64,000 nucleotides of DNA. It comes from Bacilli bacterium (GTDB taxonomy: Bacteria > Bacillota_I > Bacilli_A > ML615J-28 > CAG-313). Shown here piece after piece: positions 1 through 64,000 of the stretch. Below the pieces are notes generated by a model. That model saw nothing but the letters and a program-made list of their open reading frames with translations, was not told the DNA's origin and made no database searches. The stretch spans positions 19,473-83,472 of the forward strand of contig JAZSNL010000014.1 of NCBI GenBank assembly GCA_045536365.1, in the 5' to 3' direction. The translations under genes and the position numbers were made by a program. Every line of letters starts with the position of its first letter. Within the stretch, counting starts at the first letter, position 1.

Positions 1-246
1 ACAGGTTATACTCTTGCTTTAGTAGTTGGAGCACTTAAAAAACGTGGAGCAGCAAGTGTTGAAGTTGCAACTTTATTAGATAAACCAGCCGGAAGAAAGG
101 ATTCTTCTGTAAATCCTAAATATATTGGTCACACTATTGAAAACCAATTTGTAGTAGGATTTGGTTTAGATTATGATGGATATTATCGCAATCTACCTTA
201 TATTGGTATTTTAAAAGAATCTGTATATAAAAAGAGCAGTAATTAA
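1..246 (+). CDS. hpt: hypoxanthine phosphoribosyltransferase, C-terminal fragment (gene begins upstream of window)
   Basis: Open frame runs off the 5' edge and ends ...FVVGFGLDYDGYYRNLPYIGILKESVYKKSSN. This matches the conserved C-terminal region of type I PRTases/HPRT. Stop TAA at 244-246. Confidence 0.8.
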   Translation, partial: TGYTLALVVGALKKRGAASVEVATLLDKPAGRKDSSVNPKYIGHTIENQFVVGFGLDYDGYYRNLPYIGILKESVYKKSSN

Positions 247-260
247 TACTGCTCTTTTTT
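231..260. terminator. bidirectional intrinsic terminator shared by hpt (+) and the HD-domain gene (-)
   Basis: Hairpin aaagagcagta-attaa-tactgctcttt followed by a T-run. Both convergent genes stop inside or at the hairpin. Confidence 0.6.
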
Positions 261-912
261 ATATAATTTCTTGTTCATTAATTAATAATTTAAATTCAAG
301 TCCAAAATATTTTGTCGCTTCCTTACATAAATTCATACGAGATAAGAAAATTTCAAAATATTCAATTATTGGGCAAATACTAGTATCAATAGTTAATGTT
401 AAAGTTAAAGTTTTTTCAACTTTATCTATTGATACAATACTTTTTATAGCAGCATAATTAACACGATTATGAATATCATTAATATCTGCATTAGGACGTA
501 CTCTGTTTCTTCTAACATCAGTTTTATCAGCAATTATTAATGCTGAAGAAATTACATTTACAGGATAAGCTGATGATTCATCATGATTTCCTATTGCAGA
601 AACAACTTTTGCAATATCAACTGGATCCATTCCTAATCTTGTTAGAATATTAAAAGCCATTAATGCACCTGATTTTGCATGTTCATCACGATTTACCGCA
701 TTTCCTATGTCATGCATATATGCAGCTATTTTACCTAATTCAATGGTATGTTCATCATATCCTAAAGTTTCTAAAATATATTCAGTAACTTTTACACAAC
801 GATATAAATGATTATAGGCATGTTCAGTATACCCTACTTCTTCTAGATATTGATCAGCATATTCAATATAAGTATTAATTTCACTGTTTTTCTTTATATC
901 ATTAAATTTCAT
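259..912 (-). CDS. HD-domain metal-dependent phosphohydrolase
   Basis: 217 aa. H..HDIGN motif (AAYMHDIGN) and further His/Asp metal ligands typical of the HD superfamily. Confidence 0.75.
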   Translation of the reverse strand: MKFNDIKKNSEINTYIEYADQYLEEVGYTEHAYNHLYRCVKVTEYILETLGYDEHTIELGKIAAYMHDIGNAVNRDEHAKSGALMAFNILTRLGMDPVDIAKVVSAIGNHDESSAYPVNVISSALIIADKTDVRRNRVRPNADINDIHNRVNYAAIKSIVSIDKVEKTLTLTLTIDTSICPIIEYFEIFLSRMNLCKEATKYFGLEFKLLINEQEII

Positions 913-1856
913 AGATTCTCCTTGTTTTTAAACCAATTTACCGTTTTTTCAATTGTTTTCTCAAATGGAGTATGTTGATAATTTAAATCTCTTTTTGCTT
1001 TAGAACAATCATATTCAGGATTTGTTTTTAATAATTTAAATACAAGTGGTGATAAATAAGGAACAAAAGGAATACCTAACCATACTAAAAACATTGGTAA
1101 TTTTGGTACTTTTCTATTTACCCCAATAGCTTTATTAGTTAAGGAATACATTTTATATACACTTACTATTTCCCCTGACAAGATATAATCATCTTTATAG
1201 TCAGAATTTGCTAAATTTATAATAGCTTCATTAACATCATCAACATCAACAAAATTATATCCTCCTTTAATACCAAATTGCATTTTCATATCAATACTAT
1301 CTTGTACCATGCTACCGATTGCAGAAGGTTTCCAGTCATTAGGTCCTATTACTGCAGATGGATAAACAATAGCAGCATTAAAATCAGGATTTTGTTTTAT
1401 TAATTCTTTAAGATACGCAGTTGCAAGTGCTTTTGATTTACCATAGTTACCTTCAATTTTATTAATATCAATATATTCAGGCTCTTTTATGTATTCATTT
1501 TTCTTCATTTCTAAAGCGTCTACACTACTACAAAAAATATATTTCTTAACTTTTTTATTTAAACAAATATTAGCTATTAAATTTGCACCTTCATAATTAA
1601 TTTTATATACTTGTTCTTTATTCTTATTTTTTATATCAATTATTCCAGCTAAATGAATTACTATATCACTTGATGTAATATGAGTATTTAAAAATTTTTC
1701 ATTAAAGATATTTCCTACACAATATTCAATTGGTAATTTTTCAATTGATCTATCTATTTTTCGTACTAATACTTTTACTTCTTTATTTAAAGATATTAAT
1801 TTTCGTACTAGATTGTTTCCAATATGTCCTGTTGCGCCAGTGATAATGTATGCCAT
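909..1856 (-). CDS. NAD(P)-dependent epimerase/dehydratase family protein (extended SDR)
   Basis: 315 aa. N-terminal Rossmann motif ITGATGHIGNNLV, and YxxxK-type active-site region. Overlaps neighbours by 4 nt and 1 nt. Confidence 0.7.
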   Translation of the reverse strand: MAYIITGATGHIGNNLVRKLISLNKEVKVLVRKIDRSIEKLPIEYCVGNIFNEKFLNTHITSSDIVIHLAGIIDIKNKNKEQVYKINYEGANLIANICLNKKVKKYIFCSSVDALEMKKNEYIKEPEYIDINKIEGNYGKSKALATAYLKELIKQNPDFNAAIVYPSAVIGPNDWKPSAIGSMVQDSIDMKMQFGIKGGYNFVDVDDVNEAIINLANSDYKDDYILSGEIVSVYKMYSLTNKAIGVNRKVPKLPMFLVWLGIPFVPYLSPLVFKLLKTNPEYDCSKAKRDLNYQHTPFEKTIEKTVNWFKNKENL

Positions 1857-2992
1857 TATTTTTTACCTAATGCAGCAGTAATTTGTGCATTTGCAGTTTC
1901 TAAATCTTTTCTGATACTTATTTGTTGAGGACAAGCTTTTTCACATTTACCACATTTAATACATAAATCTGGTCCTTCGTTTTTACTCATCATATCATTC
2001 CAACCATATCTAACTACATTTGCGTTTTCAAATTTATAATAAGTATTCCATAATTTAAATACTCTAGGAATATTTACTCCTTTAGGACAAGGCATACAAT
2101 AACGACAATTTGTGCAATTATTTTTTATTCTTAAAGTAAGTTTACTAACTACTTCATCTATTACTTCATTATCTTCTTTTGTTAATGGTTTATAATTATT
2201 AAAAGTATTAATATTATCTTTTACTTGATCAAAATTTGACATTCCACTTAAAATAACTTTAATATTAGGAAATTGAGCTACCCATCTTAAAGCCCAAGAA
2301 GCAGTGCTCATATTTGGTTCTCTTTCAGATAATAAACAATTAATATCTTCAGGAAGACTTGCAAGAGTTCCACCTTTAATAGGTTCCATTATAACTAATG
2401 GAATGCCTTTTTCTTCAGCTAATCTATATCCTTTGATTCCTGCTTGTTCTTCTGTATCAGTATAATTAAATTGAATTTGACAAAAATCCCAATCATAATA
2501 ATTAATCATCTCTTCAAATACTTCATAAGAATCATGGAAAGAAAAACCTAAATATTTAATTTTTCCTTGTTTTTTTAATTCAATTAAATGACTTAATAAA
2601 TTTTCTCTTTTTACTTTTTCAAATTGAATCTTATTCATTGAATGCAATAAATAAAAATCAATATATTCTTTATCAACTCTTTTTAATTGATTTTCAAACA
2701 TTTGCTTTACTTCTTCTAAATTATTAACAGCCCACACAGGAAGCTTTGTTGCAAGAAAATAAGAATCACGAGGATACTTATTTAATACTCTTCCTACAAA
2801 AGGTTCACTTTCTCCACCATGATATGGAAAAGCAGTGTCATAATAATTTACACCAGATTGATAAGCATAATCAATCATTTTTTCAGCTAATAATTCATCA
2901 ATTTTTCCATCACTAGTTAATGGTAATCTCATAGTACCAAAACCTAATAATGAAGTTTTAATATTTAATTTTTCTAAATGACGATATTCCAT
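1856..2992 (-). CDS. aldo/keto reductase with C-terminal 4Fe-4S ferredoxin-type domain
   Basis: 378 aa. AKR TIM-barrel motifs in the N-terminal 300 aa. C-terminus carries two Cys clusters (CTNCRYCMPCP ... CIKCGKCEKACP), i.e. CxxCxxCxxxCP x2. Confidence 0.8.
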   Translation of the reverse strand: MEYRHLEKLNIKTSLLGFGTMRLPLTSDGKIDELLAEKMIDYAYQSGVNYYDTAFPYHGGESEPFVGRVLNKYPRDSYFLATKLPVWAVNNLEEVKQMFENQLKRVDKEYIDFYLLHSMNKIQFEKVKRENLLSHLIELKKQGKIKYLGFSFHDSYEVFEEMINYYDWDFCQIQFNYTDTEEQAGIKGYRLAEEKGIPLVIMEPIKGGTLASLPEDINCLLSEREPNMSTASWALRWVAQFPNIKVILSGMSNFDQVKDNINTFNNYKPLTKEDNEVIDEVVSKLTLRIKNNCTNCRYCMPCPKGVNIPRVFKLWNTYYKFENANVVRYGWNDMMSKNEGPDLCIKCGKCEKACPQQISIRKDLETANAQITAALGKK

Positions 2993-3001
2993 TTTATACC
3001 T

Positions 3002-4477
3002 CTAATATAATAATTTATTATTTTGAACAGGTTCCATTGTCACATTAATTCTTAATTTCTTTAAAGTATTTGTCTCTTCTGAACTTAACATAACACTTGA
3101 ATGTAATTCAGCACCTTTTAATTTTTCTAATTGATTAAGTGCAAGTTCTGCAGCAGGGTTTGTTGATGCAGTAATCGCAAGCGCAATTAAAACATCTAAT
3201 AAATTTAATCTTGAAGATGAACTATGTAGTTTATCTTTTTTTAATTCCTGAATAGGATTTATTAAAGAAACTGATATTAAATCAAGTTCATCAGGTAATT
3301 TTGCATAGTGTTTTAAAACATTGATAATTGCAGCAGCTGATGAAGATAATAAACTAGATTTTTTACCAGTTATGATCTTTTTATTTTTTAATTCTATCGC
3401 AACAACTGGAGTTTTATATTCTTCACTTTTCTTTATTGCTGCAGCAACACAACGTCGATTCTCAACAGAAATATTTAATTCCTTCATAATAACCGAAATT
3501 TTATCAACACATTCAGCGTTCAACTTACCAGCTTTAACTGCGCATAAAGAATCTAAATATCTTCTTATAATTTCTTGTTTGCTAGATTCACAAACACTTG
3601 CTTCATCTTTTATCGCATCACCAACCATGTTAACACCCATATCAGTCGGTGAAGCATATGGACAAGTTTCATAAATTCTTTCAAAAATCTTACTTAATAC
3701 AGGATATACTTCAATATCTCTATTATAAGTTGTAGTTTCTACACCGTATTTTCTTAAATGATAATAATCAATCATATTAACATCATTTAAATCAACCGTT
3801 GCGGCTTCATATGCCAAATTAACAGGATGTTTTAAAGGTAAATTCCATACAGGGAAAGTTTCAAACTTTGCATAACCGGATTTAATTCCTCTTATGTTAT
3901 CATGATATAGTTGAGATAAACAAGTTGCCATCTTACCGCTTCCAGGACCTGGTGCAGTAACAACAACAATTGGTTTATTAGTTTCAACGTAATCATTTTT
4001 ACCAAATCCATCTTCACTTAAGATTTTATCAATATTATGAGGATATCCAATAATACGATAATGTTTATATGTTTTAATTCCCAAGTAACCTAATTTAGTA
4101 ATATATGAATCAACAATAGGTTGATTTTCATAATGTGTAATAACAACACTATTAATAGGTAATTCAAATTTTTCAAATTTATCTATTAATCTTAAAATAT
4201 CATCTTCATAAGTAATACCTAAATCACTTCTTATCTTTGAACCTTGAATATCATTTGCGTTAATAACTAATACCATTTCAACTTTCTTTTTAAGTGTTAG
4301 TAATACTTTTACTTTAGAGTCAACTTCATATCCATTAAATACCCTTGAAGCATGATAATCATCAAATATTTTACCACCTATTTCAAGATATAATTTACCT
4401 TCAAATTGATTAACTCTTTCTAATATTTTATCGCTTTGTAATTTTAAGTATTTTTTATAATCAAATGATTTACCCAT
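3002..4477 (-). CDS. DUF1846/UPF0371 family protein
   Basis: 491 aa. N-terminus DYKKYLKLQSDKILERVNQFEGKLYLEIGGK and internal VVTAPGPGSGKMATC, KFETFPVWNLP and SPTDMGVNMVG blocks match the conserved UPF0371 family of Firmicutes. Confidence 0.7.
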   Translation of the reverse strand: MGKSFDYKKYLKLQSDKILERVNQFEGKLYLEIGGKIFDDYHASRVFNGYEVDSKVKVLLTLKKKVEMVLVINANDIQGSKIRSDLGITYEDDILRLIDKFEKFELPINSVVITHYENQPIVDSYITKLGYLGIKTYKHYRIIGYPHNIDKILSEDGFGKNDYVETNKPIVVVTAPGPGSGKMATCLSQLYHDNIRGIKSGYAKFETFPVWNLPLKHPVNLAYEAATVDLNDVNMIDYYHLRKYGVETTTYNRDIEVYPVLSKIFERIYETCPYASPTDMGVNMVGDAIKDEASVCESSKQEIIRRYLDSLCAVKAGKLNAECVDKISVIMKELNISVENRRCVAAAIKKSEEYKTPVVAIELKNKKIITGKKSSLLSSSAAAIINVLKHYAKLPDELDLISVSLINPIQELKKDKLHSSSSRLNLLDVLIALAITASTNPAAELALNQLEKLKGAELHSSVMLSSEETNTLKKLRINVTMEPVQNNKLLY

Positions 4478-4485
4478 AAAATCAC

Positions 4486-6513
4486 CTACTGTATTTCTAT
4501 TTTTTTAGTTTCAAAATCTTTTAAATATAATTCTAAATCTTCTTTTGTTTTATATATTATCTCTAAACAATGTAGTTGATCATATTTAATTTGATCTAAC
4601 ACATCAAAATGTTTAGTAAAATCAATAGTTCCACTACCCATTCTTCCATGTTTATCAGCTGTAGAATCATTATCACTATAATGAATATGATATAAATAAT
4701 CTTTTAATAAAGTTAAATACATAGTATCATCATATTCACTTACATGTGCATGACCTGTATCAAAAATGAATTTTAAATTATTAACATTCACTTCTTCGAT
4801 AATAAATAATATTTCTTCTGGTGAATAACCAATTTCACCATCACCAGGCATATTTTCAATCATTAAATTCATATTATATAGATTTGCATATTCAGCTAAT
4901 TCTTTAGTAACTTTAATACAATGTTTAATAATATCATCACGATTATTTTCTTTATCATACCATCCTAAATGTAATGTTAATTTTGTAACATTAAACTTTG
5001 CTGCATAATCAATTGCATCTTTTAATATTTTAACATTTTCTAAATAATTATCTAAATCACAAATACTATATCTTTTACCATGTGGTAAATGTAAAACTCT
5101 TTCTAAATAAGGATATTTTTCTAATAAACTATTAATTGAACTAGTATACTCTTCAAACTGACCTTCTTTTGTATGAATTGGATAGAATATTTCAATACCA
5201 CTAAATAAATTTTGATCAAATAAAGAATAATAAGATTCAATTTCTTCCTTGCTTCTTAATTGATTAATAGTAAAACACATCTTATCCTTTACTAATAATT
5301 TATTTATTGCAGAAATTCGATCACTCATAGGAGGATGAGAATATGATAATTTAACAATTAATGGATGTGGATTCAAATCAGCTAAATTATTTCTCGCAAG
5401 TTTTTTTAATCCAGTTATTAAATATCTTCCATAACCTTGTTCACATGCAAAACGATCCGCTGCATATTCATATTTTCTAGATAAATAACTAGTTCCCATC
5501 CCAACTACCGGCATAATAAAATCAAAAACTACTTCGGTTAAAATAATATAAATAAAACCATAATTTAATCCATCAAAGCCAAAATCAGTAAATAATCCTT
5601 TACAATAAGTCATTAACCAAATTAAAACAACAATAATAACAATATTTAATAAACTAGTAAATAAATTCTTAGTTGTATCTTTATGTTTACCATGACCAAG
5701 TTCATGAGCAAATACAGCTACTATCTCATCTTCACTCATAATATTAATTAAAGTATCATATAAAACAATTGTTTTAAATTTACCTAATCCAGTAAAATAC
5801 GCATTTGCTTTAGTAGATCTCTTTGATCCATCCATAACAAAAATATCTTTTACTTTATAACCATTATCAGTTAATAATTTTTCTAATTTAGATCTTAAAC
5901 TTCCTTCTTCTAAACTAACAAACTTATTATTAAGTTTTGCAAATTTAGAATTAAACATAAAGATAAAGATTAAAATTGCAAATACTATAGCTGTAAAAAT
6001 GATTAATGTCCATACACCAAAACTATCATGAAGAACAGCAAATAATTCAATAATACCTAATGAAATTAATATTTCAAAAATAATACCTTTAATTGTATCA
6101 CCAACGAAAGTCTTTTTATTAGTTTTATTAAATCCATACTTTTCTTCTATTTTCATAATATCAATATATCTAAATATAATTCCTGGAATAATAAAAGCAA
6201 TCTCATAAACTAAAATAACCCAAATAGTTGTTAATTCAAAATCATCTTTGCCAGGTAATAAATTAACAAAGAAACTAAAAGATTTAGTTAAAAACAATAT
6301 TAAGATAATAATAACATGAACTATTAAATTAATAAAAGTCAATTTACTTTTATCATGATTATATGATAACCATTTCTTATAAGTTGCTTCATCATAAATT
6401 TCTTTTACATTATCAGGAATAGGTCTATTAACAGACTTACTTTGTAAATTATGTAATAATGCATTATAAATGAAAGAAACAACTACTAAACTACAAACTA
6501 TAATATAAAACAT
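4486..6513 (-). CDS. fusion protein: N-terminal M48 (Ste24/HtpX-like) zinc metallopeptidase + C-terminal xylose-isomerase-like TIM barrel (sugar phosphate isomerase/epimerase, AP-endonuclease-2 fold)
   Basis: 675 aa. Multiple N-terminal TM helices. HEXXH zinc motif AHELGHGKH plus downstream E, and M48 C-terminal block ...YSHPPMSDRISAI. The C-terminal ~270 aa carries TIM-barrel motifs (HLPHG, LMIENMPG, FIFDTGHAH, HIHYSDND) like endonuclease IV / xylose isomerase-like enzymes. Confidence 0.65.
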   Translation of the reverse strand: MFYIIVCSLVVVSFIYNALLHNLQSKSVNRPIPDNVKEIYDEATYKKWLSYNHDKSKLTFINLIVHVIIILILFLTKSFSFFVNLLPGKDDFELTTIWVILVYEIAFIIPGIIFRYIDIMKIEEKYGFNKTNKKTFVGDTIKGIIFEILISLGIIELFAVLHDSFGVWTLIIFTAIVFAILIFIFMFNSKFAKLNNKFVSLEEGSLRSKLEKLLTDNGYKVKDIFVMDGSKRSTKANAYFTGLGKFKTIVLYDTLINIMSEDEIVAVFAHELGHGKHKDTTKNLFTSLLNIVIIVVLIWLMTYCKGLFTDFGFDGLNYGFIYIILTEVVFDFIMPVVGMGTSYLSRKYEYAADRFACEQGYGRYLITGLKKLARNNLADLNPHPLIVKLSYSHPPMSDRISAINKLLVKDKMCFTINQLRSKEEIESYYSLFDQNLFSGIEIFYPIHTKEGQFEEYTSSINSLLEKYPYLERVLHLPHGKRYSICDLDNYLENVKILKDAIDYAAKFNVTKLTLHLGWYDKENNRDDIIKHCIKVTKELAEYANLYNMNLMIENMPGDGEIGYSPEEILFIIEEVNVNNLKFIFDTGHAHVSEYDDTMYLTLLKDYLYHIHYSDNDSTADKHGRMGSGTIDFTKHFDVLDQIKYDQLHCLEIIYKTKEDLELYLKDFETKKIEIQ

Positions 6514-6525
6514 AAAATCCCTCTT

Positions 6526-7461
6526 TTATCTAAAGTCTAATACTTGATTTTTTATTGGATCAATAGGTGTAATTTTAATAGGCATAAAAACTAGTTCTTC
6601 TTCTTGATATTCTTCCGAAAACTGATAACTAATTCTTGCGGTTAAATGAATCCATGAATTATTCTTTAATTTTAATCCCATTAAATTATCACACAAATGT
6701 CCATATAATTGAATATCATCACTACAACAAGTCATAACTTTTCTACCAGCTATAAAAGTACCTTCTGGTAACTGTTTTGATAATATTACCATTGCATTTA
6801 ATTCAACAACTTTTCCATCATATCTTTCTTTATTATCAAAAGTATCAATATAGAAACGACCAAAATCTTGGTCTTCAATCTTAATCACTTCAGCATCAAT
6901 ATCATAAGGAAGAGGATCTTCATAAGCTTCCATAGCTTCAAAATTCTCATCCATTATTAAGATTTGCCCTTGTGAATTAATCATCTTTAAATTAACTTGA
7001 TAAGGAGTCAAATCCTGAGGATTATTAACCCTATTAAAAACAACAATATCAGATACCTTCATCATATCAACTAATCTTTGACGCATATTATTGAAATAAA
7101 TACCAAAAGTTGTAAAATCAATAAATAATAATAATTGTGCTAAACGACAAACACCAGGGAATTTTAAATTATTAACATCCCACATACCATTCATTTCAAT
7201 TACAATACGATTAGGCTTATGTTCTTTAATAGCTTTATCAAAAATCTTACTACTGAAATCTTTTTCTGAAGATATTCTAAATAAAACAATGTTATTTTGA
7301 ACTAAAAGCTCTTTAGGATATTCAACCTCTCCTTCTTCACACAAAACAAGTAATGTTTTTCCTCTACTTCCAAAACCATCATTTTCAAAAGTATTAATAA
7401 TAAATGATGTTTTACCAGAATCAAGAAAACCATTAATAATAAACGTAGGTATTTGTCCCAT
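6526..7461 (-). CDS. COG0523/CobW-like G3E GTPase paralog (degenerate, lacks CxCC metal motif)
   Basis: 311 aa. Walker A GFLDSGKTS. CobW-like architecture, but the canonical GCICC motif is replaced (LVLCEEGE). Start is 2 nt after the upstream COG0523 gene. Confidence 0.55.
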   Translation of the reverse strand: MGQIPTFIINGFLDSGKTSFIINTFENDGFGSRGKTLLVLCEEGEVEYPKELLVQNNIVLFRISSEKDFSSKIFDKAIKEHKPNRIVIEMNGMWDVNNLKFPGVCRLAQLLLFIDFTTFGIYFNNMRQRLVDMMKVSDIVVFNRVNNPQDLTPYQVNLKMINSQGQILIMDENFEAMEAYEDPLPYDIDAEVIKIEDQDFGRFYIDTFDNKERYDGKVVELNAMVILSKQLPEGTFIAGRKVMTCCSDDIQLYGHLCDNLMGLKLKNNSWIHLTARISYQFSEEYQEEELVFMPIKITPIDPIKNQVLDFR

Positions 7462-7462
7462 A

Positions 7463-8626
7463 TTATCCTCTTAAATTAAATAACTTTTCGATTTCAGCAG
7501 TTTTAATTTTAGAACCAATAACACAGAATCTACCAGTATAATCAGGTTGACCAAATCTAATTTCAAAATCACCTGATACAAAATCATAATAATACCATTT
7601 TGCGTTATCAGAAGCAGCAACAATACCTTTTGATCTTAATACCATACCATACTTTTCTTCATTACTTAATTCAGTTAAAATATATTCAAGTTCTAAATAA
7701 GTATAACTTCTTGCAGTTTCAACACCAAAACTTGTAAATACTTCTTCAGCATGATGATGATGTTCATGTCCACATCCGCATTCCTCATCATGATGATGAT
7801 GTCCACAACAACATTCTCCTTCATGATGATGTTCATGGTGTCCACAACATTCTCCTTCGTGATGGTGTTCATGGTGTCCACAACATTCTCCTTCGTGATG
7901 GTGTTCATGGTGTCCACAACATTCTCCTTCGTGATGGTGTTCATGGTGTCCACAACATTCTCCTTCGTGATGATGTTCGTGTTCTTCTTTTAATTCATTT
8001 AATAATTTGTCTTTTAATGATGTTTTTTCTTCAAGTAATGCAAGTAATTGTTTACTATCTAAATTAAAAATACTAGTTGTGATAATATTTGCATGATCAT
8101 TTTGTTGTTTTAAAAGTTCAATTGTTTGATTTAAAACATCATTTTGCATTTTATCAGTTTTACTAATAATTATTGTGTTAGCAGTTCTTACTTGATCATC
8201 AAAGAATTCACCGAAGTTTTTCATATAAACTTTACATTTAGGGCCATCTACTACTGTTGCAAGAACATTAACTTCGATTCCTTCAATTTCGTTTACCGCT
8301 TTAACAATGTCTGATAATTTACCTACACCAGATGGTTCAATAACGATTCTTTCTGGTGAATAAGTTTCAATTACTTCTTTCATTGATGTCGCAAAGTCGC
8401 CAACTAATGAACAGCATATGCAACCTGAATTAATTTCTTTAATATTAACACCTGATTCTTTTAAGAAAGAACCATCTATTCCTATTTCTCCAAATTCATT
8501 TTCGATTAAAACTAATTTTTGTCCTTGATAAGCTGATTCAAATAATTTTTTAATAACTGTTGTTTTTCCAGCTCCAAGGAAACCTGATATAATATCTACT
8601 TTAATCATATTTTCACTTCCATTCAT
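7463..8626 (-). CDS. COG0523 family zinc metallochaperone GTPase (CobW/YciC-like) with internal His/Cys-rich tandem repeat
   Basis: 387 aa. Walker A GFLGAGKTT, CxCC motif GCICCSL and the ENEFGE block. A linker of five tandem HHEHHHEGECCG repeats sits before the C-terminal CobW_C-like domain. Confidence 0.85.
   Translation of the reverse strand: MNGSENMIKVDIISGFLGAGKTTVIKKLFESAYQGQKLVLIENEFGEIGIDGSFLKESGVNIKEINSGCICCSLVGDFATSMKEVIETYSPERIVIEPSGVGKLSDIVKAVNEIEGIEVNVLATVVDGPKCKVYMKNFGEFFDDQVRTANTIIISKTDKMQNDVLNQTIELLKQQNDHANIITTSIFNLDSKQLLALLEEKTSLKDKLLNELKEEHEHHHEGECCGHHEHHHEGECCGHHEHHHEGECCGHHEHHHEGECCGHHEHHHEGECCCGHHHHDEECGCGHEHHHHAEEVFTSFGVETARSYTYLELEYILTELSNEEKYGMVLRSKGIVAASDNAKWYYYDFVSGDFEIRFGQPDYTGRFCVIGSKIKTAEIEKLFNLRG
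7765..7990. repeat. 36-nt tandem repeat array (about 6 copies, first and last diverged), in-frame inside the COG0523 gene
   Basis: Four near-identical copies of gtgatggtgttcatggtgtccacaacattctccttc, flanked by diverged copies. Encodes (HHEHHHEGECCG)n on the minus strand. Also generates the spurious ORFs at 7693-7953 (-) and 7751-7993 (+). Confidence 0.9.
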
Positions 8627-10551
8627 TATTTACTTTTTATTATTAGTTTACATAGTAGATCAGAAAATCTTACTGGATTTTCTATTTTTAATCCTTCAAT
8701 TAATAACGCTTGATTATATAATAACCACGCAATATCATTAATTTCATCAGGATTTTCATTATATATTTCTTCTAAAGCTTGAAATAAATCATGATAAGGA
8801 TTTATCTCTAATATTCTATCTGCTTTAATTTCTTCACCGTCTGCTGATTCTGCTAATACTTTTTCCATTTCAAAGGAAATTCCTTCTCCTGCAGATAAAC
8901 ATACTGGTGAATCAGTTAATCTTTTAGAAATAATAACATCTTTTACAAGATCTTTTAGTGCTGTTTTTAACGCATTTAATAGATCTTTTTTAGATTCTTT
9001 TATTTCTTCTATTTTTTGATCTTCTTCATCATTTAATAATTCATCTAATTCATCTTGATTAATTGCTTTAAAATTATAATCTTGATATGTTCCTAATATT
9101 TTCATAATAAATTCATCAATATCATCTTTTAATATTAATACATCATATCCATGTTTTTTAATTAAATCCATTTGTGGCATCGCAGAAACGTCTTCTTTTG
9201 ATTTAGCGGAAACGTAATATATTGCTTTTTGATTTTCTAACATATTTTCAATGTATTTTTTAAATGATACTTTTGTGTCTGAATTTAATGTTTCATAAAT
9301 TAATAAATCTTGTAAAAGATCTTTTTTTGCACCATAATTTTCATAAATACCAAATTTTAAATTAATTCCATATTGTTCAAAGAATTCATTATATTTATCA
9401 AAGTCATCAGTCATTAAACTTGATAAACGATTAATAATTTTCTTTTCTATATTTTTAGCCATTTGTGATAATACTTTGTTTTGTTGTAACATTTCACGAC
9501 TAATATTTAAAGCTAAATCATTTGAATCAACAATACCTTTTATAAATCTTAAATAATCAGGTAATAATTCTTTACATTTATCCATTATAAAGATACCTTT
9601 AGAATATAATTGTAATCCTTTTTCATAAGAATTAGAGTTTAAATTGAAAGGTGCTGTTTTAGGAACAAATATTAACGCATTGTAATTAATATTACCTTCT
9701 ACATTAAACATTAAATATAATAATGGTTCTTCGTATTCTGAAAACTTTTGCATATAGAAATCATTAACTAATTCATCAGTTACATCTTTCTTTGCTTTTT
9801 TCCAAATAGGAATCATTGAATTTAGTGTTTCTTCAACTATTTCAGTTTCATATTTTCCTTCAATAATATCACCATTTTCATCTAAAACAGGTTTTTGTTT
9901 TTCAACAAACATTGTGATTGGATATCTTATATAATCAGAATATTTTTTAACTAATTGTTTAATACGATATTCACTCAAATATTGATCATAATCATAATCT
10001 TCAGTGTTAGTTTTTAAATATAGTGTTATTTTAGAACCTGGATTAGCTTCTTTGATTTGTTCTACTGTATAAGTTTCACTGCCTTCAGAAGTAAATAAAT
10101 AAGCAGATTCATCAAAATATGATTTTGTTTCAACTGTTACTTTTCTTGCAACCATAAATGCTGAATAAAAGCCAACACCAAATTGTCCTATTGATTCTAA
10201 ATCAGGATTACCTGCTCCTTCTTTTTCTTTTTCTAGTTTTTCCATAAAAGCTAAAGTACCAGATTTTGCAATAGTACCAAGATTATCGTTTATTTCATCA
10301 TATGTCATACCTATTCCATTATCAGAAATAGTAATAGTTCTTAATTCTTTATTAATTTCAATATGTATTTTATATTTATCTCTTTTTGGTACATCTTGAT
10401 TAGTTAATGTTAAATAATGATATTTATCAACCGCATCAGATGCATTTGATAATAATTCCCTTAAGAATATTTCTTGATTTGTATAAATCGAATTAATCAT
10501 TAAATCTAATAATCTTTTCGATTCTGTTTTAAACTCTTTTACTTCCTTCAT
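8626..10551 (-). CDS. htpG: molecular chaperone HtpG (Hsp90)
   Basis: 641 aa. N-terminal ESKRLLDLMINSIYTNQEIFLRELLSNASDAVDK ATPase (GHKL) signature. Length and middle/C-terminal domains are typical. Confidence 0.9.
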   Translation of the reverse strand: MKEVKEFKTESKRLLDLMINSIYTNQEIFLRELLSNASDAVDKYHYLTLTNQDVPKRDKYKIHIEINKELRTITISDNGIGMTYDEINDNLGTIAKSGTLAFMEKLEKEKEGAGNPDLESIGQFGVGFYSAFMVARKVTVETKSYFDESAYLFTSEGSETYTVEQIKEANPGSKITLYLKTNTEDYDYDQYLSEYRIKQLVKKYSDYIRYPITMFVEKQKPVLDENGDIIEGKYETEIVEETLNSMIPIWKKAKKDVTDELVNDFYMQKFSEYEEPLLYLMFNVEGNINYNALIFVPKTAPFNLNSNSYEKGLQLYSKGIFIMDKCKELLPDYLRFIKGIVDSNDLALNISREMLQQNKVLSQMAKNIEKKIINRLSSLMTDDFDKYNEFFEQYGINLKFGIYENYGAKKDLLQDLLIYETLNSDTKVSFKKYIENMLENQKAIYYVSAKSKEDVSAMPQMDLIKKHGYDVLILKDDIDEFIMKILGTYQDYNFKAINQDELDELLNDEEDQKIEEIKESKKDLLNALKTALKDLVKDVIISKRLTDSPVCLSAGEGISFEMEKVLAESADGEEIKADRILEINPYHDLFQALEEIYNENPDEINDIAWLLYNQALLIEGLKIENPVRFSDLLCKLIIKSK

Positions 10552-11303
10552 TATTCTTCCCCTACATTTGATTCATATTTAAATGAATCCATTAATTTTA
10601 ATTTAAATAAGTTATTTTTATGTAATCTGTCAATTTTTTCCTTAATTTCCTTAGGAGGTTCAATTCCTTCTCTAATATATTGATCTAACATTTTGTAAGT
10701 AAAGCCTAAATTATCTTCATCTGTTTTACCACATAATCCATCAATAGGAGTTTTTTCAATAAATTTAGCAGGTATTCCTAATTCTCTACCAATTGAAATA
10801 ACTTCCGTAACAGTAAAATTTGATAAAGGACTAAAATCTCCTACAGAATCACCGTATCTAGTAGAATATCCTACCCAGTCTTCTGATAAATTACATGTAT
10901 TTACAACTCTGCCATTTTTACATTGTGATACTGCATAAATCGTTGACATTCTAATACGTGGTGGTAAATTGAATTTAGCTTGATCAGTAATTTTAATTGA
11001 TTCAGGAATATTTTTTAATACACCATCTACTGCATCTTTAATATTTACAACTACATAGTCAATTCCTAAGAATTCACATATTTCATATGAATAATTAATA
11101 TCAAATTGATCACCTTGTGGCATTAATACACCAAATACACGTTCTTTACCAAGAGCAGCAACGCAAATTCCTGCAGCAACACTACTATCTTTTCCACCTG
11201 AGATACCAATTACCGCATTACATCCTTTTCCGTTTTCTTCAAACCAATTTCTTACCCATTCTACACATTTATTCATTGCGTCTTTAGCGTCAAATTTATA
11301 CAT
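10551..11303 (-). CDS. nadE: NH3-dependent NAD+ synthetase
   Basis: 250 aa. PP-loop SGGKDSS (GISGGKDSSV). Length and architecture of ammonia-dependent NadE. Confidence 0.8.
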   Translation of the reverse strand: MYKFDAKDAMNKCVEWVRNWFEENGKGCNAVIGISGGKDSSVAAGICVAALGKERVFGVLMPQGDQFDINYSYEICEFLGIDYVVVNIKDAVDGVLKNIPESIKITDQAKFNLPPRIRMSTIYAVSQCKNGRVVNTCNLSEDWVGYSTRYGDSVGDFSPLSNFTVTEVISIGRELGIPAKFIEKTPIDGLCGKTDEDNLGFTYKMLDQYIREGIEPPKEIKEKIDRLHKNNLFKLKLMDSFKYESNVGEE

Positions 11304-11312
11304 AACACACCT

Positions 11313-12413
11313 CTATTTTTTTGATAATATTATTAATGGTACTTCTAATTCATCAATTGTTGTTCCTGCGTGATGTCCAATAAAAGGAACACTCGAATTT
11401 TGATTAAAAATAAAATATTTTTTTGTTTTACTAACCGCAAGATAATCTCCCATAGAGATATTTGTTGATTGATGAGGAATACCATATCCATAAATATTTA
11501 AATCTAGTACTTCTTGTTTATTAAATAACATATAATCATTACTAAAGTATTGATTAAATTTCTTTTCAAATTCTTCTTTTTTGTTTTCTTTCACATGAAA
11601 TATAGTTGCACGAGCTTCTGCAGATGGTAATCTATCTAAACAATCAAGAATATCTTGATATTCATATAGATTTAAAGGTTCGATATCTACTTGTCCATGA
11701 TCCGCAACTATAACAATTAAAGTGTCTTGATTCATTGAATGATAGAACTTTTCTAATTCATCATTCATTTTTTTAATAAGTTCTTTTACATTTTTACTAT
11801 TAGTACCCTCTTCATGCATTAAAGCATCAGGATTATCCCAATAAAAATATGTAAAAGTAGGATTATCTTTATTTATTCTTTTATTCAAAGCATCTAATGC
11901 TTCATTAAAAGTTTTATAGCCATTTTCTCTAAAAGATGGATAAATATCATCAGCATCAAGATTTTCAATATCTGACCAAAAATTTTTAAATCCAATAATA
12001 TCATTTACTTTTAAAGAATCATATTTTACATCTTGATAATAATCTAAATTAGTAAATAAAGTAAGAGAAGGATCTTCACAAGAAAGATATAAATGCCAAC
12101 CTAACCACCCATGTTCAATAGGAGTTAATCCCGTTGTTACAGATGTTGTTGCAGCAACGGTAGTAGGTGGAAAAACACTACTTATATTATCAATCATTTT
12201 TTGATTTAAAAAATCATCTTTTGATAAATTCTTTTCTAAAATTTTTGTTCCAAGTCCATCTAATAACATTAAAACAATATGTTGGTAATTTTTATCTAAT
12301 TCATTATCTAATAATTTTAAAGTTTGATGATGAATTTTATTACCATAATATTTAATTAATGAGTTACTTACTGATATTAGACTATTATTATAATCAACAT
12401 TTATCTTTTTCAT
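11313..12413 (-). CDS. alkaline-phosphatase superfamily protein, nucleotide pyrophosphatase/phosphodiesterase (NPP)-like
   Basis: 366 aa. MLLDGLG, FPPTTVAATTSVTTGLTPIEHG (AlkP-core metal/nucleophile Thr motif) and VADHGQ. RBS aggag 6 nt before the ATG. Confidence 0.65.
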   Translation of the reverse strand: MKKINVDYNNSLISVSNSLIKYYGNKIHHQTLKLLDNELDKNYQHIVLMLLDGLGTKILEKNLSKDDFLNQKMIDNISSVFPPTTVAATTSVTTGLTPIEHGWLGWHLYLSCEDPSLTLFTNLDYYQDVKYDSLKVNDIIGFKNFWSDIENLDADDIYPSFRENGYKTFNEALDALNKRINKDNPTFTYFYWDNPDALMHEEGTNSKNVKELIKKMNDELEKFYHSMNQDTLIVIVADHGQVDIEPLNLYEYQDILDCLDRLPSAEARATIFHVKENKKEEFEKKFNQYFSNDYMLFNKQEVLDLNIYGYGIPHQSTNISMGDYLAVSKTKKYFIFNQNSSVPFIGHHAGTTIDELEVPLIILSKK

Positions 12414-12420
12414 AATAACT

Positions 12421-12462
12421 CCTTACTAGCACACAAATAGTTTCGACGTGACTTGTATGTAC
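12421..12462 (-). pseudogene. remnant of an rlmD/RumA-family methyltransferase 3' end (14 codons, VHTSHVETICVLVR)
   Basis: The minus-strand reading gives VHTSHVETICVLVR, versus PHTSHVECIVCLTRK at the true C-terminus of the intact rlmD 0.9 kb upstream (13378-13422). About 30/42 nt identical, including the 15-mer acgtgacttgtatgt. Confidence 0.5.
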
Positions 12463-12482
12463 AATGTTAATAGGTATGTTTT

Positions 12483-13289
12483 TTATTTTCTTAATTCTTC
12501 TAGTTTAGCGTGATATTTATTAGGTTTAGAATATTGACCAATATAAGGTATATATTTTTCATATGATTCTAGGATTTTCAAAGCTTCTTCTTTCGTATTT
12601 TCATTTATAATATCATTAAATAAATGAACTATCGCCATATGGAAATCTTTTTCTAAAGCTAATTTAAAATATTTCTTAGCTATATTTATATTTTCTTTAT
12701 CAAAAGCTCTAATTAATAATTCATTAAGCTCAACACTAACTTCATAGTAACGACCTAAAAAATAATATGCCATACCACTTTCTTTTTGATTGCTGTTTTC
12801 TGCAACATATAATAGTCTTTGAATAATGTCTTCAATATTATCTAATTTATAAGATGAATTTTGAGGATCAATAGTATATTGAACTGCTAAACATCCTAAT
12901 GCAATGACATCATTTTTTAATGCTTCTTTTTGTAGAGTCTCTATAATTAAATCATCATAAATAATATGATAATCATTAGTACCACCATCATATGGATCAT
13001 CTTCAGTTTTAACTACATAATACTTTTTTTGTTCCTCTTTTGGAACATTATTTATCATATCGTAATATACTGCTAAATGATGCATTGTATGATCTACAGA
13101 AGAGTTATATGTGTATGGATCATTAAAAGGTCTGCCATATTCTAGAAAACAAATGACTTTTAATTCAACATTTCTTCTCATATCTTTTAATGTATTACCA
13201 TCCATTTCAGTTGGAATTATAGCACTGCCATACGCTTTTTGATATTTACCTTCCTGTTCATAGATAATTGTTTGTTTTATATTGTTCAT
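12483..13289 (-). CDS. hypothetical protein (268 aa), no recognisable catalytic motif; C-terminal half helical, TPR/Sel1-like
   Basis: Intact ORF with RBS ggagag 6 nt before the ATG. Lies between the intact rlmD and the rlmD-like 3' remnant. Confidence 0.55.
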   Translation of the reverse strand: MNNIKQTIIYEQEGKYQKAYGSAIIPTEMDGNTLKDMRRNVELKVICFLEYGRPFNDPYTYNSSVDHTMHHLAVYYDMINNVPKEEQKKYYVVKTEDDPYDGGTNDYHIIYDDLIIETLQKEALKNDVIALGCLAVQYTIDPQNSSYKLDNIEDIIQRLLYVAENSNQKESGMAYYFLGRYYEVSVELNELLIRAFDKENINIAKKYFKLALEKDFHMAIVHLFNDIINENTKEEALKILESYEKYIPYIGQYSKPNKYHAKLEELRK

Positions 13290-13377
13290 AACATTCTCTC
13301 CTCATCTCGTTCAATCTCATTATTCTCTATACTAATTTTATAAATACTAGATAGTTCGATTTTAAGGTCTTAATAGC

Positions 13378-14721
13378 TTATTTTCTTGTCAGACAAACGA
13401 TGCATTCAACGTGACTTGTATGTGGGAACATATCAACAGGTTGAATATAAGTAATATTGTATTTACCTTTTAATATTAATTTCAAATCATCAGTTAGTGT
13501 ATCAGGATTACAAGAAATATAAATTATTTTTTTAGGTGAAAGTCTTAATAACGAGTTAATAAATCTTTCATCCGATCCTTTTCTTGGAGGATCCATAATA
13601 ACAACATCAACATTTTCTCTTGCTTTTGCAAGATTAACCATAAAGTTACTTGCGTCATCACAAAAGAATTTAATATTTTTTACATTATTTGTTTTCGCAT
13701 TATCAATCGCATCATTAACTGCATCTTTAACTATTTCGACACTTAATACTTGTTTTACATAATCAGATGCAATAATACCAATTGTACCTACTCCACAATA
13801 TGTATCTAATACAACATCTTCTTTATTTAATTTTGCCGCTTCTATTGCAAGTTTATATAATTTAGCTGTTTGAACAGAATTAATTTGATAAAAAGATTTT
13901 GATGAAATTTTAAATTTCTTATTAAGTAAAATATCATAAATATATCCTTTACCATATAAAACAGTTTCATTTTCTCCTAGTACTGCACTTGTTGAACGAT
14001 TATTAATATTTTGAATAATAGTAGTTATTTCCGGATGAATTGATACTAATTTTTTAATAAAATTAGTTCTTCCAGGAAATACTGTACTTGCAATAACAAA
14101 TACAACCATTACTTCTTTTGTTTGATTAGATCTTTTAACTAAAATATGACGAATTAATCCTGTTTTTCGATCTTCATCAAACGCATTAATTTTCATTTCA
14201 ACCATTAACTTTTTAATTGTTTTAACAATTTTATCACTAACTTCATCTTGAATATAACACGTATCAAAATTAATAACACTATGTGTTCCTTCTTGATAAA
14301 ATCCACTGATAATTCTTTCTTTTGTATTTGTATTTTTAAATACAATTTGATTTTTATTACGGTAGTGACATGGATTTTCCATACCTACTGTTAATAAAAC
14401 TCCCTTTGACATACCTAATTTTTCTTTAAAAAGATTTTGAACGTGTTCTTGTTTGATTCTTAATTGTTCATTATAATCAATATGAAGTAAAGAACATCCT
14501 CCACATTTTTGGTATATCGGACATAGAGGTTTAACTCTATACTTTGATGGTTTAACTACTTTTCTTAAATTAGCTGTCTTATTTTTACCGTTAATTACTT
14601 CAACCTCAACTAATTCATCCAAAATAGTACCTTTAACAGGATAACTGTTACGGTTGATACTAACACAGCCACGAAGGTCTTTATTGTACTTATCAACTTT
14701 TACTGTCTTAATATCAGCCAT
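13378..14721 (-). CDS. rlmD: 23S rRNA (uracil-C5)-methyltransferase RlmD/RumA family (TRAM + Fe-S + SAM MTase)
   Basis: 447 aa. N-terminal TRAM domain, Cys cluster CPIYQKCGGCSLLH, SAM-binding DTYCGVGTIG, catalytic region and C-terminal DMFPHTSHVE motif. Confidence 0.85.
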   Translation of the reverse strand: MADIKTVKVDKYNKDLRGCVSINRNSYPVKGTILDELVEVEVINGKNKTANLRKVVKPSKYRVKPLCPIYQKCGGCSLLHIDYNEQLRIKQEHVQNLFKEKLGMSKGVLLTVGMENPCHYRNKNQIVFKNTNTKERIISGFYQEGTHSVINFDTCYIQDEVSDKIVKTIKKLMVEMKINAFDEDRKTGLIRHILVKRSNQTKEVMVVFVIASTVFPGRTNFIKKLVSIHPEITTIIQNINNRSTSAVLGENETVLYGKGYIYDILLNKKFKISSKSFYQINSVQTAKLYKLAIEAAKLNKEDVVLDTYCGVGTIGIIASDYVKQVLSVEIVKDAVNDAIDNAKTNNVKNIKFFCDDASNFMVNLAKARENVDVVIMDPPRKGSDERFINSLLRLSPKKIIYISCNPDTLTDDLKLILKGKYNITYIQPVDMFPHTSHVECIVCLTRK

Positions 14722-14729
14722 ATTTCCTC

Positions 14730-15962
14730 CTATTTTTTGTTTTTATAAACTCTTAACGCATCTATAGCTTGAACAAATTCAACAACTGCATTAGGTTGTT
14801 TATCACACATAACTTTAAATTTACCTTCTTCATCACCTGTAATTTCAAAATGAACATTAGGTTTCCAAGGTAATTGGAATATTCTTTCCAAATTAAATTC
14901 TTTATGATATTGATTACCTAAAGTATCAATACCTTCAAAATAAAACACATCATTTGTTAAAATAATTTTACCTTTTGCAAATTCTTCCATCTTCCATGGT
15001 TCATTAATGTTACGATACAAAGTACAATCTCTTTCTAAATGAAGAGTACCTTTTTCAATTTGTTTATATAATAAATTTGTCTCCCATTTATACCATTCTT
15101 CTTCATTAACAAAACGAACATTATTAACACTTGCCGATTCCATTACACCATATTCATTGAAATATACTTTATTATTACATTCAGTACACCAGAAATGATG
15201 TTTTTCACTAACGATTTTATACTCACTTCGACATTTTGGACATACATATAAAATATTTTCAATTCCAGCAGCACGTGCTTTACTTCTAATTTTAATTTTA
15301 TTTACATCTTGTTCTTTTATATCATGAACATTAATAGAATCACAGATTCTTTGGTATATTTCTTCATCTGATAATGTAGCAATATCTTCTTTTTTAATAA
15401 CTGTAACAAATTTAGTTCTTACTTTAGCTTTTCTTTTTGCAGTTGACCATTTAGGGTAAGATAAATAATTACCTCTTATTTGAATTGCAAAAACATTAGC
15501 TTTACATAAACGAACTAATTTAACAATTGCAGGATCAATAAAAATCATGCCCCCATGTACTGTTATTTGTCCCGCTGGTGCAATCGCAACCATTTTTTTA
15601 TTTTCAATAGCACGTTTCATTAATTTAATTGAAGCCATATCTGCAGAAAATTGATCTTTTGGTAATGCGCAAACACCATTTAAAAAGTGTGATAAGAATT
15701 TGTTAAAATAAAAATACTTAGAAATTACATATTGAATATGTCTAGATACAGCAGCAGTAGACGCGAAATGGTCCATATTAGAAACATGATTATAAATTAA
15801 TAAACATCCTTCTTTATTACTGTTTACTTTAAACTCTTTACGATCACATTTATATCCATTTTTTAGAGCCATTATAATTTTTGAAGCTGTATTATAGATA
15901 AACCAATATAAGTAATTTGTTTTTTGAATTTTAATATTACTATTTGAATTTTTCTTAGACAT
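14730..15962 (-). CDS. lysophospholipid (1-acylglycerol-3-phosphate-type) acyltransferase family protein with C-terminal zinc-ribbon-containing extension
   Basis: 410 aa. HX4D motif NHVSNMD and PAGQ block of PlsC-like acyltransferases. C-terminal ~170 aa extension contains CPKCRSEYKIVSEKHHFWCTECNN (CxxC...CxxC). Confidence 0.6.
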   Translation of the reverse strand: MSKKNSNSNIKIQKTNYLYWFIYNTASKIIMALKNGYKCDRKEFKVNSNKEGCLLIYNHVSNMDHFASTAAVSRHIQYVISKYFYFNKFLSHFLNGVCALPKDQFSADMASIKLMKRAIENKKMVAIAPAGQITVHGGMIFIDPAIVKLVRLCKANVFAIQIRGNYLSYPKWSTAKRKAKVRTKFVTVIKKEDIATLSDEEIYQRICDSINVHDIKEQDVNKIKIRSKARAAGIENILYVCPKCRSEYKIVSEKHHFWCTECNNKVYFNEYGVMESASVNNVRFVNEEEWYKWETNLLYKQIEKGTLHLERDCTLYRNINEPWKMEEFAKGKIILTNDVFYFEGIDTLGNQYHKEFNLERIFQLPWKPNVHFEITGDEEGKFKVMCDKQPNAVVEFVQAIDALRVYKNKK

Positions 15963-16152
15963 TTTCTATCTCCTTTTTTAAAACCATTCTCCCCTATTAT
16001 AGTATATTATACTACAAATTGCCTTTTTTGTAAAACAAAACAAACGATAAAGAAAAAAAATAAATAAATTATTTTATACCTATTTATTTTTCATCTTCTC
16101 ACAAATCGATTTTTTAAACCTATTCGACATAAATTTTATGATAAAACAAATA

Positions 16153-16187
16153 AAAAAATGACTAAATTTAAAATTTAGTCATTTTTA
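16153..16187. terminator. intrinsic terminator downstream of the ABC exporter operon (minus strand)
   Basis: Perfect inverted repeat aaaaatgactaaattt/aaatttagtcattttt, with a T-run on the minus-strand side. Confidence 0.6.
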
Positions 16188-16218
16188 TTCATTAATATTA
16201 TTAAACAAATATTTCCTA

Positions 16219-18609
16219 TTAGATTTGATTACCAGCAAACTGAGTTTGATATAAAGTATAATAAATTCCTTGTTTTTCAAGCAGTTCTTCATGACGTCCA
16301 ATTTCAACAATTTCACCATGGTCTAATACTACAATCTTATCGGCATCTCTGATTGTTGATAATCTATGAGCAATAATCAAACTTGTTCTATTCTTCATTA
16401 ATTGAACCATACCATCTTGAATATTCTTTTCTGTTCTAGTATCAACACTTGAAGTAGCTTCGTCTAAAATTAAGATTTTAGGATCAGCTAAAATTGCTCT
16501 CGCGATAGAAATCAATTGTCTTTGACCACCACTTAGATTACTACCAGATTCACTTAAAACAGTTTCATATTGTTCAGGTAATAATTCAATAAATTTATCA
16601 CAATTACTCAACTTGGCAGCACGATAAACTTCTTCATCAGTCGCTTCTAAATTACCATATTTAATATTATTTTTAACACTATTTTTAAATAACACTGTAT
16701 CTTGTAATACAATCGCAATTGCATTACGTAGACTTTCTTTTGAATAATTAGTTATATCTTCTCCACCAATTAGGATTTTACCACTGTTAATTTCATAGAA
16801 TCTCATTAGCAAATTAACTACTGTTGTTTTACCACTACCTGTTGCTCCTACTAAAGCAATTTTTTGTCCTGGTTCAATTGTTAAATTAAAGTTTTTAAGA
16901 ACAGGTTCTCCTTCTACATATGAGAAATTAACATCTTTAAATTCAATTGTATCAACTGCCTCTTCTTCAGTTAATTCAAGAGTTCCATCATTAACTTCAA
17001 CACTTTCATCTAACACTGCAAATACTCTTTCTGCAGCTGCTAAACTAGATTGAATTTGTGAATATAAGTTTGCAATCATATTAATAGGTCTAGTAAATTG
17101 TCTAGAAAGATTAGTGAATGTAATAATTAAACCAGTTGTTAAATTATTAATTCCTAAGAATACGAACAACGCACCAAATCCTACAATTAATAAGTAACCA
17201 ATATTACCAATAATATTCATTAAAGGTCCCATTGCTCCACCAAATAAACTAGCTTTAAAGCCAAATAATCTTAAATATCCACTAATTTCATTAAATTTAG
17301 CTTCAACATCTTCTTCCTTACCATAAGCAGCTACTGTCTTATGACCCACTACCATTTCTTCAACTTGTGCATTTAACTCACCAATTAATGCTTGTTGAAC
17401 ACGGTAATATTTTCTCATAATCTTTGTAAGTGCCTTAGTAGTCACTAAAGTTAAACCTAAAGAAACGAAACTTAATAATGTTAGTAAAGGACTATAATAC
17501 ACCATTATCGCAAAAGCACCGATAATAGTAATAACTGATGAAATAAGTGAACTAATAGATTGTGAAATTGTATTTGTAATACTATCAACATCATTAGTCA
17601 TTCTACTCATTATATCACCATGTTTATTAGTATCAAAGAATCTAATTGGTAAATAAACAAGACGATCAAATAAATCTTTTCTCATTTTTCTAACTGTATT
17701 AAGTGATAAATAAGCAGATACAACAGAAGAAATACCAGTAAAAATAGAAGATAGGATATAAACAATCATCATAGTAATCAAAATACTTACTATTTTATTT
17801 GGATTTTTAGTACCTATAGAATAGTAACCAATTGTTTTACCATTTATTTCCCACTTATTATTTTCACCAACTCTAATTTCTAATTCTTCAATTGAAGAAT
17901 TATTAACGGATTGATATAAACGATAATTAGTTAGTTTGTTATTTATAACCAAATAACCATTTTGATTAACATCAATAACAAACTCTAAATTTTTACTTTT
18001 ATCATCCGCAGAATATGCTAAAAATTCAGTTGTTTCTCCATTAATAACAAAATAATAATCTTCATTAATACTTATTTTCATATCGCTAAAGATAATATCA
18101 CTACTAGACCCATTATATTTAGTTTCTACTTTAGAATTATTTGCAAGTAAATTACCGTTTTCATCTAATTTAAATTCTAAATCACTACTTACAACGATAG
18201 AGTCTATCGCATTACCTTGTAAGACAGGACTTATAAGAGATGCTGCAGAAGATAAGATAACAATTGCAAATATTGCAATTAAATATTTTTTATTAAAAGA
18301 TAAATATTTAACAAGTCTCTTTAAAGTACCTTTTTTATCCTTAGCTTTCTCCCCAAACATTCTTCCACCTGCAGGTCCTCTATTACCTCTTGCACGCATA
18401 AGTTCAAGATTACTCATCTTATTAGAATATTTATCTAATACTTCTTGTTCTAATTCTTTTCTTTCAATTCTTTTTTGTTTTCTTTCAACTCTTTTATTTT
18501 GTCTTTCTATAACTTTAGGATTATTTTTATGTTGATTAATTATCTTATTAACATCAAACCCTTTAGTTGATAAATATAAAACTAAACTAAATAACACAAG
18601 AAATAACAT
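16219..18609 (-). CDS. ABC exporter, fused permease/ATPase subunit (type I exporter, MsbA-like) with N-terminal basic extension and large extracytoplasmic insert
   Basis: 796 aa. Six-TM exporter domain plus NBD with Walker A GATGSGKTT, signature LSGGQRQ and Walker B ILILDEAT. A ~170-aa insert follows TM1. Confidence 0.85.
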   Translation of the reverse strand: MLFLVLFSLVLYLSTKGFDVNKIINQHKNNPKVIERQNKRVERKQKRIERKELEQEVLDKYSNKMSNLELMRARGNRGPAGGRMFGEKAKDKKGTLKRLVKYLSFNKKYLIAIFAIVILSSAASLISPVLQGNAIDSIVVSSDLEFKLDENGNLLANNSKVETKYNGSSSDIIFSDMKISINEDYYFVINGETTEFLAYSADDKSKNLEFVIDVNQNGYLVINNKLTNYRLYQSVNNSSIEELEIRVGENNKWEINGKTIGYYSIGTKNPNKIVSILITMMIVYILSSIFTGISSVVSAYLSLNTVRKMRKDLFDRLVYLPIRFFDTNKHGDIMSRMTNDVDSITNTISQSISSLISSVITIIGAFAIMVYYSPLLTLLSFVSLGLTLVTTKALTKIMRKYYRVQQALIGELNAQVEEMVVGHKTVAAYGKEEDVEAKFNEISGYLRLFGFKASLFGGAMGPLMNIIGNIGYLLIVGFGALFVFLGINNLTTGLIITFTNLSRQFTRPINMIANLYSQIQSSLAAAERVFAVLDESVEVNDGTLELTEEEAVDTIEFKDVNFSYVEGEPVLKNFNLTIEPGQKIALVGATGSGKTTVVNLLMRFYEINSGKILIGGEDITNYSKESLRNAIAIVLQDTVLFKNSVKNNIKYGNLEATDEEVYRAAKLSNCDKFIELLPEQYETVLSESGSNLSGGQRQLISIARAILADPKILILDEATSSVDTRTEKNIQDGMVQLMKNRTSLIIAHRLSTIRDADKIVVLDHGEIVEIGRHEELLEKQGIYYTLYQTQFAGNQI

Positions 18610-40000: not shown

Positions 40001-40726
40001 CTAATGTTTAACGCCGATTTTAACTACAAGGCGATCTTTTCTTGTTGTTTTAACAATCTCTAATATTGTTATTCTACCATATTTTCTAATACTTAACATA
40101 TCAGATACATTTATTTTTTTATCTATATCTAAACACTCAACATGATTTATTCTAACTAAACCTGTTGTTATCATTTTACATGCATCATTTCGACTAATTC
40201 TTAATGCACTTGAGATTACCGCATCTAATCTCATACTAGGAATATTAATTGTTGTTTCTATTTCTTCAGTTTCTAAACAGTCTAAATTATTTATTTTAAT
40301 AAGTTCAATATTTTGATTATTTACTGAATTAAAGTTTTCTTCTAAATATTTACTAATAGTTAAACTACATACTAAATAATAATCAAAATTTTTACCAACA
40401 ATTATGTCACCAAATGTATTTCTCTTAATTCCTAAACTCATTAGTGTTCCTAATATATTACGATGATTAAAAGCATTTAATTTAGAATTACTATTAAATT
40501 TATAGATTACTATTTCAAAATCATCTTGAACTAGTTCAATATTATCTTTATATTTAATAATTGCTCTTTTTCTTTCTGAATCTTCATAACCACCATTAAA
40601 TATAATTTCTAGTTCTTTATTATTAATAGATTTTATTTCTCTTTGTTCTTCTAAATCTAAAAATGGTGTTAAAACATATTCACCATCTAAAGCTCTTTTT
40701 TCATAATCATTTTTATATAAAAACAT
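40001..40726 (-). CDS. ylmH: YlmH-like RNA-binding S4-domain protein (dcw cluster)
   Basis: 241 aa. C-terminal S4 domain [29 protein letters not shown]. Position between sepF and ileS. Confidence 0.7.
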
Positions 40727-40727
40727 A

Positions 40728-41060
40728 TTAATTAAATCTTGTTACTTCTTTTGTATATTGATGTAATGTTCCGTCTTCAAACGCAACAGCAGATCCAAAA
40801 AGGAATGTTTCTTTACCAAGTCTATGAGTTTCCCCATCTGTTGCGTAAACAGTTCCTGTTAAAAAAGCGACAACTCGATTAACATCATCAACACTCTCTA
40901 CTTTTTCAAAATTACAAATTACAGCTCGATGAGCTATTATACAATCAGCAAGTTCGTAAGCTTGTTCATCAATATCTCTACTAGGATCCATTGTATAAAA
41001 TAATAAGCTTTCAAATGCTGTTCCTATTCTTGTTTCAGATTTTCTTTTTCTTCCAAACAT
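40728..41060 (-). CDS. sepF: cell division protein SepF (YlmF), short form
   Basis: 110 aa. Conserved SepF core (VICNFEKV...VAFLTGTVYATDG...FLFGS). Sits between yggS and ylmH. Confidence 0.7.
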   Translation of the reverse strand: MFGRKRKSETRIGTAFESLLFYTMDPSRDIDEQAYELADCIIAHRAVICNFEKVESVDDVNRVVAFLTGTVYATDGETHRLGKETFLFGSAVAFEDGTLHQYTKEVTRFN

Positions 41061-41068
41061 AGTTACTC

Positions 41069-41728
41069 CTATTTAGACAATATACTACCTAATCTTACCA
41101 TTGTTGAACCATGTTTAACAGCTAATAAGTAATCATTACTCATTCCCATTGATAATTCAGTACATGGAGCATAAGGTAAATTAAGTGCTTGAATTTCTTT
41201 TTGTAATTCCTGCATTGTTTCAAAGTAACTTTCTAATACATCTTCATCAAAAGTATATACAGCAGTAGTCATTAATCCAACTACTTCTATTTTTTCATAT
41301 TTTCCTAAATGTTTAATAAATGGAATTACTTTTGATTCACTAAATCCAGATTTATTTGAATTATTAGATAAATTTACTTGAACAAAACATTTTAAAGGCT
41401 CTTTTTTCTTTCTAGCTTTATTTATTGCGTTAGCTAAATCAATTGAATTTAGTGAATGTAAATAATCAATACTATCAATAAAATTACTAGCTAGTTTAGG
41501 AGGTATTTTAATATCTCCAAAATAATGCCATATAATATCATAATCTTTTAATGCTTCATATTTTGCAAGAAAAGTATCTTTACGATTTTCTCCTATTTCA
41601 TTGATACCCGCATTAACTATTTCAATTGTTTTATCTATATCAAAATATTTGACTGCTCCTATGATTCTAACATTAGGATAGTCTTTCAAAGATTCTTTTA
41701 TTTTTTTCACTTGTTCTGCGATACTCAT
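41069..41728 (-). CDS. yggS: YggS/YlmE family pyridoxal-phosphate homeostasis protein
   Basis: 219 aa. IIGAVKYFD PLP-lysine region, INEIGENR block, C-terminal GMSNDY...GSTMVRLG. Confidence 0.8.
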   Translation of the reverse strand: MSIAEQVKKIKESLKDYPNVRIIGAVKYFDIDKTIEIVNAGINEIGENRKDTFLAKYEALKDYDIIWHYFGDIKIPPKLASNFIDSIDYLHSLNSIDLANAINKARKKKEPLKCFVQVNLSNNSNKSGFSESKVIPFIKHLGKYEKIEVVGLMTTAVYTFDEDVLESYFETMQELQKEIQALNLPYAPCTELSMGMSNDYLLAVKHGSTMVRLGSILSK

Positions 41729-41762
41729 ATTATCACCCTTATTGCGTATTTTCTTTTTATAT

Positions 41763-41791
41763 ATTATACCATATTTTGATATTTTTTACAA
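41763..41791 (-). promoter_or_regulatory. sigma-A-type promoter for the yggS-sepF-ylmH-ileS transcription unit
   Basis: On the minus strand: TTGTAA, a 17-nt spacer, then TATAAT, about 35 nt upstream of the yggS start. Confidence 0.5.
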
Positions 41792-41829
41792 GGCTTTTAT
41801 AATATTGATTTTTGAGTTTATTTATTAAT

Positions 41830-41866
41830 AAAAAAGCTATTAATTTTACTTAATAGCTTTACTTTT
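41830..41866. terminator. intrinsic terminator after the lipoprotein gene
   Basis: aaagctattaa-ttttactt-aatagcttt hairpin with T-run. Confidence 0.55.
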
Positions 41867-42766
41867 TTATTCAAATGTGTCATTTTTTAAAATCTTTATT
41901 TTCTTATTGTGAAGTGAATTCAATCGTATTAAATATTCTCCATTTACATCTTTAAAAATACCCTTAGGAACAAATACTGAACATCTGTATCCAAGTAATT
42001 CTGACAAAATCTTTTTCACCGTTTCTCCTTGCGGAATTTTACCTTCAAGCAAATATTCAACTTTTATTATTAAAATCTCATTTCTTTCATTTTCATCCAT
42101 ATCTGAAGAATTATTTTCTCTCATATCATACTTTGAAAGGTAATGAAATTCTTCTAATTCTATACATACATTAAAACTAACAATTGTATCAATGCTATTT
42201 TTAGGGAATGCGTTATCTATACATTCTACTTTAACATATTCTTCAACAGAATCAATATCCATATATGTTATATAACTATCTAAACGATAATCATTCCATG
42301 AGTCATCTGATTTATTATGTGGAGTATACTCTATATCAAAAAAATTTAAATTTTTCAATTCTTCATTGCTTATATTTTTAAATACGTAACTAAAAGTAGC
42401 ATCGAATTTTATCATACTAGACAATCCTTGTTCAACATAATATTCATACATATGAGGATGAGGATAAGGTAAATAGAAGTCATGAGGATTATATCTAATT
42501 TTATATTTGTAATTTAATAATTCTAACAAATCATTCATATCAATATTATCATTAAAATTATTGATTAAAGATGTTTTAACAGACACAGAACCTTCCTCGA
42601 AACAATCGCTACCTATCACATTACCATACAAATCATATAATATAAAACTTGGATGATTTCCTTTTTTATATGGAGGAAGCGGATGGTTTCCAACAGAAAC
42701 AGGATCGCATCCCGATAATAGTATTAAACCTAATACCACTAAAATCATAAGTATTTTTCTATACAT
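41867..42766 (-). CDS. lipoprotein, hypothetical (299 aa)
   Basis: Signal peptide with lipobox LLSGC. Start overlaps the upstream secreted-protease-like gene by 8 nt. Confidence 0.6.
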   Translation of the reverse strand: MYRKILMILVVLGLILLSGCDPVSVGNHPLPPYKKGNHPSFILYDLYGNVIGSDCFEEGSVSVKTSLINNFNDNIDMNDLLELLNYKYKIRYNPHDFYLPYPHPHMYEYYVEQGLSSMIKFDATFSYVFKNISNEELKNLNFFDIEYTPHNKSDDSWNDYRLDSYITYMDIDSVEEYVKVECIDNAFPKNSIDTIVSFNVCIELEEFHYLSKYDMRENNSSDMDENERNEILIIKVEYLLEGKIPQGETVKKILSELLGYRCSVFVPKGIFKDVNGEYLIRLNSLHNKKIKILKNDTFE

Positions 42767-44744
42767 CTAAATTCTCCTCTTCTTCACAATAATTATTTTC
42801 AACATATAAACAGTTATACATATTTATAGTTTCCTTAATTTTCAAAATATCTTCATCTGTTTCTAATGAGGTAACTTGTCCTGTATCAAACCAATAAGAT
42901 GAAGTAAAAGGGCATCCGGAACAAATATAATTATGTGTAAATTTTATATAAGACATATTATGATACGAATTAATATTATATTCACCACAAGGACATACTC
43001 GCCAATGTCTAACTTCATCATACTCAATTGGCATATGATTCGAATCTAATGACGGTCCGTGATCATATAAAAAGCCACAGATCGTACAATAATACGCATA
43101 TCCAACTGGTCCATCTCGATCTTCACATATTAACATTTGAAATTCATGTTCACTTTCTTGATAAAAACAGCCTGCAGCAGAGCAATCATGACTCAAATTA
43201 TTCGTATTCATAGTTGGTTGATAATAATCAACTCTGTCACTATGGTAACTTTGGCAAGCATTACAAAAGTCATTAATAAAATAACAACCTTCAAAGAAAG
43301 TGACATCCTTCCTTATCAGAGATTCAACTATTTGATGGATACTCGAATCTTCATTAATTTCATCTGTCACTAATGTTTCCCCAAACATTGAACACGAAAT
43401 ATCCCATTTTTTCTCTTCTTTAATTTGCTCATTATACACATTTATAGCAAAAAAATTATATCCATCCGCTTTAACATATGCGTAATTATAGTATTGCATC
43501 CCAAAATTTACTTTATACCAAACATCACCATTTTCAAGTTCTACATATCCATAAGCTACTACTGCATGTGCTATCAAAGGATCAAAAACAATTGACAATG
43601 TATTATCAAAAAAAGGATAAATATAGTCTGCGCCATCAAACCCTAAAAGTACAGGAATGTTTCTATCAATACAAGAAATTATTAAATCATTTCTCAAATT
43701 AGGAGAAAAATTAATATTTTGACTATCTACATAAACCGCTAAGTCATCACCTAATTCATCTAAATTATGAATCAAATCGATGTCATTATCATCACAATAT
43801 TTCTGTAATATATCATCAACAATGGAAAAATACATTCCACCACCGGTATAAATTTTTCCAGTACAAGATCTATAGTCATCTAGAAGTTCATTTTTCAATC
43901 CAGTATTGAATCCTGGGCTTTGGTTATAGAGCACCCATTCATCATCACATAATTCATCCATTTCTTCTAACGTTTCTTCGTAATAAATAATTCCATGTTC
44001 GCTATAGTCGTCATTAACCAACCGAGTATCAGAAAAATAATTATAAAAAGATAAAATTTGCATTAAAGAAACCAATAAACAAGTACCATCAATATTTACA
44101 GGATAATTTTCGTTTAAATTTTCTAAATAATAGGCATTTTCAATTTCCCTATATAATACATTTGATATATTTTCTCCATAATATGTAGACAAAATAAGAT
44201 TTAAATCAGTTGAATTGTAATGTATTTCATAAGTCCTTTCGATATTAAAAAACAAGTTATAAACATCTGCTCTATATACATCATATACAGACTCTACATA
44301 TATGCCTTCTTCAATATAGTAGTTTAATTGTATAATTTCATCAGTTATGCAATCAAAATAATAATAATTATATGTAATATTTCCATTACTATCATTTCCT
44401 TCAATTGTATAAAACTTCAAACAATCGCTAGAAATGTCGCGCCATGGAAACGGAATATTGCCCTCCATCTCAACATTATTCAAATACCATTCGTTGTTTG
44501 AGTAACTGATAATTAGTTCAGAAGAATAAATATCGTTTAAACTGATTTGAGTGTTACCTTCTAAATATTCATATACAATATCTAAATCCCAACAATAATC
44601 ATTATAATAAACTATTTGATCTTTGTTAATAAATTCATCATTTTCAATCACTTCATTCCTAGTAGCAGCTTTTACTTCATCAGATGAAAATCGACAAAGT
44701 GAAACTACTCCAATTAAAACTAAAATATAAATCATTTTTTTCAT
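42759..44744 (-). CDS. secreted protein with a papain-fold-like (clan CA; C39/C1-like) cysteine peptidase domain candidate and Cys/His-rich C-terminal domain
   Basis: 661 aa. Signal peptide MKKMIYILVLIGVVSLC...VKA. Candidate catalytic Cys in DGTCLLVSLMQILSFYNYF (cf. C39 GPACLAMILKYYG) and His in IAHAVVAYGYVELENGDVWYK (HAVVxxGY). C-terminal ~190 aa holds about 20 Cys and many His (CNACQSYH, CPCGEY, CSGCPF). Confidence 0.45.
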   Translation of the reverse strand: MKKMIYILVLIGVVSLCRFSSDEVKAATRNEVIENDEFINKDQIVYYNDYCWDLDIVYEYLEGNTQISLNDIYSSELIISYSNNEWYLNNVEMEGNIPFPWRDISSDCLKFYTIEGNDSNGNITYNYYYFDCITDEIIQLNYYIEEGIYVESVYDVYRADVYNLFFNIERTYEIHYNSTDLNLILSTYYGENISNVLYREIENAYYLENLNENYPVNIDGTCLLVSLMQILSFYNYFSDTRLVNDDYSEHGIIYYEETLEEMDELCDDEWVLYNQSPGFNTGLKNELLDDYRSCTGKIYTGGGMYFSIVDDILQKYCDDNDIDLIHNLDELGDDLAVYVDSQNINFSPNLRNDLIISCIDRNIPVLLGFDGADYIYPFFDNTLSIVFDPLIAHAVVAYGYVELENGDVWYKVNFGMQYYNYAYVKADGYNFFAINVYNEQIKEEKKWDISCSMFGETLVTDEINEDSSIHQIVESLIRKDVTFFEGCYFINDFCNACQSYHSDRVDYYQPTMNTNNLSHDCSAAGCFYQESEHEFQMLICEDRDGPVGYAYYCTICGFLYDHGPSLDSNHMPIEYDEVRHWRVCPCGEYNINSYHNMSYIKFTHNYICSGCPFTSSYWFDTGQVTSLETDEDILKIKETINMYNCLYVENNYCEEEENLDV

Positions 44745-44857
44745 GCCACTTTAATCTCCTTTGAATCTCTCTCACTTACTTTATTATATTATATTATATT
44801 ATGTTTTACATTGCAAGAATTTTATAGCATAAACATTTAATATATTTCAACCATTAT

Positions 44858-44895
44858 CTAATAAAAATAAAAGAGCCATTTTTCAATGACTCTTT
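44858..44895. terminator. intrinsic terminator after argS (minus strand)
   Basis: aaagagccatt-tttc-aatgactcttt hairpin, with ttattttt on the minus strand. Confidence 0.55.
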
Positions 44896-44896
44896 A

Positions 44897-46558
44897 TTAC
44901 ATTTTTTCAGGTGCTGAAACACCAATTTGATATAAACTATCATTTAATACAATTTGAATAGCTTTTAATACAGTTAGTTTTTCCATTGTTGCATCTAAAT
45001 TATCAGTTATTACTTTTTCATCATTATAATAACTATGCAATGCATACGCTACTTCACTGATATAGTGAGTTAGCTTATGAACTAATCTCTTAGTTGCAAT
45101 TTCTTCAATTACACTAGGATATCTCATTAATAATACACAAATGTCTTTAACACGGTCAGTATTAATGTTATTAAATGATTGAACAGGTTTAAATTCATGT
45201 CCTAATTCTGCAAAGTTTTTAAATATAGAACAAATTCTTGCGTGGGCATATTGAGCATAGAAAACAGGGTTATCATTAGATTTTTGTTTCATTAATCCTA
45301 AATCTAAATCCATATGAGTATTTAATGATTTATCAACATAGAAATATCTTAACGCATCACTACCTACTTCTTCAATTAAATCCATAAGTGTAATAGCTTT
45401 ACCACTTCTCTTACTCATTTTAATTTCTACACCATTTTCAATAATTCTAACCATTTGTAACATTTCAATATCAATTAAATCACTTCTACCGCCAATCATT
45501 GTAACAGCAGCTTTTAATCTATCAATATATCCATGATGATCTGAACCAAGTACATCTATTAAGTGATCATATCCTCTTGATAATTTATTCGCATGATATG
45601 CAATATCAGGTAATACATAAGTGTAATTTCCATCACTCTTAATAATTACACGGTCTTTTTCATCGCCATATAAAGATGTTTTTAACCATAATGCGCCTTC
45701 TTGTTCATAAGTATATCCAGCTGATCCTAATTGATCTAATACTTTTTGAACTGCTCCTTCAGCGTATAATGATTTTTCACTAAACCATACATCAAAAGTA
45801 ACATTGAATTTTTCTAAATCTCTCTTTAAATTACCAAGTAGACATTCAGTACCAAAGTTTCTAAAGAAATCTAAATCAAAGTTATTTAAATATTTATCAG
45901 AATATAATTCTTTTACCTTTTCTGCAACAGTGATGATTTCTTTACCATGGTAATAATCATCTTTCATTTCACAAGGAAGGCCAAATAATTCTTTGTATCT
46001 TTCATATACACTTAATGCCATATTAGTAATTTGATTACCTGCATCATTAACATAGTGTTCTTTATCAACATTAAAGCCAGCTTTTTTCATAATTCTTGCA
46101 AGAGAATCGCCATATGCTGCGCCACGACCATGACCGATATGTAAATAACCAGTTGGATTTGCAGAAACAAATTCAAGATTTATTCTTTTACCGTTACCAA
46201 CATTAGATTCTCCATAATGTTCTTGTTCAGTTATGATTTTATTAATACATCCTAAGAAATAACTATTTTTAACAGTTAAGTTAATAAAACCAGGTCCAGC
46301 AATTTCAATTTTTTCAACATACATAGCATCTAAATCAACTTTAGATATTACTTCATTCGCAATATCTAATGGTCTTTTTTTAGCTATCTTTGTTAATTTC
46401 ATTGCAATGTTAGTCGCAAAATCACCATGATCTTTATCTTTAGGTGATTCAATAAAAACATCTTCTACTGATTTAATTATATCATTAGGTACGTATCCTA
46501 ATTCTTTAGCCGCTTTAAATAGTTCTTCTTTTATTTTTTGTACTAAATAAACTAGCAT
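44897..46558 (-). CDS. argS: arginine--tRNA ligase
   Basis: 553 aa. Class I HIGH-type motif region ANPTGYLHIGHGRGAAYGD, MSKRSGK (KMSK-like), C-terminal anticodon-binding DALR domain. Confidence 0.9.
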   Translation of the reverse strand: MLVYLVQKIKEELFKAAKELGYVPNDIIKSVEDVFIESPKDKDHGDFATNIAMKLTKIAKKRPLDIANEVISKVDLDAMYVEKIEIAGPGFINLTVKNSYFLGCINKIITEQEHYGESNVGNGKRINLEFVSANPTGYLHIGHGRGAAYGDSLARIMKKAGFNVDKEHYVNDAGNQITNMALSVYERYKELFGLPCEMKDDYYHGKEIITVAEKVKELYSDKYLNNFDLDFFRNFGTECLLGNLKRDLEKFNVTFDVWFSEKSLYAEGAVQKVLDQLGSAGYTYEQEGALWLKTSLYGDEKDRVIIKSDGNYTYVLPDIAYHANKLSRGYDHLIDVLGSDHHGYIDRLKAAVTMIGGRSDLIDIEMLQMVRIIENGVEIKMSKRSGKAITLMDLIEEVGSDALRYFYVDKSLNTHMDLDLGLMKQKSNDNPVFYAQYAHARICSIFKNFAELGHEFKPVQSFNNINTDRVKDICVLLMRYPSVIEEIATKRLVHKLTHYISEVAYALHSYYNDEKVITDNLDATMEKLTVLKAIQIVLNDSLYQIGVSAPEKM

Positions 46559-46574
46559 AATACACCTCTATATT

Positions 46575-47570
46575 TTAATTAAATTGATTTTGATATTCAA
46601 TAATACTATTATTTATTTTATTTTTTAATTCATTACTTGGCATTTCCTTATTTGCAAGTTCTAATGCCCATAGAATAGCTCCTAATACAGGAGGTTCTTT
46701 TAAAATAATAAATTCACATTTTTTCTTAGTTAATTCAAATACTGTTTCTTTAAACTTGTTAAACATATTATCATTAGTAGCTTTAGCCCAAATAGAACCA
46801 GCTAAAATTACATTAATAGGTTCAATAAATTCTAATTCCCTAATAACACCTGCTATTGATTTTCCCATATTCCAACCAGCAGTTTCAAGAATTTCAATGG
46901 CAACTTCATCACCTTCATTAGCTCTTCTAAATAAAGATTGAACTAAGAATTTAGAATCAACTCTTTTATTAATAATTACATCACGTAGATCTAAATAATT
47001 ATCAACACCATACATTTCAAAAACATCTTTTTGAATTAACGTAGGTTTACCAAATCTAAAACAAGCATCATATGTAGCACGTACTGCAGCTCGTGCAAGG
47101 AAACTTCCACCTGCTTCATCACCAGCTACATAACCAATACCACCGATTTGGAACCAATTATTCTTATTATCAACTCCAATATTAACAGTACCTGTTCCAT
47201 TAATAGAACAAACACCAGTTCCATTAGGAGAAGCAGCTTTAATACCTAAAAAGCCATCATTAACTACTTGATAATTCTTAAATCCAATTCTTTCAACAAC
47301 TTCAATTAATTTCTTTTGTTGAAAAGGACAATCTACTCCAGCAAGACCAAAAGCACCTGCTTCAACATCTTCAATAGTTAATCCATTACGACTTAATAAT
47401 TGTCCGATATTATGACTCATTACACGATATGATCCTTCAAAACTATCAGATAAACCTTCATGGCTACAAGTTCCACTTCTTATTCCATCTATATAATTTC
47501 CTTCAACATCATATAACATGTAATCAGTTTTAGTGTTTCCACCATCTACGCCAATTACATATTTTTTCAT
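46575..47570 (-). CDS. BadF/BadG/BcrA/BcrD-type ATPase, N-acetylglucosamine kinase-like
   Basis: 331 aa. N-terminal VIGVDGGNTKTDY (ASKHA fold phosphate-1 motif) and internal GTGT...GG motifs. Confidence 0.7.
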   Translation of the reverse strand: MKKYVIGVDGGNTKTDYMLYDVEGNYIDGIRSGTCSHEGLSDSFEGSYRVMSHNIGQLLSRNGLTIEDVEAGAFGLAGVDCPFQQKKLIEVVERIGFKNYQVVNDGFLGIKAASPNGTGVCSINGTGTVNIGVDNKNNWFQIGGIGYVAGDEAGGSFLARAAVRATYDACFRFGKPTLIQKDVFEMYGVDNYLDLRDVIINKRVDSKFLVQSLFRRANEGDEVAIEILETAGWNMGKSIAGVIRELEFIEPINVILAGSIWAKATNDNMFNKFKETVFELTKKKCEFIILKEPPVLGAILWALELANKEMPSNELKNKINNSIIEYQNQFN

Positions 47571-48856
47571 TATTCTTCCTCTTTATTAAATTGTGGTAAG
47601 AATTCTTTATGTGCTTCTAATAATTCATCAAAACAAGCTGATGCAGTTCTTAAATCACCACATAATGGGTTCATAACAAGTGCACGCATAGCTTCAATTT
47701 TTGAGCCTTCTAATGCAGCTCTAACAGCATGTTTTTCATAAGCTTTAACTTGACGAATATATTCTTTTAAGTGATCATTAACAACACCAGTAACTTTAAT
47801 AGGTTCAGCGCCATTTTTACCAATACGAGCACATACTTCAACAGCATCATTATCATCTAAGAAATCCATTGCGCCTTTATTAAGTACGTTAACAACTTGA
47901 ATATCACCTACGTCATTCCAAATAGAATTAACAAGATTAATTGCAACTTCACTATATCTAGCTCCACCACGTTGAGAAAGTTGAGCAGGTTTTACATGAA
48001 GTTCAGCATTTTGATAAATTTCAAGAAGTTCTTCTTCAATTTCCATACATCTTTCACCACGTGATTTTTCAGCATGTTTTAAGTGTTCTAATTTACTGTC
48101 TTTGAAATAATAATATTCTAAATAACTTGTTGGAATTGCACCAATAGCTGCAATTTGTTCTTTTGTAAATCCACTTGAAGGGATATTTTTCATTGATTCA
48201 CTATTTAAACCAGCATTTAATGCTTCTTGTAAATAATCTTTACCATCTTGTTCAATTTTTGTAATAAATGCAAAGTGGTTAAGTCCCATATATTCAATTT
48301 CAGCATTAGGTAACTTCATAGCACGTTTAATACCATCAATTGTATTAATAGGAACATTACATAAACCCATCATTTTTACATTTGTATGATTTAATAAAGC
48401 TTCAGCAATCATACCAGATGGATTAGAGAAGTTAATTAACCATGCATCAGGACAATGTTTTTCCATAAGTTTAACAATGTTCATCATTACAGGAATTGTT
48501 CTTAATCCTTTAAACATACCACCAATACCACAAGTTTCTTGACCAATTAAATTATGTTTAAGAGGAATCTTTTCATCTTTAACACGAGCAGGTAATTTAC
48601 CTACACGAATTTGACAAAGAACAAAATCAGCACCTTCTAATGCATAAGCATAATCATTTAAAACAAGTTCTGTTTTACAAGGAAGTCCTGCTGCAGAAAT
48701 CATTCTTTGGCATAAACTACCAACAATATTTAATTTTCTTTCATCAATATCCATAAACACTAAATGTGTTACAGGAAGGGTATCTCTTTTATTAATAATA
48801 CCTTCAACTAATTCTGGAGTATATGTGCTACCAGCACCGATAATACAAATTTTCAT
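47570..48856 (-). CDS. glycoside hydrolase family 4 enzyme (NAD/Mn-dependent 6-phospho-glucosidase type)
   Basis: 428 aa. MKICIIGAGSTYTPELV N-terminal Rossmann of GH4, the conserved Cys region GLCNVP, typical length. Confidence 0.75.
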   Translation of the reverse strand: MKICIIGAGSTYTPELVEGIINKRDTLPVTHLVFMDIDERKLNIVGSLCQRMISAAGLPCKTELVLNDYAYALEGADFVLCQIRVGKLPARVKDEKIPLKHNLIGQETCGIGGMFKGLRTIPVMMNIVKLMEKHCPDAWLINFSNPSGMIAEALLNHTNVKMMGLCNVPINTIDGIKRAMKLPNAEIEYMGLNHFAFITKIEQDGKDYLQEALNAGLNSESMKNIPSSGFTKEQIAAIGAIPTSYLEYYYFKDSKLEHLKHAEKSRGERCMEIEEELLEIYQNAELHVKPAQLSQRGGARYSEVAINLVNSIWNDVGDIQVVNVLNKGAMDFLDDNDAVEVCARIGKNGAEPIKVTGVVNDHLKEYIRQVKAYEKHAVRAALEGSKIEAMRALVMNPLCGDLRTASACFDELLEAHKEFLPQFNKEEE

Positions 48857-48868
48857 ATTCTTACCTCT

Positions 48869-50017
48869 TTATTTTAAATATTTTTTTAATGTCTCAACAC
48901 GATCTAATCTTTCCCAAGATAAGTCTAAATCATCTCTGCCAAAATGTCCATAAGCAGCAGTTTGTTCATAAATAGGTTTTCTTAAATCAAGTGCCGCAAT
49001 AATTGCTTTAGGACTCATATCAAAATTAGCTTTAACAATTTCAATTAATTCAACTTCATTATACTTTGAAGTACCAAATGTTTCAATACAAATAGAAATA
49101 GGTTGGCTCATACCAATTGCATATGATAATTGAATTTGCATTTTTTCAGCAAATCCAGCTGCAACCATATTCTTTGCAATATATCTAGCCATATAAGTAG
49201 CACTTCTATCAACTTTAGTTGGGTCTTTTCCACTGAAAGCCCCTCCACCGTGAGGAACATATCCTCCATAAGTATCAACAATAATTTTTCTTCCTGTTAA
49301 ACCAGAATCTCCTTTTGGTCCACCAATAACAAATCTTCCTGTAGGATTAACTAAAATAATAGTATTTTCATCCATTAATTCACTAGGAACAACTGTTTTA
49401 ATAACATCATTAATCATAACTTGTCTAATCCAATCAAGATCAACACTTTCATCATGTTGAGTAGAAATTAAAATAGTATGAATTCTTCTAACACTACCAT
49501 CTTCTGCATATTCAACAGAAACTTGTGTTTTACCATCAGGTCTTAATTGAGATGGATACTTAGTTTTACGTACTTCAGTTAATTTTCTTGCTAACTTATG
49601 AGCTAACATTATTGCAAGAGGCATGTACTCAGGAGTTTCTTTACAAGCATAACCAAACATAATCCCTTGGTCACCAGCACCTTCTCCATCACGAACACCC
49701 ATCGCAATATCAGGAGATTGTTCTTTTAAACTTGTAATAACTGCTAAGTTTTCAGCATCAAATCCAATTTTACCTCTATTATAACCAATACGATCAACTA
49801 CTCTTCTCGCGATTTCTTGAACATCACAATAACCTTTTGTAGTAATTTCTCCCATGATTAATACAAGACCTGTTGTTGCACAAACTTCACAAGCTACTTT
49901 AGAATAAGGATCTTGTTTTAAAATATCATCTAAAATCGCATCAGATATTTGGTCACACACTTTATCAGGATGACCTTCTGTTACAGATTCAGATGTAAAT
50001 ATTCTTATATTCTCCAT
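48869..50017 (-). CDS. metK: S-adenosylmethionine synthetase
   Basis: [19 protein letters not shown]..., [12 protein letters not shown] and DTYGG motifs. RBS aagagg 7 nt before the ATG at 50017 (the listed ORF starts 6 codons upstream). Confidence 0.9.
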
Positions 50018-50089
50018 AATAATACCTCTTTTCATTCTTTAATATTATACTATATTTTTCCTTTTTTTGCAAGCACCAATACCTTTTAA

Positions 50090-50740
50090 TTATTCTTTAA
50101 AAAATAAATCCCATTTCCCACCAATTGGATTTTCAATAAATTCCATTTTTTCCTTCGTTACAGGATGATTAAATGATAAACTATATGCATGTAAATAAAG
50201 TTTTCCATCATACTTTTCATCATATAAGGCATCTCCTAAAACAGGATTATTTCTACTACTAAATTGAACTCTTATTTGATGATGACGACCTGTTAATAAT
50301 TCAATATCAACTAAATTTAAATTATCTAATCTCTTAACTACTTTATATTTTAATTTAGCTTCCTTGCCATTCTTATCAACATGTGAAACGCCAGTTGATT
50401 CATTTTTCATTAAACTATCAACCATTTCACCACTATCTGAAATAGTTCCTTTAACAATTGCATAATACTTTTTACTAAACAAATGATTTCTAATATCATT
50501 TGATAATCTAGAAGATGCTTTTGAAGTCTTACCAAATACCATTACACCACTTGTCATTCGGTCAAGTCGGTGAATTAACCCTAAATAAACATTACCAGGT
50601 TTTTGATATTTTATTTTAATATATTCTTTTATTAAACTTAACATATCATCATCTTTTGTATTATCAGCCTGTGATAAAATACCACTAGGTTTAACAACAA
50701 CAATGATATGATTATCTTCATATAAAATTTTAAACTTCAT
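50090..50740 (-). CDS. RluA-family pseudouridine synthase
   Basis: HRLDRMTSGVMVF catalytic Asp motif and downstream GRHHQIRVQF. The ATG at 50740 is preferred; the listed ORF uses a TTG. Confidence 0.8.
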   Translation of the reverse strand: MKFKILYEDNHIIVVVKPSGILSQADNTKDDDMLSLIKEYIKIKYQKPGNVYLGLIHRLDRMTSGVMVFGKTSKASSRLSNDIRNHLFSKKYYAIVKGTISDSGEMVDSLMKNESTGVSHVDKNGKEAKLKYKVVKRLDNLNLVDIELLTGRHHQIRVQFSSRNNPVLGDALYDEKYDGKLYLHAYSLSFNHPVTKEKMEFIENPIGGKWDLFFKE

Positions 50741-50855
50741 AAACATCAACCTTTCTTAATATATTATACCAAATTTATCATTAAAGGTAAATCAAAACAT
50801 TAATATTGATAAATTACTAATAAACATATTAAGTAAAAATTTCCTATCATTTATC

Positions 50856-50884
50856 TTGAAATCGTAAATTAATTTTGTTATAAT
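50856..50884 (+). promoter_or_regulatory. consensus sigma-A promoter upstream of the HTH gene and ispG
   Basis: TTGAAA, a 17-nt spacer, then TATAAT. Confidence 0.55.
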
Positions 50885-50914
50885 TAGGTGAATATAAAAG
50901 AATGGAGTTTTATT

Positions 50915-51475
50915 ATGGCAGATACTACTAATCAAGTTGTCTCTCCTGAGACACCAGCTGTTGAAGAACCCAAGAAAAAAATAAAATTATCAAAAATCGA
51001 AAGAAAGAAACTGCGTGTTATTAACAAACTAATCGCTGGTGAAATCAACGGTACTCAAGCAGCTAAAAAACTAGGAATAACAACAAGACAAGTTCGTAAC
51101 TTAAAACGTCAAGTTTTAAATGAAGGAACTGAAGGTGTTATTCATAAAAACAAACAATACAAACCTTACAACACATACGATGAAGAAATCTCAACATTCA
51201 TCTGTAAACTATATCGTCGTGAATATAGAGGAACAAACTTCTCTAAATTCGCAAGAATAGTTCAAGAAGAATACGGAATTGAAGCTTCTCGTAGTACAAT
51301 CTACAACTTCTTACGTCGTGGACACATTCGTTCACCACAAAGAAAGAAGAAAAAGAAAAAGATCGTACAAGTAGTTGACGCAAACGGCAATCCAGTTGAA
51401 CAACCAAAGCCAAAAAAGACAACTACTAAAAAAACAACAAAAACTAAAAAAACAACTAAGACTCCTGCAGAATAA
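50915..51475 (+). CDS. HTH-domain protein resembling the N-terminal (non-catalytic) region of IS481/ISNCY-type transposases, with lysine-rich C-terminal tail; no DDE domain
   Basis: RBS ggag 7 nt before the ATG at 50915 (the listed ORF starts earlier). LSKIERKKLRVINKLIAGEINGTQAAKKLGITTRQVRNLKRQVLNEGTEGVIHKNK and ...FSKFARIVQEEYGIEASRSTIYNFLRRG follow the pattern of transposase N-terminal HTH plus helper regions. The ORF then terminates in KKKKKK...KKTTTKKTTKTKKTTKTPAE. Confidence 0.5.
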   Translation: MADTTNQVVSPETPAVEEPKKKIKLSKIERKKLRVINKLIAGEINGTQAAKKLGITTRQVRNLKRQVLNEGTEGVIHKNKQYKPYNTYDEEISTFICKLYRREYRGTNFSKFARIVQEEYGIEASRSTIYNFLRRGHIRSPQRKKKKKKIVQVVDANGNPVEQPKPKKTTTKKTTKTKKTTKTPAE

Positions 51476-51502
51476 TGCGGAGTTTTATTTTAAGGAAAAT
51501 CT

Positions 51503-52543
51503 ATGAAAAAAGAAATCAAAATTGGAAATATTACAATAGGAGGAAACAATCCTATTATAATTCAATCAATGACTAACATTAAAACATCAAATATCAAAGA
51601 CGTAGTTAATCAAATAAACGCTCTTTCTTCAAAAGGTGCTAAAATTGTCCGCCTTGCAGTAGCAGATGAAAATGATGCTTTATCAATAAAAGAAATTAAA
51701 AAACAAGTATCTGTTCCTCTAGTAGCAGATATCCACTTTGATTATAAACTTGCTCTTCTCTCAATCGAAAACGGAGCAGACAAAATTAGAATCAATCCTG
51801 GAAATATCAAAAAAGAAAACCTTATTCATATTATTAATAAAGCAAAAGAATATAACATTCCTATAAGAATAGGTGTAAACAGCGGTTCACTAGAAAAAGA
51901 GCTATACGATAAACATGGAGTCACAACCACTTCTTTATACGAATCATTAATTAATCATATTAAATTCTTTGAAGACAATGACTTTACTAACCTAGTTCTT
52001 TCAGTCAAATCAACAGATATTCAAACTAACTATGAAGTAAATAAACTTATCTATGAAAACACAAACTATCCTATTCATATAGGATTAACAGAATCTGGTT
52101 CAGTAAAAGCCGGAATTATTCGATCAAGCTATGCCTTAGGAACCTTAATTAAAGAAGGAATAGGTAATACTATTCGTGTTTCTTTAACAGGTGATCCAAT
52201 AAATGAAATCGGTGTTGCAAAAGAAATTCTTTCAATGTTTAACAAATACGATAAACCTACTCTAATTTGTTGTCCTACTTGTGGTAGAACACAATACGAT
52301 ATGGAACCGATTGTAAACGAAATCGAAGAATTTTTAAGCACTATTAACACACCTTTAAAAGTTGCAATAATGGGTTGTGCAGTCAATGGTCCTGGTGAAG
52401 CAAGAGATGCTGATATTGGTATTGCAGGCGGAGTTAATGAAGCATTATTATTTAAAAAAGGAACTCCAATTAAAAAAGTTCCTCAAGATCAAATTATTAA
52501 TGTTTTAAAACAAGAAATTATAGAAATAATAAAAAGCAGATAA
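51503..52543 (+). CDS. ispG: 4-hydroxy-3-methylbut-2-en-1-yl diphosphate synthase (flavodoxin-type)
   Basis: 346 aa. IKIGNITIGGNNPIIIQSMTN N-terminus and C-terminal Cys ligands CPTCGRT...GCAVNGPGE of GcpE. Confidence 0.9.
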   Translation: MKKEIKIGNITIGGNNPIIIQSMTNIKTSNIKDVVNQINALSSKGAKIVRLAVADENDALSIKEIKKQVSVPLVADIHFDYKLALLSIENGADKIRINPGNIKKENLIHIINKAKEYNIPIRIGVNSGSLEKELYDKHGVTTTSLYESLINHIKFFEDNDFTNLVLSVKSTDIQTNYEVNKLIYENTNYPIHIGLTESGSVKAGIIRSSYALGTLIKEGIGNTIRVSLTGDPINEIGVAKEILSMFNKYDKPTLICCPTCGRTQYDMEPIVNEIEEFLSTINTPLKVAIMGCAVNGPGEARDADIGIAGGVNEALLFKKGTPIKKVPQDQIINVLKQEIIEIIKSR

Positions 52544-52559
52544 AATCTGCTTTTTTTAT
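52531..52559. terminator. bidirectional terminator between ispG (+) and the TIR gene (-)
   Basis: aaaaagcagat-aaaa-tctgcttttt hairpin plus T-run. The TIR gene's stop codon lies within it. Confidence 0.65.
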
Positions 52560-53584
52560 TTTAAGATAGTTTTTTCATCAACAACTTCAAGTAATTCTTT
52601 TTCCATTCTTTCAATATCAAAATTACTATTTAAATAATCAATATATTGATATTTAGATAATTCTTTATAAAAATCAGTTAAAAACTCTGTTTTATCTAAT
52701 CTTACAGCAACCATTTTTTTCTTCAACTTCTTAGCTGTTTTTAATTCCGTATAAACATAAGAATCAACTTTCATTGAATTTTTAGAAGTAAAAACTAATA
52801 ACATTGCACTTTGTTTTATTTTGCTACCTAAAACTTTTTCCCAATCGGCTCCTTTTTTAATATCATCATCGTACCAAACGCGACATTTCAATTGTTGTAA
52901 CATTGACAATATTATTTTAACTCTTTTAAAATCTTTATGATTATAACTGATAAAAACAAAAGGATCATTACCGTCATAAGGTAAATCAACATATTTTAAA
53001 TTATTCATCTTCTTTTCTTTTTGTTTACCTTTTTTAATAATATAATCAAATTGTTTAAATAAAGATTTTTTATTTAATACACTATCCTCTCCAGCATATA
53101 CTACTAATTCATCAAACGATGAGCGATAATCAATATATAATTTTTTTATTTCTTTCGCCATTTCTAATCTTTCTTTTTTATCATCTTCTGATAAATCAGT
53201 TCTTGCGAAAGTCATTTCTTCTAATATTACAGCATCAACATATGCACATATTACAGTTACATAATTAGAATACATTTGTTTTAATGTTCTAATTAATTCA
53301 ATATTATGAGCAGATAACGTTAATAAAATATCTTTTTTACCCTTTATTCCATCCTCAAATTGACTTAAATTAAAACCTATATATCTTTTTCGATTAAAAT
53401 ATTTAAAATCACATCTATCTACTTCTTCATAAGAAACGTGATTTTTCTTCTTATCAACAATTTTTCTATCCAATTCAGGATCATATATCAACTTATTAAC
53501 ATATTCAAACTTATGTTTTGTTTTTAAATATTCAATACATTCATTACCAAATTCACCCATAGTTCCAAATAAAATAACTAACAT
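52556..53584 (-). CDS. TIR-domain protein: unknown ~200-aa N-terminal domain + C-terminal TIR domain
   Basis: 342 aa. C-terminal PFVFISYNHKDFKRVKIILSMLQQLKCRVWYDDDIKKGADWEKVLGSKIKQSAMLLVFTSKNSMKVDSYVYTELK is the bacterial TIR pattern (FISY..D, W.D...G..W, candidate catalytic Glu in YTEL). N-terminal LVILFGTMGEFGNE resembles a degenerate P-loop with no Lys. RBS aggagg 5 nt before the ATG. Confidence 0.65.
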   Translation of the reverse strand: MLVILFGTMGEFGNECIEYLKTKHKFEYVNKLIYDPELDRKIVDKKKNHVSYEEVDRCDFKYFNRKRYIGFNLSQFEDGIKGKKDILLTLSAHNIELIRTLKQMYSNYVTVICAYVDAVILEEMTFARTDLSEDDKKERLEMAKEIKKLYIDYRSSFDELVVYAGEDSVLNKKSLFKQFDYIIKKGKQKEKKMNNLKYVDLPYDGNDPFVFISYNHKDFKRVKIILSMLQQLKCRVWYDDDIKKGADWEKVLGSKIKQSAMLLVFTSKNSMKVDSYVYTELKTAKKLKKKMVAVRLDKTEFLTDFYKELSKYQYIDYLNSNFDIERMEKELLEVVDEKTILK

Positions 53585-53605
53585 AAAATCCTCCTATATA
53601 TTATC

Positions 53606-53634
53606 ATTATACATTTTTTAACATCTTTAGTCAA
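53606..53634 (-). promoter_or_regulatory. consensus sigma-A promoter for the TIR gene
   Basis: On the minus strand: TTGACT, a 17-nt spacer, then TATAAT, followed by aggagg and the ATG. Confidence 0.55.
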
Positions 53635-53642
53635 TCTCAAAA

Positions 53643-53686
53643 CAATAAAAAAGAGAATTTAAACGATTACTCGTTAAATTCTCTTT
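53643..53686. terminator. intrinsic terminator after the giant lipoprotein gene (minus strand)
   Basis: agagaatttaaacg-attact-cgtttaaattctct hairpin, with tttttt on the minus strand. Confidence 0.6.
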
Positions 53687-53695
53687 ATTTTTATA

Positions 53696-56600
53696 TTATT
53701 CTAATGTAGCTTTATAAGCAGCGTATGCAGCATCTAACGCATCTTTACTTGCAAGAACACCATAATCAGATGTTGCTGTAGTTTGAGCAGCAGCATAATA
53801 GTTATTAGTATAAGTTATTGTACCTGAGCCTTTTGTAGTTAATTTAAATGCAGTCTGACTATCTAAATAGTTATACATAATATTTTGTTTAGATCCTGTT
53901 TGACAATCAACAAAGTTAAATATATTACCTCCAAGATTATATAATTCATTACCAATAAATGTAACAGATGAATTAGCAGTTTGATTAGGGAAATAGAATC
54001 CTGAACCAATTCCTGTTCCTCCATTGAATACATTATCTTGAACAGTAATAGTAACATCTTGTGTCATTAAAGGTCTAATGTATAAAGTATAATTGGCTGT
54101 TGCCCATAAACATTCATTATTATTGAAAACGAATGTTCCGCGTACATCGTTACATCTTGCTACTTCACTATTTGAATGAGATGTACCACCATTGCTGAAT
54201 TTATTATTTTGTATATCAGCATTAGTAAGTGTACCATAAATTGCCATTGCGTTTCTTCCAGCGGCACCAGTACATGTTATATTGTTACCGATAAATACAA
54301 AACCGTTGATTGCAACATCACTTGCAATGATTCCTGTTCTACCACCAGTAGTTGACTTACCTGTACCTGTAATAATATTATTTTTAACTGTTAAATTACT
54401 AGTTGCAGTTGCTACGTAAATAGCAGATCCAGTACCTGTTATTGATACACCATTCAAAGTAAATCCAGTCGCACTTACTGAAACAAGACCTTTAATAATT
54501 GCTTCAGAACTTCTTGTTTCATTATAAGCAACACCGTAGTTAGGACCTACTAATTTAATGTTTGCAACAGAAATAGTTAATGCTTCTGAATATGTTCCAG
54601 CAAATACATAAATTACATCATTTTCTTGTGCAGCTTCTAAAGCAGCAGTAATAGATGTAAAGATTTGAGTTCCATATGAATACTTAGTTCCATTAATTCT
54701 ATAATTAGAAACTTCGAATCCAGCATTTACAAATAATGTAGGAGCAGCTTCAGTAATTGTTGCAGCTTCTTCATCTGTTAATTCTAATTCAATAACTTCA
54801 TCTTCAGCCCATTTAGCATATAATTGATATGCTTTTTGAGAGCCTGCTTCGATTTCAGTTAATGGAGAACCTGTAAATTCAGCATTGTCATACCAACCAC
54901 CAAAGATATAACCTTCTAAACTTGGAGTAGGTAAAGCAGTTCCATCTGCTTTTAAATATTTTTCAGCGTAATTGCTACGATCAAATGCTTCTTGAGAATA
55001 TACAGTACCAGTAATAGTACAACTTGAAGATGTTTCAGCAGGAATACCAGCAAGAGTTACATATGAACCAATATAAGTTGCTTTATTATTATAAATATTT
55101 GCTAAGCTTTCATTTTCAGCAGCTGCAGGATCATACCATGTAATTGCATAATTATAAGGTTTAGTAATATTTGCATTTCCACTTACGATTTCAGAAATTA
55201 CATATAAATCTTCAATTTGAGTTTCTTGTAATAAAATATAGTACCAGTATTTAGGAGTTGCAGTTGTTAACATACCATTTCCAGCACCTCCACTATTATA
55301 TGTTAAATATCTTGTAACTGTAAATGTAGTTTGAACTTTTTCTGAGTCGTATACCCATTCAGTACCCATGTTATATGATATTTCATAAGCATTTTCAACC
55401 CAATTAGCATATAATGTTACATTTCCAGCAGAACCGCTTTCAATCTTGGTAATAGCTTCACCTGCGAATTCAGCATTATCATACCAACCAAGGAATGTAT
55501 GATTTTCTTTTGTTGGAGTTAATAAAGTGATATCAGCAGAATTAACGTTATATTTTGCAGGAGCAAATAATGCAGTACATCCAGCTTTAATCGCAGAATC
55601 AGAGTAATCAGCAGTAACAAAGTTAGCATTTTGAGTATATTTAGCTTGTCCTACCCAACCTCTTAATTCATAAGCAATTTCATAGATATAGTTACCATTT
55701 GCTGCATGTAATTCAGCTTGAGAATTATATTTATTGAAGTTAGAATAAGCAGGTTTGTTAGCACTGCTAGCAACTGTAGCAATATATTGAACTAACCAAT
55801 TCCATTTAGCTCTATAAGTAGCATTGTATAAGAATAATGAAGCATCACTTATTTCATCCCATGAACCTAATGCATAGAATGTTTCAACTGTATGAGTTTT
55901 ACCTCTTGCAGCGTTATAATCAGCTAAGAAATCTGCAACTGCAGCTTCATATGATTCGTATTGAATTAATGAACCACCATCTAATTCATAAGAAATAGTA
56001 TAAGTTGCTAATTCCCAAACTGCTGTTAATTCAATAACACCAACTACAGGAGTTTCAAAATCATAATCAACACCATTTAATTGCCATTTAACAAATGTAT
56101 ATCCTTTTAATTCAGGATCAACTGGTTTTTCTGCTTTTGAACCATGGTTAACATTTTGAGTTTCAACATCAGAACCACCATTTGAATTAAATGTTACAGC
56201 ATAAGTAATAGCCTCAAATCCAGCATATAATTTTAAATCACCAGTAGCAGTTGTAGGGATTTCAGTTAATGCATCACCAGTTAAGTCTGCATTTAAGAAC
56301 CAACCTAAGAAAGTATAACCATCTTTTGTTGCGTTAGGTAATGCAGTTGCAACACCTTCAATATATTCAGTAGGTAATCCTTCTGCAGTACCACCATTTA
56401 ATTCATAAGAAAGATTTGAAGAGATAGCGTTAGCCATCCAACCAGCATATAACACTATATCGTTATTATCATCTTTTGTTATTTCAGTAATAGGAGCACC
56501 TGTGCATTCAGCATTATCAAACCAACCAGTAAATGTATAATCAGTTCTAGTAGGAGTAGGTAATACTAATCCAAATCCAACTTTATAGAATGTAGGAGCA

Positions 56601-59600
56601 TCTACTAATGTACCTTCGTTTAAATTTAATGTTAATGATTTAGAAGGAGCCATGAAATAAGCATATTCATATTTTCTTGTTTCTTCATCAGCTAAAGCAC
56701 TACCTGCAGTAACACCAGCACCAGTAACAGTAGCAGGAACAGAATTTAATACTTGTCCTTCAGAATCTAAGTATAAGTTCTTATCAAATTGAACTGGTTT
56801 ACCACCGTTAATATGAACATACTTAGTAACATTTTCGAATACATTGAATCTTACATCAACTAATGTAGCAGATACACCAGATTCAAATAGACCATCAATA
56901 TTTTGAGTATCACCAGTGAAATGATTATCATAAACTAATGCAGAACCAATTCTAATTCTTAATAATGCAGCTGCAGAGTTAGATACACCACCACATGTTG
57001 AAGCATCAACATTATTAGAAATAAAGTTAACTTTTTCTAATCCAGCAGTTACCCATACAAAGAATTGACCGATATTATCAATATCACAATTTTGAACTGT
57101 TAATACAACTGGGTTAGTAGTAGAAATAGTTCCTTTATAGAATGTATTCATTCTAGTAATATGACAATTATTAAATGTTAAATTATAGGCTTTACTACTA
57201 GGTTGGAAATAAACACCTGCAGATGTTGCAGCAGCAGAACCTCTAAGAGTAACTGATTCAAATCTAATATCACTTGCAGCAACATTACTAGATACATTAG
57301 CAGTAACTGTAATTTCAACACCTTCAACACTTTGACCTACAAATGTTAATGACTTATTAATAACAGAGCCTAATGTATATTTACCATCTAAGATATTAAT
57401 AACAGAATCATTTTTTGCAGATGAAATAGCATCATTTAAGTTATTAAATAAGTTAACACCATAGAAATAATGATTTTCATTATATAGAACACATGCATTT
57501 TCAACAGCATCAGCTGCTACTACTATATTAGTAACATCAGCTGCCACTACTGTAAATTCAATAGTTCCTTTAATTAAAGGATCAATCATTGAAGAAACAG
57601 TAATTATAACATTACCTTCAGCAATAAATTTAACAATACCATTTTCAACAGTTGCAATTTCTTCATTAGCAGAAGCATAAGAAACTAAAGTTTGATATCC
57701 TTCAGGTCCTTCAAATGCTAATTGTAATGCTAAACTAGCACCTAACATAACTTTATTTGTAGTTGCAGAAACTGTAATTGATGTTGGAGCAACTGGTTCA
57801 ACAATAATTAATAATGCTTTCTTAGCAGCATCTAATGCTTCTTCAACACCTTCAACAGAAGTTGCAGCTGCGATTAAGCCTTTTTGAACTTCTAATTCAG
57901 CAGCAAATTCATCATAATTTTCTTCATATTTAGAAGCTTTAACGATTTCATCAGTTAAAATATATTCAGCTAATGCTTCTTGAGCAAGATTCTTAGCATT
58001 ATCAACAACATGAATCCATTTAGCATGTAATTCAAGATTACCTGTAGAACCTTTTTCAATCTTAGCGATTGCATTACCGTTAAATTCTGCATTATCAAAC
58101 CAACCTAAGAAAATGTGATCAGCTTTAATAGGTTGTATTAATTCAATATCTTCAGACTCAACAGTATATTTAGAATCAGCTAAGCAAGCCATAAATTTAG
58201 TTTTTACTTCTTCAGTTGAGTAATCGGCTGTATGATAGTTAGCATTCTCAGTATATTTAATTTGTCCTACCCAACCTCTTAATTCATAAGCTATACTGTA
58301 AATATAGTTACTATTAACAGCATTAAATTCAGCTTGACTATCATGATCATTAAATGCTTCCCAAGCTTTCTTATTAGCAGAACCAGCAACACTTGCAATA
58401 TAATCTACTAACCAAGTCCATTTAGCACGATAATTAGCATTATATAAGAATAATGATGCAGCGCCAATTTCACCCCAAGAGCCTAAAGAAGAGAAAGATT
58501 CAACAGTATGAGAAGTTCCTCTTGCAGCATTATAATCTTTTAAGAAATCAGCAACAGCTTCTTCGTATGACGCATAATTTCTTAAAATACCTTCATTAGT
58601 ATTATAAGAAATACTATATTCAACAATTTTCCAAGTTGCAACAACTTCTACATCTTCTGCAGGCATTGTAGCAGGAACTTCAGGCATCCAACCAGTAAAT
58701 GTATAACCAGCTTTTTCAGGTGCAGCAACAGCGGCAATTTCTTCTAAGTAGTCATATTCAACTTCTTGTTTAACACCATCAACATTAATTGTTAATGTAT
58801 ATTGATTAATTGTCCACTCAGCAACAACTTCTACATCTTCTGCAGGCATTGTAGCAGGAACAGCAGGTGTCCAACCAGCGAAAGTGTAACCAACTTTTTC
58901 AGGTGCAGCTGGAGCAGCAACTTCAGCTTGATAGTTATATTTAACAGTTTGTTTAACACCATCAACATTAATTGTTAATGTATATTGGTTAATTGTCCAT
59001 AAAGCAACAACTTCAATATCAGTAGCAGGCATTGTTGTAGGAATAGCAGCAGACCAAGAAGAGAATGTATAACCAACTTTTTCAGGTGCAGCTGGAGCAG
59101 CAACTTCTTCTTGATATTTATATTCAACAACTTCTTTAACACCATCAACATCAACTGTTAATGTATAAGAATTTCTTGAATAATATACTCTTAATACAAG
59201 AGATCCATCAGCTAAGATAGTAGCTGATTCTAAAGCATCTTTATGTTCAGCATTATGTTCAAAACCAGTAACTGTTCTAACAACAGCTTCTGCTTCAGAA
59301 CCAGTTTCACCAAATAATGATTCAACTTTTGCATCTTTCACATAAGAGCCATCTAATGCTTCAAAGTAATGTTCAACTTTATAAGCAGTATTTGTATTAG
59401 ATGTCCATGTTGCAACTAATTCTAAATCCTTAGCAGGCATAGATAATTCAGCAAATGCTTCGCCTTCTAGTGTCCAGCCTAAGAATGTATAACCAGTTTT
59501 AGCAGCAACACCTAAATTTAATGCTTGGCCGTATTTATAAGTTTGAGCTTCTTTTTCTTCTCCACCAGCAGCATCAAATGTTACTTTGTAAGAATTTCTA

Positions 59601-60451
59601 GAATAATAAACTTTTAATACAAGTGATCCATCAGCAGCAATTTGAGCTTCTTCTAAAGATTCAGGATGTTTTTCATTATGAGTAAATCCTTCTTTTACTA
59701 ATGCTTCAGCTTCTACTAATTCTTCAGTAGTACCAGCTAATTTTTCACTTGATTCTAATTTATATGTTCCATCTAAAGCTTCAAAGTAATGTTCAACTGC
59801 ATATGCAGTATCATCATTAGCTTCCCATTTTGCATATAATTCGATTGCTTCTTCTGTTAAAACAGTATTCCAATCAAATAAACTAGTTAAAGTTTTATCA
59901 TACCAACCAAGGAATGTATAACCAACTCTTGTAGGATCAGCTGGTTGTTTACCTTGTAATGTTTGACCTACTTCAACTTCAACGATAGGTTCAACTGCAG
60001 TTCCACCATTTGAAATGAAACTTACTGTTCCACCAAATTGTTTATATGCAACTTGTACATATACTTTACCTTCGTTATCACAGATAGCTTCAGTAATATT
60101 TAATAAATTATTAACTTCAGCCTCTGGATCTAGATCGATAGGTTCTTTTTCATCATTTAATAATACCCAATAAACTTCGTAAGAAGATGGAATTTCATAA
60201 CCATCAGCTTTTAATTGATCACGAATTTGAGGTATTTGAGAAACTAAAAGAGTTTCTCCTTTTACAACTTCGATTTCTTTAGTTGATACAACAGTACCTG
60301 CTGCATCATTAAAGATGAAGACTACTTTATAAGTATCTAGTTTTGAACTATCAACAGGTCCATGATCTAAAGAACATGATCCAAGTGTTAATGCGATAGC
60401 AGCAAAAACAAGAATAAATAAAGCTTTAATACGAGACTTTACATTTTTCAT
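53696..60451 (-). CDS. giant cell-surface lipoprotein (2251 aa) with Listeria-Bacteroides repeats, parallel beta-helix (pectate-lyase-like) regions, Big_2 domain and internal duplicated modules
   Basis: Lipobox LTLGSCS. At least 10 GYTF.GW...A.W motifs (PF09479-type). Two regions dense in NN..TGTG / GxNxxC beta-helix repeats. Big_2-like segment ITVSATTNKVMLGASLALQ...IITVSS. Three tandem 59-aa repeats and two ~130-aa duplicated modules. Confidence 0.8.
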   Translation of the reverse strand: MKNVKSRIKALFILVFAAIALTLGSCSLDHGPVDSSKLDTYKVVFIFNDAAGTVVSTKEIEVVKGETLLVSQIPQIRDQLKADGYEIPSSYEVYWVLLNDEKEPIDLDPEAEVNNLLNITEAICDNEGKVYVQVAYKQFGGTVSFISNGGTAVEPIVEVEVGQTLQGKQPADPTRVGYTFLGWYDKTLTSLFDWNTVLTEEAIELYAKWEANDDTAYAVEHYFEALDGTYKLESSEKLAGTTEELVEAEALVKEGFTHNEKHPESLEEAQIAADGSLVLKVYYSRNSYKVTFDAAGGEEKEAQTYKYGQALNLGVAAKTGYTFLGWTLEGEAFAELSMPAKDLELVATWTSNTNTAYKVEHYFEALDGSYVKDAKVESLFGETGSEAEAVVRTVTGFEHNAEHKDALESATILADGSLVLRVYYSRNSYTLTVDVDGVKEVVEYKYQEEVAAPAAPEKVGYTFSSWSAAIPTTMPATDIEVVALWTINQYTLTINVDGVKQTVKYNYQAEVAAPAAPEKVGYTFAGWTPAVPATMPAEDVEVVAEWTINQYTLTINVDGVKQEVEYDYLEEIAAVAAPEKAGYTFTGWMPEVPATMPAEDVEVVATWKIVEYSISYNTNEGILRNYASYEEAVADFLKDYNAARGTSHTVESFSSLGSWGEIGAASLFLYNANYRAKWTWLVDYIASVAGSANKKAWEAFNDHDSQAEFNAVNSNYIYSIAYELRGWVGQIKYTENANYHTADYSTEEVKTKFMACLADSKYTVESEDIELIQPIKADHIFLGWFDNAEFNGNAIAKIEKGSTGNLELHAKWIHVVDNAKNLAQEALAEYILTDEIVKASKYEENYDEFAAELEVQKGLIAAATSVEGVEEALDAAKKALLIIVEPVAPTSITVSATTNKVMLGASLALQLAFEGPEGYQTLVSYASANEEIATVENGIVKFIAEGNVIITVSSMIDPLIKGTIEFTVVAADVTNIVVAADAVENACVLYNENHYFYGVNLFNNLNDAISSAKNDSVINILDGKYTLGSVINKSLTFVGQSVEGVEITVTANVSSNVAASDIRFESVTLRGSAAATSAGVYFQPSSKAYNLTFNNCHITRMNTFYKGTISTTNPVVLTVQNCDIDNIGQFFVWVTAGLEKVNFISNNVDASTCGGVSNSAAALLRIRIGSALVYDNHFTGDTQNIDGLFESGVSATLVDVRFNVFENVTKYVHINGGKPVQFDKNLYLDSEGQVLNSVPATVTGAGVTAGSALADEETRKYEYAYFMAPSKSLTLNLNEGTLVDAPTFYKVGFGLVLPTPTRTDYTFTGWFDNAECTGAPITEITKDDNNDIVLYAGWMANAISSNLSYELNGGTAEGLPTEYIEGVATALPNATKDGYTFLGWFLNADLTGDALTEIPTTATGDLKLYAGFEAITYAVTFNSNGGSDVETQNVNHGSKAEKPVDPELKGYTFVKWQLNGVDYDFETPVVGVIELTAVWELATYTISYELDGGSLIQYESYEAAVADFLADYNAARGKTHTVETFYALGSWDEISDASLFLYNATYRAKWNWLVQYIATVASSANKPAYSNFNKYNSQAELHAANGNYIYEIAYELRGWVGQAKYTQNANFVTADYSDSAIKAGCTALFAPAKYNVNSADITLLTPTKENHTFLGWYDNAEFAGEAITKIESGSAGNVTLYANWVENAYEISYNMGTEWVYDSEKVQTTFTVTRYLTYNSGGAGNGMLTTATPKYWYYILLQETQIEDLYVISEIVSGNANITKPYNYAITWYDPAAAENESLANIYNNKATYIGSYVTLAGIPAETSSSCTITGTVYSQEAFDRSNYAEKYLKADGTALPTPSLEGYIFGGWYDNAEFTGSPLTEIEAGSQKAYQLYAKWAEDEVIELELTDEEAATITEAAPTLFVNAGFEVSNYRINGTKYSYGTQIFTSITAALEAAQENDVIYVFAGTYSEALTISVANIKLVGPNYGVAYNETRSSEAIIKGLVSVSATGFTLNGVSITGTGSAIYVATATSNLTVKNNIITGTGKSTTGGRTGIIASDVAINGFVFIGNNITCTGAAGRNAMAIYGTLTNADIQNNKFSNGGTSHSNSEVARCNDVRGTFVFNNNECLWATANYTLYIRPLMTQDVTITVQDNVFNGGTGIGSGFYFPNQTANSSVTFIGNELYNLGGNIFNFVDCQTGSKQNIMYNYLDSQTAFKLTTKGSGTITYTNNYYAAAQTTATSDYGVLASKDALDAAYAAYKATLE
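58640..59170. repeat. three tandem 177-nt repeats inside the giant lipoprotein gene
   Basis: Encode YTLT(I/V)(N/D)VDGVK...GYTF.GW...EDVEVVA.W (59 aa) x3. Near-identical DNA copies are visible at 58.75-59.15 kb. Confidence 0.75.
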
Positions 60452-60499
60452 CCTTTTTTCCTCCTGTAAATGTAATCTTTTTCAATACTTTTACAACTT

Positions 60500-60537
60500 A
60501 TTATACCAAAATTTAAAAATACGTGCAAGCGTTTTCA
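60500..60537 (-). promoter_or_regulatory. candidate extended -10 promoter for the giant lipoprotein gene
   Basis: On the minus strand: TTGCAC, a 17-nt spacer, then tgGTATAAT, about 45 nt upstream of the ATG. RBS ggagga. Confidence 0.35.
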
Positions 60538-60611
60538 ATCAAAATCTAAATTTTTTTTACATTTTTTTATTTCATATTATTTTATTATCTTTTTTACTCA
60601 ATGATTTTTTC

Positions 60612-60650
60612 CTATATTAAAAAAGGATAAAACACTTGTTTTATCCTTTT
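60612..60650. terminator. intrinsic terminator after pcp (minus strand)
   Basis: aaaaggataaaaca-cttg-ttttatcctttt hairpin with flanking T-run. Confidence 0.65.
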
Positions 60651-61213
60651 TATAACGAATTTATAATCTCTTTTAATCCTTTTATTAATAACTCTAATTC
60701 AATTCCTTCTTCACTTATTTGGCCTTTGTATAAAGGGAAATGAATAAACACTGAAGGGATATTTGGATGATAATGTAGAGTCTTAAAATACAAACTATTA
60801 CAAATATATTCTCCCGCATTACTACTTAATTCTACTGGTATTTCAAGTGAAATAAGTCTTGATAAAGCTTCGTTTGTAGGGAATTTTGAGTAGTAAAAAT
60901 CACTTGCATTTTCAATAATAACACTATTATTTACATCTACTTCATCATCATCTGATACCTTTTTAGTGATAATATTTTTTGCGGTTGTTTCAATAGAAAT
61001 AACTTTTCTACTTGCTGCTTGACCACATAAAATGATTACTTCAGGATTAATTTTTTCTATTTTTTTATTTAAAATTTGATATGAACTATTTAATTTTACT
61101 GGTAAAATAACCTTATATATTTCATGATCTGTAGTTAAATTTTTAACAACTTCTAATGAAGAATTGTTACTTATCTTACCAAATTGTTCAAATGCAGTTA
61201 TTAATATTTTCAT
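60650..61213 (-). CDS. pcp: pyroglutamyl-peptidase I (pyrrolidone-carboxylate peptidase)
   Basis: 187 aa. MKILITAFEQFG N-terminus and catalytic Cys region SNAGEYICNSLYF. Confidence 0.8.
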   Translation of the reverse strand: MKILITAFEQFGKISNNSSLEVVKNLTTDHEIYKVILPVKLNSSYQILNKKIEKINPEVIILCGQAASRKVISIETTAKNIITKKVSDDDEVDVNNSVIIENASDFYYSKFPTNEALSRLISLEIPVELSSNAGEYICNSLYFKTLHYHPNIPSVFIHFPLYKGQISEEGIELELLIKGLKEIINSL

Positions 61214-61214
61214 A

Positions 61215-62120
61215 TTATTTTTGTCCTAATATATCTTCTTTTAAATTAGGGTTAAACACACCGCTTCTTATCATCGCAATTTCATATTTATAAGGAGCGA
61301 AACTATCTTTTTTGTTTTCTCCATTAACATATGGAGTTTCTAAAATCTTTGGAATATTTTCAAAGCGAGGATCGTTGAAAATTTTTAAGATAGTATCAAA
61401 TCCGATGTTTCCAAATCCAATATTTTCATGACGATCTTTATGTGAATCTAACATATTTTTACTATCATTTACATGAATACATTGTAAATACTCAAATCCA
61501 ATTATTTGATTAAACTCTTCCATAACACCATCATAATTATTAACCAAATCATAACCACCATCATTAATATGGCAAGTATCTAAACAAACACCAATTCTTT
61601 CTTTATTATTAATATTATTAATAATAGTTTTGATTTCCTCAAATGTTTTACCACATTCAGTACCCTTACCTGCCATTGTTTCTAGTAAAATTACAGTTTT
61701 TGAATTTGGTGTTCTTCTTATTATTTCATTAATACCATCACTGATTTTTGCAATACCGATTTCAGGTCCCGCACCTACATGATTACCTGGGTGAAAAACG
61801 ATTTTTGTTATTCCAATTTCACCAGCAAGTCTTACTTCACTTGTTAAAAAATCTATTGCAAAGTTTCTTTTTTCATCATCACTAGAAGCTAAATTAACAA
61901 TATAAGGTGCATGAATAATAATATCTTCAATATTATTTCCATTATCAACCCACATTTTTAAAGCAGTTTCTGCATTCATATCTTTTAAAGGTTTTCTAAA
62001 TGTATTTTGAGGAGCACCAAGATAAACCATCATACAGTTTGCGTTATAACTCAATGCTTCTTCAACACTTCCAATTAACATTTTTATTCCACTATTACCA
62101 ACGTGACTACCTATTTTCAT
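61215..62120 (-). CDS. nfo: deoxyribonuclease IV (endonuclease IV)
   Basis: MKIGSHV... start, AP_endonuc_2 TIM barrel with H/E/D metal ligands (LETMAGKG, CLDTCH). The ATG at 62120 is preferred over the listed upstream start. Confidence 0.85.
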   Translation of the reverse strand: MKIGSHVGNSGIKMLIGSVEEALSYNANCMMVYLGAPQNTFRKPLKDMNAETALKMWVDNGNNIEDIIIHAPYIVNLASSDDEKRNFAIDFLTSEVRLAGEIGITKIVFHPGNHVGAGPEIGIAKISDGINEIIRRTPNSKTVILLETMAGKGTECGKTFEEIKTIINNINNKERIGVCLDTCHINDGGYDLVNNYDGVMEEFNQIIGFEYLQCIHVNDSKNMLDSHKDRHENIGFGNIGFDTILKIFNDPRFENIPKILETPYVNGENKKDSFAPYKYEIAMIRSGVFNPNLKEDILGQK

Positions 62121-63453
62121 TTCTTCTTTCCTTTTGAGCTTTCTTACGGTACATTTCACTTATACGAGCTCTTTTTTCTTGTTTAATTTTCTTTTTAATT
62201 TGTTCATTTCTTTTCTTTTTATATCCTGGTTTTACTTTCTTAGGAAGAGGAATTTCGCGATGAACTTTGTTTTCTATTTGTTGAGATACAGTTAGTTCTT
62301 TTTTAACAAAGAATTTAACTTCAACTATGTTTCCATTCGTTATTTTAACAAATTTAGGTTTTAAACCTTTTGATTGTAATAATTTAATATAACTATCATC
62401 TTCATAAGCATATAAACTATACGCAACTCCGGTATTTGTAAAACGAGCAGTACGTCCTGTTCTATGGATATAGAATTCAATATCTTTTGGCAAATCATAA
62501 TTAATTACATGACTTACGCCTTCAATGTCAATACCACGAGCTACAATATCACTTGCTACAACATATTTAAATTCCAAATTATTAATACGTTTTAACATTT
62601 GTTTTCTACTACGGTCTTCCATAGAACCATGCATTTTTCCTACTTTAAATCCTTGTTCAGCTAAATACATTGAAAGTCTTTCAACTTCTTCTTTTGTATT
62701 AACAAATATTATTGCAAGATAAGGGTTAATTATTTCAAGTAATTGTAACAAAACTTCATCTTTTTTCTTGGCTTTACATTGTAACATATAATGTTCAATG
62801 TTTCCAGTTGTTAAGTTTGTTTCTTCTATTGTGATTGCTTGAACATTTTCTAAATATTTATTTAAAAATTGTCTTAAACCTTTTGGAATAGTCGCACTAA
62901 AGATCAAAAATTGTGGTTCACCTTGAATTTTACCCATAATTTTATCTACTTCTAATAATTCCTTATGAGAAAAAACCATATCTGCTTCATCAATTACAAT
63001 CATTTCCGCATTATGTATTTTCAAAACATTTGAATTAATAGCTAAGTCAACTATTCTTCCTATTGTTCCAATAACAATATGTGGTTGATTTTTTTGTAAA
63101 CGATTAATCTCTTTTTCTCTATCACTTCCACCTATCGCTTTCATAATAAAGATTTCTTGTTCACTACAACTTGCAATCTCCATCGCAACTTCATATAATT
63201 GACTTGCTAATTCTCTTGTTGGAGAAATAATAACAGCTTGAACGCTTTGATTACTTTCATCTAGTTTTTGAAAAACAGGTAATAAAAAAGCATGAGTTTT
63301 TCCACTTCCTGTTGCTGATTCAACAACAAGACTTTCTTTTTTTAAAGCTCGATCGATTGTCAATTCTTGAATAGGAGTAGCTTCATAAAAGCCTATTTTT
63401 TCTAATGCTTGATTAATATAAGATTTAAATCGATATTCAGAGAACTTTTTCAT
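62107..63453 (-). CDS. DEAD-box ATP-dependent RNA helicase
   Basis: 448 aa. Q-motif ATPIQ, Walker A ATGSGKTHAF, DEAD box VIDEADMV, SAT, HRTGRTAR, and a basic C-terminal tail. Confidence 0.9.
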   Translation of the reverse strand: MKKFSEYRFKSYINQALEKIGFYEATPIQELTIDRALKKESLVVESATGSGKTHAFLLPVFQKLDESNQSVQAVIISPTRELASQLYEVAMEIASCSEQEIFIMKAIGGSDREKEINRLQKNQPHIVIGTIGRIVDLAINSNVLKIHNAEMIVIDEADMVFSHKELLEVDKIMGKIQGEPQFLIFSATIPKGLRQFLNKYLENVQAITIEETNLTTGNIEHYMLQCKAKKKDEVLLQLLEIINPYLAIIFVNTKEEVERLSMYLAEQGFKVGKMHGSMEDRSRKQMLKRINNLEFKYVVASDIVARGIDIEGVSHVINYDLPKDIEFYIHRTGRTARFTNTGVAYSLYAYEDDSYIKLLQSKGLKPKFVKITNGNIVEVKFFVKKELTVSQQIENKVHREIPLPKKVKPGYKKKRNEQIKKKIKQEKRARISEMYRKKAQKERRNENR

Positions 63454-64000
63454 TATTTGATCTCCTTTCCATATATTTTATTATTTTCTATTTTTGTTAT
63501 TTTTACTTTTATTATTTGATTTACTACATCACAATCTGATTTAAATAAAACATTTAAATAATTACTTGTATGTCCTTCATAAAAATCATCTTTTGTTCTT
63601 TCTACTAATACTTCTTGAACTGTATTAATAAATTTATGATTATATTCATTTTTCATTATCTCTGCTAATTCTAGTAATTTATGAGCTCTTAATGAAATTA
63701 TACTACCATTTAAATGTCCTTTCATTTCATCTGCAACTGTCCCTTTTCTTCTTGAATAAGGAAAAACATGCATATCTGCAAAGTTTATTTTTTTAATAAA
63801 TTCATAAGCTTCATTAAATTCTTCTTCTGTTTCTCCAACAAAACCAGCTAAGCAATCTGTTGTCACCGCAATATCAGGGAAAATATTTCTGATTTTATTT
63901 ATTAATAAATAATAATCATTAGTTAAATATTTTCTTTTCATTCTTTGTAAAACCCCATCACTACCAGCTTGTAATGGAATATGTAAATGCATCGCAATTC
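63453..64000 (-). CDS. radical-SAM methylthiotransferase (MiaB/RimO/MtaB family), C-terminal part (gene continues beyond 3' edge)
   Basis: HLHIPLQAGSDGVLQRMKRKY motif of the methylthiotransferase radical-SAM core, followed by a TRAM-like C-terminal domain. The open frame continues to the window end. Confidence 0.7.
   Translation of the reverse strand, partial: IAMHLHIPLQAGSDGVLQRMKRKYLTNDYYLLINKIRNIFPDIAVTTDCLAGFVGETEEEFNEAYEFIKKINFADMHVFPYSRRKGTVADEMKGHLNGSIISLRAHKLLELAEIMKNEYNHKFINTVQEVLVERTKDDFYEGHTSNYLNVLFKSDCDVVNQIIKVKITKIENNKIYGKEIK

Follow-up and report, generated by a model that had tools for sequence, protein, structure and literature searches.

The 64,000-nucleotide stretch of Bacilli DNA analysed here (hereafter, the window) carries on its reverse strand an open reading frame, 4486..6513 (-), that runs from an ATG start across 675 aa with no internal stop. 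A sequence-only reading had described it as a single 675-aa ORF with two domains, and the domain search bears this out. Three Pfam matches, all above the gathering score, are recovered: Peptidase_M48_N (PF16491; aa 29-190, 75.6 bits, gathering score 27) and Peptidase_M48 (PF01435; aa 201-405, 116.7 bits) in the N-terminal half, and AP_endonuc_2 (PF01261; aa 437-658, 123.5 bits, gathering score 31.1) in the C-terminal half. All the motifs quoted in that reading occur in the translation, namely HELGH (270-274), HLPHG (475-479), ENMPG (553-557), FDTGHAH (584-590) and HIHYSD (609-614), and neither domain is truncated. The features of the gene are:

4486-6513, reverse strand: whole fused coding sequence, 675 aa with an ATG start plus the stop codon (4486-4488), with the fused homologs P0001-P0005.
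5281-6513, reverse strand: Ste24-type M48 zinc metalloprotease half, aa 1-411, from PF16491 and PF01435, the alignment to 4IL3, the Foldseek match to 4AW6 and hydropathy.
5692-5706, reverse strand: HELGH zinc-binding and catalytic motif (H270, E271, H274), kept in every fused protein and also in L002, where the two genes are separate.
5467-5469, reverse strand: E349, third zinc ligand (YEYAAD, equivalent to the Glu of Ste24 EYQAD), from the alignment to 4IL3; kept in all fused proteins.
5266-5295, reverse strand: fusion junction, aa 407-416 (LVKDK-MCFTI), from aligning its DNA and protein with the two separate genes of L002 and from AF2 secondary structure.
4489-5280, reverse strand: MJ1311-like / endonuclease IV-like TIM-barrel half, aa 412-675, predicted cytoplasmic, from PF01261, the PDB profile search, AF2 and Foldseek.
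4561-5091, reverse strand: span of nine putative metal ligands, invariant in 40 of 40 members of the TIM family and aligned to the Endonuclease IV (Endo IV) ligands.

The protease half shows the hallmarks of the Ste24 type (M48A): the HExxH motif with a downstream Glu, the five-helix N-terminal domain of PF16491 and seven transmembrane helices predicted from hydropathy (aa 2-20, 58-76, 96-114, 143-161, 169-187, 284-302 and 319-337). In phmmer, aa 4-407 align to Ste24p (4IL3) with an E-value of 3e-41, and the Foldseek comparison with ZMPSTE24 (4AW6) yields a target TM-score of 0.87-0.90. The likeness to these CAAX prenyl protease 1 type enzymes thus extends over the full length, although the identity is only about 26-27% and the fused protein adds a C-terminal TIM barrel of 264 aa that is absent from every solved homolog. 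Of the Ste24/HtpX-like polytopic M48 protease that had been proposed from the sequence, the polytopic Ste24-type part stands; HtpX (M48B) membership was rejected, the best HtpX model, a curated equivalog, reaching 52.3 bits where its cutoff is 285. Bacteria are not known to have prenylated CAAX substrates. The positive-inside tally predicts that the N terminus of this half lies outside and the C terminus in the cytoplasm.

The C-terminal half had been read as a TIM barrel of the xylose isomerase-like / endonuclease IV fold, and the structural comparisons agree with the Pfam match. Modelled alone with AF2, this half folds into eight strand/helix repeats with a pLDDT of 96.4, and every Foldseek match is a PF01261-type barrel. 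The top-ranked structure is that of MJ1311 from Methanocaldococcus jannaschii (3WQO; E 4.5e-17, TM 0.78-0.83), deposited as 'D-tagatose 3-epimerase-like protein'. Searched against the PDB, the family profile likewise retrieves 3WQO (E 1.5e-31), with Endo IV (about 5e-13) placed above the epimerases. By both profile and fold, therefore, MJ1311 is the nearest solved relative, and the ligand motifs are common to the two; however, MJ1311 is archaeal, stand-alone and only 22-24% identical to the TIM half. MJ1311-like TIM barrels are not a curated family, and in our literature search MJ1311 appeared only in a published table, as one of the predicted homologs of Endo IV (PMC2770678).

The nine putative ligands are H475, H515, E553, D585, H588, H611, D620, H622 and E651 (H64, H104, E142, D174, H177, H200, D209, H211 and E240 in the numbering of the TIM half). 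They align to H69, H109, E145, D179, H182, H216, D229, H231 and E261 of E. coli Nfo (1QTW, sequence verified), that is, to all nine ligand positions of the trinuclear metal site of Endo IV, and to the corresponding residues of the window's own Nfo. For the first His, hhalign is equivocal (H67), whereas both the family-profile and the window-Nfo alignments give H64. The roles of these ligands in the Endo IV metal site were reportedly set out by Hosfield and colleagues in 1999. Despite this likeness and the common superfamily, the TIM half scores 27.1 bits with the Nfo models against a cutoff of 244, its N-terminal ~60 residues fail to align with Nfo, and it is only 24% identical to the Nfo of the window. 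Since the window carries a canonical nfo at another position (61215-62159; 406.5 bits, cutoff 333), we rejected the TIM half as the AP endonuclease of the cell.

That a small stand-alone protein of the AP endonuclease 2 superfamily can hydrolyse a phosphodiester outside DNA has a precedent in CbiR, a cobamide-remodelling phosphodiesterase with a non-DNA substrate that depends on conserved His/Asp/Glu metal ligands (PMC7733943). The TIM half is not itself a CbiR: it reaches 37.2 bits with NF041277 against a cutoff of 105, there are no cobamide-biosynthesis genes among the neighbours, and the cobW-type neighbours are COG0523-type GTPases.

It might also be argued that, rather than a phosphoesterase, the C-terminal half is an isomerase or epimerase of sugars or sugar phosphates. 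Databases label its homologs 'sugar phosphate isomerase/epimerase', its best NCBIfam matches are IolO (50.6 bits, cutoff 300) and hydroxypyruvate isomerase (44.7 bits), and, after 3WQO, the best Foldseek matches are ketose 3-epimerases and UlaE, with ketose 3-epimerases placed above Endo IV in overall fold. Ketose 3-epimerases, UlaE and IolO indeed have in common with the TIM half the barrel fold (TM about 0.7-0.8) and the E-D-H-E subset of ligands. However, identity to these enzymes is only 12-19%, and the curated cutoffs, 300 bits or more, are missed widely by scores of ~50 bits; no curated equivalog among them (IolO, UlaE/SgbU, hydroxypyruvate isomerase, psicose epimerase) is reached by the TIM half or by stand-alone members of its family. 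Sugar epimerases are not known to use ligands beyond the E-D-H-E metal site, such as extra His/Asp residues, whereas the TIM family has five additional invariant positions (H64, H104, H177, D209 and H211) that match the Zn1/Zn3 ligands of Endo IV, and the sequence profile ranks Endo IV higher than the epimerases. We therefore consider an isomerase or epimerase function possible but unlikely. The nine Endo IV-type ligands, MJ1311 as the closest structure and the separate canonical Nfo in the window suggest instead that the TIM half is most likely a two- or three-metal phosphoesterase, hydrolysing phosphodiesters or phosphomonoesters.

The fusion of the two halves is genuine. An identical junction (..KD-KMCFTINQ..) is present in five further 90%-identity clusters (P0001-P0005; 66-98% identical), and P0002 alone was observed on nine contigs, drawn from a number of independent assemblies. 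Scanned with a degenerate junction pattern, the window gives one match, compared with 0 expected by chance, and the pattern also occurs in 4 of the 4 fused loci retrieved, as opposed to 0 of 62 other loci; the same pattern, validated on the window and the fused loci, gave 0 matches in the JGI metagenomes. Purifying selection acts on both halves, with dN/dS values of 0.17 (M48) and 0.19 (TIM) in comparison with an 85%-identical relative and of 0.29 and 0.31, respectively, in comparison with L001. The junction region itself shows synonymous divergence with the protein conserved (dN/dS 0.07-0.30), and the catalytic residues of both halves are intact in all fused proteins. In the AF2 model of the full protein (pLDDT 92.9, pTM 0.78; each domain above 90), the halves are joined with no linker: the final M48 helix extends to aa 406, and strand beta-1 of the barrel starts from aa 411. 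The modelled arrangement of the domains is weakly constrained because only six sequences cover both.

The closest unfused relative, L002 (57% identity in M48 and 60% in TIM), encodes the two proteins as separate genes with the spacing TAG T ATG (stop, 1 nt, ATG). The gene order in L002 is that of the fused loci, HtpG-CobW-CobW/DUF1980-M48-TIM-DUF1846-...-AKR-SDR; the fusion thus originated from adjacent genes. The aligned junctions show that translation of the TIM gene formerly started at Met412 (codon 5278-5280, reverse strand). The split order in L002 and this identity of Met412 indicate that the fusion arose via loss of the stop between the two genes. Under this model, a stand-alone TIM gene would have landed directly downstream of a Ste24-type M48 gene in an ancestor of what is now a small group of uncultured Bacilli with low GC content (27%), and the unfused intermediate would persist in L002. 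A small change would then have deleted the stop and restored the frame, such that the complete protease (aa 1-411) runs into a complete TIM barrel from Met412.

With only a stop and 1 nt between the genes in the ancestral arrangement, a small error, an indel or a missed stop in sequencing or assembly, could imitate a fusion; however, the same in-frame junction in six diverged versions, from independent samples and assemblers, and the synonymous divergence with conserved protein across it render such an artefact barely credible. Decay of one half after an accidental fusion was rejected as extremely improbable, given that dN/dS is 0.17-0.31 in both halves, that the catalytic residues and metal ligands are complete in both halves of every fused protein and that both modelled domains have pLDDT above 90. 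The fusion could also be nominal, with the TIM barrel mostly still translated separately from an internal start at Met412, which is kept in all fused versions and, in the window, is preceded four nt upstream by AAAGGA. The spacing between AAAGGA and Met412 is short, however, and the Shine-Dalgarno-like sequence is not conserved (L062 and L063 carry AAAAGATAAGATG), so that we regard separate translation as improbable.

The fused architecture is narrowly distributed. Searching 1.84 billion representatives exhaustively recovered it in one 50%-identity cluster, with no members from NCBI or UniRef sources, and among 185,579 reference species we detected neither the fusion nor any TIM relative with more than 55% identity. 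A word-index search with the TIM half missed the fused proteins that the exhaustive search recovered, and hence silence of the word index does not equal absence. The close relatives are all ENA/Logan metagenome contigs, whereas the remoter TIM homologs come from metagenome-assembled genomes labelled Bacilli, Acholeplasmataceae, Coprobacillus, Erysipelotrichaceae and Mollicutes. Our literature search found no description of a fusion between M48 and a xylose isomerase-like domain. The sequence-only reading had called the fusion unusual and was not aware of it as a described architecture, and this survey, which confines it to one small clade, is in accord with its rarity. Separately, we observe that the persistence of the fusion through divergence down to 66% identity, along with the 1-nt spacing in L002, would also suit a functional link.

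The gene neighbourhood is likewise restricted to close relatives. Pfam identifies the neighbours that the sequence-only reading had listed: DUF1846, AKR with 4Fe-4S, SDR, HD and two cobW-type proteins. The fused gene belongs to a co-directional run of at least 13 genes, from 259 to 12413, with gaps of at most 12 nt, that also holds HtpG, NAD synthase and a phosphodiesterase; a strong hairpin lies at 229-259, and a promoter scan (119 sites compared with 134 expected in AT-rich DNA) was uninformative for operon boundaries. This gene order is common only to the close relatives L001, L002 and L062-64. Within 10 kb of the TIM homolog, M48, DUF1846, AKR, SDR and CobW were found in 0 of 57 other TIM loci, M48 and TIM were adjacent in none of these 57, and neither TIM nor the window's neighbour genes accompany M48 in the 4 other M48 loci. 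The suggestion that the operon reflects a membrane-associated, metal-dependent pathway is accordingly not sustained: the order is confined to close relatives, and the neighbours do not recur at the other loci. Outside the clade, the conserved partner of the TIM family is DegV, which accounts for 30 of 37 downstream ORFs.

The gene is a real, lineage-restricted, end-to-end fusion of adjacent genes, and we consider it probable that its halves act independently, the barrel being a metal phosphoesterase tethered to the membrane. Because the C terminus of the protease is predicted to be cytoplasmic, a cytoplasmic enzyme can hang from it, and the fusion would be tolerated. Both parts are predicted to stay active enzymes, the protease with HELGH and E349 and the barrel with its nine ligands. 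The main effect would be to anchor the TIM enzyme at the cytoplasmic face of the membrane, in a fixed 1:1 stoichiometry with the protease; the activities are most likely independent, and membrane tethering is most likely the sole consequence.

Alternatively, the fusion might have been selected for coupling, as in a 'Rosetta-stone' protein, if the protease and the TIM enzyme share a membrane substrate or pathway; for example, the TIM half might hydrolyse or remove a phosphoester on a lipid, a lipid-linked molecule or a membrane protein that is later processed by the chamber protease. The 1-nt spacer between the genes in the sister lineage, the maintenance of the fusion under purifying selection, the rigid linker-free junction in a confident AF2 model and the linkage of stand-alone TIM genes to DegV, a fatty-acid-binding family that makes a membrane or lipid substrate conceivable, are all compatible with such coupling. 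However, no M48 gene lies near TIM in the 57 other TIM loci and no TIM gene near the four other M48 relatives, the fusion arose once, within one 50%-identity cluster, and gaps of at most 12 nt make accidental read-through fusions easy. Furthermore, beta-1 begins four residues after the protease, so that the barrel would turn its N-terminal face, which is not the catalytic one, to the protease; because of this orientation, which follows from topology and the AF2 model, it is unlikely that the active sites are directed at one another. Selection for coupling thus appears rather unlikely. Slightly more doubtful still is a specific form of functional link, in which the barrel would use three metals to cleave phosphodiesters in a membrane lipid or a lipid-linked phosphoester, as would fit the DegV linkage elsewhere. 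If true, the Ste24-type chamber protease and the phosphodiesterase would form a bifunctional processing enzyme at the membrane, for which there is no described counterpart. Overall, the fusion appears to reflect the recent joining of neighbouring genes rather than a shared pathway.

The importance of the fusion is modest: it represents a clean, datable birth of a multidomain membrane protein via stop loss in a compact, tightly packed genome, with the split intermediate state still visible in a sister lineage. It also calls for caution, in that function should not be read from a fusion or operon whose linkage is limited to one small clade. The more useful by-product is a small MJ1311-like family with a full Endo IV three-metal site that coexists with a canonical Nfo and generally has DegV as its linked partner. 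In Mollicutes-like Bacilli, these proteins are candidates for a new phosphoesterase activity.

The M48-TIM fusion in this window is real, and its domains were named correctly in the sequence-only reading, which had proposed a single 675-residue ORF joining an M48 protease to a xylose-isomerase-like TIM barrel. The frame is uninterrupted, the sequence motifs quoted in that reading are all present, and a Pfam search recovers both parts of this new domain architecture made of known kinds:

4486-6513, minus strand: fused ORF, ATG start, 675 aa, no internal stop
aa 29-190 of the fused ORF: Peptidase_M48_N (Pfam, above gathering score)
aa 201-405 of the fused ORF: Peptidase_M48 (Pfam, above gathering score)
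aa 437-658 of the fused ORF: AP_endonuc_2, xylose-isomerase-like TIM barrel (Pfam, above gathering score)

Among 5.8 billion protein clusters, five further clusters contain both domains (P0001-P0005; 666-675 aa; 98, 85, 69, 69 and 70% identity to the window protein, respectively), all with the same junction, KD-KMCFTINQ. Scanned as a degenerate DNA pattern, the junction occurs once in the window, with 0 expected by chance; each of the four fused loci that were fetched has it, and the 62 other loci all lack it. An assembly artefact can be dismissed given that the same junction recurs across diverged clusters and independent assemblies (P0002 alone is present on nine contigs, from several of these), and that between relatives the junction has undergone synonymous changes with the protein kept. 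Nor is one half decaying: dN/dS is low in both (protease 0.17 and TIM 0.19 in comparison with an 85%-identical relative; 0.29 and 0.31, in the same order, with one of about 69% identity). Moreover, the catalytic residues of the protease (H270, E271, H274, E349) and the corresponding TIM residues (H475, H515, E553, D585, H588, H611, D620, H622, E651) are intact in every fused protein. Taken together, these lines of evidence exclude both explanations for practical purposes.

The fusion arose once and recently, within one restricted lineage, when two neighbouring genes were joined. Among unfused proteins, P0006 (57% identity) is closest to the protease half. It lies on a contig, L002, with the gene order of the window (HtpG, CobW, CobW/DUF1980, M48, TIM, DUF1846, ..., AKR, SDR), where two distinct genes encode M48 (409 aa) and TIM (263 aa; P0121, 60% identity). 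The L002 junction reads ...AAG GAG AAT GAA TAG, a single T, and then ATG CGG ATG TGT TTT ACT ATT AAT CAG, compared to ...GTA AAG GAT AAG ATG TGT TTT ACT ATT AAT CAA in the window; from this comparison, Met412 of the fused protein is the former TIM start. A small deletion taking out the stop codon and the 1-nt spacer would be sufficient to make the fusion, in which neither domain is truncated. Because the junction is identical in all fused versions, it points to a single event. Met412 is conserved among the fused proteins, and the SD-like sequence upstream of it is AAAGGA in the window and AAAAGA in two close relatives (L062, L063), a comparison that gives no sign that the TIM half is still translated by itself from Met412.

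The phyletic survey proposed in the sequence-only reading confines the fusion to one 50%-identity cluster. The TIM half was run with HMMER exhaustively against 1.84 billion representatives (50% identity), and with just 25 of them at E <= 1e-30 the family is a small one; the sole M48-fused representative is P0005, the window's own cluster, and the remaining long matches, at 376, 450 and 489 aa, leave no room for an M48 domain. A scan of 185,579 species, one genome each, located TIM relatives at 49 loci and none above 55% identity; thus, the fused and L002 lineages are missing from the reference species set. The fused proteins come from ENA and Logan assemblies only, none from NCBI or UniRef, and the junction pattern has no match in JGI metagenomes. 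The TIM relatives are MAGs labelled Bacilli, Acholeplasmataceae, Coprobacillus, Erysipelotrichaceae and Mollicutes; the window itself has a GC content of 27% and mostly TAA stops.

The protease half is of the Ste24 type: residues 4-407 align end to end with yeast Ste24p (4IL3, E 3e-41), and in Foldseek the model has a target TM-score of 0.87-0.90 to ZMPSTE24. HtpX models fall far under their cutoff, and this identity was rejected. Hydropathy indicates seven TM segments, and a positive-inside tally places the 188-283 loop with HELGH and the entire tail past residue 338 in the cytoplasm, so this predicted topology would readily allow a cytoplasmic enzyme to follow at the C terminus.

For the TIM half, MJ1311 (3WQO) is nearest by both sequence profile (E 1.5e-31) and fold. 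In the profile search it is followed by several Endo IV structures (~5e-13) and D-tagatose 3-epimerase (1e-11), and in Foldseek by ketose 3-epimerases and UlaE; neither the window protein nor the stand-alone TIM members score high enough for any curated NCBIfam model. All twelve His/Asp/Glu positions checked are invariant in the family. The window also encodes a canonical endonuclease IV and has a very long ORF:

53696-60451, minus strand: very long ORF, about 2250 aa
61215-62159, minus strand: canonical endonuclease IV (nfo), 314 aa, 406.5 bits on NF002196 (cutoff 333)

With this Nfo present, the TIM half is a second, divergent Endo-IV-like protein in this genome. With hhalign, the TIM family (numbered from the start of the TIM half, H64 being H475) aligns with E. 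coli Nfo, the reference sequence being identical to 1QTW, at H104/H109, E142/E145, D174/D179, H177/H182, H200/H216, D209/D229 and H211/H231. In BLASTP with the window Nfo, which is 32% identical to E. coli Nfo and 24% to the TIM half, the first His (HAPY/HLPH, H64) and the last Glu (ILET/CLEI, E240) also line up; by these alignments, the TIM half has all nine Endo IV metal-ligand positions. To our knowledge, sugar epimerases of the AP_endonuc_2 superfamily use only the E-D-H-E subset of these ligands. The Endo IV ligand identities are those reported by Hosfield et al. 1999, a paper listed as reference 86 in PMC7733943. Given the nine positions and the precedent of CbiR, a phosphodiesterase on a non-DNA substrate within the same superfamily (PMC7733943), we infer that the TIM half is probably a phosphoesterase with two or three metals, and a different enzyme from the AP endonuclease of the cell.

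The sequence-only reading had also taken the surrounding genes as an operon hinting at a common pathway. The neighbours it named (HD, SDR, AKR with 4Fe-4S, DUF1846 and two cobW-type proteins) are there, within a long run of genes that all point the same way, at most 12 nt apart, and to which HtpG, NAD synthase and a type I phosphodiesterase also belong:

229-259, end of the minus-strand run, directly after the HD gene: strong palindromic hairpin, 13-bp stem, A and T runs on the flanks, plausibly a bidirectional terminator closing the run
3002-4477, minus strand: DUF1846/UPF0371 protein, 730 bits on PRK13663
6526-7461, minus strand: weak cobW nucleotide-binding domain (30.8 bits) plus DUF1980 C-terminal domain, an unusual architecture adjoining the fused ORF
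7463-8626, minus strand: CobW/COG0523 GTPase, 387 aa, tandem repeat at 7757-7982

The pathway interpretation is without support. The gene order is confined to close relatives, two of which (L001, L002) have additional genes between DUF1846 and AKR. In the fetched flanks of 57 stand-alone TIM loci, tblastn found no homologs of the window genes (M48, DUF1846, AKR, SDR, HD, CobW, HtpG) except for one weak and unrelated AKR match; the genes flanking four other M48 relatives are unrelated, and there is no DUF1846 gene near TIM or M48 in any of these loci outside the clade. Given these absences, the mixed gene run and the insertions, the supposed operon is ordinary synteny of close relatives in a compact genome. 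At 30 of 37 loci (including L007, at 8001-9682, L009 and L011), DegV comes directly after stand-alone TIM, and the upstream gene is variable, with Metallophos/5'-nucleotidase in about 12 of 39, often at a 1-nt gap. L007 and L009 also carry, two genes downstream of TIM, a second AP_endonuc_2 paralog that is CbiR-like (66 bits on the CbiR model, under the cutoff of 105).

Several neighbouring genes have features of their own. In every member of the clade, 8 nt separate the fusion from the DUF1846/UPF0371 gene downstream of it, and PRK13663 is still named 'hypothetical protein' by NCBI. The cobW-DUF1980 architecture, whose DUF1980 domain is the C-terminal part of TIGR03943 ('putative permease subunit'), is kept in L001, L002 and L062-64. 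The repeat in the CobW/COG0523 GTPase gene (36 nt, ~5-6 copies, 89-97% matches) encodes HHEHHHEGECCG-type His/Cys-rich units between the GTPase and CobW_C domains. The unequal lengths of the homologs (387 aa in the window, 409 in L001, 377 in L002, 358 in L063), together with a break of the gene in assembly L062, suggest that copy number varies between relatives.

An AF2 model of the fused protein, computed from a mixed alignment of the six fused sequences with M48-only and TIM-only homologs, has a pLDDT of 92.9 and a pTM of 0.78. The final protease helix spans residues 396-406 and TIM strand beta-1 residues 411-416, leaving no flexible linker. The active sites of TIM barrels lie at the C-terminal ends of the strands. 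Since beta-1 starts four residues past the protease, the non-catalytic face of the barrel should, in this model, be turned towards the protease, and with this orientation the two active sites are unlikely to face one another. Both halves are predicted to remain functional, and most likely they work independently. The MJ1311-like TIM family with Endo IV ligands and its DegV linkage leave a slim chance that tethering to the membrane is adaptive, with a functional fusion. The most interesting outcome is this uncharacterised family itself, together with its linkage to DegV.

Follow-up and report, generated by a model that had tools for sequence, protein, structure and literature searches.

The window analysed here, a 64,000-nucleotide stretch of DNA from a Bacilli bacterium (GCA_045536365.1 JAZSNL010000014.1:19473-83472), carries on its minus strand two adjoining genes that the initial annotation had described as a secreted cysteine protease candidate translationally coupled to a lipoprotein. 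Both reading frames are present as claimed, with an overlap of 8 nt between the stop of the first and the start of the second (ATGTATAG), and the product of the first is identical to a protein in the NCBI collection (P0001). The features of the locus are given in Table 1. The promoter-like element ahead of the peptidase gene is found as an exact copy in 5/5 sister-strain contigs, including three that carry the deletion described below, and the Shine-Dalgarno of the lipoprotein gene, 7 nt ahead of its ATG, is kept in all strains. The terminator of argS is predicted to shield the pair from argS transcription. Given this terminator, the promoter-like site of their own, the 8-nt overlap and the internal Shine-Dalgarno, the two genes appear to form one transcription unit. 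A terminator-like match at 42714-42700 lies inside the lipobox coding region and was taken as chance, and short plus-strand ORFs at 43028-43702 within the peptidase gene were taken as shadow ORFs. The immediate neighbours of the peptidase gene are argS and the lipoprotein gene, and the cell-division genes sepF and ylmH lie beside it. The presence of GerA at 29976-31331 rules out a wall-less Mollicute host.

Table 1. Features of the peptidase/lipoprotein locus, in positions of the window
Feature	Position	Strand	Remarks
CDS, secreted clan CA cysteine-peptidase homolog (indirect support), 661 aa	42759..44744	-	Stop codon included
CDS, orphan lipoprotein, 299 aa	41867..42766	-	Stop codon included
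Intrinsic terminator of upstream argS	44870..44895	-	11-pair stem AAAGAGTCATTGAAAAATGGCTCTTT, then T-run
Promoter-like TTGCAA-17-TATAAT ahead of the 661-aa gene	44788..44816	-	10/12 matches; consensus match only
Shine-Dalgarno AAAGGAG, 661-aa gene	44756..44762	-	11 nt ahead of ATG
Shine-Dalgarno GAGGAG, lipoprotein gene	42774..42779	-	Within 3' end of peptidase gene
Peptidase signal peptide, residues 1-27 (MKKMIYILVLIGVVSLCRFSSDEVKAA)	44664..44744	-	Read from sequence
Family-specific N-terminal domain, residues 28-185	44190..44663	-	Beta-rich, Tyr/Asn-rich; no known family
Papain-fold catalytic core, residues 186-447	43404..44189	-	Family alignments, C39_2, PDB profiles, AF2, Foldseek
Asn217 codon, candidate oxyanion-hole residue	44094..44096	-	Invariant; 5 residues before nucleophile; putative role
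Cys222 codon, candidate catalytic nucleophile	44079..44081	-	Invariant in all members
His393 codon, candidate general base	43566..43568	-	Invariant in all full-length members
Asn413 codon, candidate third triad residue	43506..43508	-	Family alignment; putative role
C-terminal region with Cys/His-rich module, residues 448-661	42762..43403	-	15 Cys, 9 His; acidic end EEEENLDV
Lipoprotein signal peptide, lipobox L-S-G-C (Cys20)	42707..42766	-	Sequence
1785-bp (595-codon) segment deleted in sister strains	42897..44681	-	Bounded by 7-bp direct repeats TTCATCT

Export signals are recognisable in both proteins. The peptidase begins with MKK and 13 hydrophobic residues, a signal-peptide-like N-terminus in keeping with the secretion proposed at the outset, and cleavage probably occurs between VKA and the following A. 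Lipidation of this protein is unlikely because its Cys17 sits in a non-canonical lipobox, VSLC. The N-terminus of the downstream product (MYRKILMILVVLGLILLSGC) conforms to the lipobox pattern [LVI][ASTVI][GAS]C, so that the lipobox noted earlier is borne out as LSGC with Cys20; its divergent allele P0019 has LSAC.

Comparisons with curated models and large sequence collections place the peptidase only indirectly. The 661-aa protein has no significant match in Pfam, NCBIfam, PHROG or PADLOC, and the Pfam model Peptidase_C39_2 (PF13529) does not match it even at E <= 1 or 10; weak matches to DarA_C, GCDPHdlase and DUF5623 in direct family scans of both proteins were taken as chance. A word-indexed homolog search returned only its own cluster and a profile search added one member, while an exhaustive phmmer search of 1.8 billion representatives linked residues 169-426 to P0022 (E = 4e-6) and P0024 (E = 9.6e-4). 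These relatives do pass the Peptidase_C39_2 gathering cutoff of 24 bits (P0022, 26.5; P0024, 29.6; P0025, 27.1 bits), and the model is matched by 6/12 family cores. It should be noted that this placement is transitive rather than a direct membership, because the 661-aa protein itself matches no curated model. A sequence-profile search of the PDB with the family returned clan CA chains only, the best being ficin (E = 0.02) and 3erv, a 'putative C39-like peptidase' (E = 0.041), with cathepsin K also among them; the alignments fall on the catalytic-His strand, and that of 3erv takes in both motifs in order. Taken singly, none of these PDB matches reaches significance. An hhalign comparison of the family with papain gave a probability below 1% and served as a mapping aid only. 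About a dozen family members were found among billions of proteins, and every member that has an organism label derives from a MAG annotated as Bacilli, Mollicutes or Staphylococcaceae; human gut datasets contributed several of these.

The candidate catalytic residues provide a second line of evidence. The motif GTCLLVSLMQILSFYNYF begins at residue 220 and contains Cys222, and IAHAVVAYGY... begins at residue 391 and contains His393. Across family members that share 22-29% identity, N217, C222, S276-P277, P364, H393, Y400 and G415 are invariant; for C222 and H393 the invariance was scored over 8-12 members, and three strain variants retain every one of the listed residues. The Cys-to-His order conserved across the homologs is that of clan CA, and His393 falls on the motif around the catalytic His in papain-family chains and on His159 of papain; Asn217 presumably takes the place of papain Gln19. 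Position 413, two residues before the invariant Gly415, is Asn in the window peptidase and P0025 and His in the other members. Hence the cysteine and histidine proposed in the initial annotation, now Cys222 and His393, hold up as candidates by invariance and transitive homology.

Structural modelling points in the same direction. A full-length AF2 model built from a 6-sequence alignment reached a pLDDT of only 35.5; a core model, likewise from a 6-sequence alignment, has a pTM of 0.68 and a mean pLDDT of 59, with catalytic elements at 70-84. In this core model, of moderate confidence, helix 37-52 begins at Cys222, the facing strand 208-218 begins at His393 and the hairpin strand 223-228 ends at Asn413, an arrangement that would be papain-like, as originally proposed. 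The 50 top Foldseek matches to the core model are almost all clan CA peptidases, with no match significant singly (best E = 6.6e-3; TM 0.2-0.39), and a viral structure library gave a similar clan CA picture, with mycobacteriophage Lysin A among the weak fold matches. The earlier assignment to clan CA (C39/C1-like) thus stands on transitive C39_2 homology, invariant residues and the PDB and Foldseek comparisons, but not on a direct model match, and the Foldseek comparison agrees with it through the make-up of its match list rather than through any individual match. We interpret the 661-aa protein as an indirectly supported clan CA (papain-fold) cysteine-peptidase homolog, in what these alignments indicate is a small and very divergent branch near Peptidase_C39_2 in low-GC gut Firmicutes.

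The regions on either side of the core have no Pfam match. The N-terminal domain occurs, with weak conservation, in 10 family members, whereas P0025 has almost none of it; it is a candidate pro-region or substrate-binding domain. The tail had been described as a novel module of ~190 aa with at least 20 Cys; the Cys/His enrichment is real, but residues 471-661 (191 aa) contain 14 Cys and 8 His, the whole peptidase having 24 Cys. Cys makes up 7.3% of the tail as against 1.27% of the other 50 proteins of the window (about six-fold, binomial p = 2e-7) and His 4.2% as against 1.8% (p = 0.025). The cysteines include CxxC/CxC pairs at 494/497, 553/556, 584/586 and 608/611, and residues 552-612 are homologous to a surface-protein repeat, 'HW-x2-C-x-C-G ... 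H ... C-x2-C', which P0023 matches in five stretches (E = 9.2e-5 in a search of 1.8 billion proteins); the tail is therefore not unique, since homologous repeats occur in other surface proteins. Weak matches to a rubredoxin-like knuckle were also seen (E ~0.7). The tail modules are probably zinc-ribbon-like, and their role is most likely binding or stability rather than catalysis.

The 299-aa lipoprotein matches nothing in Pfam, NCBIfam, PHROG or PADLOC, shows no similarity to the peptidase N-terminal domain, and has as relatives only one 90% cluster and P0019 (42% identical). A lipoprotein in this position recurs: the initial annotation had raised the distribution of the pair in relatives, and a lipoprotein gene lies directly downstream of the peptidase gene in 7/9 distinct related loci. 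When one fixed rule was applied throughout, a lipoprotein followed the peptidase gene in 6/9 cases, and 3/74 of the other genes (Fisher p = 1.7e-5). The partner lipoproteins of these loci range from 159 to 472 aa, have no detectable homology to one another and include a BspA-type LRR protein, and in at least one locus, L008, genes for several secreted proteins are grouped together. The adjacency of peptidase and lipoprotein may therefore stem from islands of surface-protein genes and not from a dedicated pairing. The absence of homology among the partners, like the intact lipoprotein in strains that have lost the peptidase, weighs neither for nor against the putative inhibitor, immunity or anchoring role raised in the initial annotation. 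Our favoured interpretation is that the lipoprotein would be a membrane-anchored partner of the peptidase, acting as a tether or as a cognate inhibitor.

Comparison of sister strains shows that the module is accessory and fast-evolving, with the lipoprotein in two deeply divergent alleles. A 1785-bp segment bounded by TTCATCT direct repeats (44688-44682 and 42903-42897) is missing from three contigs (L001, L002 and L004) and present in two others (L018 and L019). The deletion removes the peptidase and leaves the promoter-like element, the lipoprotein Shine-Dalgarno and an intact lipoprotein gene, and in the deletion strains the AAAGGAG Shine-Dalgarno is mutated to AAGAAG, the ATG is lost and a new stop is gained. 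The three deletion contigs share one junction, which indicates a single recent event and says little on long-term retention of the lipoprotein. In a further contig (L003), a peptidase 3' end that is 99% identical is paired with a lipoprotein that is only 42% identical, the breakpoint of the allele split falling exactly at the gene junction. Values of dN/dS are 0.37-1.6 for the lipoprotein, with several comparisons at 1 or above, and 0-0.24 for the flanking housekeeping genes; those of the peptidase (0.76-0.85) are, within a species, no different from what neutral drift would give, and the gene may be in decay in this species. The contrast with the flanking genes has Fisher p = 7e-8 for the peptidase and 7e-4 for the lipoprotein. 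One strain variant of the peptidase (P0002) has lost tail cysteines through C653Y and a four-residue SGCP deletion, and another (P0003) carries G220D next to the nucleophile. Three independent samples have the 1986-nt ORF unbroken, in a genome with 27% GC, a composition in which stop codons arise easily.

Taken together, we consider it likely, with a probability of roughly 0.7, that the 661-aa protein is a secreted papain-fold peptidase of a divergent branch near C39_2, co-transcribed with a partner lipoprotein in an accessory module. Once the protein has been exported by Sec, Cys222, with which the core helix begins, would attack a peptide or amide bond, with His393 on the facing beta-strand as general base, Asn413 orienting His393 and Asn217 helping to form the oxyanion hole, while the family-specific N-terminal domain of ~160 aa would act as a pro-region or in substrate binding. 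The target may be an extracellular protein, whether host-derived, dietary, from a competitor or on the producer's own surface. Amidases, acyltransferases and peptidoglycan endopeptidases share the papain fold as well, so that the fold does not by itself establish proteins as the substrate. Should the enzyme prove active, it would define a sparsely sampled papain-fold branch that curated models miss, together with two accessory regions not previously described, namely the N-terminal domain and a tail of Cys/His mini-modules common to other surface proteins. The recurrent lipoprotein, the presence or absence of the peptidase and the swap of lipoprotein alleles mark the locus as one on which the host, phages or competitors exert pressure, and it could serve as a small model for the turnover of secreted proteases and their surface partners within a gut species.

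Of the alternatives, the one that survives best, although we regard it as improbable, is that the pair follows a protease-inhibitor or toxin-immunity logic, comparable to that of staphopain/staphostatin or SpeB/Spi, in which the peptidase would be an enzyme used for attack or hazardous to its producer, and the lipoprotein would be a cognate inhibitor guarding the producer's surface and would persist as orphan immunity after loss of the peptidase. The tight translational coupling, the recurrence of a lipoprotein downstream of family members, its survival with promoter and Shine-Dalgarno in the three peptidase-deleted contigs, the dN/dS values at or above 1 and an allele split that breaks at the gene junction, as arms-race partners would, are all consistent with such a role, for which co-encoded inhibitors in Firmicutes offer an established precedent. 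The partners of other loci, however, are non-homologous, of widely differing length and in one case of BspA type; the lipoprotein is unlike the peptidase N-terminal domain, whereas Spi mimics a prodomain; neither PADLOC nor any other system was matched; and the one shared deletion junction reduces the orphan state to a single recent event. The L003 combination of near-identical peptidase end and divergent lipoprotein is also a poor fit, unless the two proteins make contact elsewhere. A broader version, which we hold to be still less probable, would see here an undescribed extracellular module of gut Firmicutes, in which a fast-diversifying, recombination-swapped lipoprotein neutralises or docks a papain-fold enzyme whose Cys/His tail is zinc-ribbon-like, and the orphan lipoprotein protects strains that have lost the enzyme. 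If true, toxin-immunity logic would have an exported counterpart here, with a clan CA peptidase at its core.

That the peptidase is instead a decaying relic, with the lipoprotein as a coincidental neighbour in an island of secreted proteins, seems to us very doubtful. The near-neutral dN/dS, the deletion and follow-on decay in about half of the sampled contigs, the changes in P0002 and P0003, the non-homologous lipoproteins and the grouping of secreted proteins in L008 would all be expected of a relic, but the ORF has stayed open in three independent samples despite the low GC content, every variant keeps the catalytic residues, and the motifs are invariant among members of 22-29% identity. 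The 8-nt overlap and the internal Shine-Dalgarno are likewise kept, and the adjacency is enriched well beyond that of other genes (p = 1.7e-5). Least probable of all is a secreted peptidoglycan endopeptidase that remodels the producer's own wall or spore cortex or lyses neighbours, since the occurrence of Peptidase_C39_2 among endolysin catalytic domains (bioRxiv 10.64898/2026.04.25.720813), the weak Lysin A fold match, the walled, spore-forming host and the location beside sepF and ylmH are set against family members that carry no LysM, SH3b, CW_binding or PG_binding domain in any case and have instead Big_2, weak PPC, Flg_new and Cys/His repeats typical of secreted proteases and adhesins, against the lack of phage relatives in a pattern scan and tblastn and of any PHROG match, and against a gene that is dispensable and strain-variable.

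The reading of a secreted, divergent papain-fold peptidase with a partner lipoprotein can be set beside several known systems. In the staphopain-staphostatin and SpeB-Spi operons, a clan CA protease gene is followed by the gene for a cognate inhibitor; staphostatins and Spi are cytoplasmic proteins of about 100-110 aa without a signal peptide. The locus resembles these operons in that a probable secreted protease of clan CA is encoded immediately ahead of a partner on what appears to be the same transcript, but the partner here is a 299-aa exported lipoprotein that resembles neither the candidate prodomain of the peptidase nor the partners at other loci, and so is neither a small cytoplasmic protein nor one that is homologous across the family or mimics a prodomain. 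Bacteriocin-processing C39 domains (ComA, LagD) are cytoplasmic, N-terminal on ABC exporters, and cleave double-glycine leaders; they share the clan and the 'C39-like' label of the initial annotation, whereas the window peptidase stands alone with a signal peptide. A true peptidase of this kind is excluded, as there is no ABC fusion and the nearest ABC genes (16219-20336) lie about 22 kb away.

T-Mac, SpeB, the staphopains, IdeS and the Parabacteroides distasonis enzyme Pd_dinase are clan CA proteases with accessory domains that host-associated bacteria secrete or carry on their surface. The best Foldseek matches fall among these: T-Mac (Treponema denticola TDE_0362, PDB 9arc and 9mdm; PMC11833123), streptopain SpeB (C10), staphopains (C47), IdeS (C66) and Pd_dinase (3pw3, 5wdk). 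Some relatives of the window peptidase (P0022, L009 and L014) carry Ig-like Big_2 domains, as does T-Mac. The group nonetheless differs from the window peptidase in having other prodomains and no sequence similarity at TM values of 0.2-0.39, and in having no Cys/His repeat tail; substrates such as IgG and complement cannot be transferred to the window peptidase.

With papain family C1 (papain, cathepsin K/L, ficin, rhodesain), the window peptidase shares alignable 'NxPV...' and 'xHAVxxxGY' motifs, and its core model of moderate confidence suggests a similar Cys at a helix N-terminus, a His on a strand and a hairpin bearing Asn. The matches are marginal (E = 0.02-0.3), Asn217 at 5 residues before Cys222 replaces a Gln at 6, the spacing from His to Asn is 20 rather than 16 residues, and no C1-type prodomain was detected, which places the protein outside C1. 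Peptidase_C39_2 (PF13529, representative 3erv) is the closest family, sharing the Cys motif followed by the His motif and including relatives that pass its cutoff; the window peptidase goes undetected by it and differs in a long insertion that separates Cys from His by 171 residues, an additional N-terminal domain of ~160 aa, the Cys/His-rich tail and an Asn/His third residue. The pair opens no new class of mechanism; we read it as a new branch within an enzyme class already known, not as a system of a new kind.

The peptidase homolog and the lipoprotein are encoded by minus-strand ORFs, present as claimed in the initial annotation, and the 8-nt overlap it reported between them (ATGTATAG) was recovered together with the lipobox of the downstream gene. 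The N-terminus of the 661-aa protein reads as a typical signal peptide, and that of the lipoprotein (MYRKILMILVVLGLILLSGC) contains a canonical lipobox with Cys20. The pair is flanked by argS and yggS-sepF-ylmH-ileS, every gene lying on the same strand. Since a clear terminator at the end of argS is accompanied by a promoter-like site and a Shine-Dalgarno sequence, the two genes look like a single dedicated transcription unit. The lipoprotein Shine-Dalgarno (GAGGAG, 7 nt 5' of its ATG) lies within the 3' end of the peptidase gene. A terminator-like hairpin (CGGGATGCGATCCTG with a T-rich tail) is probably a chance match.

Coordinates of the gene pair, its signals, the strain comparisons and other genes (window positions unless a contig is named)
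Feature	Position	Strand	Basis
661-aa ORF	42759-44744	minus	ORF call
299-aa lipoprotein ORF	41867-42766	minus	ORF call
Intrinsic terminator, end of argS	44895-44870	minus	11-pair stem and T-run
Promoter-like TTGCAA-17-TATAAT, 5' of 661-aa gene	44816-44788	minus	consensus match
Shine-Dalgarno AAAGGAG, 5' of 661-aa gene		minus	sequence
Terminator-like hairpin, within lipobox-coding part of lipoprotein gene	42700-42714	minus	
Deletion comparison	42897-44688 vs L001 5737-6000, L002, L004		
Lipoprotein swap comparison	41725-42850 vs L003 1-1088		
GerA-family germination receptor subunit	29976-31331	plus	
Neighbours of GerA subunit	28919-29983, 31328-32365		
2251-aa lipoprotein	53696-60451	minus	
675-aa fusion ORF	4486-6513	minus	
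Lipoprotein 3' of 683-aa homolog	L016 5536-6954	plus	
Secreted-protein island	L008 3822-9939		

The window has a GC content of ~27%. It encodes a GerA-family subunit (E = 4e-69) that probably forms a three-gene gerA-type operon with its two neighbours; the presence of this germination protein indicates that the host is a walled spore-former, a 27% GC Firmicute, and led us to reject a wall-less Mollicute. Other genes include a giant surface lipoprotein (lipobox LGSC, at least seven Listeria-Bacteroides (Flg_new) repeats) ~9 kb from the pair, and an unusual fusion of an M48 (HtpX/Ste24-like) membrane metallopeptidase with a C-terminal xylose-isomerase-like TIM barrel (AP_endonuc_2).

Searches with the 661-aa protein itself found no match in Pfam or NCBIfam and nothing meaningful among PDB sequences, and the only hits in a word-indexed comparison with 5.8 billion proteins were to its own cluster. 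Searching 1.8 billion representatives exhaustively with phmmer gave six proteins; among them, the distant relatives P0022 (979 aa, E = 4e-6) and P0024 (558 aa, E = 9.6e-4) align to residues ~169-426. Further members came from pattern scans of genomes and metagenomes, and where a locus carries an organism label, its MAG is named as Bacilli, Mollicutes or Staphylococcaceae, with several derived from human gut datasets. The Pfam Peptidase_C39_2 model matches 6 of 12 family cores, and its gathering cutoff (24 bits) is exceeded by P0022 (26.5), P0024 (29.6) and a third distant relative, P0025 (27.1). At 22-29% pairwise identity, the family retains Y206, N209, L210, N217, C222, S276-P277, L287, P364, H393, Y400 and G415 without exception, with either Asn or His at position 413. 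Run against every sequence in the PDB, the family profile hits clan CA chains exclusively (ficin, E = 0.02; the C39-like peptidase 3erv, E = 0.041; cathepsin K, bromelain and rhodesain), with every alignment covering the catalytic-His region 'NxPV ... HAVxxxGY'.

The full-length AlphaFold model was uninformative (pLDDT 35.5); that of the core alone (residues 186-447) reached a pTM of 0.68 and a mean pLDDT of 59, with catalytic elements at 70-84. In it a long helix begins at Cys222, and His393 begins a beta-strand; the hairpin after this strand has Asn413 at its end, and this predicted arrangement is the papain-fold signature. No Foldseek match of the core to the PDB is individually significant (best E = 6.6e-3, TM <= 0.39); the top 50 are nearly all clan CA enzymes, including T. 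denticola TDE_0362/T-Mac, Pd_dinase, staphopain, IdeS, streptopain, cathepsin L, falcipain, phytochelatin synthase and USPs, and a viral structure library gave the same pattern. The motifs quoted in the initial annotation lie at residues 220-237 (Cys222) and 391-411 (His393); its papain-fold peptidase gains indirect support from relatives, profiles and the model, although the window protein itself has no family match. With fair confidence, these data suggest that the 661-aa protein is a secreted homolog of clan CA cysteine peptidases and that its branch, which is divergent, lies close to Peptidase_C39_2. Cys222/His393/Asn413 form the candidate triad, and Asn217 is the likely oxyanion-hole residue.

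Two accessory regions flank the core. Residues 28-185 form a beta-rich N-terminal domain, weakly conserved in ten members and almost missing in P0025, that matched no known Pfam family and may be a pro-region or binding domain. The Cys/His-rich tail proposed earlier is genuinely enriched (7.3% Cys vs 1.27% in the other 50 window proteins, p = 2e-7), but its Cys count was overstated and it is not unique: rather than at least 20 Cys, the last 191 residues hold 14 Cys and 8 His, with 24 Cys in the whole protein. The Cys residues are arranged as CxxC or CxC pairs. The repeat unit, HW-x2-C-x-C-G ... H ... C-x2-C, has no Pfam model and resembles the rubredoxin knuckle weakly (E ~0.7); this fits a small zinc-ribbon-like module with putative metal binding. 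Comparable tails lie C-terminal to the core in L010, L011/L016, P0024 and P0025, and residues 552-612 match P0023, a surface protein with BspA LRRs, in five of its tandem repeats (phmmer, E = 9.2e-5). Sequence comparison indicates that the tail described as novel in the initial annotation is a shared, uncurated module. P0023 (598 aa, outside the window) carries about five 53-aa tandem repeats (HWxECxCG ... H ... C ... CxxC ... H) and, after them, BspA-type LRRs; the repeat looks like a mini-domain of extracellular proteins that is uncurated yet common across these low-GC bacteria.

The lipoprotein matched no family in any library scanned, and its relatives comprise one 90%-identity cluster and one 42%-identical protein (P0019). 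A lipoprotein gene lies 3' of the peptidase homolog in 7 of 9 distinct loci. The junction is an 8-nt overlap in the window, a 4-nt overlap in L005/L007, overlapping in L012, a 12-bp gap in L016 and a 150-580 bp gap in L008/L013, L010 and L014. With one fixed lipobox rule applied to all genes, a lipoprotein follows in 6/9 peptidase loci vs 3/74 other genes (Fisher p = 1.7e-5). Compared with each other, the downstream lipoproteins share nothing beyond signal peptides (one has BspA LRRs, one Cys/His repeats), and no similarity to the peptidase N-domain was seen in any of them. What is conserved in the pairing is thus the position and the class of protein rather than a homologous partner, and the lipoprotein could act as a tether, an inhibitor or a substrate, or could simply be co-located with the peptidase in islands of surface proteins. 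The L016 lipoprotein begins with four near-identical tandem repeats HSWIEATCEQAKHCTTCGKTEGEVLE, a Cys/His module without a Pfam family, akin in style to the peptidase tails. In the L008 island, the 979-aa peptidase homolog (with Big_2) is accompanied by a secreted protein of 237 aa with an internal duplication, a lipoprotein of 159 aa and a Flg_new protein of 580 aa. This Flg_new protein contains another peptidase-like Cys/His core, and its C-terminal domain (...RNKGR.xIGD...) also occurs in L012 and L017.

Sister strains differ at this locus. In three contigs with ~99% identical flanks (L001, L002, L004), the peptidase gene has lost 1785 bp (595 codons) in-frame between two 7-bp direct repeats (TTCATCT). 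The remnant has decayed (ATG to ATA, Shine-Dalgarno AAGGAG to AAGAAG, GAA to a new TAA stop), and the promoter-like element, lipoprotein Shine-Dalgarno and intact lipoprotein gene are kept; the full-length peptidase gene is present in L018 and L019. Nonsynonymous to synonymous counts are 27:8 and 15:4 for the peptidase (dN/dS 0.76-0.85) and 7:1, 12:2 and 10:6 for the lipoprotein (0.37-1.6), vs 1:17 for ileS (0.01) and dN/dS of 0-0.24 for all housekeeping flanks (Fisher p = 7e-8 for peptidase, 7e-4 for lipoprotein). Catalytic residues are intact in every variant; tail Cys are not, with C653Y and a four-residue SGCP deletion in strain variant P0002. The short contig L003 is 99% identical to the window (83/84 nt) over the last ~84 nt before the lipoprotein start and 50-68% identical across the lipoprotein gene and further downstream, where it carries P0019 and a different terminator; this resembles a recombination breakpoint exactly at the gene junction. 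Deletion, substitution and allele swap mark an accessory, fast-turnover surface module. The pattern fits, without proving, an arms-race partner (inhibitor or immunity protein) and is also compatible with relaxed constraint.

Near-neutral dN/dS and the sister-contig deletions favour a decaying gene with a coincidental neighbour, a reading that we consider unlikely given that the 2-kb ORF is intact in three samples despite the AT-rich genome, the catalytic set is conserved and lipoprotein adjacency is enriched. A peptidoglycan endopeptidase rather than a protease of proteins is also unlikely: C39_2 domains serve in endolysins (bioRxiv 10.64898/2026.04.25.720813), but neither the domain architecture of members nor phage searches lent support. 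A true C39 bacteriocin-processing peptidase was excluded by the signal peptide and the lack of an ABC fusion. The secreted peptidase homolog would represent a divergent branch within a known class, clan CA; its accessory regions are unusual, and its lipoprotein neighbour is recurrent and non-homologous.

Follow-up and report, generated by a model that had tools for sequence, protein, structure and literature searches.

An HTH protein of 186 residues, encoded directly upstream of ispG in a 64,000-nucleotide stretch of DNA from a Bacilli bacterium (the window), is homologous to the N-terminal HTH region of ISNCY transposases, lacks their catalytic domain, and has a 120-residue core under stronger purifying selection than the neighboring enzyme IspG. 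The reading we favor, at about even confidence, is that of an abundant, autoregulated, transposase-derived DNA-binding protein whose promoter also feeds ispG by read-through. The gene would descend by domestication from the 5' third of an ISNCY insertion sequence (IS), with three parts kept: the bipartite HTH region, the promoter of the transposase and, as a relic, the left-end repeat that the transposase bound. The transposase would have been cut at the basic linker before its DDE domain, with a Lys/Thr-rich disordered tail in its place. The protein would recognize the AAATTTCCTAT box at its own promoter, as the ancestral transposase would have recognized its terminal repeat, and thereby autoregulate, most likely repress, its own transcription. 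It would be made in large amounts, and its net charge of +27, together with a histone-H1-like tail, would favor broad DNA binding as a nucleoid-associated or global factor. Read-through of a downstream hairpin would in turn express ispG from the autoregulated promoter.

Table 1. Features of the HTH gene and its immediate surroundings (window coordinates)
Feature	Position	Strand	Detail
Conserved box AAAAATTTCCTAT	50835-50847	+	8 nt 5' of the -35; candidate operator, putative ISNCY left-end repeat relic
Sigma-70-type promoter	50856-50884	+	-35 TTGAAA 50856-50861, 17-nt spacer, TATAAT 50879-50884
RBS GGAG	50904-50907	+	7 nt 5' of ATG
CDS, 186-aa transposase-derived HTH protein	50915-51475	+	stop codon included
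N-terminal extension, residues 1-24	50915-50986	+	variable, predicted disordered
Conserved 120-aa core, residues 25-144	50987-51346	+	two three-helix HTH subdomains, end IRSPQRK
Basic low-complexity tail, residues 145-186, KKKKKIVQVVDANGNPVEQPKPKKTTTKKTTKTKKTTKTPAE	51347-51472	+	predicted disordered
Terminator-like/attenuator hairpin over the stop codon, then U-rich run	51457-51491	+	stem 51457-51487
ispG RBS AAGGA	51492-51496	+	
ispG (GcpE), invariant downstream partner	51503-52543	+	Pfam GcpE 442 bits

An earlier interpretation of the same letters (the sequence-only reading) had described a 186-residue product with a good ribosome-binding site and an extremely basic tail, in agreement with the features in Table 1. 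An alternative GTG start lies at 50888; relatives begin at an ATG with the residues MA(E/D), and 29 of 31 have a Shine-Dalgarno sequence at a distance of 4-11 nt from it. Where it can be delimited in relatives, the N-terminal extension comprises 17-48 residues with a charge of 0 to -10. The two HTH subdomains of the core are joined via a conserved linker (HKNKxYKPYNTYD), and the core, which is free of indels in most loci, carries a net charge of +13 to +19. The Lys/Thr-rich tail of 42 residues (33% Lys/Arg) has a net charge of +11; tails of the relatives span 9-66 residues and, with one exception, are net positive (+4 to +17), their composition being kept and their sequence not. Existing annotation labels the protein 'HTH domain' or, wrongly, 'integrase catalytic region', and goes no further.

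The AF2 model, built from a shallow alignment of 17 sequences (pTM 0.44), has pLDDT values above 90 in the core and below 50 for residues 1-16. It shows two three-helix subdomains (helices 27-40, 46-53 and 57-74, then 90-103, 109-119 and 126-135) connected by an extended linker, which is a paired-like bipartite HTH arrangement. The nearest structures found by Foldseek are TnsB (N-terminus), the Pax paired domains (Pax5, Prd and Pax6), MuA, Mos1, IstA and CENP-B, all at weak E-values of 6e-3 or worse, and a sequence search of the PDB returned marginal matches only, to sigma-28 region 4 and TnsB. The recognition helices are near-invariant among family members, and the protein would bind DNA through its two HTH subdomains.

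Profile and pairwise searches clearly match the protein to the N-terminal region of ISNCY transposases, so that the IS481/ISNCY-type origin put forward by the sequence-only reading holds. NCBIfam ISNCY_2 matches at E=2e-22 over model positions 2-115 of 368 and IS481 at E=2e-10, in addition to the Pfam families HTH_28, HTH_23, HTH_29 and HTH_32. Both NCBIfam scores are far under the full-length cut-offs: membership in ISNCY (NF033594) takes at least 250 bits for the whole protein over the full 368-position model, and the protein scores 79.8 bits. The closest full-length homologues (P0135, P0138 and P0144) are true ISNCY members with 360-371 bits. BLASTP aligns residues 22-149 with transposase residues 2-129 without gaps (128 residues, 37-38% identity, E-values of 6e-25 and 7e-27); the transposase alignments stop at the basic linker, and the protein terminates 42 residues beyond it. 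Derivation of the tail start (IVQVVDAN) from the transposase motif ELIQVDAS in the first DDE β-strand is speculation that the BLAST alignment does not support. Family members share at least 48% identity with the window protein and every other match at most 40%; among the latter, transposases of 420-450 residues lead, with short proteins and fragments among them.

The element itself is gone, much as had been claimed. Pfam and NCBIfam detect no DDE/rve-type domain in the protein, and tblastn finds neither a second gene copy nor a DDE remnant in the window. The statement that inverted repeats are missing stands for a flanking pair, as only AT-rich chance matches surround the gene, and fails for a single left-end-like relic, the box of Table 1. 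Compared to the ISNCY DDE transposases (e.g. P0135 and P0138), with which it shares the bipartite HTH, the basic linker and a resemblance of its upstream box to their terminal repeats, the window gene has no DDE/rve domain and no right end, and is single-copy at a fixed locus. The terminal repeat pair and the multiple or variable locations of an insertion sequence are absent, and the gene occupies the same locus in more than 60 related contigs.

In these more than 60 related loci the short form stands alone directly upstream of ispG, and no full-length IS was found at the site in family loci; a truncated form conserved among relatives is what the sequence-only reading had asked to see. Both outcomes that it had named as refuting, a full-length IS here in relatives and a lack of kinship with transposase N-terminal domains, were looked for and did not occur. 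All 120 homologues among the matches listed are 159-224 residues long. The ispG gene starts 27 nt past the stop codon of the HTH gene, the spacing given before, and wherever the downstream sequence of a family locus is readable, ispG comes next on the same strand, also in the most divergent members (48% and 61% identity). The upstream neighbor differs among loci; ispG stays. Off this pattern are one chimeric contig and a few fragments that are frameshifted or cut by a contig end; the chimera (L025), an HTH gene without ispG whose poly-Lys/A-rich run is fused to a high-GC feoB, was dropped. The single-copy gene has co-diverged with ispG over a deep clade of Bacilli with low GC content; the clade is known for the most part from metagenomes of gut and bioreactor origin, and its MAGs carry varying labels (Bacilli, Mollicutes, Acholeplasmatales). 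A literature search found no description of this HTH-ispG family.

Comparison at the same loci revealed a mean identity to the window protein of 83% for the 120-residue core, against 60% for IspG and 55% for RluA, and core identity exceeds IspG identity in 25 of 25 loci. Pairwise core distances follow IspG distances (r=0.69, slope 0.62), and the core evolves at ~0.56 times the rate of IspG. Core pN is 0.10-0.15 at pS of 0.6-0.8; dS is saturated for most pairs, so pN/pS contrasts alone are quoted, and six loci with a one-residue indel were left out as misregistered (spurious pN of ~0.6). Such strong purifying selection indicates a domesticated gene, not a dead fragment, as the sequence-only reading had anticipated.

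The TTGAAA-17-TATAAT promoter proposed earlier is present and fits the consensus at 11 of 12 positions, with an extended -10 (TGnTATAAT, 50876-50884; TG at 50876-50877) that recurs in 22 of 31 distinct family promoters. Upstream of it, the AAATTTCCTAT box has a counterpart at the ends of related ISNCY elements, whose terminal repeats (AGAAATGTCCTAC) agree with it in sequence, in orientation and in their spacing to the ATG. At each end of the IS relatives the repeat A(G/T)AAATGTCCTA(C/G) occurs twice, with one variant AGAAATTTCCTAG, and the family box falls inside this natural variation. The inner left IS repeat lies 46-79 nt 5' of the ATG and the family box, in the same orientation, 51-108 nt (67-77 nt in most loci). 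A PWM built from only 16 IS terminal repeats gives the box 12.2 bits, rank 3 among ~128,000 window positions; with the same PWM it is the best upstream site in ~15 of 32 promoters (p<=0.05 in 10 of 32). The core 8-mer TTTCCTAT (50840-50847) stands upstream of the promoter in 21 distinct family promoters, with unconserved flanks and a varying distance of 4 to 43 nt to the -35. About one third of the distinct promoters lack the box at the usual place, and some of them have the reverse complement TAGGAA near the -10. A second IS-like repeat beside the box was rejected as a family-wide feature: it is convincing in the L008 lineage only, 26 nt downstream (IS repeat spacing 24 nt), and the apparent outer repeat at -27 in the window scores -1.4 bits.

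From these sequence resemblances, the box is probably a relic IS left end kept as an autoregulatory operator, and it could be the target of another factor. It is not enriched elsewhere: TTTCCTAT occurs 5 times in the window (6 expected), where the other matches have unconvincing promoter contexts, and, its own promoter excepted, 10 times over ~190 kb of related loci (16 expected). A sequence-specific regulon is thus unsupported in the DNA sampled.

Codon usage marks the HTH gene as the strongest outlier of the 53 window ORFs. C-ending codons for Asn, Tyr, Phe, Ile, His and Asp reach 0.68 (median 0.12) and CGT for Arg 0.64 (against 0.14), both rank 1 of 53; the window contains no ribosomal-protein genes, so that this bias is uncalibrated against them. 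The CGT enrichment is common to the orthologues (0.40, against 0.15 in ispG; 31 of 39 loci), and the bias differs by lineage, being absent in L001. Codon bias of this kind suggests high expression. Taken with the near-consensus extended -10, the good Shine-Dalgarno sequence and a hairpin terminator of its own, it points to a protein made in large amounts.

That hairpin overturns the claim of the sequence-only reading that no terminator intervenes before ispG. A GC-containing hairpin followed by a U-run, the make-up of an intrinsic terminator, lies between the two genes (terminator search site 51465-51480), and its extended stem has a folding energy of -14.3 kcal/mol (z=-4.1). A hairpin with a T-run occurs at the equivalent position in 21 of 35 distinct relatives, compared to 0.46 expected from shuffles; two loci with equally long gaps (L027 and L048) have no detected hairpin, and in divergent members the gap is -17 to +16 nt, again without a hairpin. 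The search found no promoter-like site between 50884 and 51503 in the window, and Rfam gave no match at E<=1 that would point to a riboswitch or a leader RNA around the gene. In this genome, ispG thus appears to have no promoter of its own and would be transcribed by read-through of the hairpin, so that the same autoregulated promoter would set ispG transcription. In three relatives (L007, L008 and L012) a terminator-like hairpin and a separate extended -10 promoter without the box precede ispG; the protein is no less conserved there (core identity 88-89%). The view that the HTH gene heads the ispG transcript therefore survives here through read-through, and is not universal in the family, several relatives having an ispG promoter in addition to the hairpin.

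These arrangements bear on a fairly unlikely alternative, in which the protein serves the ispG operon alone as a local regulator: present in small amounts, it would repress or activate its own transcription and that of ispG, and so set flux through the MEP pathway. The same-strand adjacency to ispG, constant despite a changing upstream neighbor, speaks for it, as do the tight operon spacing of the divergent members and the conserved box at the gene's own promoter only. However, the protein is equally conserved where ispG has its own box-less promoter, no ligand-sensing domain is found by Pfam or in the AF2 model, and the slow evolution of the core relative to IspG is unusual for such regulators. 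Moreover, the strong promoter, optimal codons and dedicated hairpin indicate high, not low, expression. The part that the protein plays, whether nucleoid protein, global factor or ispG regulator, is a presumed one.

Lys-rich tails are known from nucleoid proteins such as chlamydial Hc1 and Hc2 and mycobacterial HupB/MDP1, which has C-terminal PAKKA repeats. Like these, the window protein possesses a strongly basic, low-complexity tail of Lys with Ala, Thr or Pro that is predicted to be disordered; however, its folded module, a double HTH as in transposases, is neither of the HU nor of the H1-like type, and the tail is not sequence-conserved in the family. In some divergent members it is short (9-16 residues) or neutral, and the family as a whole therefore does not require an H1-like tail. 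The link to ispG makes a further role conceivable. According to one report (PMC11582573), MEcPP, the substrate of IspG, displaces chlamydial Hc1, a Lys-rich histone-like protein, from DNA; it also binds H-NS of E. coli with a Kd of about 6 uM, and possibly HU, and lowers DNA binding. By analogy, the protein might be a MEcPP-responsive histone-like factor whose DNA binding is loosened by this metabolite, so that stress, oxidative or in the MEP pathway, would be coupled to ispG expression and to the chromatin or regulatory state. We regard this as quite improbable. Over a deep clade, ispG is indeed genetically tied to a DNA-binding protein that is very basic and has an H1-like tail, but the case is purely circumstantial: Pfam and NCBIfam retrieve HTH and transposase families only, with no Hc1 or H-NS homology; some members have a short tail; the AF2 model shows no evident binding pocket; and an ancestral IS insertion site with promoter capture explains the adjacency equally well. 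A broader scheme, in which a transposase DNA-binding domain and its cognate terminal repeat were domesticated as a trans/cis pair, giving an abundant H1-like chromatin protein whose DNA binding, and by read-through ispG, is modulated by the stress-responsive MEcPP, seems just as doubtful; the lasting genetic tie to ispG would then mirror a physiological circuit.

HTH-only transposase derivatives that repress their own element are well known, including IS1 InsA, IS3-family/IS911 OrfA and the Tn5 inhibitor, and the truncated transposases InsA and Tn5 inhibitor block transposition. The window protein likewise consists of the N-terminal DNA-binding part of a transposase without the catalytic domain, and each would be expected to bind an element end overlapping or adjoining the transposase promoter. 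By contrast, the known examples come from active, mobile, multi-copy elements, in which they lie upstream of or overlap a catalytic ORF; here ispG follows, no element is left, and the host gene is conserved over deep divergence with a new basic tail. A host-encoded transposition inhibitor that occupies incoming ISNCY ends and confers immunity to that IS family is a highly improbable reading. It would explain why exactly the end-binding part was retained, with a box inside the natural variation of IS repeats. However, no ISNCY copy is found in the window or in the flanks of related loci, sporadic IS pressure would hardly keep a protein better conserved than an essential enzyme across divergence at the order level, and identity to present-day transposase DNA-binding domains is only 37-38%. 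As for a decaying IS remnant or gene-calling artefact without protein function, kept because an IS-derived promoter 5' of an essential gene could itself be selected, the chance appears negligible, and the conservation data (an ORF intact in more than 60 loci, a mostly indel-free core above IspG conservation, low pN at saturated pS), codon usage apparently under selection and retention of the gene where ispG has its own promoter effectively refute it already.

Eukaryotes offer well-documented cases of transposase DNA-binding domains exapted into host factors: CENP-B derives from pogo, and the Pax paired domain is related to Tc1/mariner. To our knowledge, bacterial cases have rarely been described. 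The window protein resembles CENP-B and Pax in its bipartite, two-HTH 'paired-like' architecture and in having kept the DNA-binding domain and lost catalysis, but it is bacterial and comes from another transposase family, its structural similarity to them is weak (Foldseek E of 0.04-0.5), and the relative orientation of the subdomains differs. Bacterial host functions exapted from transposon proteins include the TnpB-derived TldR repressors and the IS200/IS605-derived RAYTs; these are an RNA-guided dead nuclease and an HUH enzyme, respectively, with folds and mechanisms unrelated to the plain bipartite HTH seen here. The present gene is an unusually clean case, since the protein, the promoter and apparently the binding site all trace to one ISNCY end, and it is fixed over an order-level evolutionary span with conservation exceeding that of the essential neighboring enzyme. 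If it encodes a major nucleoid or global regulatory protein of these uncultured, genome-reduced Bacilli, it would fill a gap in the knowledge of their basic chromosome biology and would offer a model, open to test, for the conversion of an autoregulatory IS end into a host circuit. Because of the ispG link, the idea of a MEcPP-responsive nucleoid protein can be put to a direct test in a new system. The signs of high expression occur in a clade widespread in human-gut metagenomes, and one orthologue is indexed in 1,927 blocks of the assembly collection.

The 186-aa product of the gene directly upstream of ispG (the HTH gene) can be assigned with high confidence to the domesticated DNA-binding region of an ISNCY transposase. 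Pfam matched it to generic HTH families only (HTH_28, 23, 29, 32), and NCBIfam mapped residues 35–148 to positions 2–115 (of 368) in the model for ISNCY transposases (E=2e-22), followed by IS481 (E=2e-10); both scores lie far under the full-length cut-offs. BLASTP aligned residues 22–149 gap-free with transposase residues 2–129 at 37–38% identity (E ~1e-25), and the alignment stops exactly at the basic linker ahead of the catalytic domain (RSPQRKKKKKK versus SPQAKKKKGK and SPKAKRRPKR). The kinship with transposase HTH regions proposed in a sequence-only reading is upheld by these matches. When 1.84 billion cluster representatives were scanned exhaustively with HMMER, a clear gap emerged between the short family, which comprises the HTH-only orthologues without a DDE domain (at least 48% identity), and all other matches (at most 40%). 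The latter are headed by 420–450-aa proteins aligned at residues 2–130 and include many shorter proteins and fragments; three of the 420–450-aa proteins, when tested, proved to be true ISNCY transposases (360–371 bits, cut-off 250). The window protein falls outside that family, as it lacks a catalytic domain, scores below threshold and shows neither an inverted-repeat pair nor mobility. The event is best described as one of a known kind, the exaptation of a transposase DNA-binding domain, which is rarely described in bacteria.

The local layout in the window (27% GC) comprises the following: no DDE domain at the locus, no second copy within the 64 kb, a good ribosome-binding site, the predicted promoter, which has an extended −10 as well, and ispG close behind.

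Features of the HTH gene–ispG region and of the compared spacers (window positions unless a related locus is named)
Feature	Position	Strand	Details
Box, 8-mer TTTCCTAT	50840–50847		8 nt 5' of −35
Promoter, TTGAAA, 17 nt, TATAAT	50856–50884	+	11/12 consensus positions; extended −10 TG
Ribosome-binding site, GGAG			7 nt 5' of HTH gene ATG
HTH gene, intact 186-aa ORF	50915–51475	+	
Six-Lys run, residues 144–149	51338–51358		AAG AAG AAA AAG AAA AAG
Tail segment IVQVVDANGNPV, residues 150–161	51362–51397		predicted beta bridge
Hairpin, then U-rich run	51457–51487	+	across HTH gene stop codon; −14.3 kcal/mol, z=−4.1
ispG	51503–52543		start 27 nt past HTH gene stop codon; Pfam GcpE, 442 bits
Perfect 11-bp hairpin	52531–52555		T-runs on both sides
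TIR gene	52556–53584	−	342 aa; C-terminal TIR_2, Pfam E=6e-17
Putative surface-protein gene	53696–60451	−	2251 aa, repeat-rich
Spacer with hairpin and ispG promoter	L007 4499–4573		extended −10 TATGATATAAT
Spacer with hairpin and ispG promoter	L008 4508–4574		extended −10 TATGTTATACT
Spacer with hairpin and ispG promoter	L012 4535–4606		extended −10 TATGTTATAAT

The AlphaFold2 model, built from a 17-sequence alignment, has pLDDT >90 across the core (residues 25–144, 120 aa), with both termini predicted to be disordered. The core consists of two three-helix HTH subdomains (helices 27–40, 46–53, 57–74 and 90–103, 109–119, 126–135), connected by the nearly invariant linker HKNKxYKPYNTYD. Foldseek against the PDB retrieved the N-terminal DNA-binding regions of the TnsB, MuA, Mos1 and IstA transposases, the paired domains of Pax5, Prd and Pax6, and CENP-B; in these structures the two subdomains are oriented differently relative to each other, which accounts for the weak E-values. 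The recognition helices TTRQVRNLKRQV and SRSTIYNFLR, together with IRSPQRK, are almost invariant family-wide. The N-terminal extension, in members where it can be delimited, spans 17–48 aa with a charge of 0 to −10. The tail, 9 to 66 aa long, cannot be aligned; it has a high content of Lys, Thr, Ser, Ala and Pro, and with one exception its net charge is positive (+4 to +17). In the window protein, of net charge +27, the last 42 residues are Lys/Thr-rich, as the claim of a basic tail had it.

Some tails (L011, L013, L030 and L038) share a conserved segment VISYDDQGNKIIQIVRVYDRKT, which resembles the shorter IVQVVDANGNPV of the window protein. It might form a small β-hairpin module, or it might descend from the first DDE β-strand (ELIQVDAS in transposases); BLAST gave no support to such descent. 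Within the six-Lys run, four of six codons are AAG (14% window-wide), holding the longest A-run to 5 nt, and this run is 5–7 nt in 38/43 orthologues, a pattern that fits avoidance of slippery poly(A).

Searching 5.8 billion proteins yielded 656 matches. The best 120, which were inspected, are all 159–224 aa and 69–96% identical to the window protein, and their MAGs of origin carry the labels Acholeplasmatales, Anaeroplasma, Bacilli, Mollicutes or ‘Staphylococcus sp. CAG:324’. The very prevalent orthologue P0111 (its index entries span 1,927 blocks of the assembly collection) appears at NCBI as ‘integrase catalytic region [Staphylococcus sp. CAG:324]’, a misleading name, since it has no catalytic region. 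Among 69 related loci, the short gene lies directly 5' of ispG on the same strand wherever a family locus has readable sequence downstream; a recent truncation would have predicted a full-length IS in relatives. The most divergent members, P0129 (150 aa, tail-less, 48% identity) and P0122 (61%), show this adjacency too; the gene on the upstream side differs by lineage, mostly an RluA-type pseudouridine synthase, elsewhere rpmG or others. The exceptions are a few fragments that carry frameshifts or are cut by a contig end (L032, L066), the true transposase loci L067–L069 and contig L025. In L025 (1–3488), an in-frame fusion at the poly-Lys/A-rich run joins the HTH gene to a high-GC region and then a feoB-like gene, almost certainly a chimeric metagenome assembly broken at a low-complexity stretch.

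The core is indel-free in most loci and averages 83% identity to the window sequence; the IspG and RluA proteins of the same loci average 60% and 55%, and the core exceeds IspG in 25/25 loci. Non-synonymous differences in the core amount to 0.10–0.15 per site, whereas synonymous sites are saturated (0.6–0.8), which points to strong selection on the protein and agrees with the earlier view of a domesticated gene. Pairwise core and IspG distances (r=0.69, slope 0.62) fit co-divergence with ispG at roughly half the IspG rate.

Alignment of the upstream regions of distinct loci revealed conservation of only the −35, the extended −10 and the 8-mer box, in otherwise unconserved AT-rich sequence. The box occurs in 21 distinct family promoters, mostly 8–9 nt from the −35 (range 4 to 43 nt); as this distance varies, it is a candidate protein-binding site separate from the core promoter. 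At the usual place it is absent from several divergent lineages, which have the reverse complement TAGGAA just 3' of the −10 or 5' of the −35. Four full-length ISNCY relatives were recovered with ends (L067–L070), each end bearing two direct copies of a 13-nt repeat, A(G/T)AAATGTCCTA(C/G), 24 nt apart (GATAATGTCCTAG and AGAAATGTCCTAC; AGAAATTTCCTAG and AGAAATGTCCTAT are among the natural variants). The inner left repeat sits 46–79 nt 5' of the transposase ATG, and the family box, (A)AAATTTCCTAT, sits in the same orientation 51–108 nt 5' of the ATG (67–77 nt in most loci). In L070 the transposase −10 directly follows the inner left repeat, a layout suited to autorepression. A weight matrix built from 16 IS repeats alone ranked the box as the top site of the 150-nt upstream region in about 15 of 32 distinct family promoters (shuffle p≤0.05 in 10/32); the window box scored 12.2 bits, third among all 64-kb window positions. 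In the L008 lineage the matrix also picked out another repeat, AATAATGTCATAT (11.3 bits), which lies 26 nt 3' of the box within the promoter spacer. No enrichment of the 8-mer away from the HTH gene promoter was found in the window and related loci. The box is thus probably an IS-end relic, and the claimed absence of inverted repeats holds for a flanking pair but not for this one-sided, IS-end-like site. In the simplest reading, a whole IS left end was domesticated, with repeat, promoter and DNA-binding domain; the protein may still recognise its ancestral site and thereby regulate its own gene.

Contrary to the sequence-only reading, a terminator-like hairpin separates the HTH gene from ispG; such a hairpin with a T-run occurs in 21/35 distinct intergenic sequences (0.46 expected). 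The T-run passes directly into the ispG ribosome-binding site in the window and in L001, L004 and L011, and no promoter-like site was found there inside the HTH gene, so ispG would be transcribed by read-through. In these loci the HTH gene may indeed head the ispG transcript, as proposed; in L007, L008 and L012, however, a separate extended −10 promoter without the box follows the hairpin, and ispG appears uncoupled. No hairpin was detected in the equally long spacers of L027 and L048 (65 and 73 nt), nor is there one in divergent lineages, where the HTH gene and ispG lie end to end or overlap (−17 to +16 nt). That co-transcription varies by lineage while protein conservation does not argues for a function beyond driving or regulating ispG, and makes a dedicated ispG regulator unlikely. 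MEcPP, the IspG substrate, reportedly detaches Hc1, a Lys-rich histone-like protein of chlamydiae, from DNA and binds E. coli H-NS, lowering its DNA binding (PMC11582573). By analogy, the permanent linkage of a basic DNA-binding protein to ispG raises the speculative idea of an MEcPP-responsive histone-like protein; ancestral insertion site and promoter capture explain the adjacency equally well, and the MEcPP idea is considered improbable.

Among 53 window ORFs, the HTH gene is an extreme codon-usage outlier, with 68% C-ending Asn/Tyr/Phe/Ile/His/Asp codons (median 12%, SD 9%) and 64% CGT among Arg codons (median 14%). According to Sharp and colleagues, C-ending Phe/Tyr/Ile/Asn codons are a sign that bacterial genes with high expression are under translational selection. 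The CGT bias is partly common to orthologues (0.40 versus 0.15 in ispG; higher in 31/39 loci), and some, such as L001, lack the enrichment. ispG itself ranks second to the HTH gene in C-ending bias (0.31, median 0.12). Codon bias, near-consensus promoter, good Shine–Dalgarno sequence, dedicated hairpin, very high conservation and the +27 charge favour an abundant DNA-binding protein, of nucleoid-associated or global type, over a scarce local repressor. The reading of an abundant DNA-binding protein that acts broadly, controls its own transcription and has a promoter also serving ispG stands about an even chance of being correct. A role in IS immunity seems very improbable, and the chance of a functionless remnant is negligible given the substitution pattern and a core more conserved than IspG.

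Beyond ispG, a perfect hairpin, likely a bidirectional terminator, separates it from the convergent TIR gene, which is followed by the putative surface-protein gene. In L001 and L004 their position is occupied by nfo (AP endonuclease 2) and a DEAD-box helicase gene; the TIR and surface-protein genes look like a lineage-specific insertion, possibly defence- or cell-surface-related.

Follow-up and report, generated by a model that had tools for sequence, protein, structure and literature searches.

A rare single gene joining a guanylate-kinase-like pseudokinase domain to a TIR domain, probably an undescribed anti-phage module

Bacterial immunity is known to make repeated use of TIR NADases fused to varied sensors, and the limiting question for such sensor-TIR proteins is what each sensor recognises. 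SpbK and other single-polypeptide TIR abortive-infection proteins are each encoded by one gene, which combines a variable non-TIR sensing part with a TIR domain that carries the catalytic glutamate, and they have no partner gene. Examples include sensor-plus-TIR systems of E. coli (PMC11350192). The gene analysed here, located in a 64,000-nucleotide stretch of DNA (the window), is likewise a single gene of this kind and, as with SpbK, its host is a Firmicute. A guanylate-kinase-fold (GK-fold) pseudokinase as the sensing part, however, is described for none of the SpbK-like proteins in the searchable literature, and their sequence likeness to the GK-like/TIR protein is limited to the TIR fold. 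Judged from its sequence, the gene probably constitutes an anti-phage module on its own, of a rare kind not described before. The searchable literature contains no prior description of a GK domain joined to TIR or to HEPN, or of an inactive bacterial GK, and PADLOC 2023 contains none of the GK-like plus TIR architecture; as far as these two sources show, the architecture is undescribed, as had been proposed in the original prediction.

All of the motifs on which that prediction was based (LVILFGTMGEFGNE, FISYNHKD, WYDDD, and SYVYTELK) lie in one open reading frame, the product of which has full-length relatives (P0001-P0004) at 96, 89, 54, and 35% identity. The protein has two domains, a guanylate-kinase-like pseudokinase at the N-terminus and, at the C-terminus, a TIR domain of catalytically competent appearance (Table 1). 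Within the linker between them, Pro-202 is invariant and Gly-205 nearly so in an alignment of 29 family members.

Table 1. Features of the GK-like/TIR locus, with positions numbered along the window
Feature	Position	Strand	Basis or remark
ispG	51503..52543	+	neighbour of the TIR gene
Bidirectional intrinsic terminator, common to ispG (+) and the TIR gene (-)	52531..52555	.	terminator scan
GK-like/TIR coding sequence	52556..53584	-	ORF list; 342 aa, ATG start, stop codon included
TIR domain	52604..52957	-	aa 210-327
Codon GAA of E280 (YVYTELK), putative catalytic residue in the NADase site of the TIR domain	52745..52747	-	invariant in 29/29 aligned members
Conserved linker	52958..52999	-	aa 196-209, YVDLPYDGNDP; alignment of 29 family members
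N-terminal guanylate-kinase-like pseudokinase domain	53000..53584	-	aa 1 to ~195; Walker-A region reads GTMGEFGNEC
Shine-Dalgarno AGGAGG	53590..53595	-	5 nt 5' of ATG; sequence read
Sigma-70-type promoter TTGACT-17-TATAAT	53606..53634	-	11/12 match
Hairpin and U-run ending the giant Flg_new gene, insulating the TIR promoter	~53644..53686	-	fold and shuffles
2251-aa Flg_new-repeat protein	53696..60451	-	neighbour of the TIR gene

The bacterial TIR pattern noticed in the C-terminal part survives profile search: Pfam TIR_2 (PF13676), for which the cutoff is 28 bits, scores 62.6 bits over residues 210-327 (6.4e-17; profile positions 1-118 of 122). The domain has the flavodoxin-like TIR fold. Across the family this half contains the motifs F-x-S-Y, R-x-W-Y-D, and S...V...E-L with an invariant glutamate, which make up the TIR NADase signature. 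The glutamate in SYVYTELK, singled out earlier as the candidate catalytic residue, is E280, and it is kept throughout the alignment in relatives at 24-89% identity. E280 occupies the place of the glutamate in the S-x-W-C-x-x-E-L motif of active TIRs, and its equation with the catalytic glutamate of known NADases is made by motif position rather than by residue-level structural superposition.

In contrast to the original prediction, in which the N-terminal domain could not be assigned, structure prediction and profile search of representatives identify it as a guanylate-kinase fold with core, NMP-binding, and lid parts. Its structural matches include 4f4j, 3uat, 1kgd, 3shw, 9ijj_4P, and 1t0h, which cover MAGUK GK, LRGUK, and CaV-beta GK-like modules. 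Pfam Guanylate_kin (PF00625) gives no match to the GK-like/TIR protein even at E <= 1, its only matches being among the distant relatives in which the P-loop is intact; the N-domain profile itself reaches GK-like proteins that have an intact Walker A and pass Pfam Guanylate_kin, the best at 2.4e-13. A PDB sequence search with the N-domain returned designed helical repeats only, which we rejected as spurious. Alignment of the N-domain profile to a manually entered sequence of yeast GUK1 using hhalign is weak (E 0.038) and is used as a guide to residue correspondence only.

The domain resembles the enzymes in shape but has lost the residues by which they work. Walker A GxxGxGK[ST] is absent, the window protein having G7-TMGEF-G13-NEC in its place, and no lysine is conserved at this site across the family, so that the earlier description of a nucleotide-binding-derived domain with a P-loop-like motif lacking lysine was right in spirit; the motif is the Walker-A region of a dead GK fold. 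In a bridge alignment with manually entered canonical GK sequences, the TTRxxR arginines are gone, K-L-I-Y standing where TTR would be, and Y62 and I69 replace the guanine-binding glutamate and the phosphate-binding tyrosine. Other residues, putatively of the cleft, are kept, namely the invariant K31, Y62, G70, and R139, with G70 forming a turn with F71 and R139 lying in the lid region. Because the Walker-A Lys and Ser/Thr, the TTRxxR arginines, and the guanine-binding glutamate are all missing relative to Gmk (PF00625, EC 2.7.4.8) and other P-loop NMP kinases, the aligned residues indicate a guanylate-kinase fold stripped of the residues for catalysis and GMP binding, with which no kinase activity is possible. 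That the cleft binds a ligand is conjecture, given that the canonical GMP-contacting residues are not kept. One family member, P0058, fits GxxxxGKS fortuitously.

The MAGUK GK domains (PSD-95, DLG, CASK, ZO-1), LRGUK, and CaV-beta are likewise GK folds turned from enzyme into binding module. MAGUK GK domains, however, belong to eukaryotic scaffolds in which they are paired with PDZ and SH3 domains, and their phosphopeptide binding depends on GMP-site arginines that they have retained, whereas the dead-GK family has lost the GMP-site TTRxxR arginines; the likeness is one of principle and not of membership. The GK-like/TIR protein is a bacterial inactivation independent of the MAGUK one and fused to an effector domain, and it is a further case, here from a prokaryote, of a guanylate kinase that has become a non-catalytic module. 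A quite different view of the same two domains, which we consider very unlikely, is that the C-terminal domain is a nucleotide-processing enzyme resembling TIRs and nucleoside 2-deoxyribosyltransferases, or a purely scaffolding TIR, that has no NADase activity and acts together with the GK-like domain on (d)NMPs. Matches in BFVD, which include phage guanylate kinases and deoxyribosyltransferases, are in keeping with such an enzyme, but sequence profiles select TIR_2, TIR, and ThsB_TIR rather than Nuc_deoxyrib_tr, the NADase signature and its invariant glutamate are present, and a GK-like domain devoid of kinase residues would supply no phosphorylated substrates.

The N-domain family comprises 98 clusters among 1.84 billion representatives, largely confined to uncultured gut and rumen Firmicutes. 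Its N-domain is nearly always fused to TIR (29 clusters with one TIR, and 19 clusters of long forms, in 10 of which two TIRs are detected); a few members have in its stead a domain that carries a HEPN-like RNxxxH motif. This alternative C-terminal domain, found in four clusters, has an invariant Y-R-N-x-A-A-H; its Pfam HEPN matches are sub-threshold (E 0.046 and 0.056), for which we keep the name HEPN-like motif, and a profile search of PDB gave no match to it. A pattern-limited scan of 185,579 GTDB species representatives, which used a five-sequence alignment, found at least 3 family loci. Matches in phage and plasmid collections are to the TIR half only, with no evidence there of phage- or plasmid-borne copies of the gene.

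Outside the TIR-fused family, the nearest sequence relatives of the N-domain are tandem GK-like kinases with an intact P-loop (P0073-P0098), which its profile reaches at E 6e-13 to 1e-4 in a search of 1.84 billion proteins. They share with the dead-GK domain the CDxxY...G-F, lid-arginine, and F-D motifs. Unlike the dead-GK family, they keep GxxGxGK[ST] and TTRxxR and consist of two GK-like domains with no TIR. One of these intact-kinase relatives lies within an operon that also encodes a GT4-conflict glycosyltransferase and a NUDIX-like protein, a multi-gene arrangement in contrast to the solitary dead-GK/TIR gene. The tandem GK-like kinases of the GT4-conflict/NUDIX type, the dead-GK/TIR proteins, and the dead-GK/HEPN-like proteins may form one conflict-system lineage.

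We infer NADase activity and an anti-phage function from homology and context, and our main reading, to which we assign a probability of about 58%, is a self-contained module of the abortive-infection type in which an NADase TIR is governed by a pseudo-GK sensor. In the uninfected cell the GK-like/TIR protein would be kept inactive. A cue from the invader, perhaps a phage protein or a phosphate-bearing nucleotide, would engage the pseudo-GK cleft; real guanylate kinases open and close around their ligand cleft. The resulting change of conformation or oligomeric state would allow TIR domains to assemble composite active sites, which would hydrolyse NAD+ by means of E280 and so stop growth of the infected cell. 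The formerly unassigned sensor is now placed on a well-understood fold, for which open-closed mechanics and the ligand cleft are textbook knowledge, and as a result this regulatory hypothesis is directly testable.

A bolder and rather doubtful extension is that a clade of dead GKs derived from nucleotide-centred conflict systems has been reused as a portable sensor for swappable suicide effectors (TIR NADase, double TIR, and HEPN-like RNase), independently repeating the MAGUK trick. The dead cleft would then bind a phage-made or phage-altered nucleotide, or would serve as an integrated decoy of a nucleotide kinase targeted by phage, and its engagement would lead to TIR assembly. If true, the dead-GK cleft would constitute a new sensor class for one-gene immunity. 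Because the family is small and mostly from uncultured gut and rumen Firmicutes, and its function is inferred, we regard the significance as moderate.

Thoeris ThsB and the TIR effectors of CBASS, Pycsar, and SPARTA have the TIR fold and its glutamate in common with the GK-like/TIR protein. Matches of the protein to PADLOC models are weak and confined to its TIR part; those to TIR-SAVED and Aga_TIR profiles are likewise weak, the SAVED_TIR model covering residues 207-287 alone, and the structural matches to SPARTA TIR-APAZ (8oz6 and 8spo) span about 145 residues of TIR only. There is no SAVED, STING, or CARF sensor (the N-domain being a GK fold) and no nearby cyclase, as would be found with the TIR effectors of CBASS, Pycsar, and type III CRISPR systems (TIR-SAVED, TIR-STING, CAP12, Cat1), and the window locus has neither an APAZ domain nor an adjacent short pAgo. 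More generally, SIR2, SLOG, STING, SAVED, Macro, and NB-ARC, predicted to be missing, are absent from PADLOC matches to the 44 ORFs of the window, from the Pfam matches listed (25 of 49 families), and from the full Pfam tables of nine neighbouring ORFs.

These comparisons bear on whether the TIR domain might instead be a ThsB-like signal generator. It would then produce a messenger, of the cyclic-ADPR-isomer or His-ADPR type, for an effector whose gene lies elsewhere in the genome, and would not itself deplete NAD+. We think this improbable. Pfam ThsB_TIR (PF08937) is a weak pass (24.4 bits, the cutoff being 21.2), PADLOC ThsB models match at E 0.003-0.012, and ThsB proteins also have variable sensing surfaces, all of which would suit such a role. 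On the other hand, the best TIR matches are to generic TIR_2, no ThsA model matches among the 44 window ORFs in the PADLOC scan, and at no locus examined, the 10 other family loci included, does a gene of the ThsA type (SIR2/SLOG, Macro, or TM) adjoin. Moreover, the N-domain is also joined to a HEPN-like domain that is no TIR, as would suit a C-terminal half that acts as the effector.

The gene lies, as first described, between ispG and a giant gene, now seen to encode a Flg_new-repeat protein. It is present in lineages in which IspG is 99% identical or the DNA is about 86% identical. In sister species with IspG 78-79% identical, the order metK-rluA-HTH-ispG-[slot]-Flg_new-pcp is kept but the TIR gene is absent, and the slot is occupied by an LRR gene of 201-204 aa in the opposite orientation. 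We considered this slot gene as a diverged GK-like domain and rejected the idea, given its LRR-type (BspA-like) repeats, recognised by eye, and its opposite strand. The gene therefore varies between lineages, and although the fold of its N-domain is a known one, it is no working Gmk and its synteny is not conserved, in contrast to what a housekeeping role would have led one to find. DNA homology ends at the 3' end of ispG. The GC content of the gene is 23%, compared with about 31% in its flanks, which could reflect a lysine-rich, poorly expressed gene instead of horizontal transfer.

Elsewhere in the family the neighbours differ at every locus examined, with no conserved partner, and the surroundings are mostly unremarkable genes of housekeeping or metabolism rather than defence islands. 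Some members adjoin a CAP12-type TIR protein, a 1395-aa DUF4062 protein, or ClpP together with a TraG coupling protein; DUF4062 has been reported as an antiphage NADase (bioRxiv 10.64898/2026.05.01.722283). The housekeeping surroundings in the window and at a further family locus (L024) could be read as the mark of a non-immune regulator or stress toxin, that is, an NAD+- or nucleotide-responsive growth-arrest switch (linked for example to sporulation, to alarmone levels, or to the nucleotide pool) in which the pseudo-GK reads a guanine-nucleotide-like metabolite. GK folds bind nucleotides, real Gmk of Firmicutes is a (p)ppGpp target, the window organism carries spore-germination genes (GerA), and one homologue has a gene for an NMN transporter of the PnuC type at a distance of 4.4 kb, all of which point the same way. 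We nevertheless give this switch only a small chance, since the GMP-binding residues are lost, the gene is missing from sister species in which the flanking gene order is the same, very few family loci turn up in the pattern-limited scan of species representatives, and defence-like or conjugative genes adjoin some of its members.

The TIR gene forms its own transcription unit. Its predicted textbook promoter and strong ribosome-binding site are both found, the promoter being the top-scoring site on the minus strand and lying 21 nt upstream of the ATG. This AT-rich region shows no general excess of promoter-like sites (16 found against 12.3 +/- 4.1 expected), and the case for the promoter thus rests on its score and position. 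Terminators were also anticipated on both sides of the gene, and hairpins are present downstream (-13.3 kcal/mol, z = -5.39) and upstream (-16.6 kcal/mol, z = -5.06), with none of 200 shuffles equally stable for the latter. Two further PADLOC matches in the window, mad3 and mad8 (MADS), were considered as defence genes and rejected, being the ATPase halves of two ABC transporters. The window also contains one mad2 PADLOC match.

Structural modelling assigns the 342-residue window protein's N-terminal half, which the original prediction had left unassigned, to the guanylate kinase (GK) fold. When the first structure model (pLDDT 76.7) is compared with the PDB using Foldseek, each of the best 36 matches is either a guanylate kinase or a MAGUK GK domain (E 4e-8 to 1.6e-5, probability 1.0, ~190 columns, 10-17% identity), with target TM scores of 0.32-0.74 (0.54-0.74 for stand-alone GK chains). 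An independent, sequence-based route agrees with this assignment: an N-domain profile searched against 1.84 billion representatives recovers 98 clusters, and the weaker matches (P0073-P0098) carry the canonical GxxGxGK[ST] Walker A and K-x-TTRxxR motifs and pass Pfam Guanylate_kin (best 2.4e-13). A Pfam scan of the N-terminal half itself matched no family, and its phmmer matches in the PDB were discarded as spurious. In a three-group MAFFT bridge alignment, where the match of individual residues to yeast and E. coli GK should be taken as indicative, the TIR-fused family lacks both TTRxxR arginines and the Walker-A Lys and Ser/Thr; the window protein reads GTMGEFGNEC there, as the earlier description of a P-loop-like motif without Lys had it. 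This alignment also shows that K31, the C-D-F-x-Y62 strand, the G70-F71 turn, R139 in the lid region, and F157-D158 are retained, and M1, G7, K31, Y62, G70, R139 and Q178 are the N-domain residues invariant across the family. The domain shares its fold with guanylate kinase enzymes but is not one of them, because none of the three defining features tested (a Pfam profile match, Walker A, and the GMP-binding residues) is present. Model and sequence together thus show a pseudo-guanylate-kinase that has lost its kinase capacity, and this identification of the formerly unassigned domain as a dead guanylate kinase is the main addition made here. A conceptual parallel is provided by the GK domains of MAGUK proteins, where an enzyme has become a binder.

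The TIR assignment of the C-terminal half survives profile searching, with Pfam TIR_2 covering residues 210-327 (6.4e-17, 62.6 bits, cutoff 28). ThsB_TIR scores weakly above its cutoff, the classic Pfam TIR model falls slightly under threshold, PADLOC matches are weak and limited to the TIR part, and an NCBIfam scan of the protein gave no match. The candidate catalytic Glu proposed within SYVYTELK (E280) is invariant among 29 aligned family members (24-89% identity to the window protein), in which F211, S213, Y214, W237, D239 and W248 are nearly invariant; an AlphaFold model built from this alignment has a pLDDT of 87.2. Active TIR NADases bear their catalytic Glu in an S-x-W-C-x-x-E-L motif, to which, by position, we take S-K-N-S-x-x-x-x-S-Y-V-Y-T-E-L to correspond. 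By sequence, a TIR domain that keeps its putative active-site Glu intact makes up the C-terminal half. A TIR-like domain engaged in nucleotide processing or scaffolding seems to us very improbable. A TIR 33% identical to the window TIR half (E 4e-13) is encoded in a human faecal Bacteriophage sp. record, an unannotated contig (MT836178.1:8002-8412), where the GK-like half is unmatched.

The open reading frame contains all of the motifs quoted earlier (LVILFGTMGEFGNE, FISYNHKD, WYDDD and SYVYTELK), and the consensus promoter, strong ribosome-binding site and terminators on both sides are borne out by the signals tabulated below. Promoter-like sites show no enrichment across this AT-rich stretch (16 against 12.3 expected), so the case for the promoter lies in its score and position. 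Given this promoter, the AGGAGG and the flanking hairpins, the TIR gene is a solitary transcription unit; its GC content is 23%, compared to ~31% in the flanks.

Features of the GK-like/TIR gene, its slot and other genes discussed (window coordinates unless a locus is named)
Feature	Coordinates	Strand	Remarks
GK-like/TIR gene	52556..53584	-	342-aa ORF, ATG start
Promoter TTGACT-17-TATAAT	53634..53606	-	score 11/12, top site on that strand
AGGAGG	5 nt upstream of TIR-gene ATG	-	sequence read
Bidirectional terminator, common to ispG and TIR gene	52531..52555	both	hairpin fold z = -5.39
Hairpin and U-run ending upstream Flg_new-repeat gene	~53644..53686	-	z = -5.06
Sister-species slot gene	L014:4513-5118; L016:2033-2647		equivalent to window 52544-53695
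Giant Flg_new-repeat gene	53696-60451	-	2251 aa, lipoprotein-like N-terminus; syntenic in L014:5203-11889, L016:2727-9512
HTH_28/HTH_23 gene	50888-51475	+	195 aa, directly 5' of ispG
ABC transporter genes	16219-20336	-	796 and 575 aa
tRNA-Leu(CAA)	21496-21579		sole RNA gene found in window

The neighbourhood comparison proposed with the original prediction shows one slot, with ispG on one side and the giant Flg_new gene on the other, filled by the TIR gene in close lineages and by an LRR-type gene in sister species (L014-L019). The TIR gene is found there in contigs with a 99% identical IspG (L020), in contigs whose TIR proteins are 96% and 89% identical, and in locus L003, where the DNA is only ~86% identical to the window. 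The sister species (IspG 78-79% identical) keep the order metK - rluA-like - HTH - ispG - slot - Flg_new giant - pyroglutamyl peptidase - AP_endonuc_2, but the TIR gene is absent from their slot, which is occupied by a + strand gene of 201-204 aa, oriented opposite to the TIR gene, with LRR-type (BspA-like) repeats recognized by eye. Nucleotide homology with these species breaks off at window 52518-52534, where ispG has its 3' end. Together with the low GC content, these differences mark the TIR gene as a lineage-specific gene in a slot whose contents vary, and not as part of the conserved core. In L003, the ispG call is a fragment of 178 aa (L003:5664-7090 against window 51503-52543), and window 51657-51959 finds no counterpart in the alignment; this could reflect a disrupted gene or an assembly artefact. 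The far end of the locus carries an ISL3 transposase. Only short repeat fragments of the giant Flg_new gene align with sister-species DNA (compared stretch 50000-56000), and its product looks like a surface protein that evolves fast. The protein encoded upstream of ispG has a transposase-type helix-turn-helix and a tail rich in lysine and threonine (KKKKKKIV...KKTTTKKTTKTKKTTKT); it was ruled out as a mobile-element remnant because its position is conserved in the sister species.

Among the 98 cluster representatives, 29 clusters have the window-type architecture (dead-GK plus one TIR, ~330-366 aa) and 19 are long forms, mostly of ~700-730 aa, in which a ~270-aa helical region and a second TIR follow the first (both TIRs detected in 10). 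Four (P0056, P0058, P0059, P0066) join dead-GK to a coiled coil and a ~220-aa domain with an invariant Y-R-N-x-A-A-H; GK-like proteins with intact Walker A and no TIR, mostly tandem, account for 16 (15 if P0058 is counted once), with five clusters other or unclassified and 29 fragments. P0058, whose GYTSMGKS fits GxxxxGK[S/T] by chance, is placed with the third architecture because it carries the YRNxAAH domain. This motif is an R-x4-H, HEPN-like motif; the domain gives only sub-threshold Pfam matches to HEPN_Swt1 (0.046) and HEPN_RiboL-PSP (0.056), and a PDB profile search with it returned no match. A single N-domain combined with one or another C-terminal domain of toxic type is what a sensor with swappable effectors would be expected to show, and the dead-GK family appears to be small and conflict-associated, with interchangeable effectors. 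The linker Y-V-x-L-P-Y-x-G is conserved in the 29-member alignment, with P202 invariant, suggesting mechanical coupling of the GK-like and TIR domains. The sole public name found, "toll/interleukin-1 receptor domain-containing protein", is generic.

Neighbours vary at every other family locus examined: a tRNA U5-methyltransferase; ThiF with a flavin reductase, and an M20 peptidase; a GNAT acetyltransferase; or DcuC with DUF975. Three loci have suggestive company. A 714-aa long form (L011:133-3777, Logan SRR22318481; dead-GK, TIR, helical spacer, second TIR) lies 12 nt downstream of a 495-aa CAP12/Pycsar-type TIR protein, giving two consecutive TIR genes; a HEPN-like form (dead-GK with YRNxAAH) adjoins ClpP and a TraG/VirD4 coupling protein (L021:109-1584), which suggests a conjugative element; and P0236, a family member, has a 1395-aa DUF4062 protein and an HTH_3 regulator as divergent neighbours (L026:5668-11002; GCA_045538555.1, JAZSRP010000049.1). 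DUF4062 has been reported as the antiphage TIR-like NADase "Swarozyc" (bioRxiv 10.64898/2026.05.01.722283). At L022:240-4645 (JGI 3300060480), co-directional genes encode a GT4-conflict glycosyltransferase (641 aa), a NUDIX-like protein (423 aa) and, last, P0088 (384 aa), a tandem guanylate-kinase-like protein with intact Walker A; together the three may amount to a conflict system, so far uncharacterised, that centres on nucleotides, and among active proteins P0088 is the nearest relative of the dead N-domain. A pattern-limited scan, with each GTDB species represented by one genome, turned up three loci, a lower bound, in Oscillospiraceae, Eubacteriales and Ruminococcus MAGs (33-34% identity) and did not recover the window's own species. 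Phage and plasmid collections matched the TIR half only, and the BFVD matches are phage guanylate kinases and viral TIRs as separate proteins, never the fusion.

The defining partners of Thoeris, CBASS/Pycsar, SPARTA and type III CRISPR TIR systems were sought and not found, in line with the absence of known TIR partners noted earlier, and the window protein is a member of none of these systems. A ThsB-like signal generator acting on a distant effector, a reading that the ThsB_TIR match brings to mind, is unlikely. Closest in way of working are SpbK and other single-polypeptide sensor-plus-TIR defence proteins; many such systems of E. coli have been shown to protect against phages by way of diverse sensing domains (PMC11350192). 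The literature searched contains no description of a bacterial GK-like/TIR or GK-like/HEPN protein, the nearest mention being of sporadic SLOG-guanylate kinase fusions in phages (PMC9503650). What is new is the class of putative sensor domain attached to a TIR effector; the general theme is already established, the evolutionary parallel is neat, and the hypothesis is clear and testable. The observation in the original prediction is confirmed for the gene, its signals and the TIR domain, and its interpretation is partly supported: the lone organisation and the lineage variability agree with it, the N-domain can now be assigned, and the NADase and anti-phage functions are predicted from homology and context.

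We favour, with a probability of roughly 0.6, a self-contained, abortive-infection-type NADase, as suggested by the invariant TIR Glu, the pseudo-GK partner, the conserved linker, the solitary unit, the sparse lineage-specific distribution and the alternative effector fusions. TIR domains generally need ordered self-association for active-site formation, and guanylate kinases open and close their cleft by large movements; on these grounds we propose that a cue would bind the residual pseudo-GK cleft (K31, Y62, G70-F71, R139) and shift the conformation or oligomeric state of the protein, which would license TIR assembly and then NAD+ hydrolysis. GMP itself is unlikely to be the ligand because its canonical contacts are gone; a phage protein and a different phosphate-bearing nucleotide are equally possible. 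A non-immune growth switch linked to nucleotides or NAD we hold to be unlikely.

Scanning the 44 window ORFs revealed nothing else defence-like, the remaining genes being housekeeping. PADLOC matches to mad3 and mad8 (1e-27 to 4e-10) were rejected as false-positive MADS defence calls because they cover only the ATPase halves of two ABC transporters; mad2 gave a single match (8e-25) among these ORFs. The window encodes GerA and GerAC (spore germination), HtpG, ThyA, DHFR and NAD synthase, and has ~30% GC and the standard genetic code. Several related contigs bear sample names in the style of ruminant metagenomes. The host is not a mollicute and is probably a low-GC Firmicute that forms spores.
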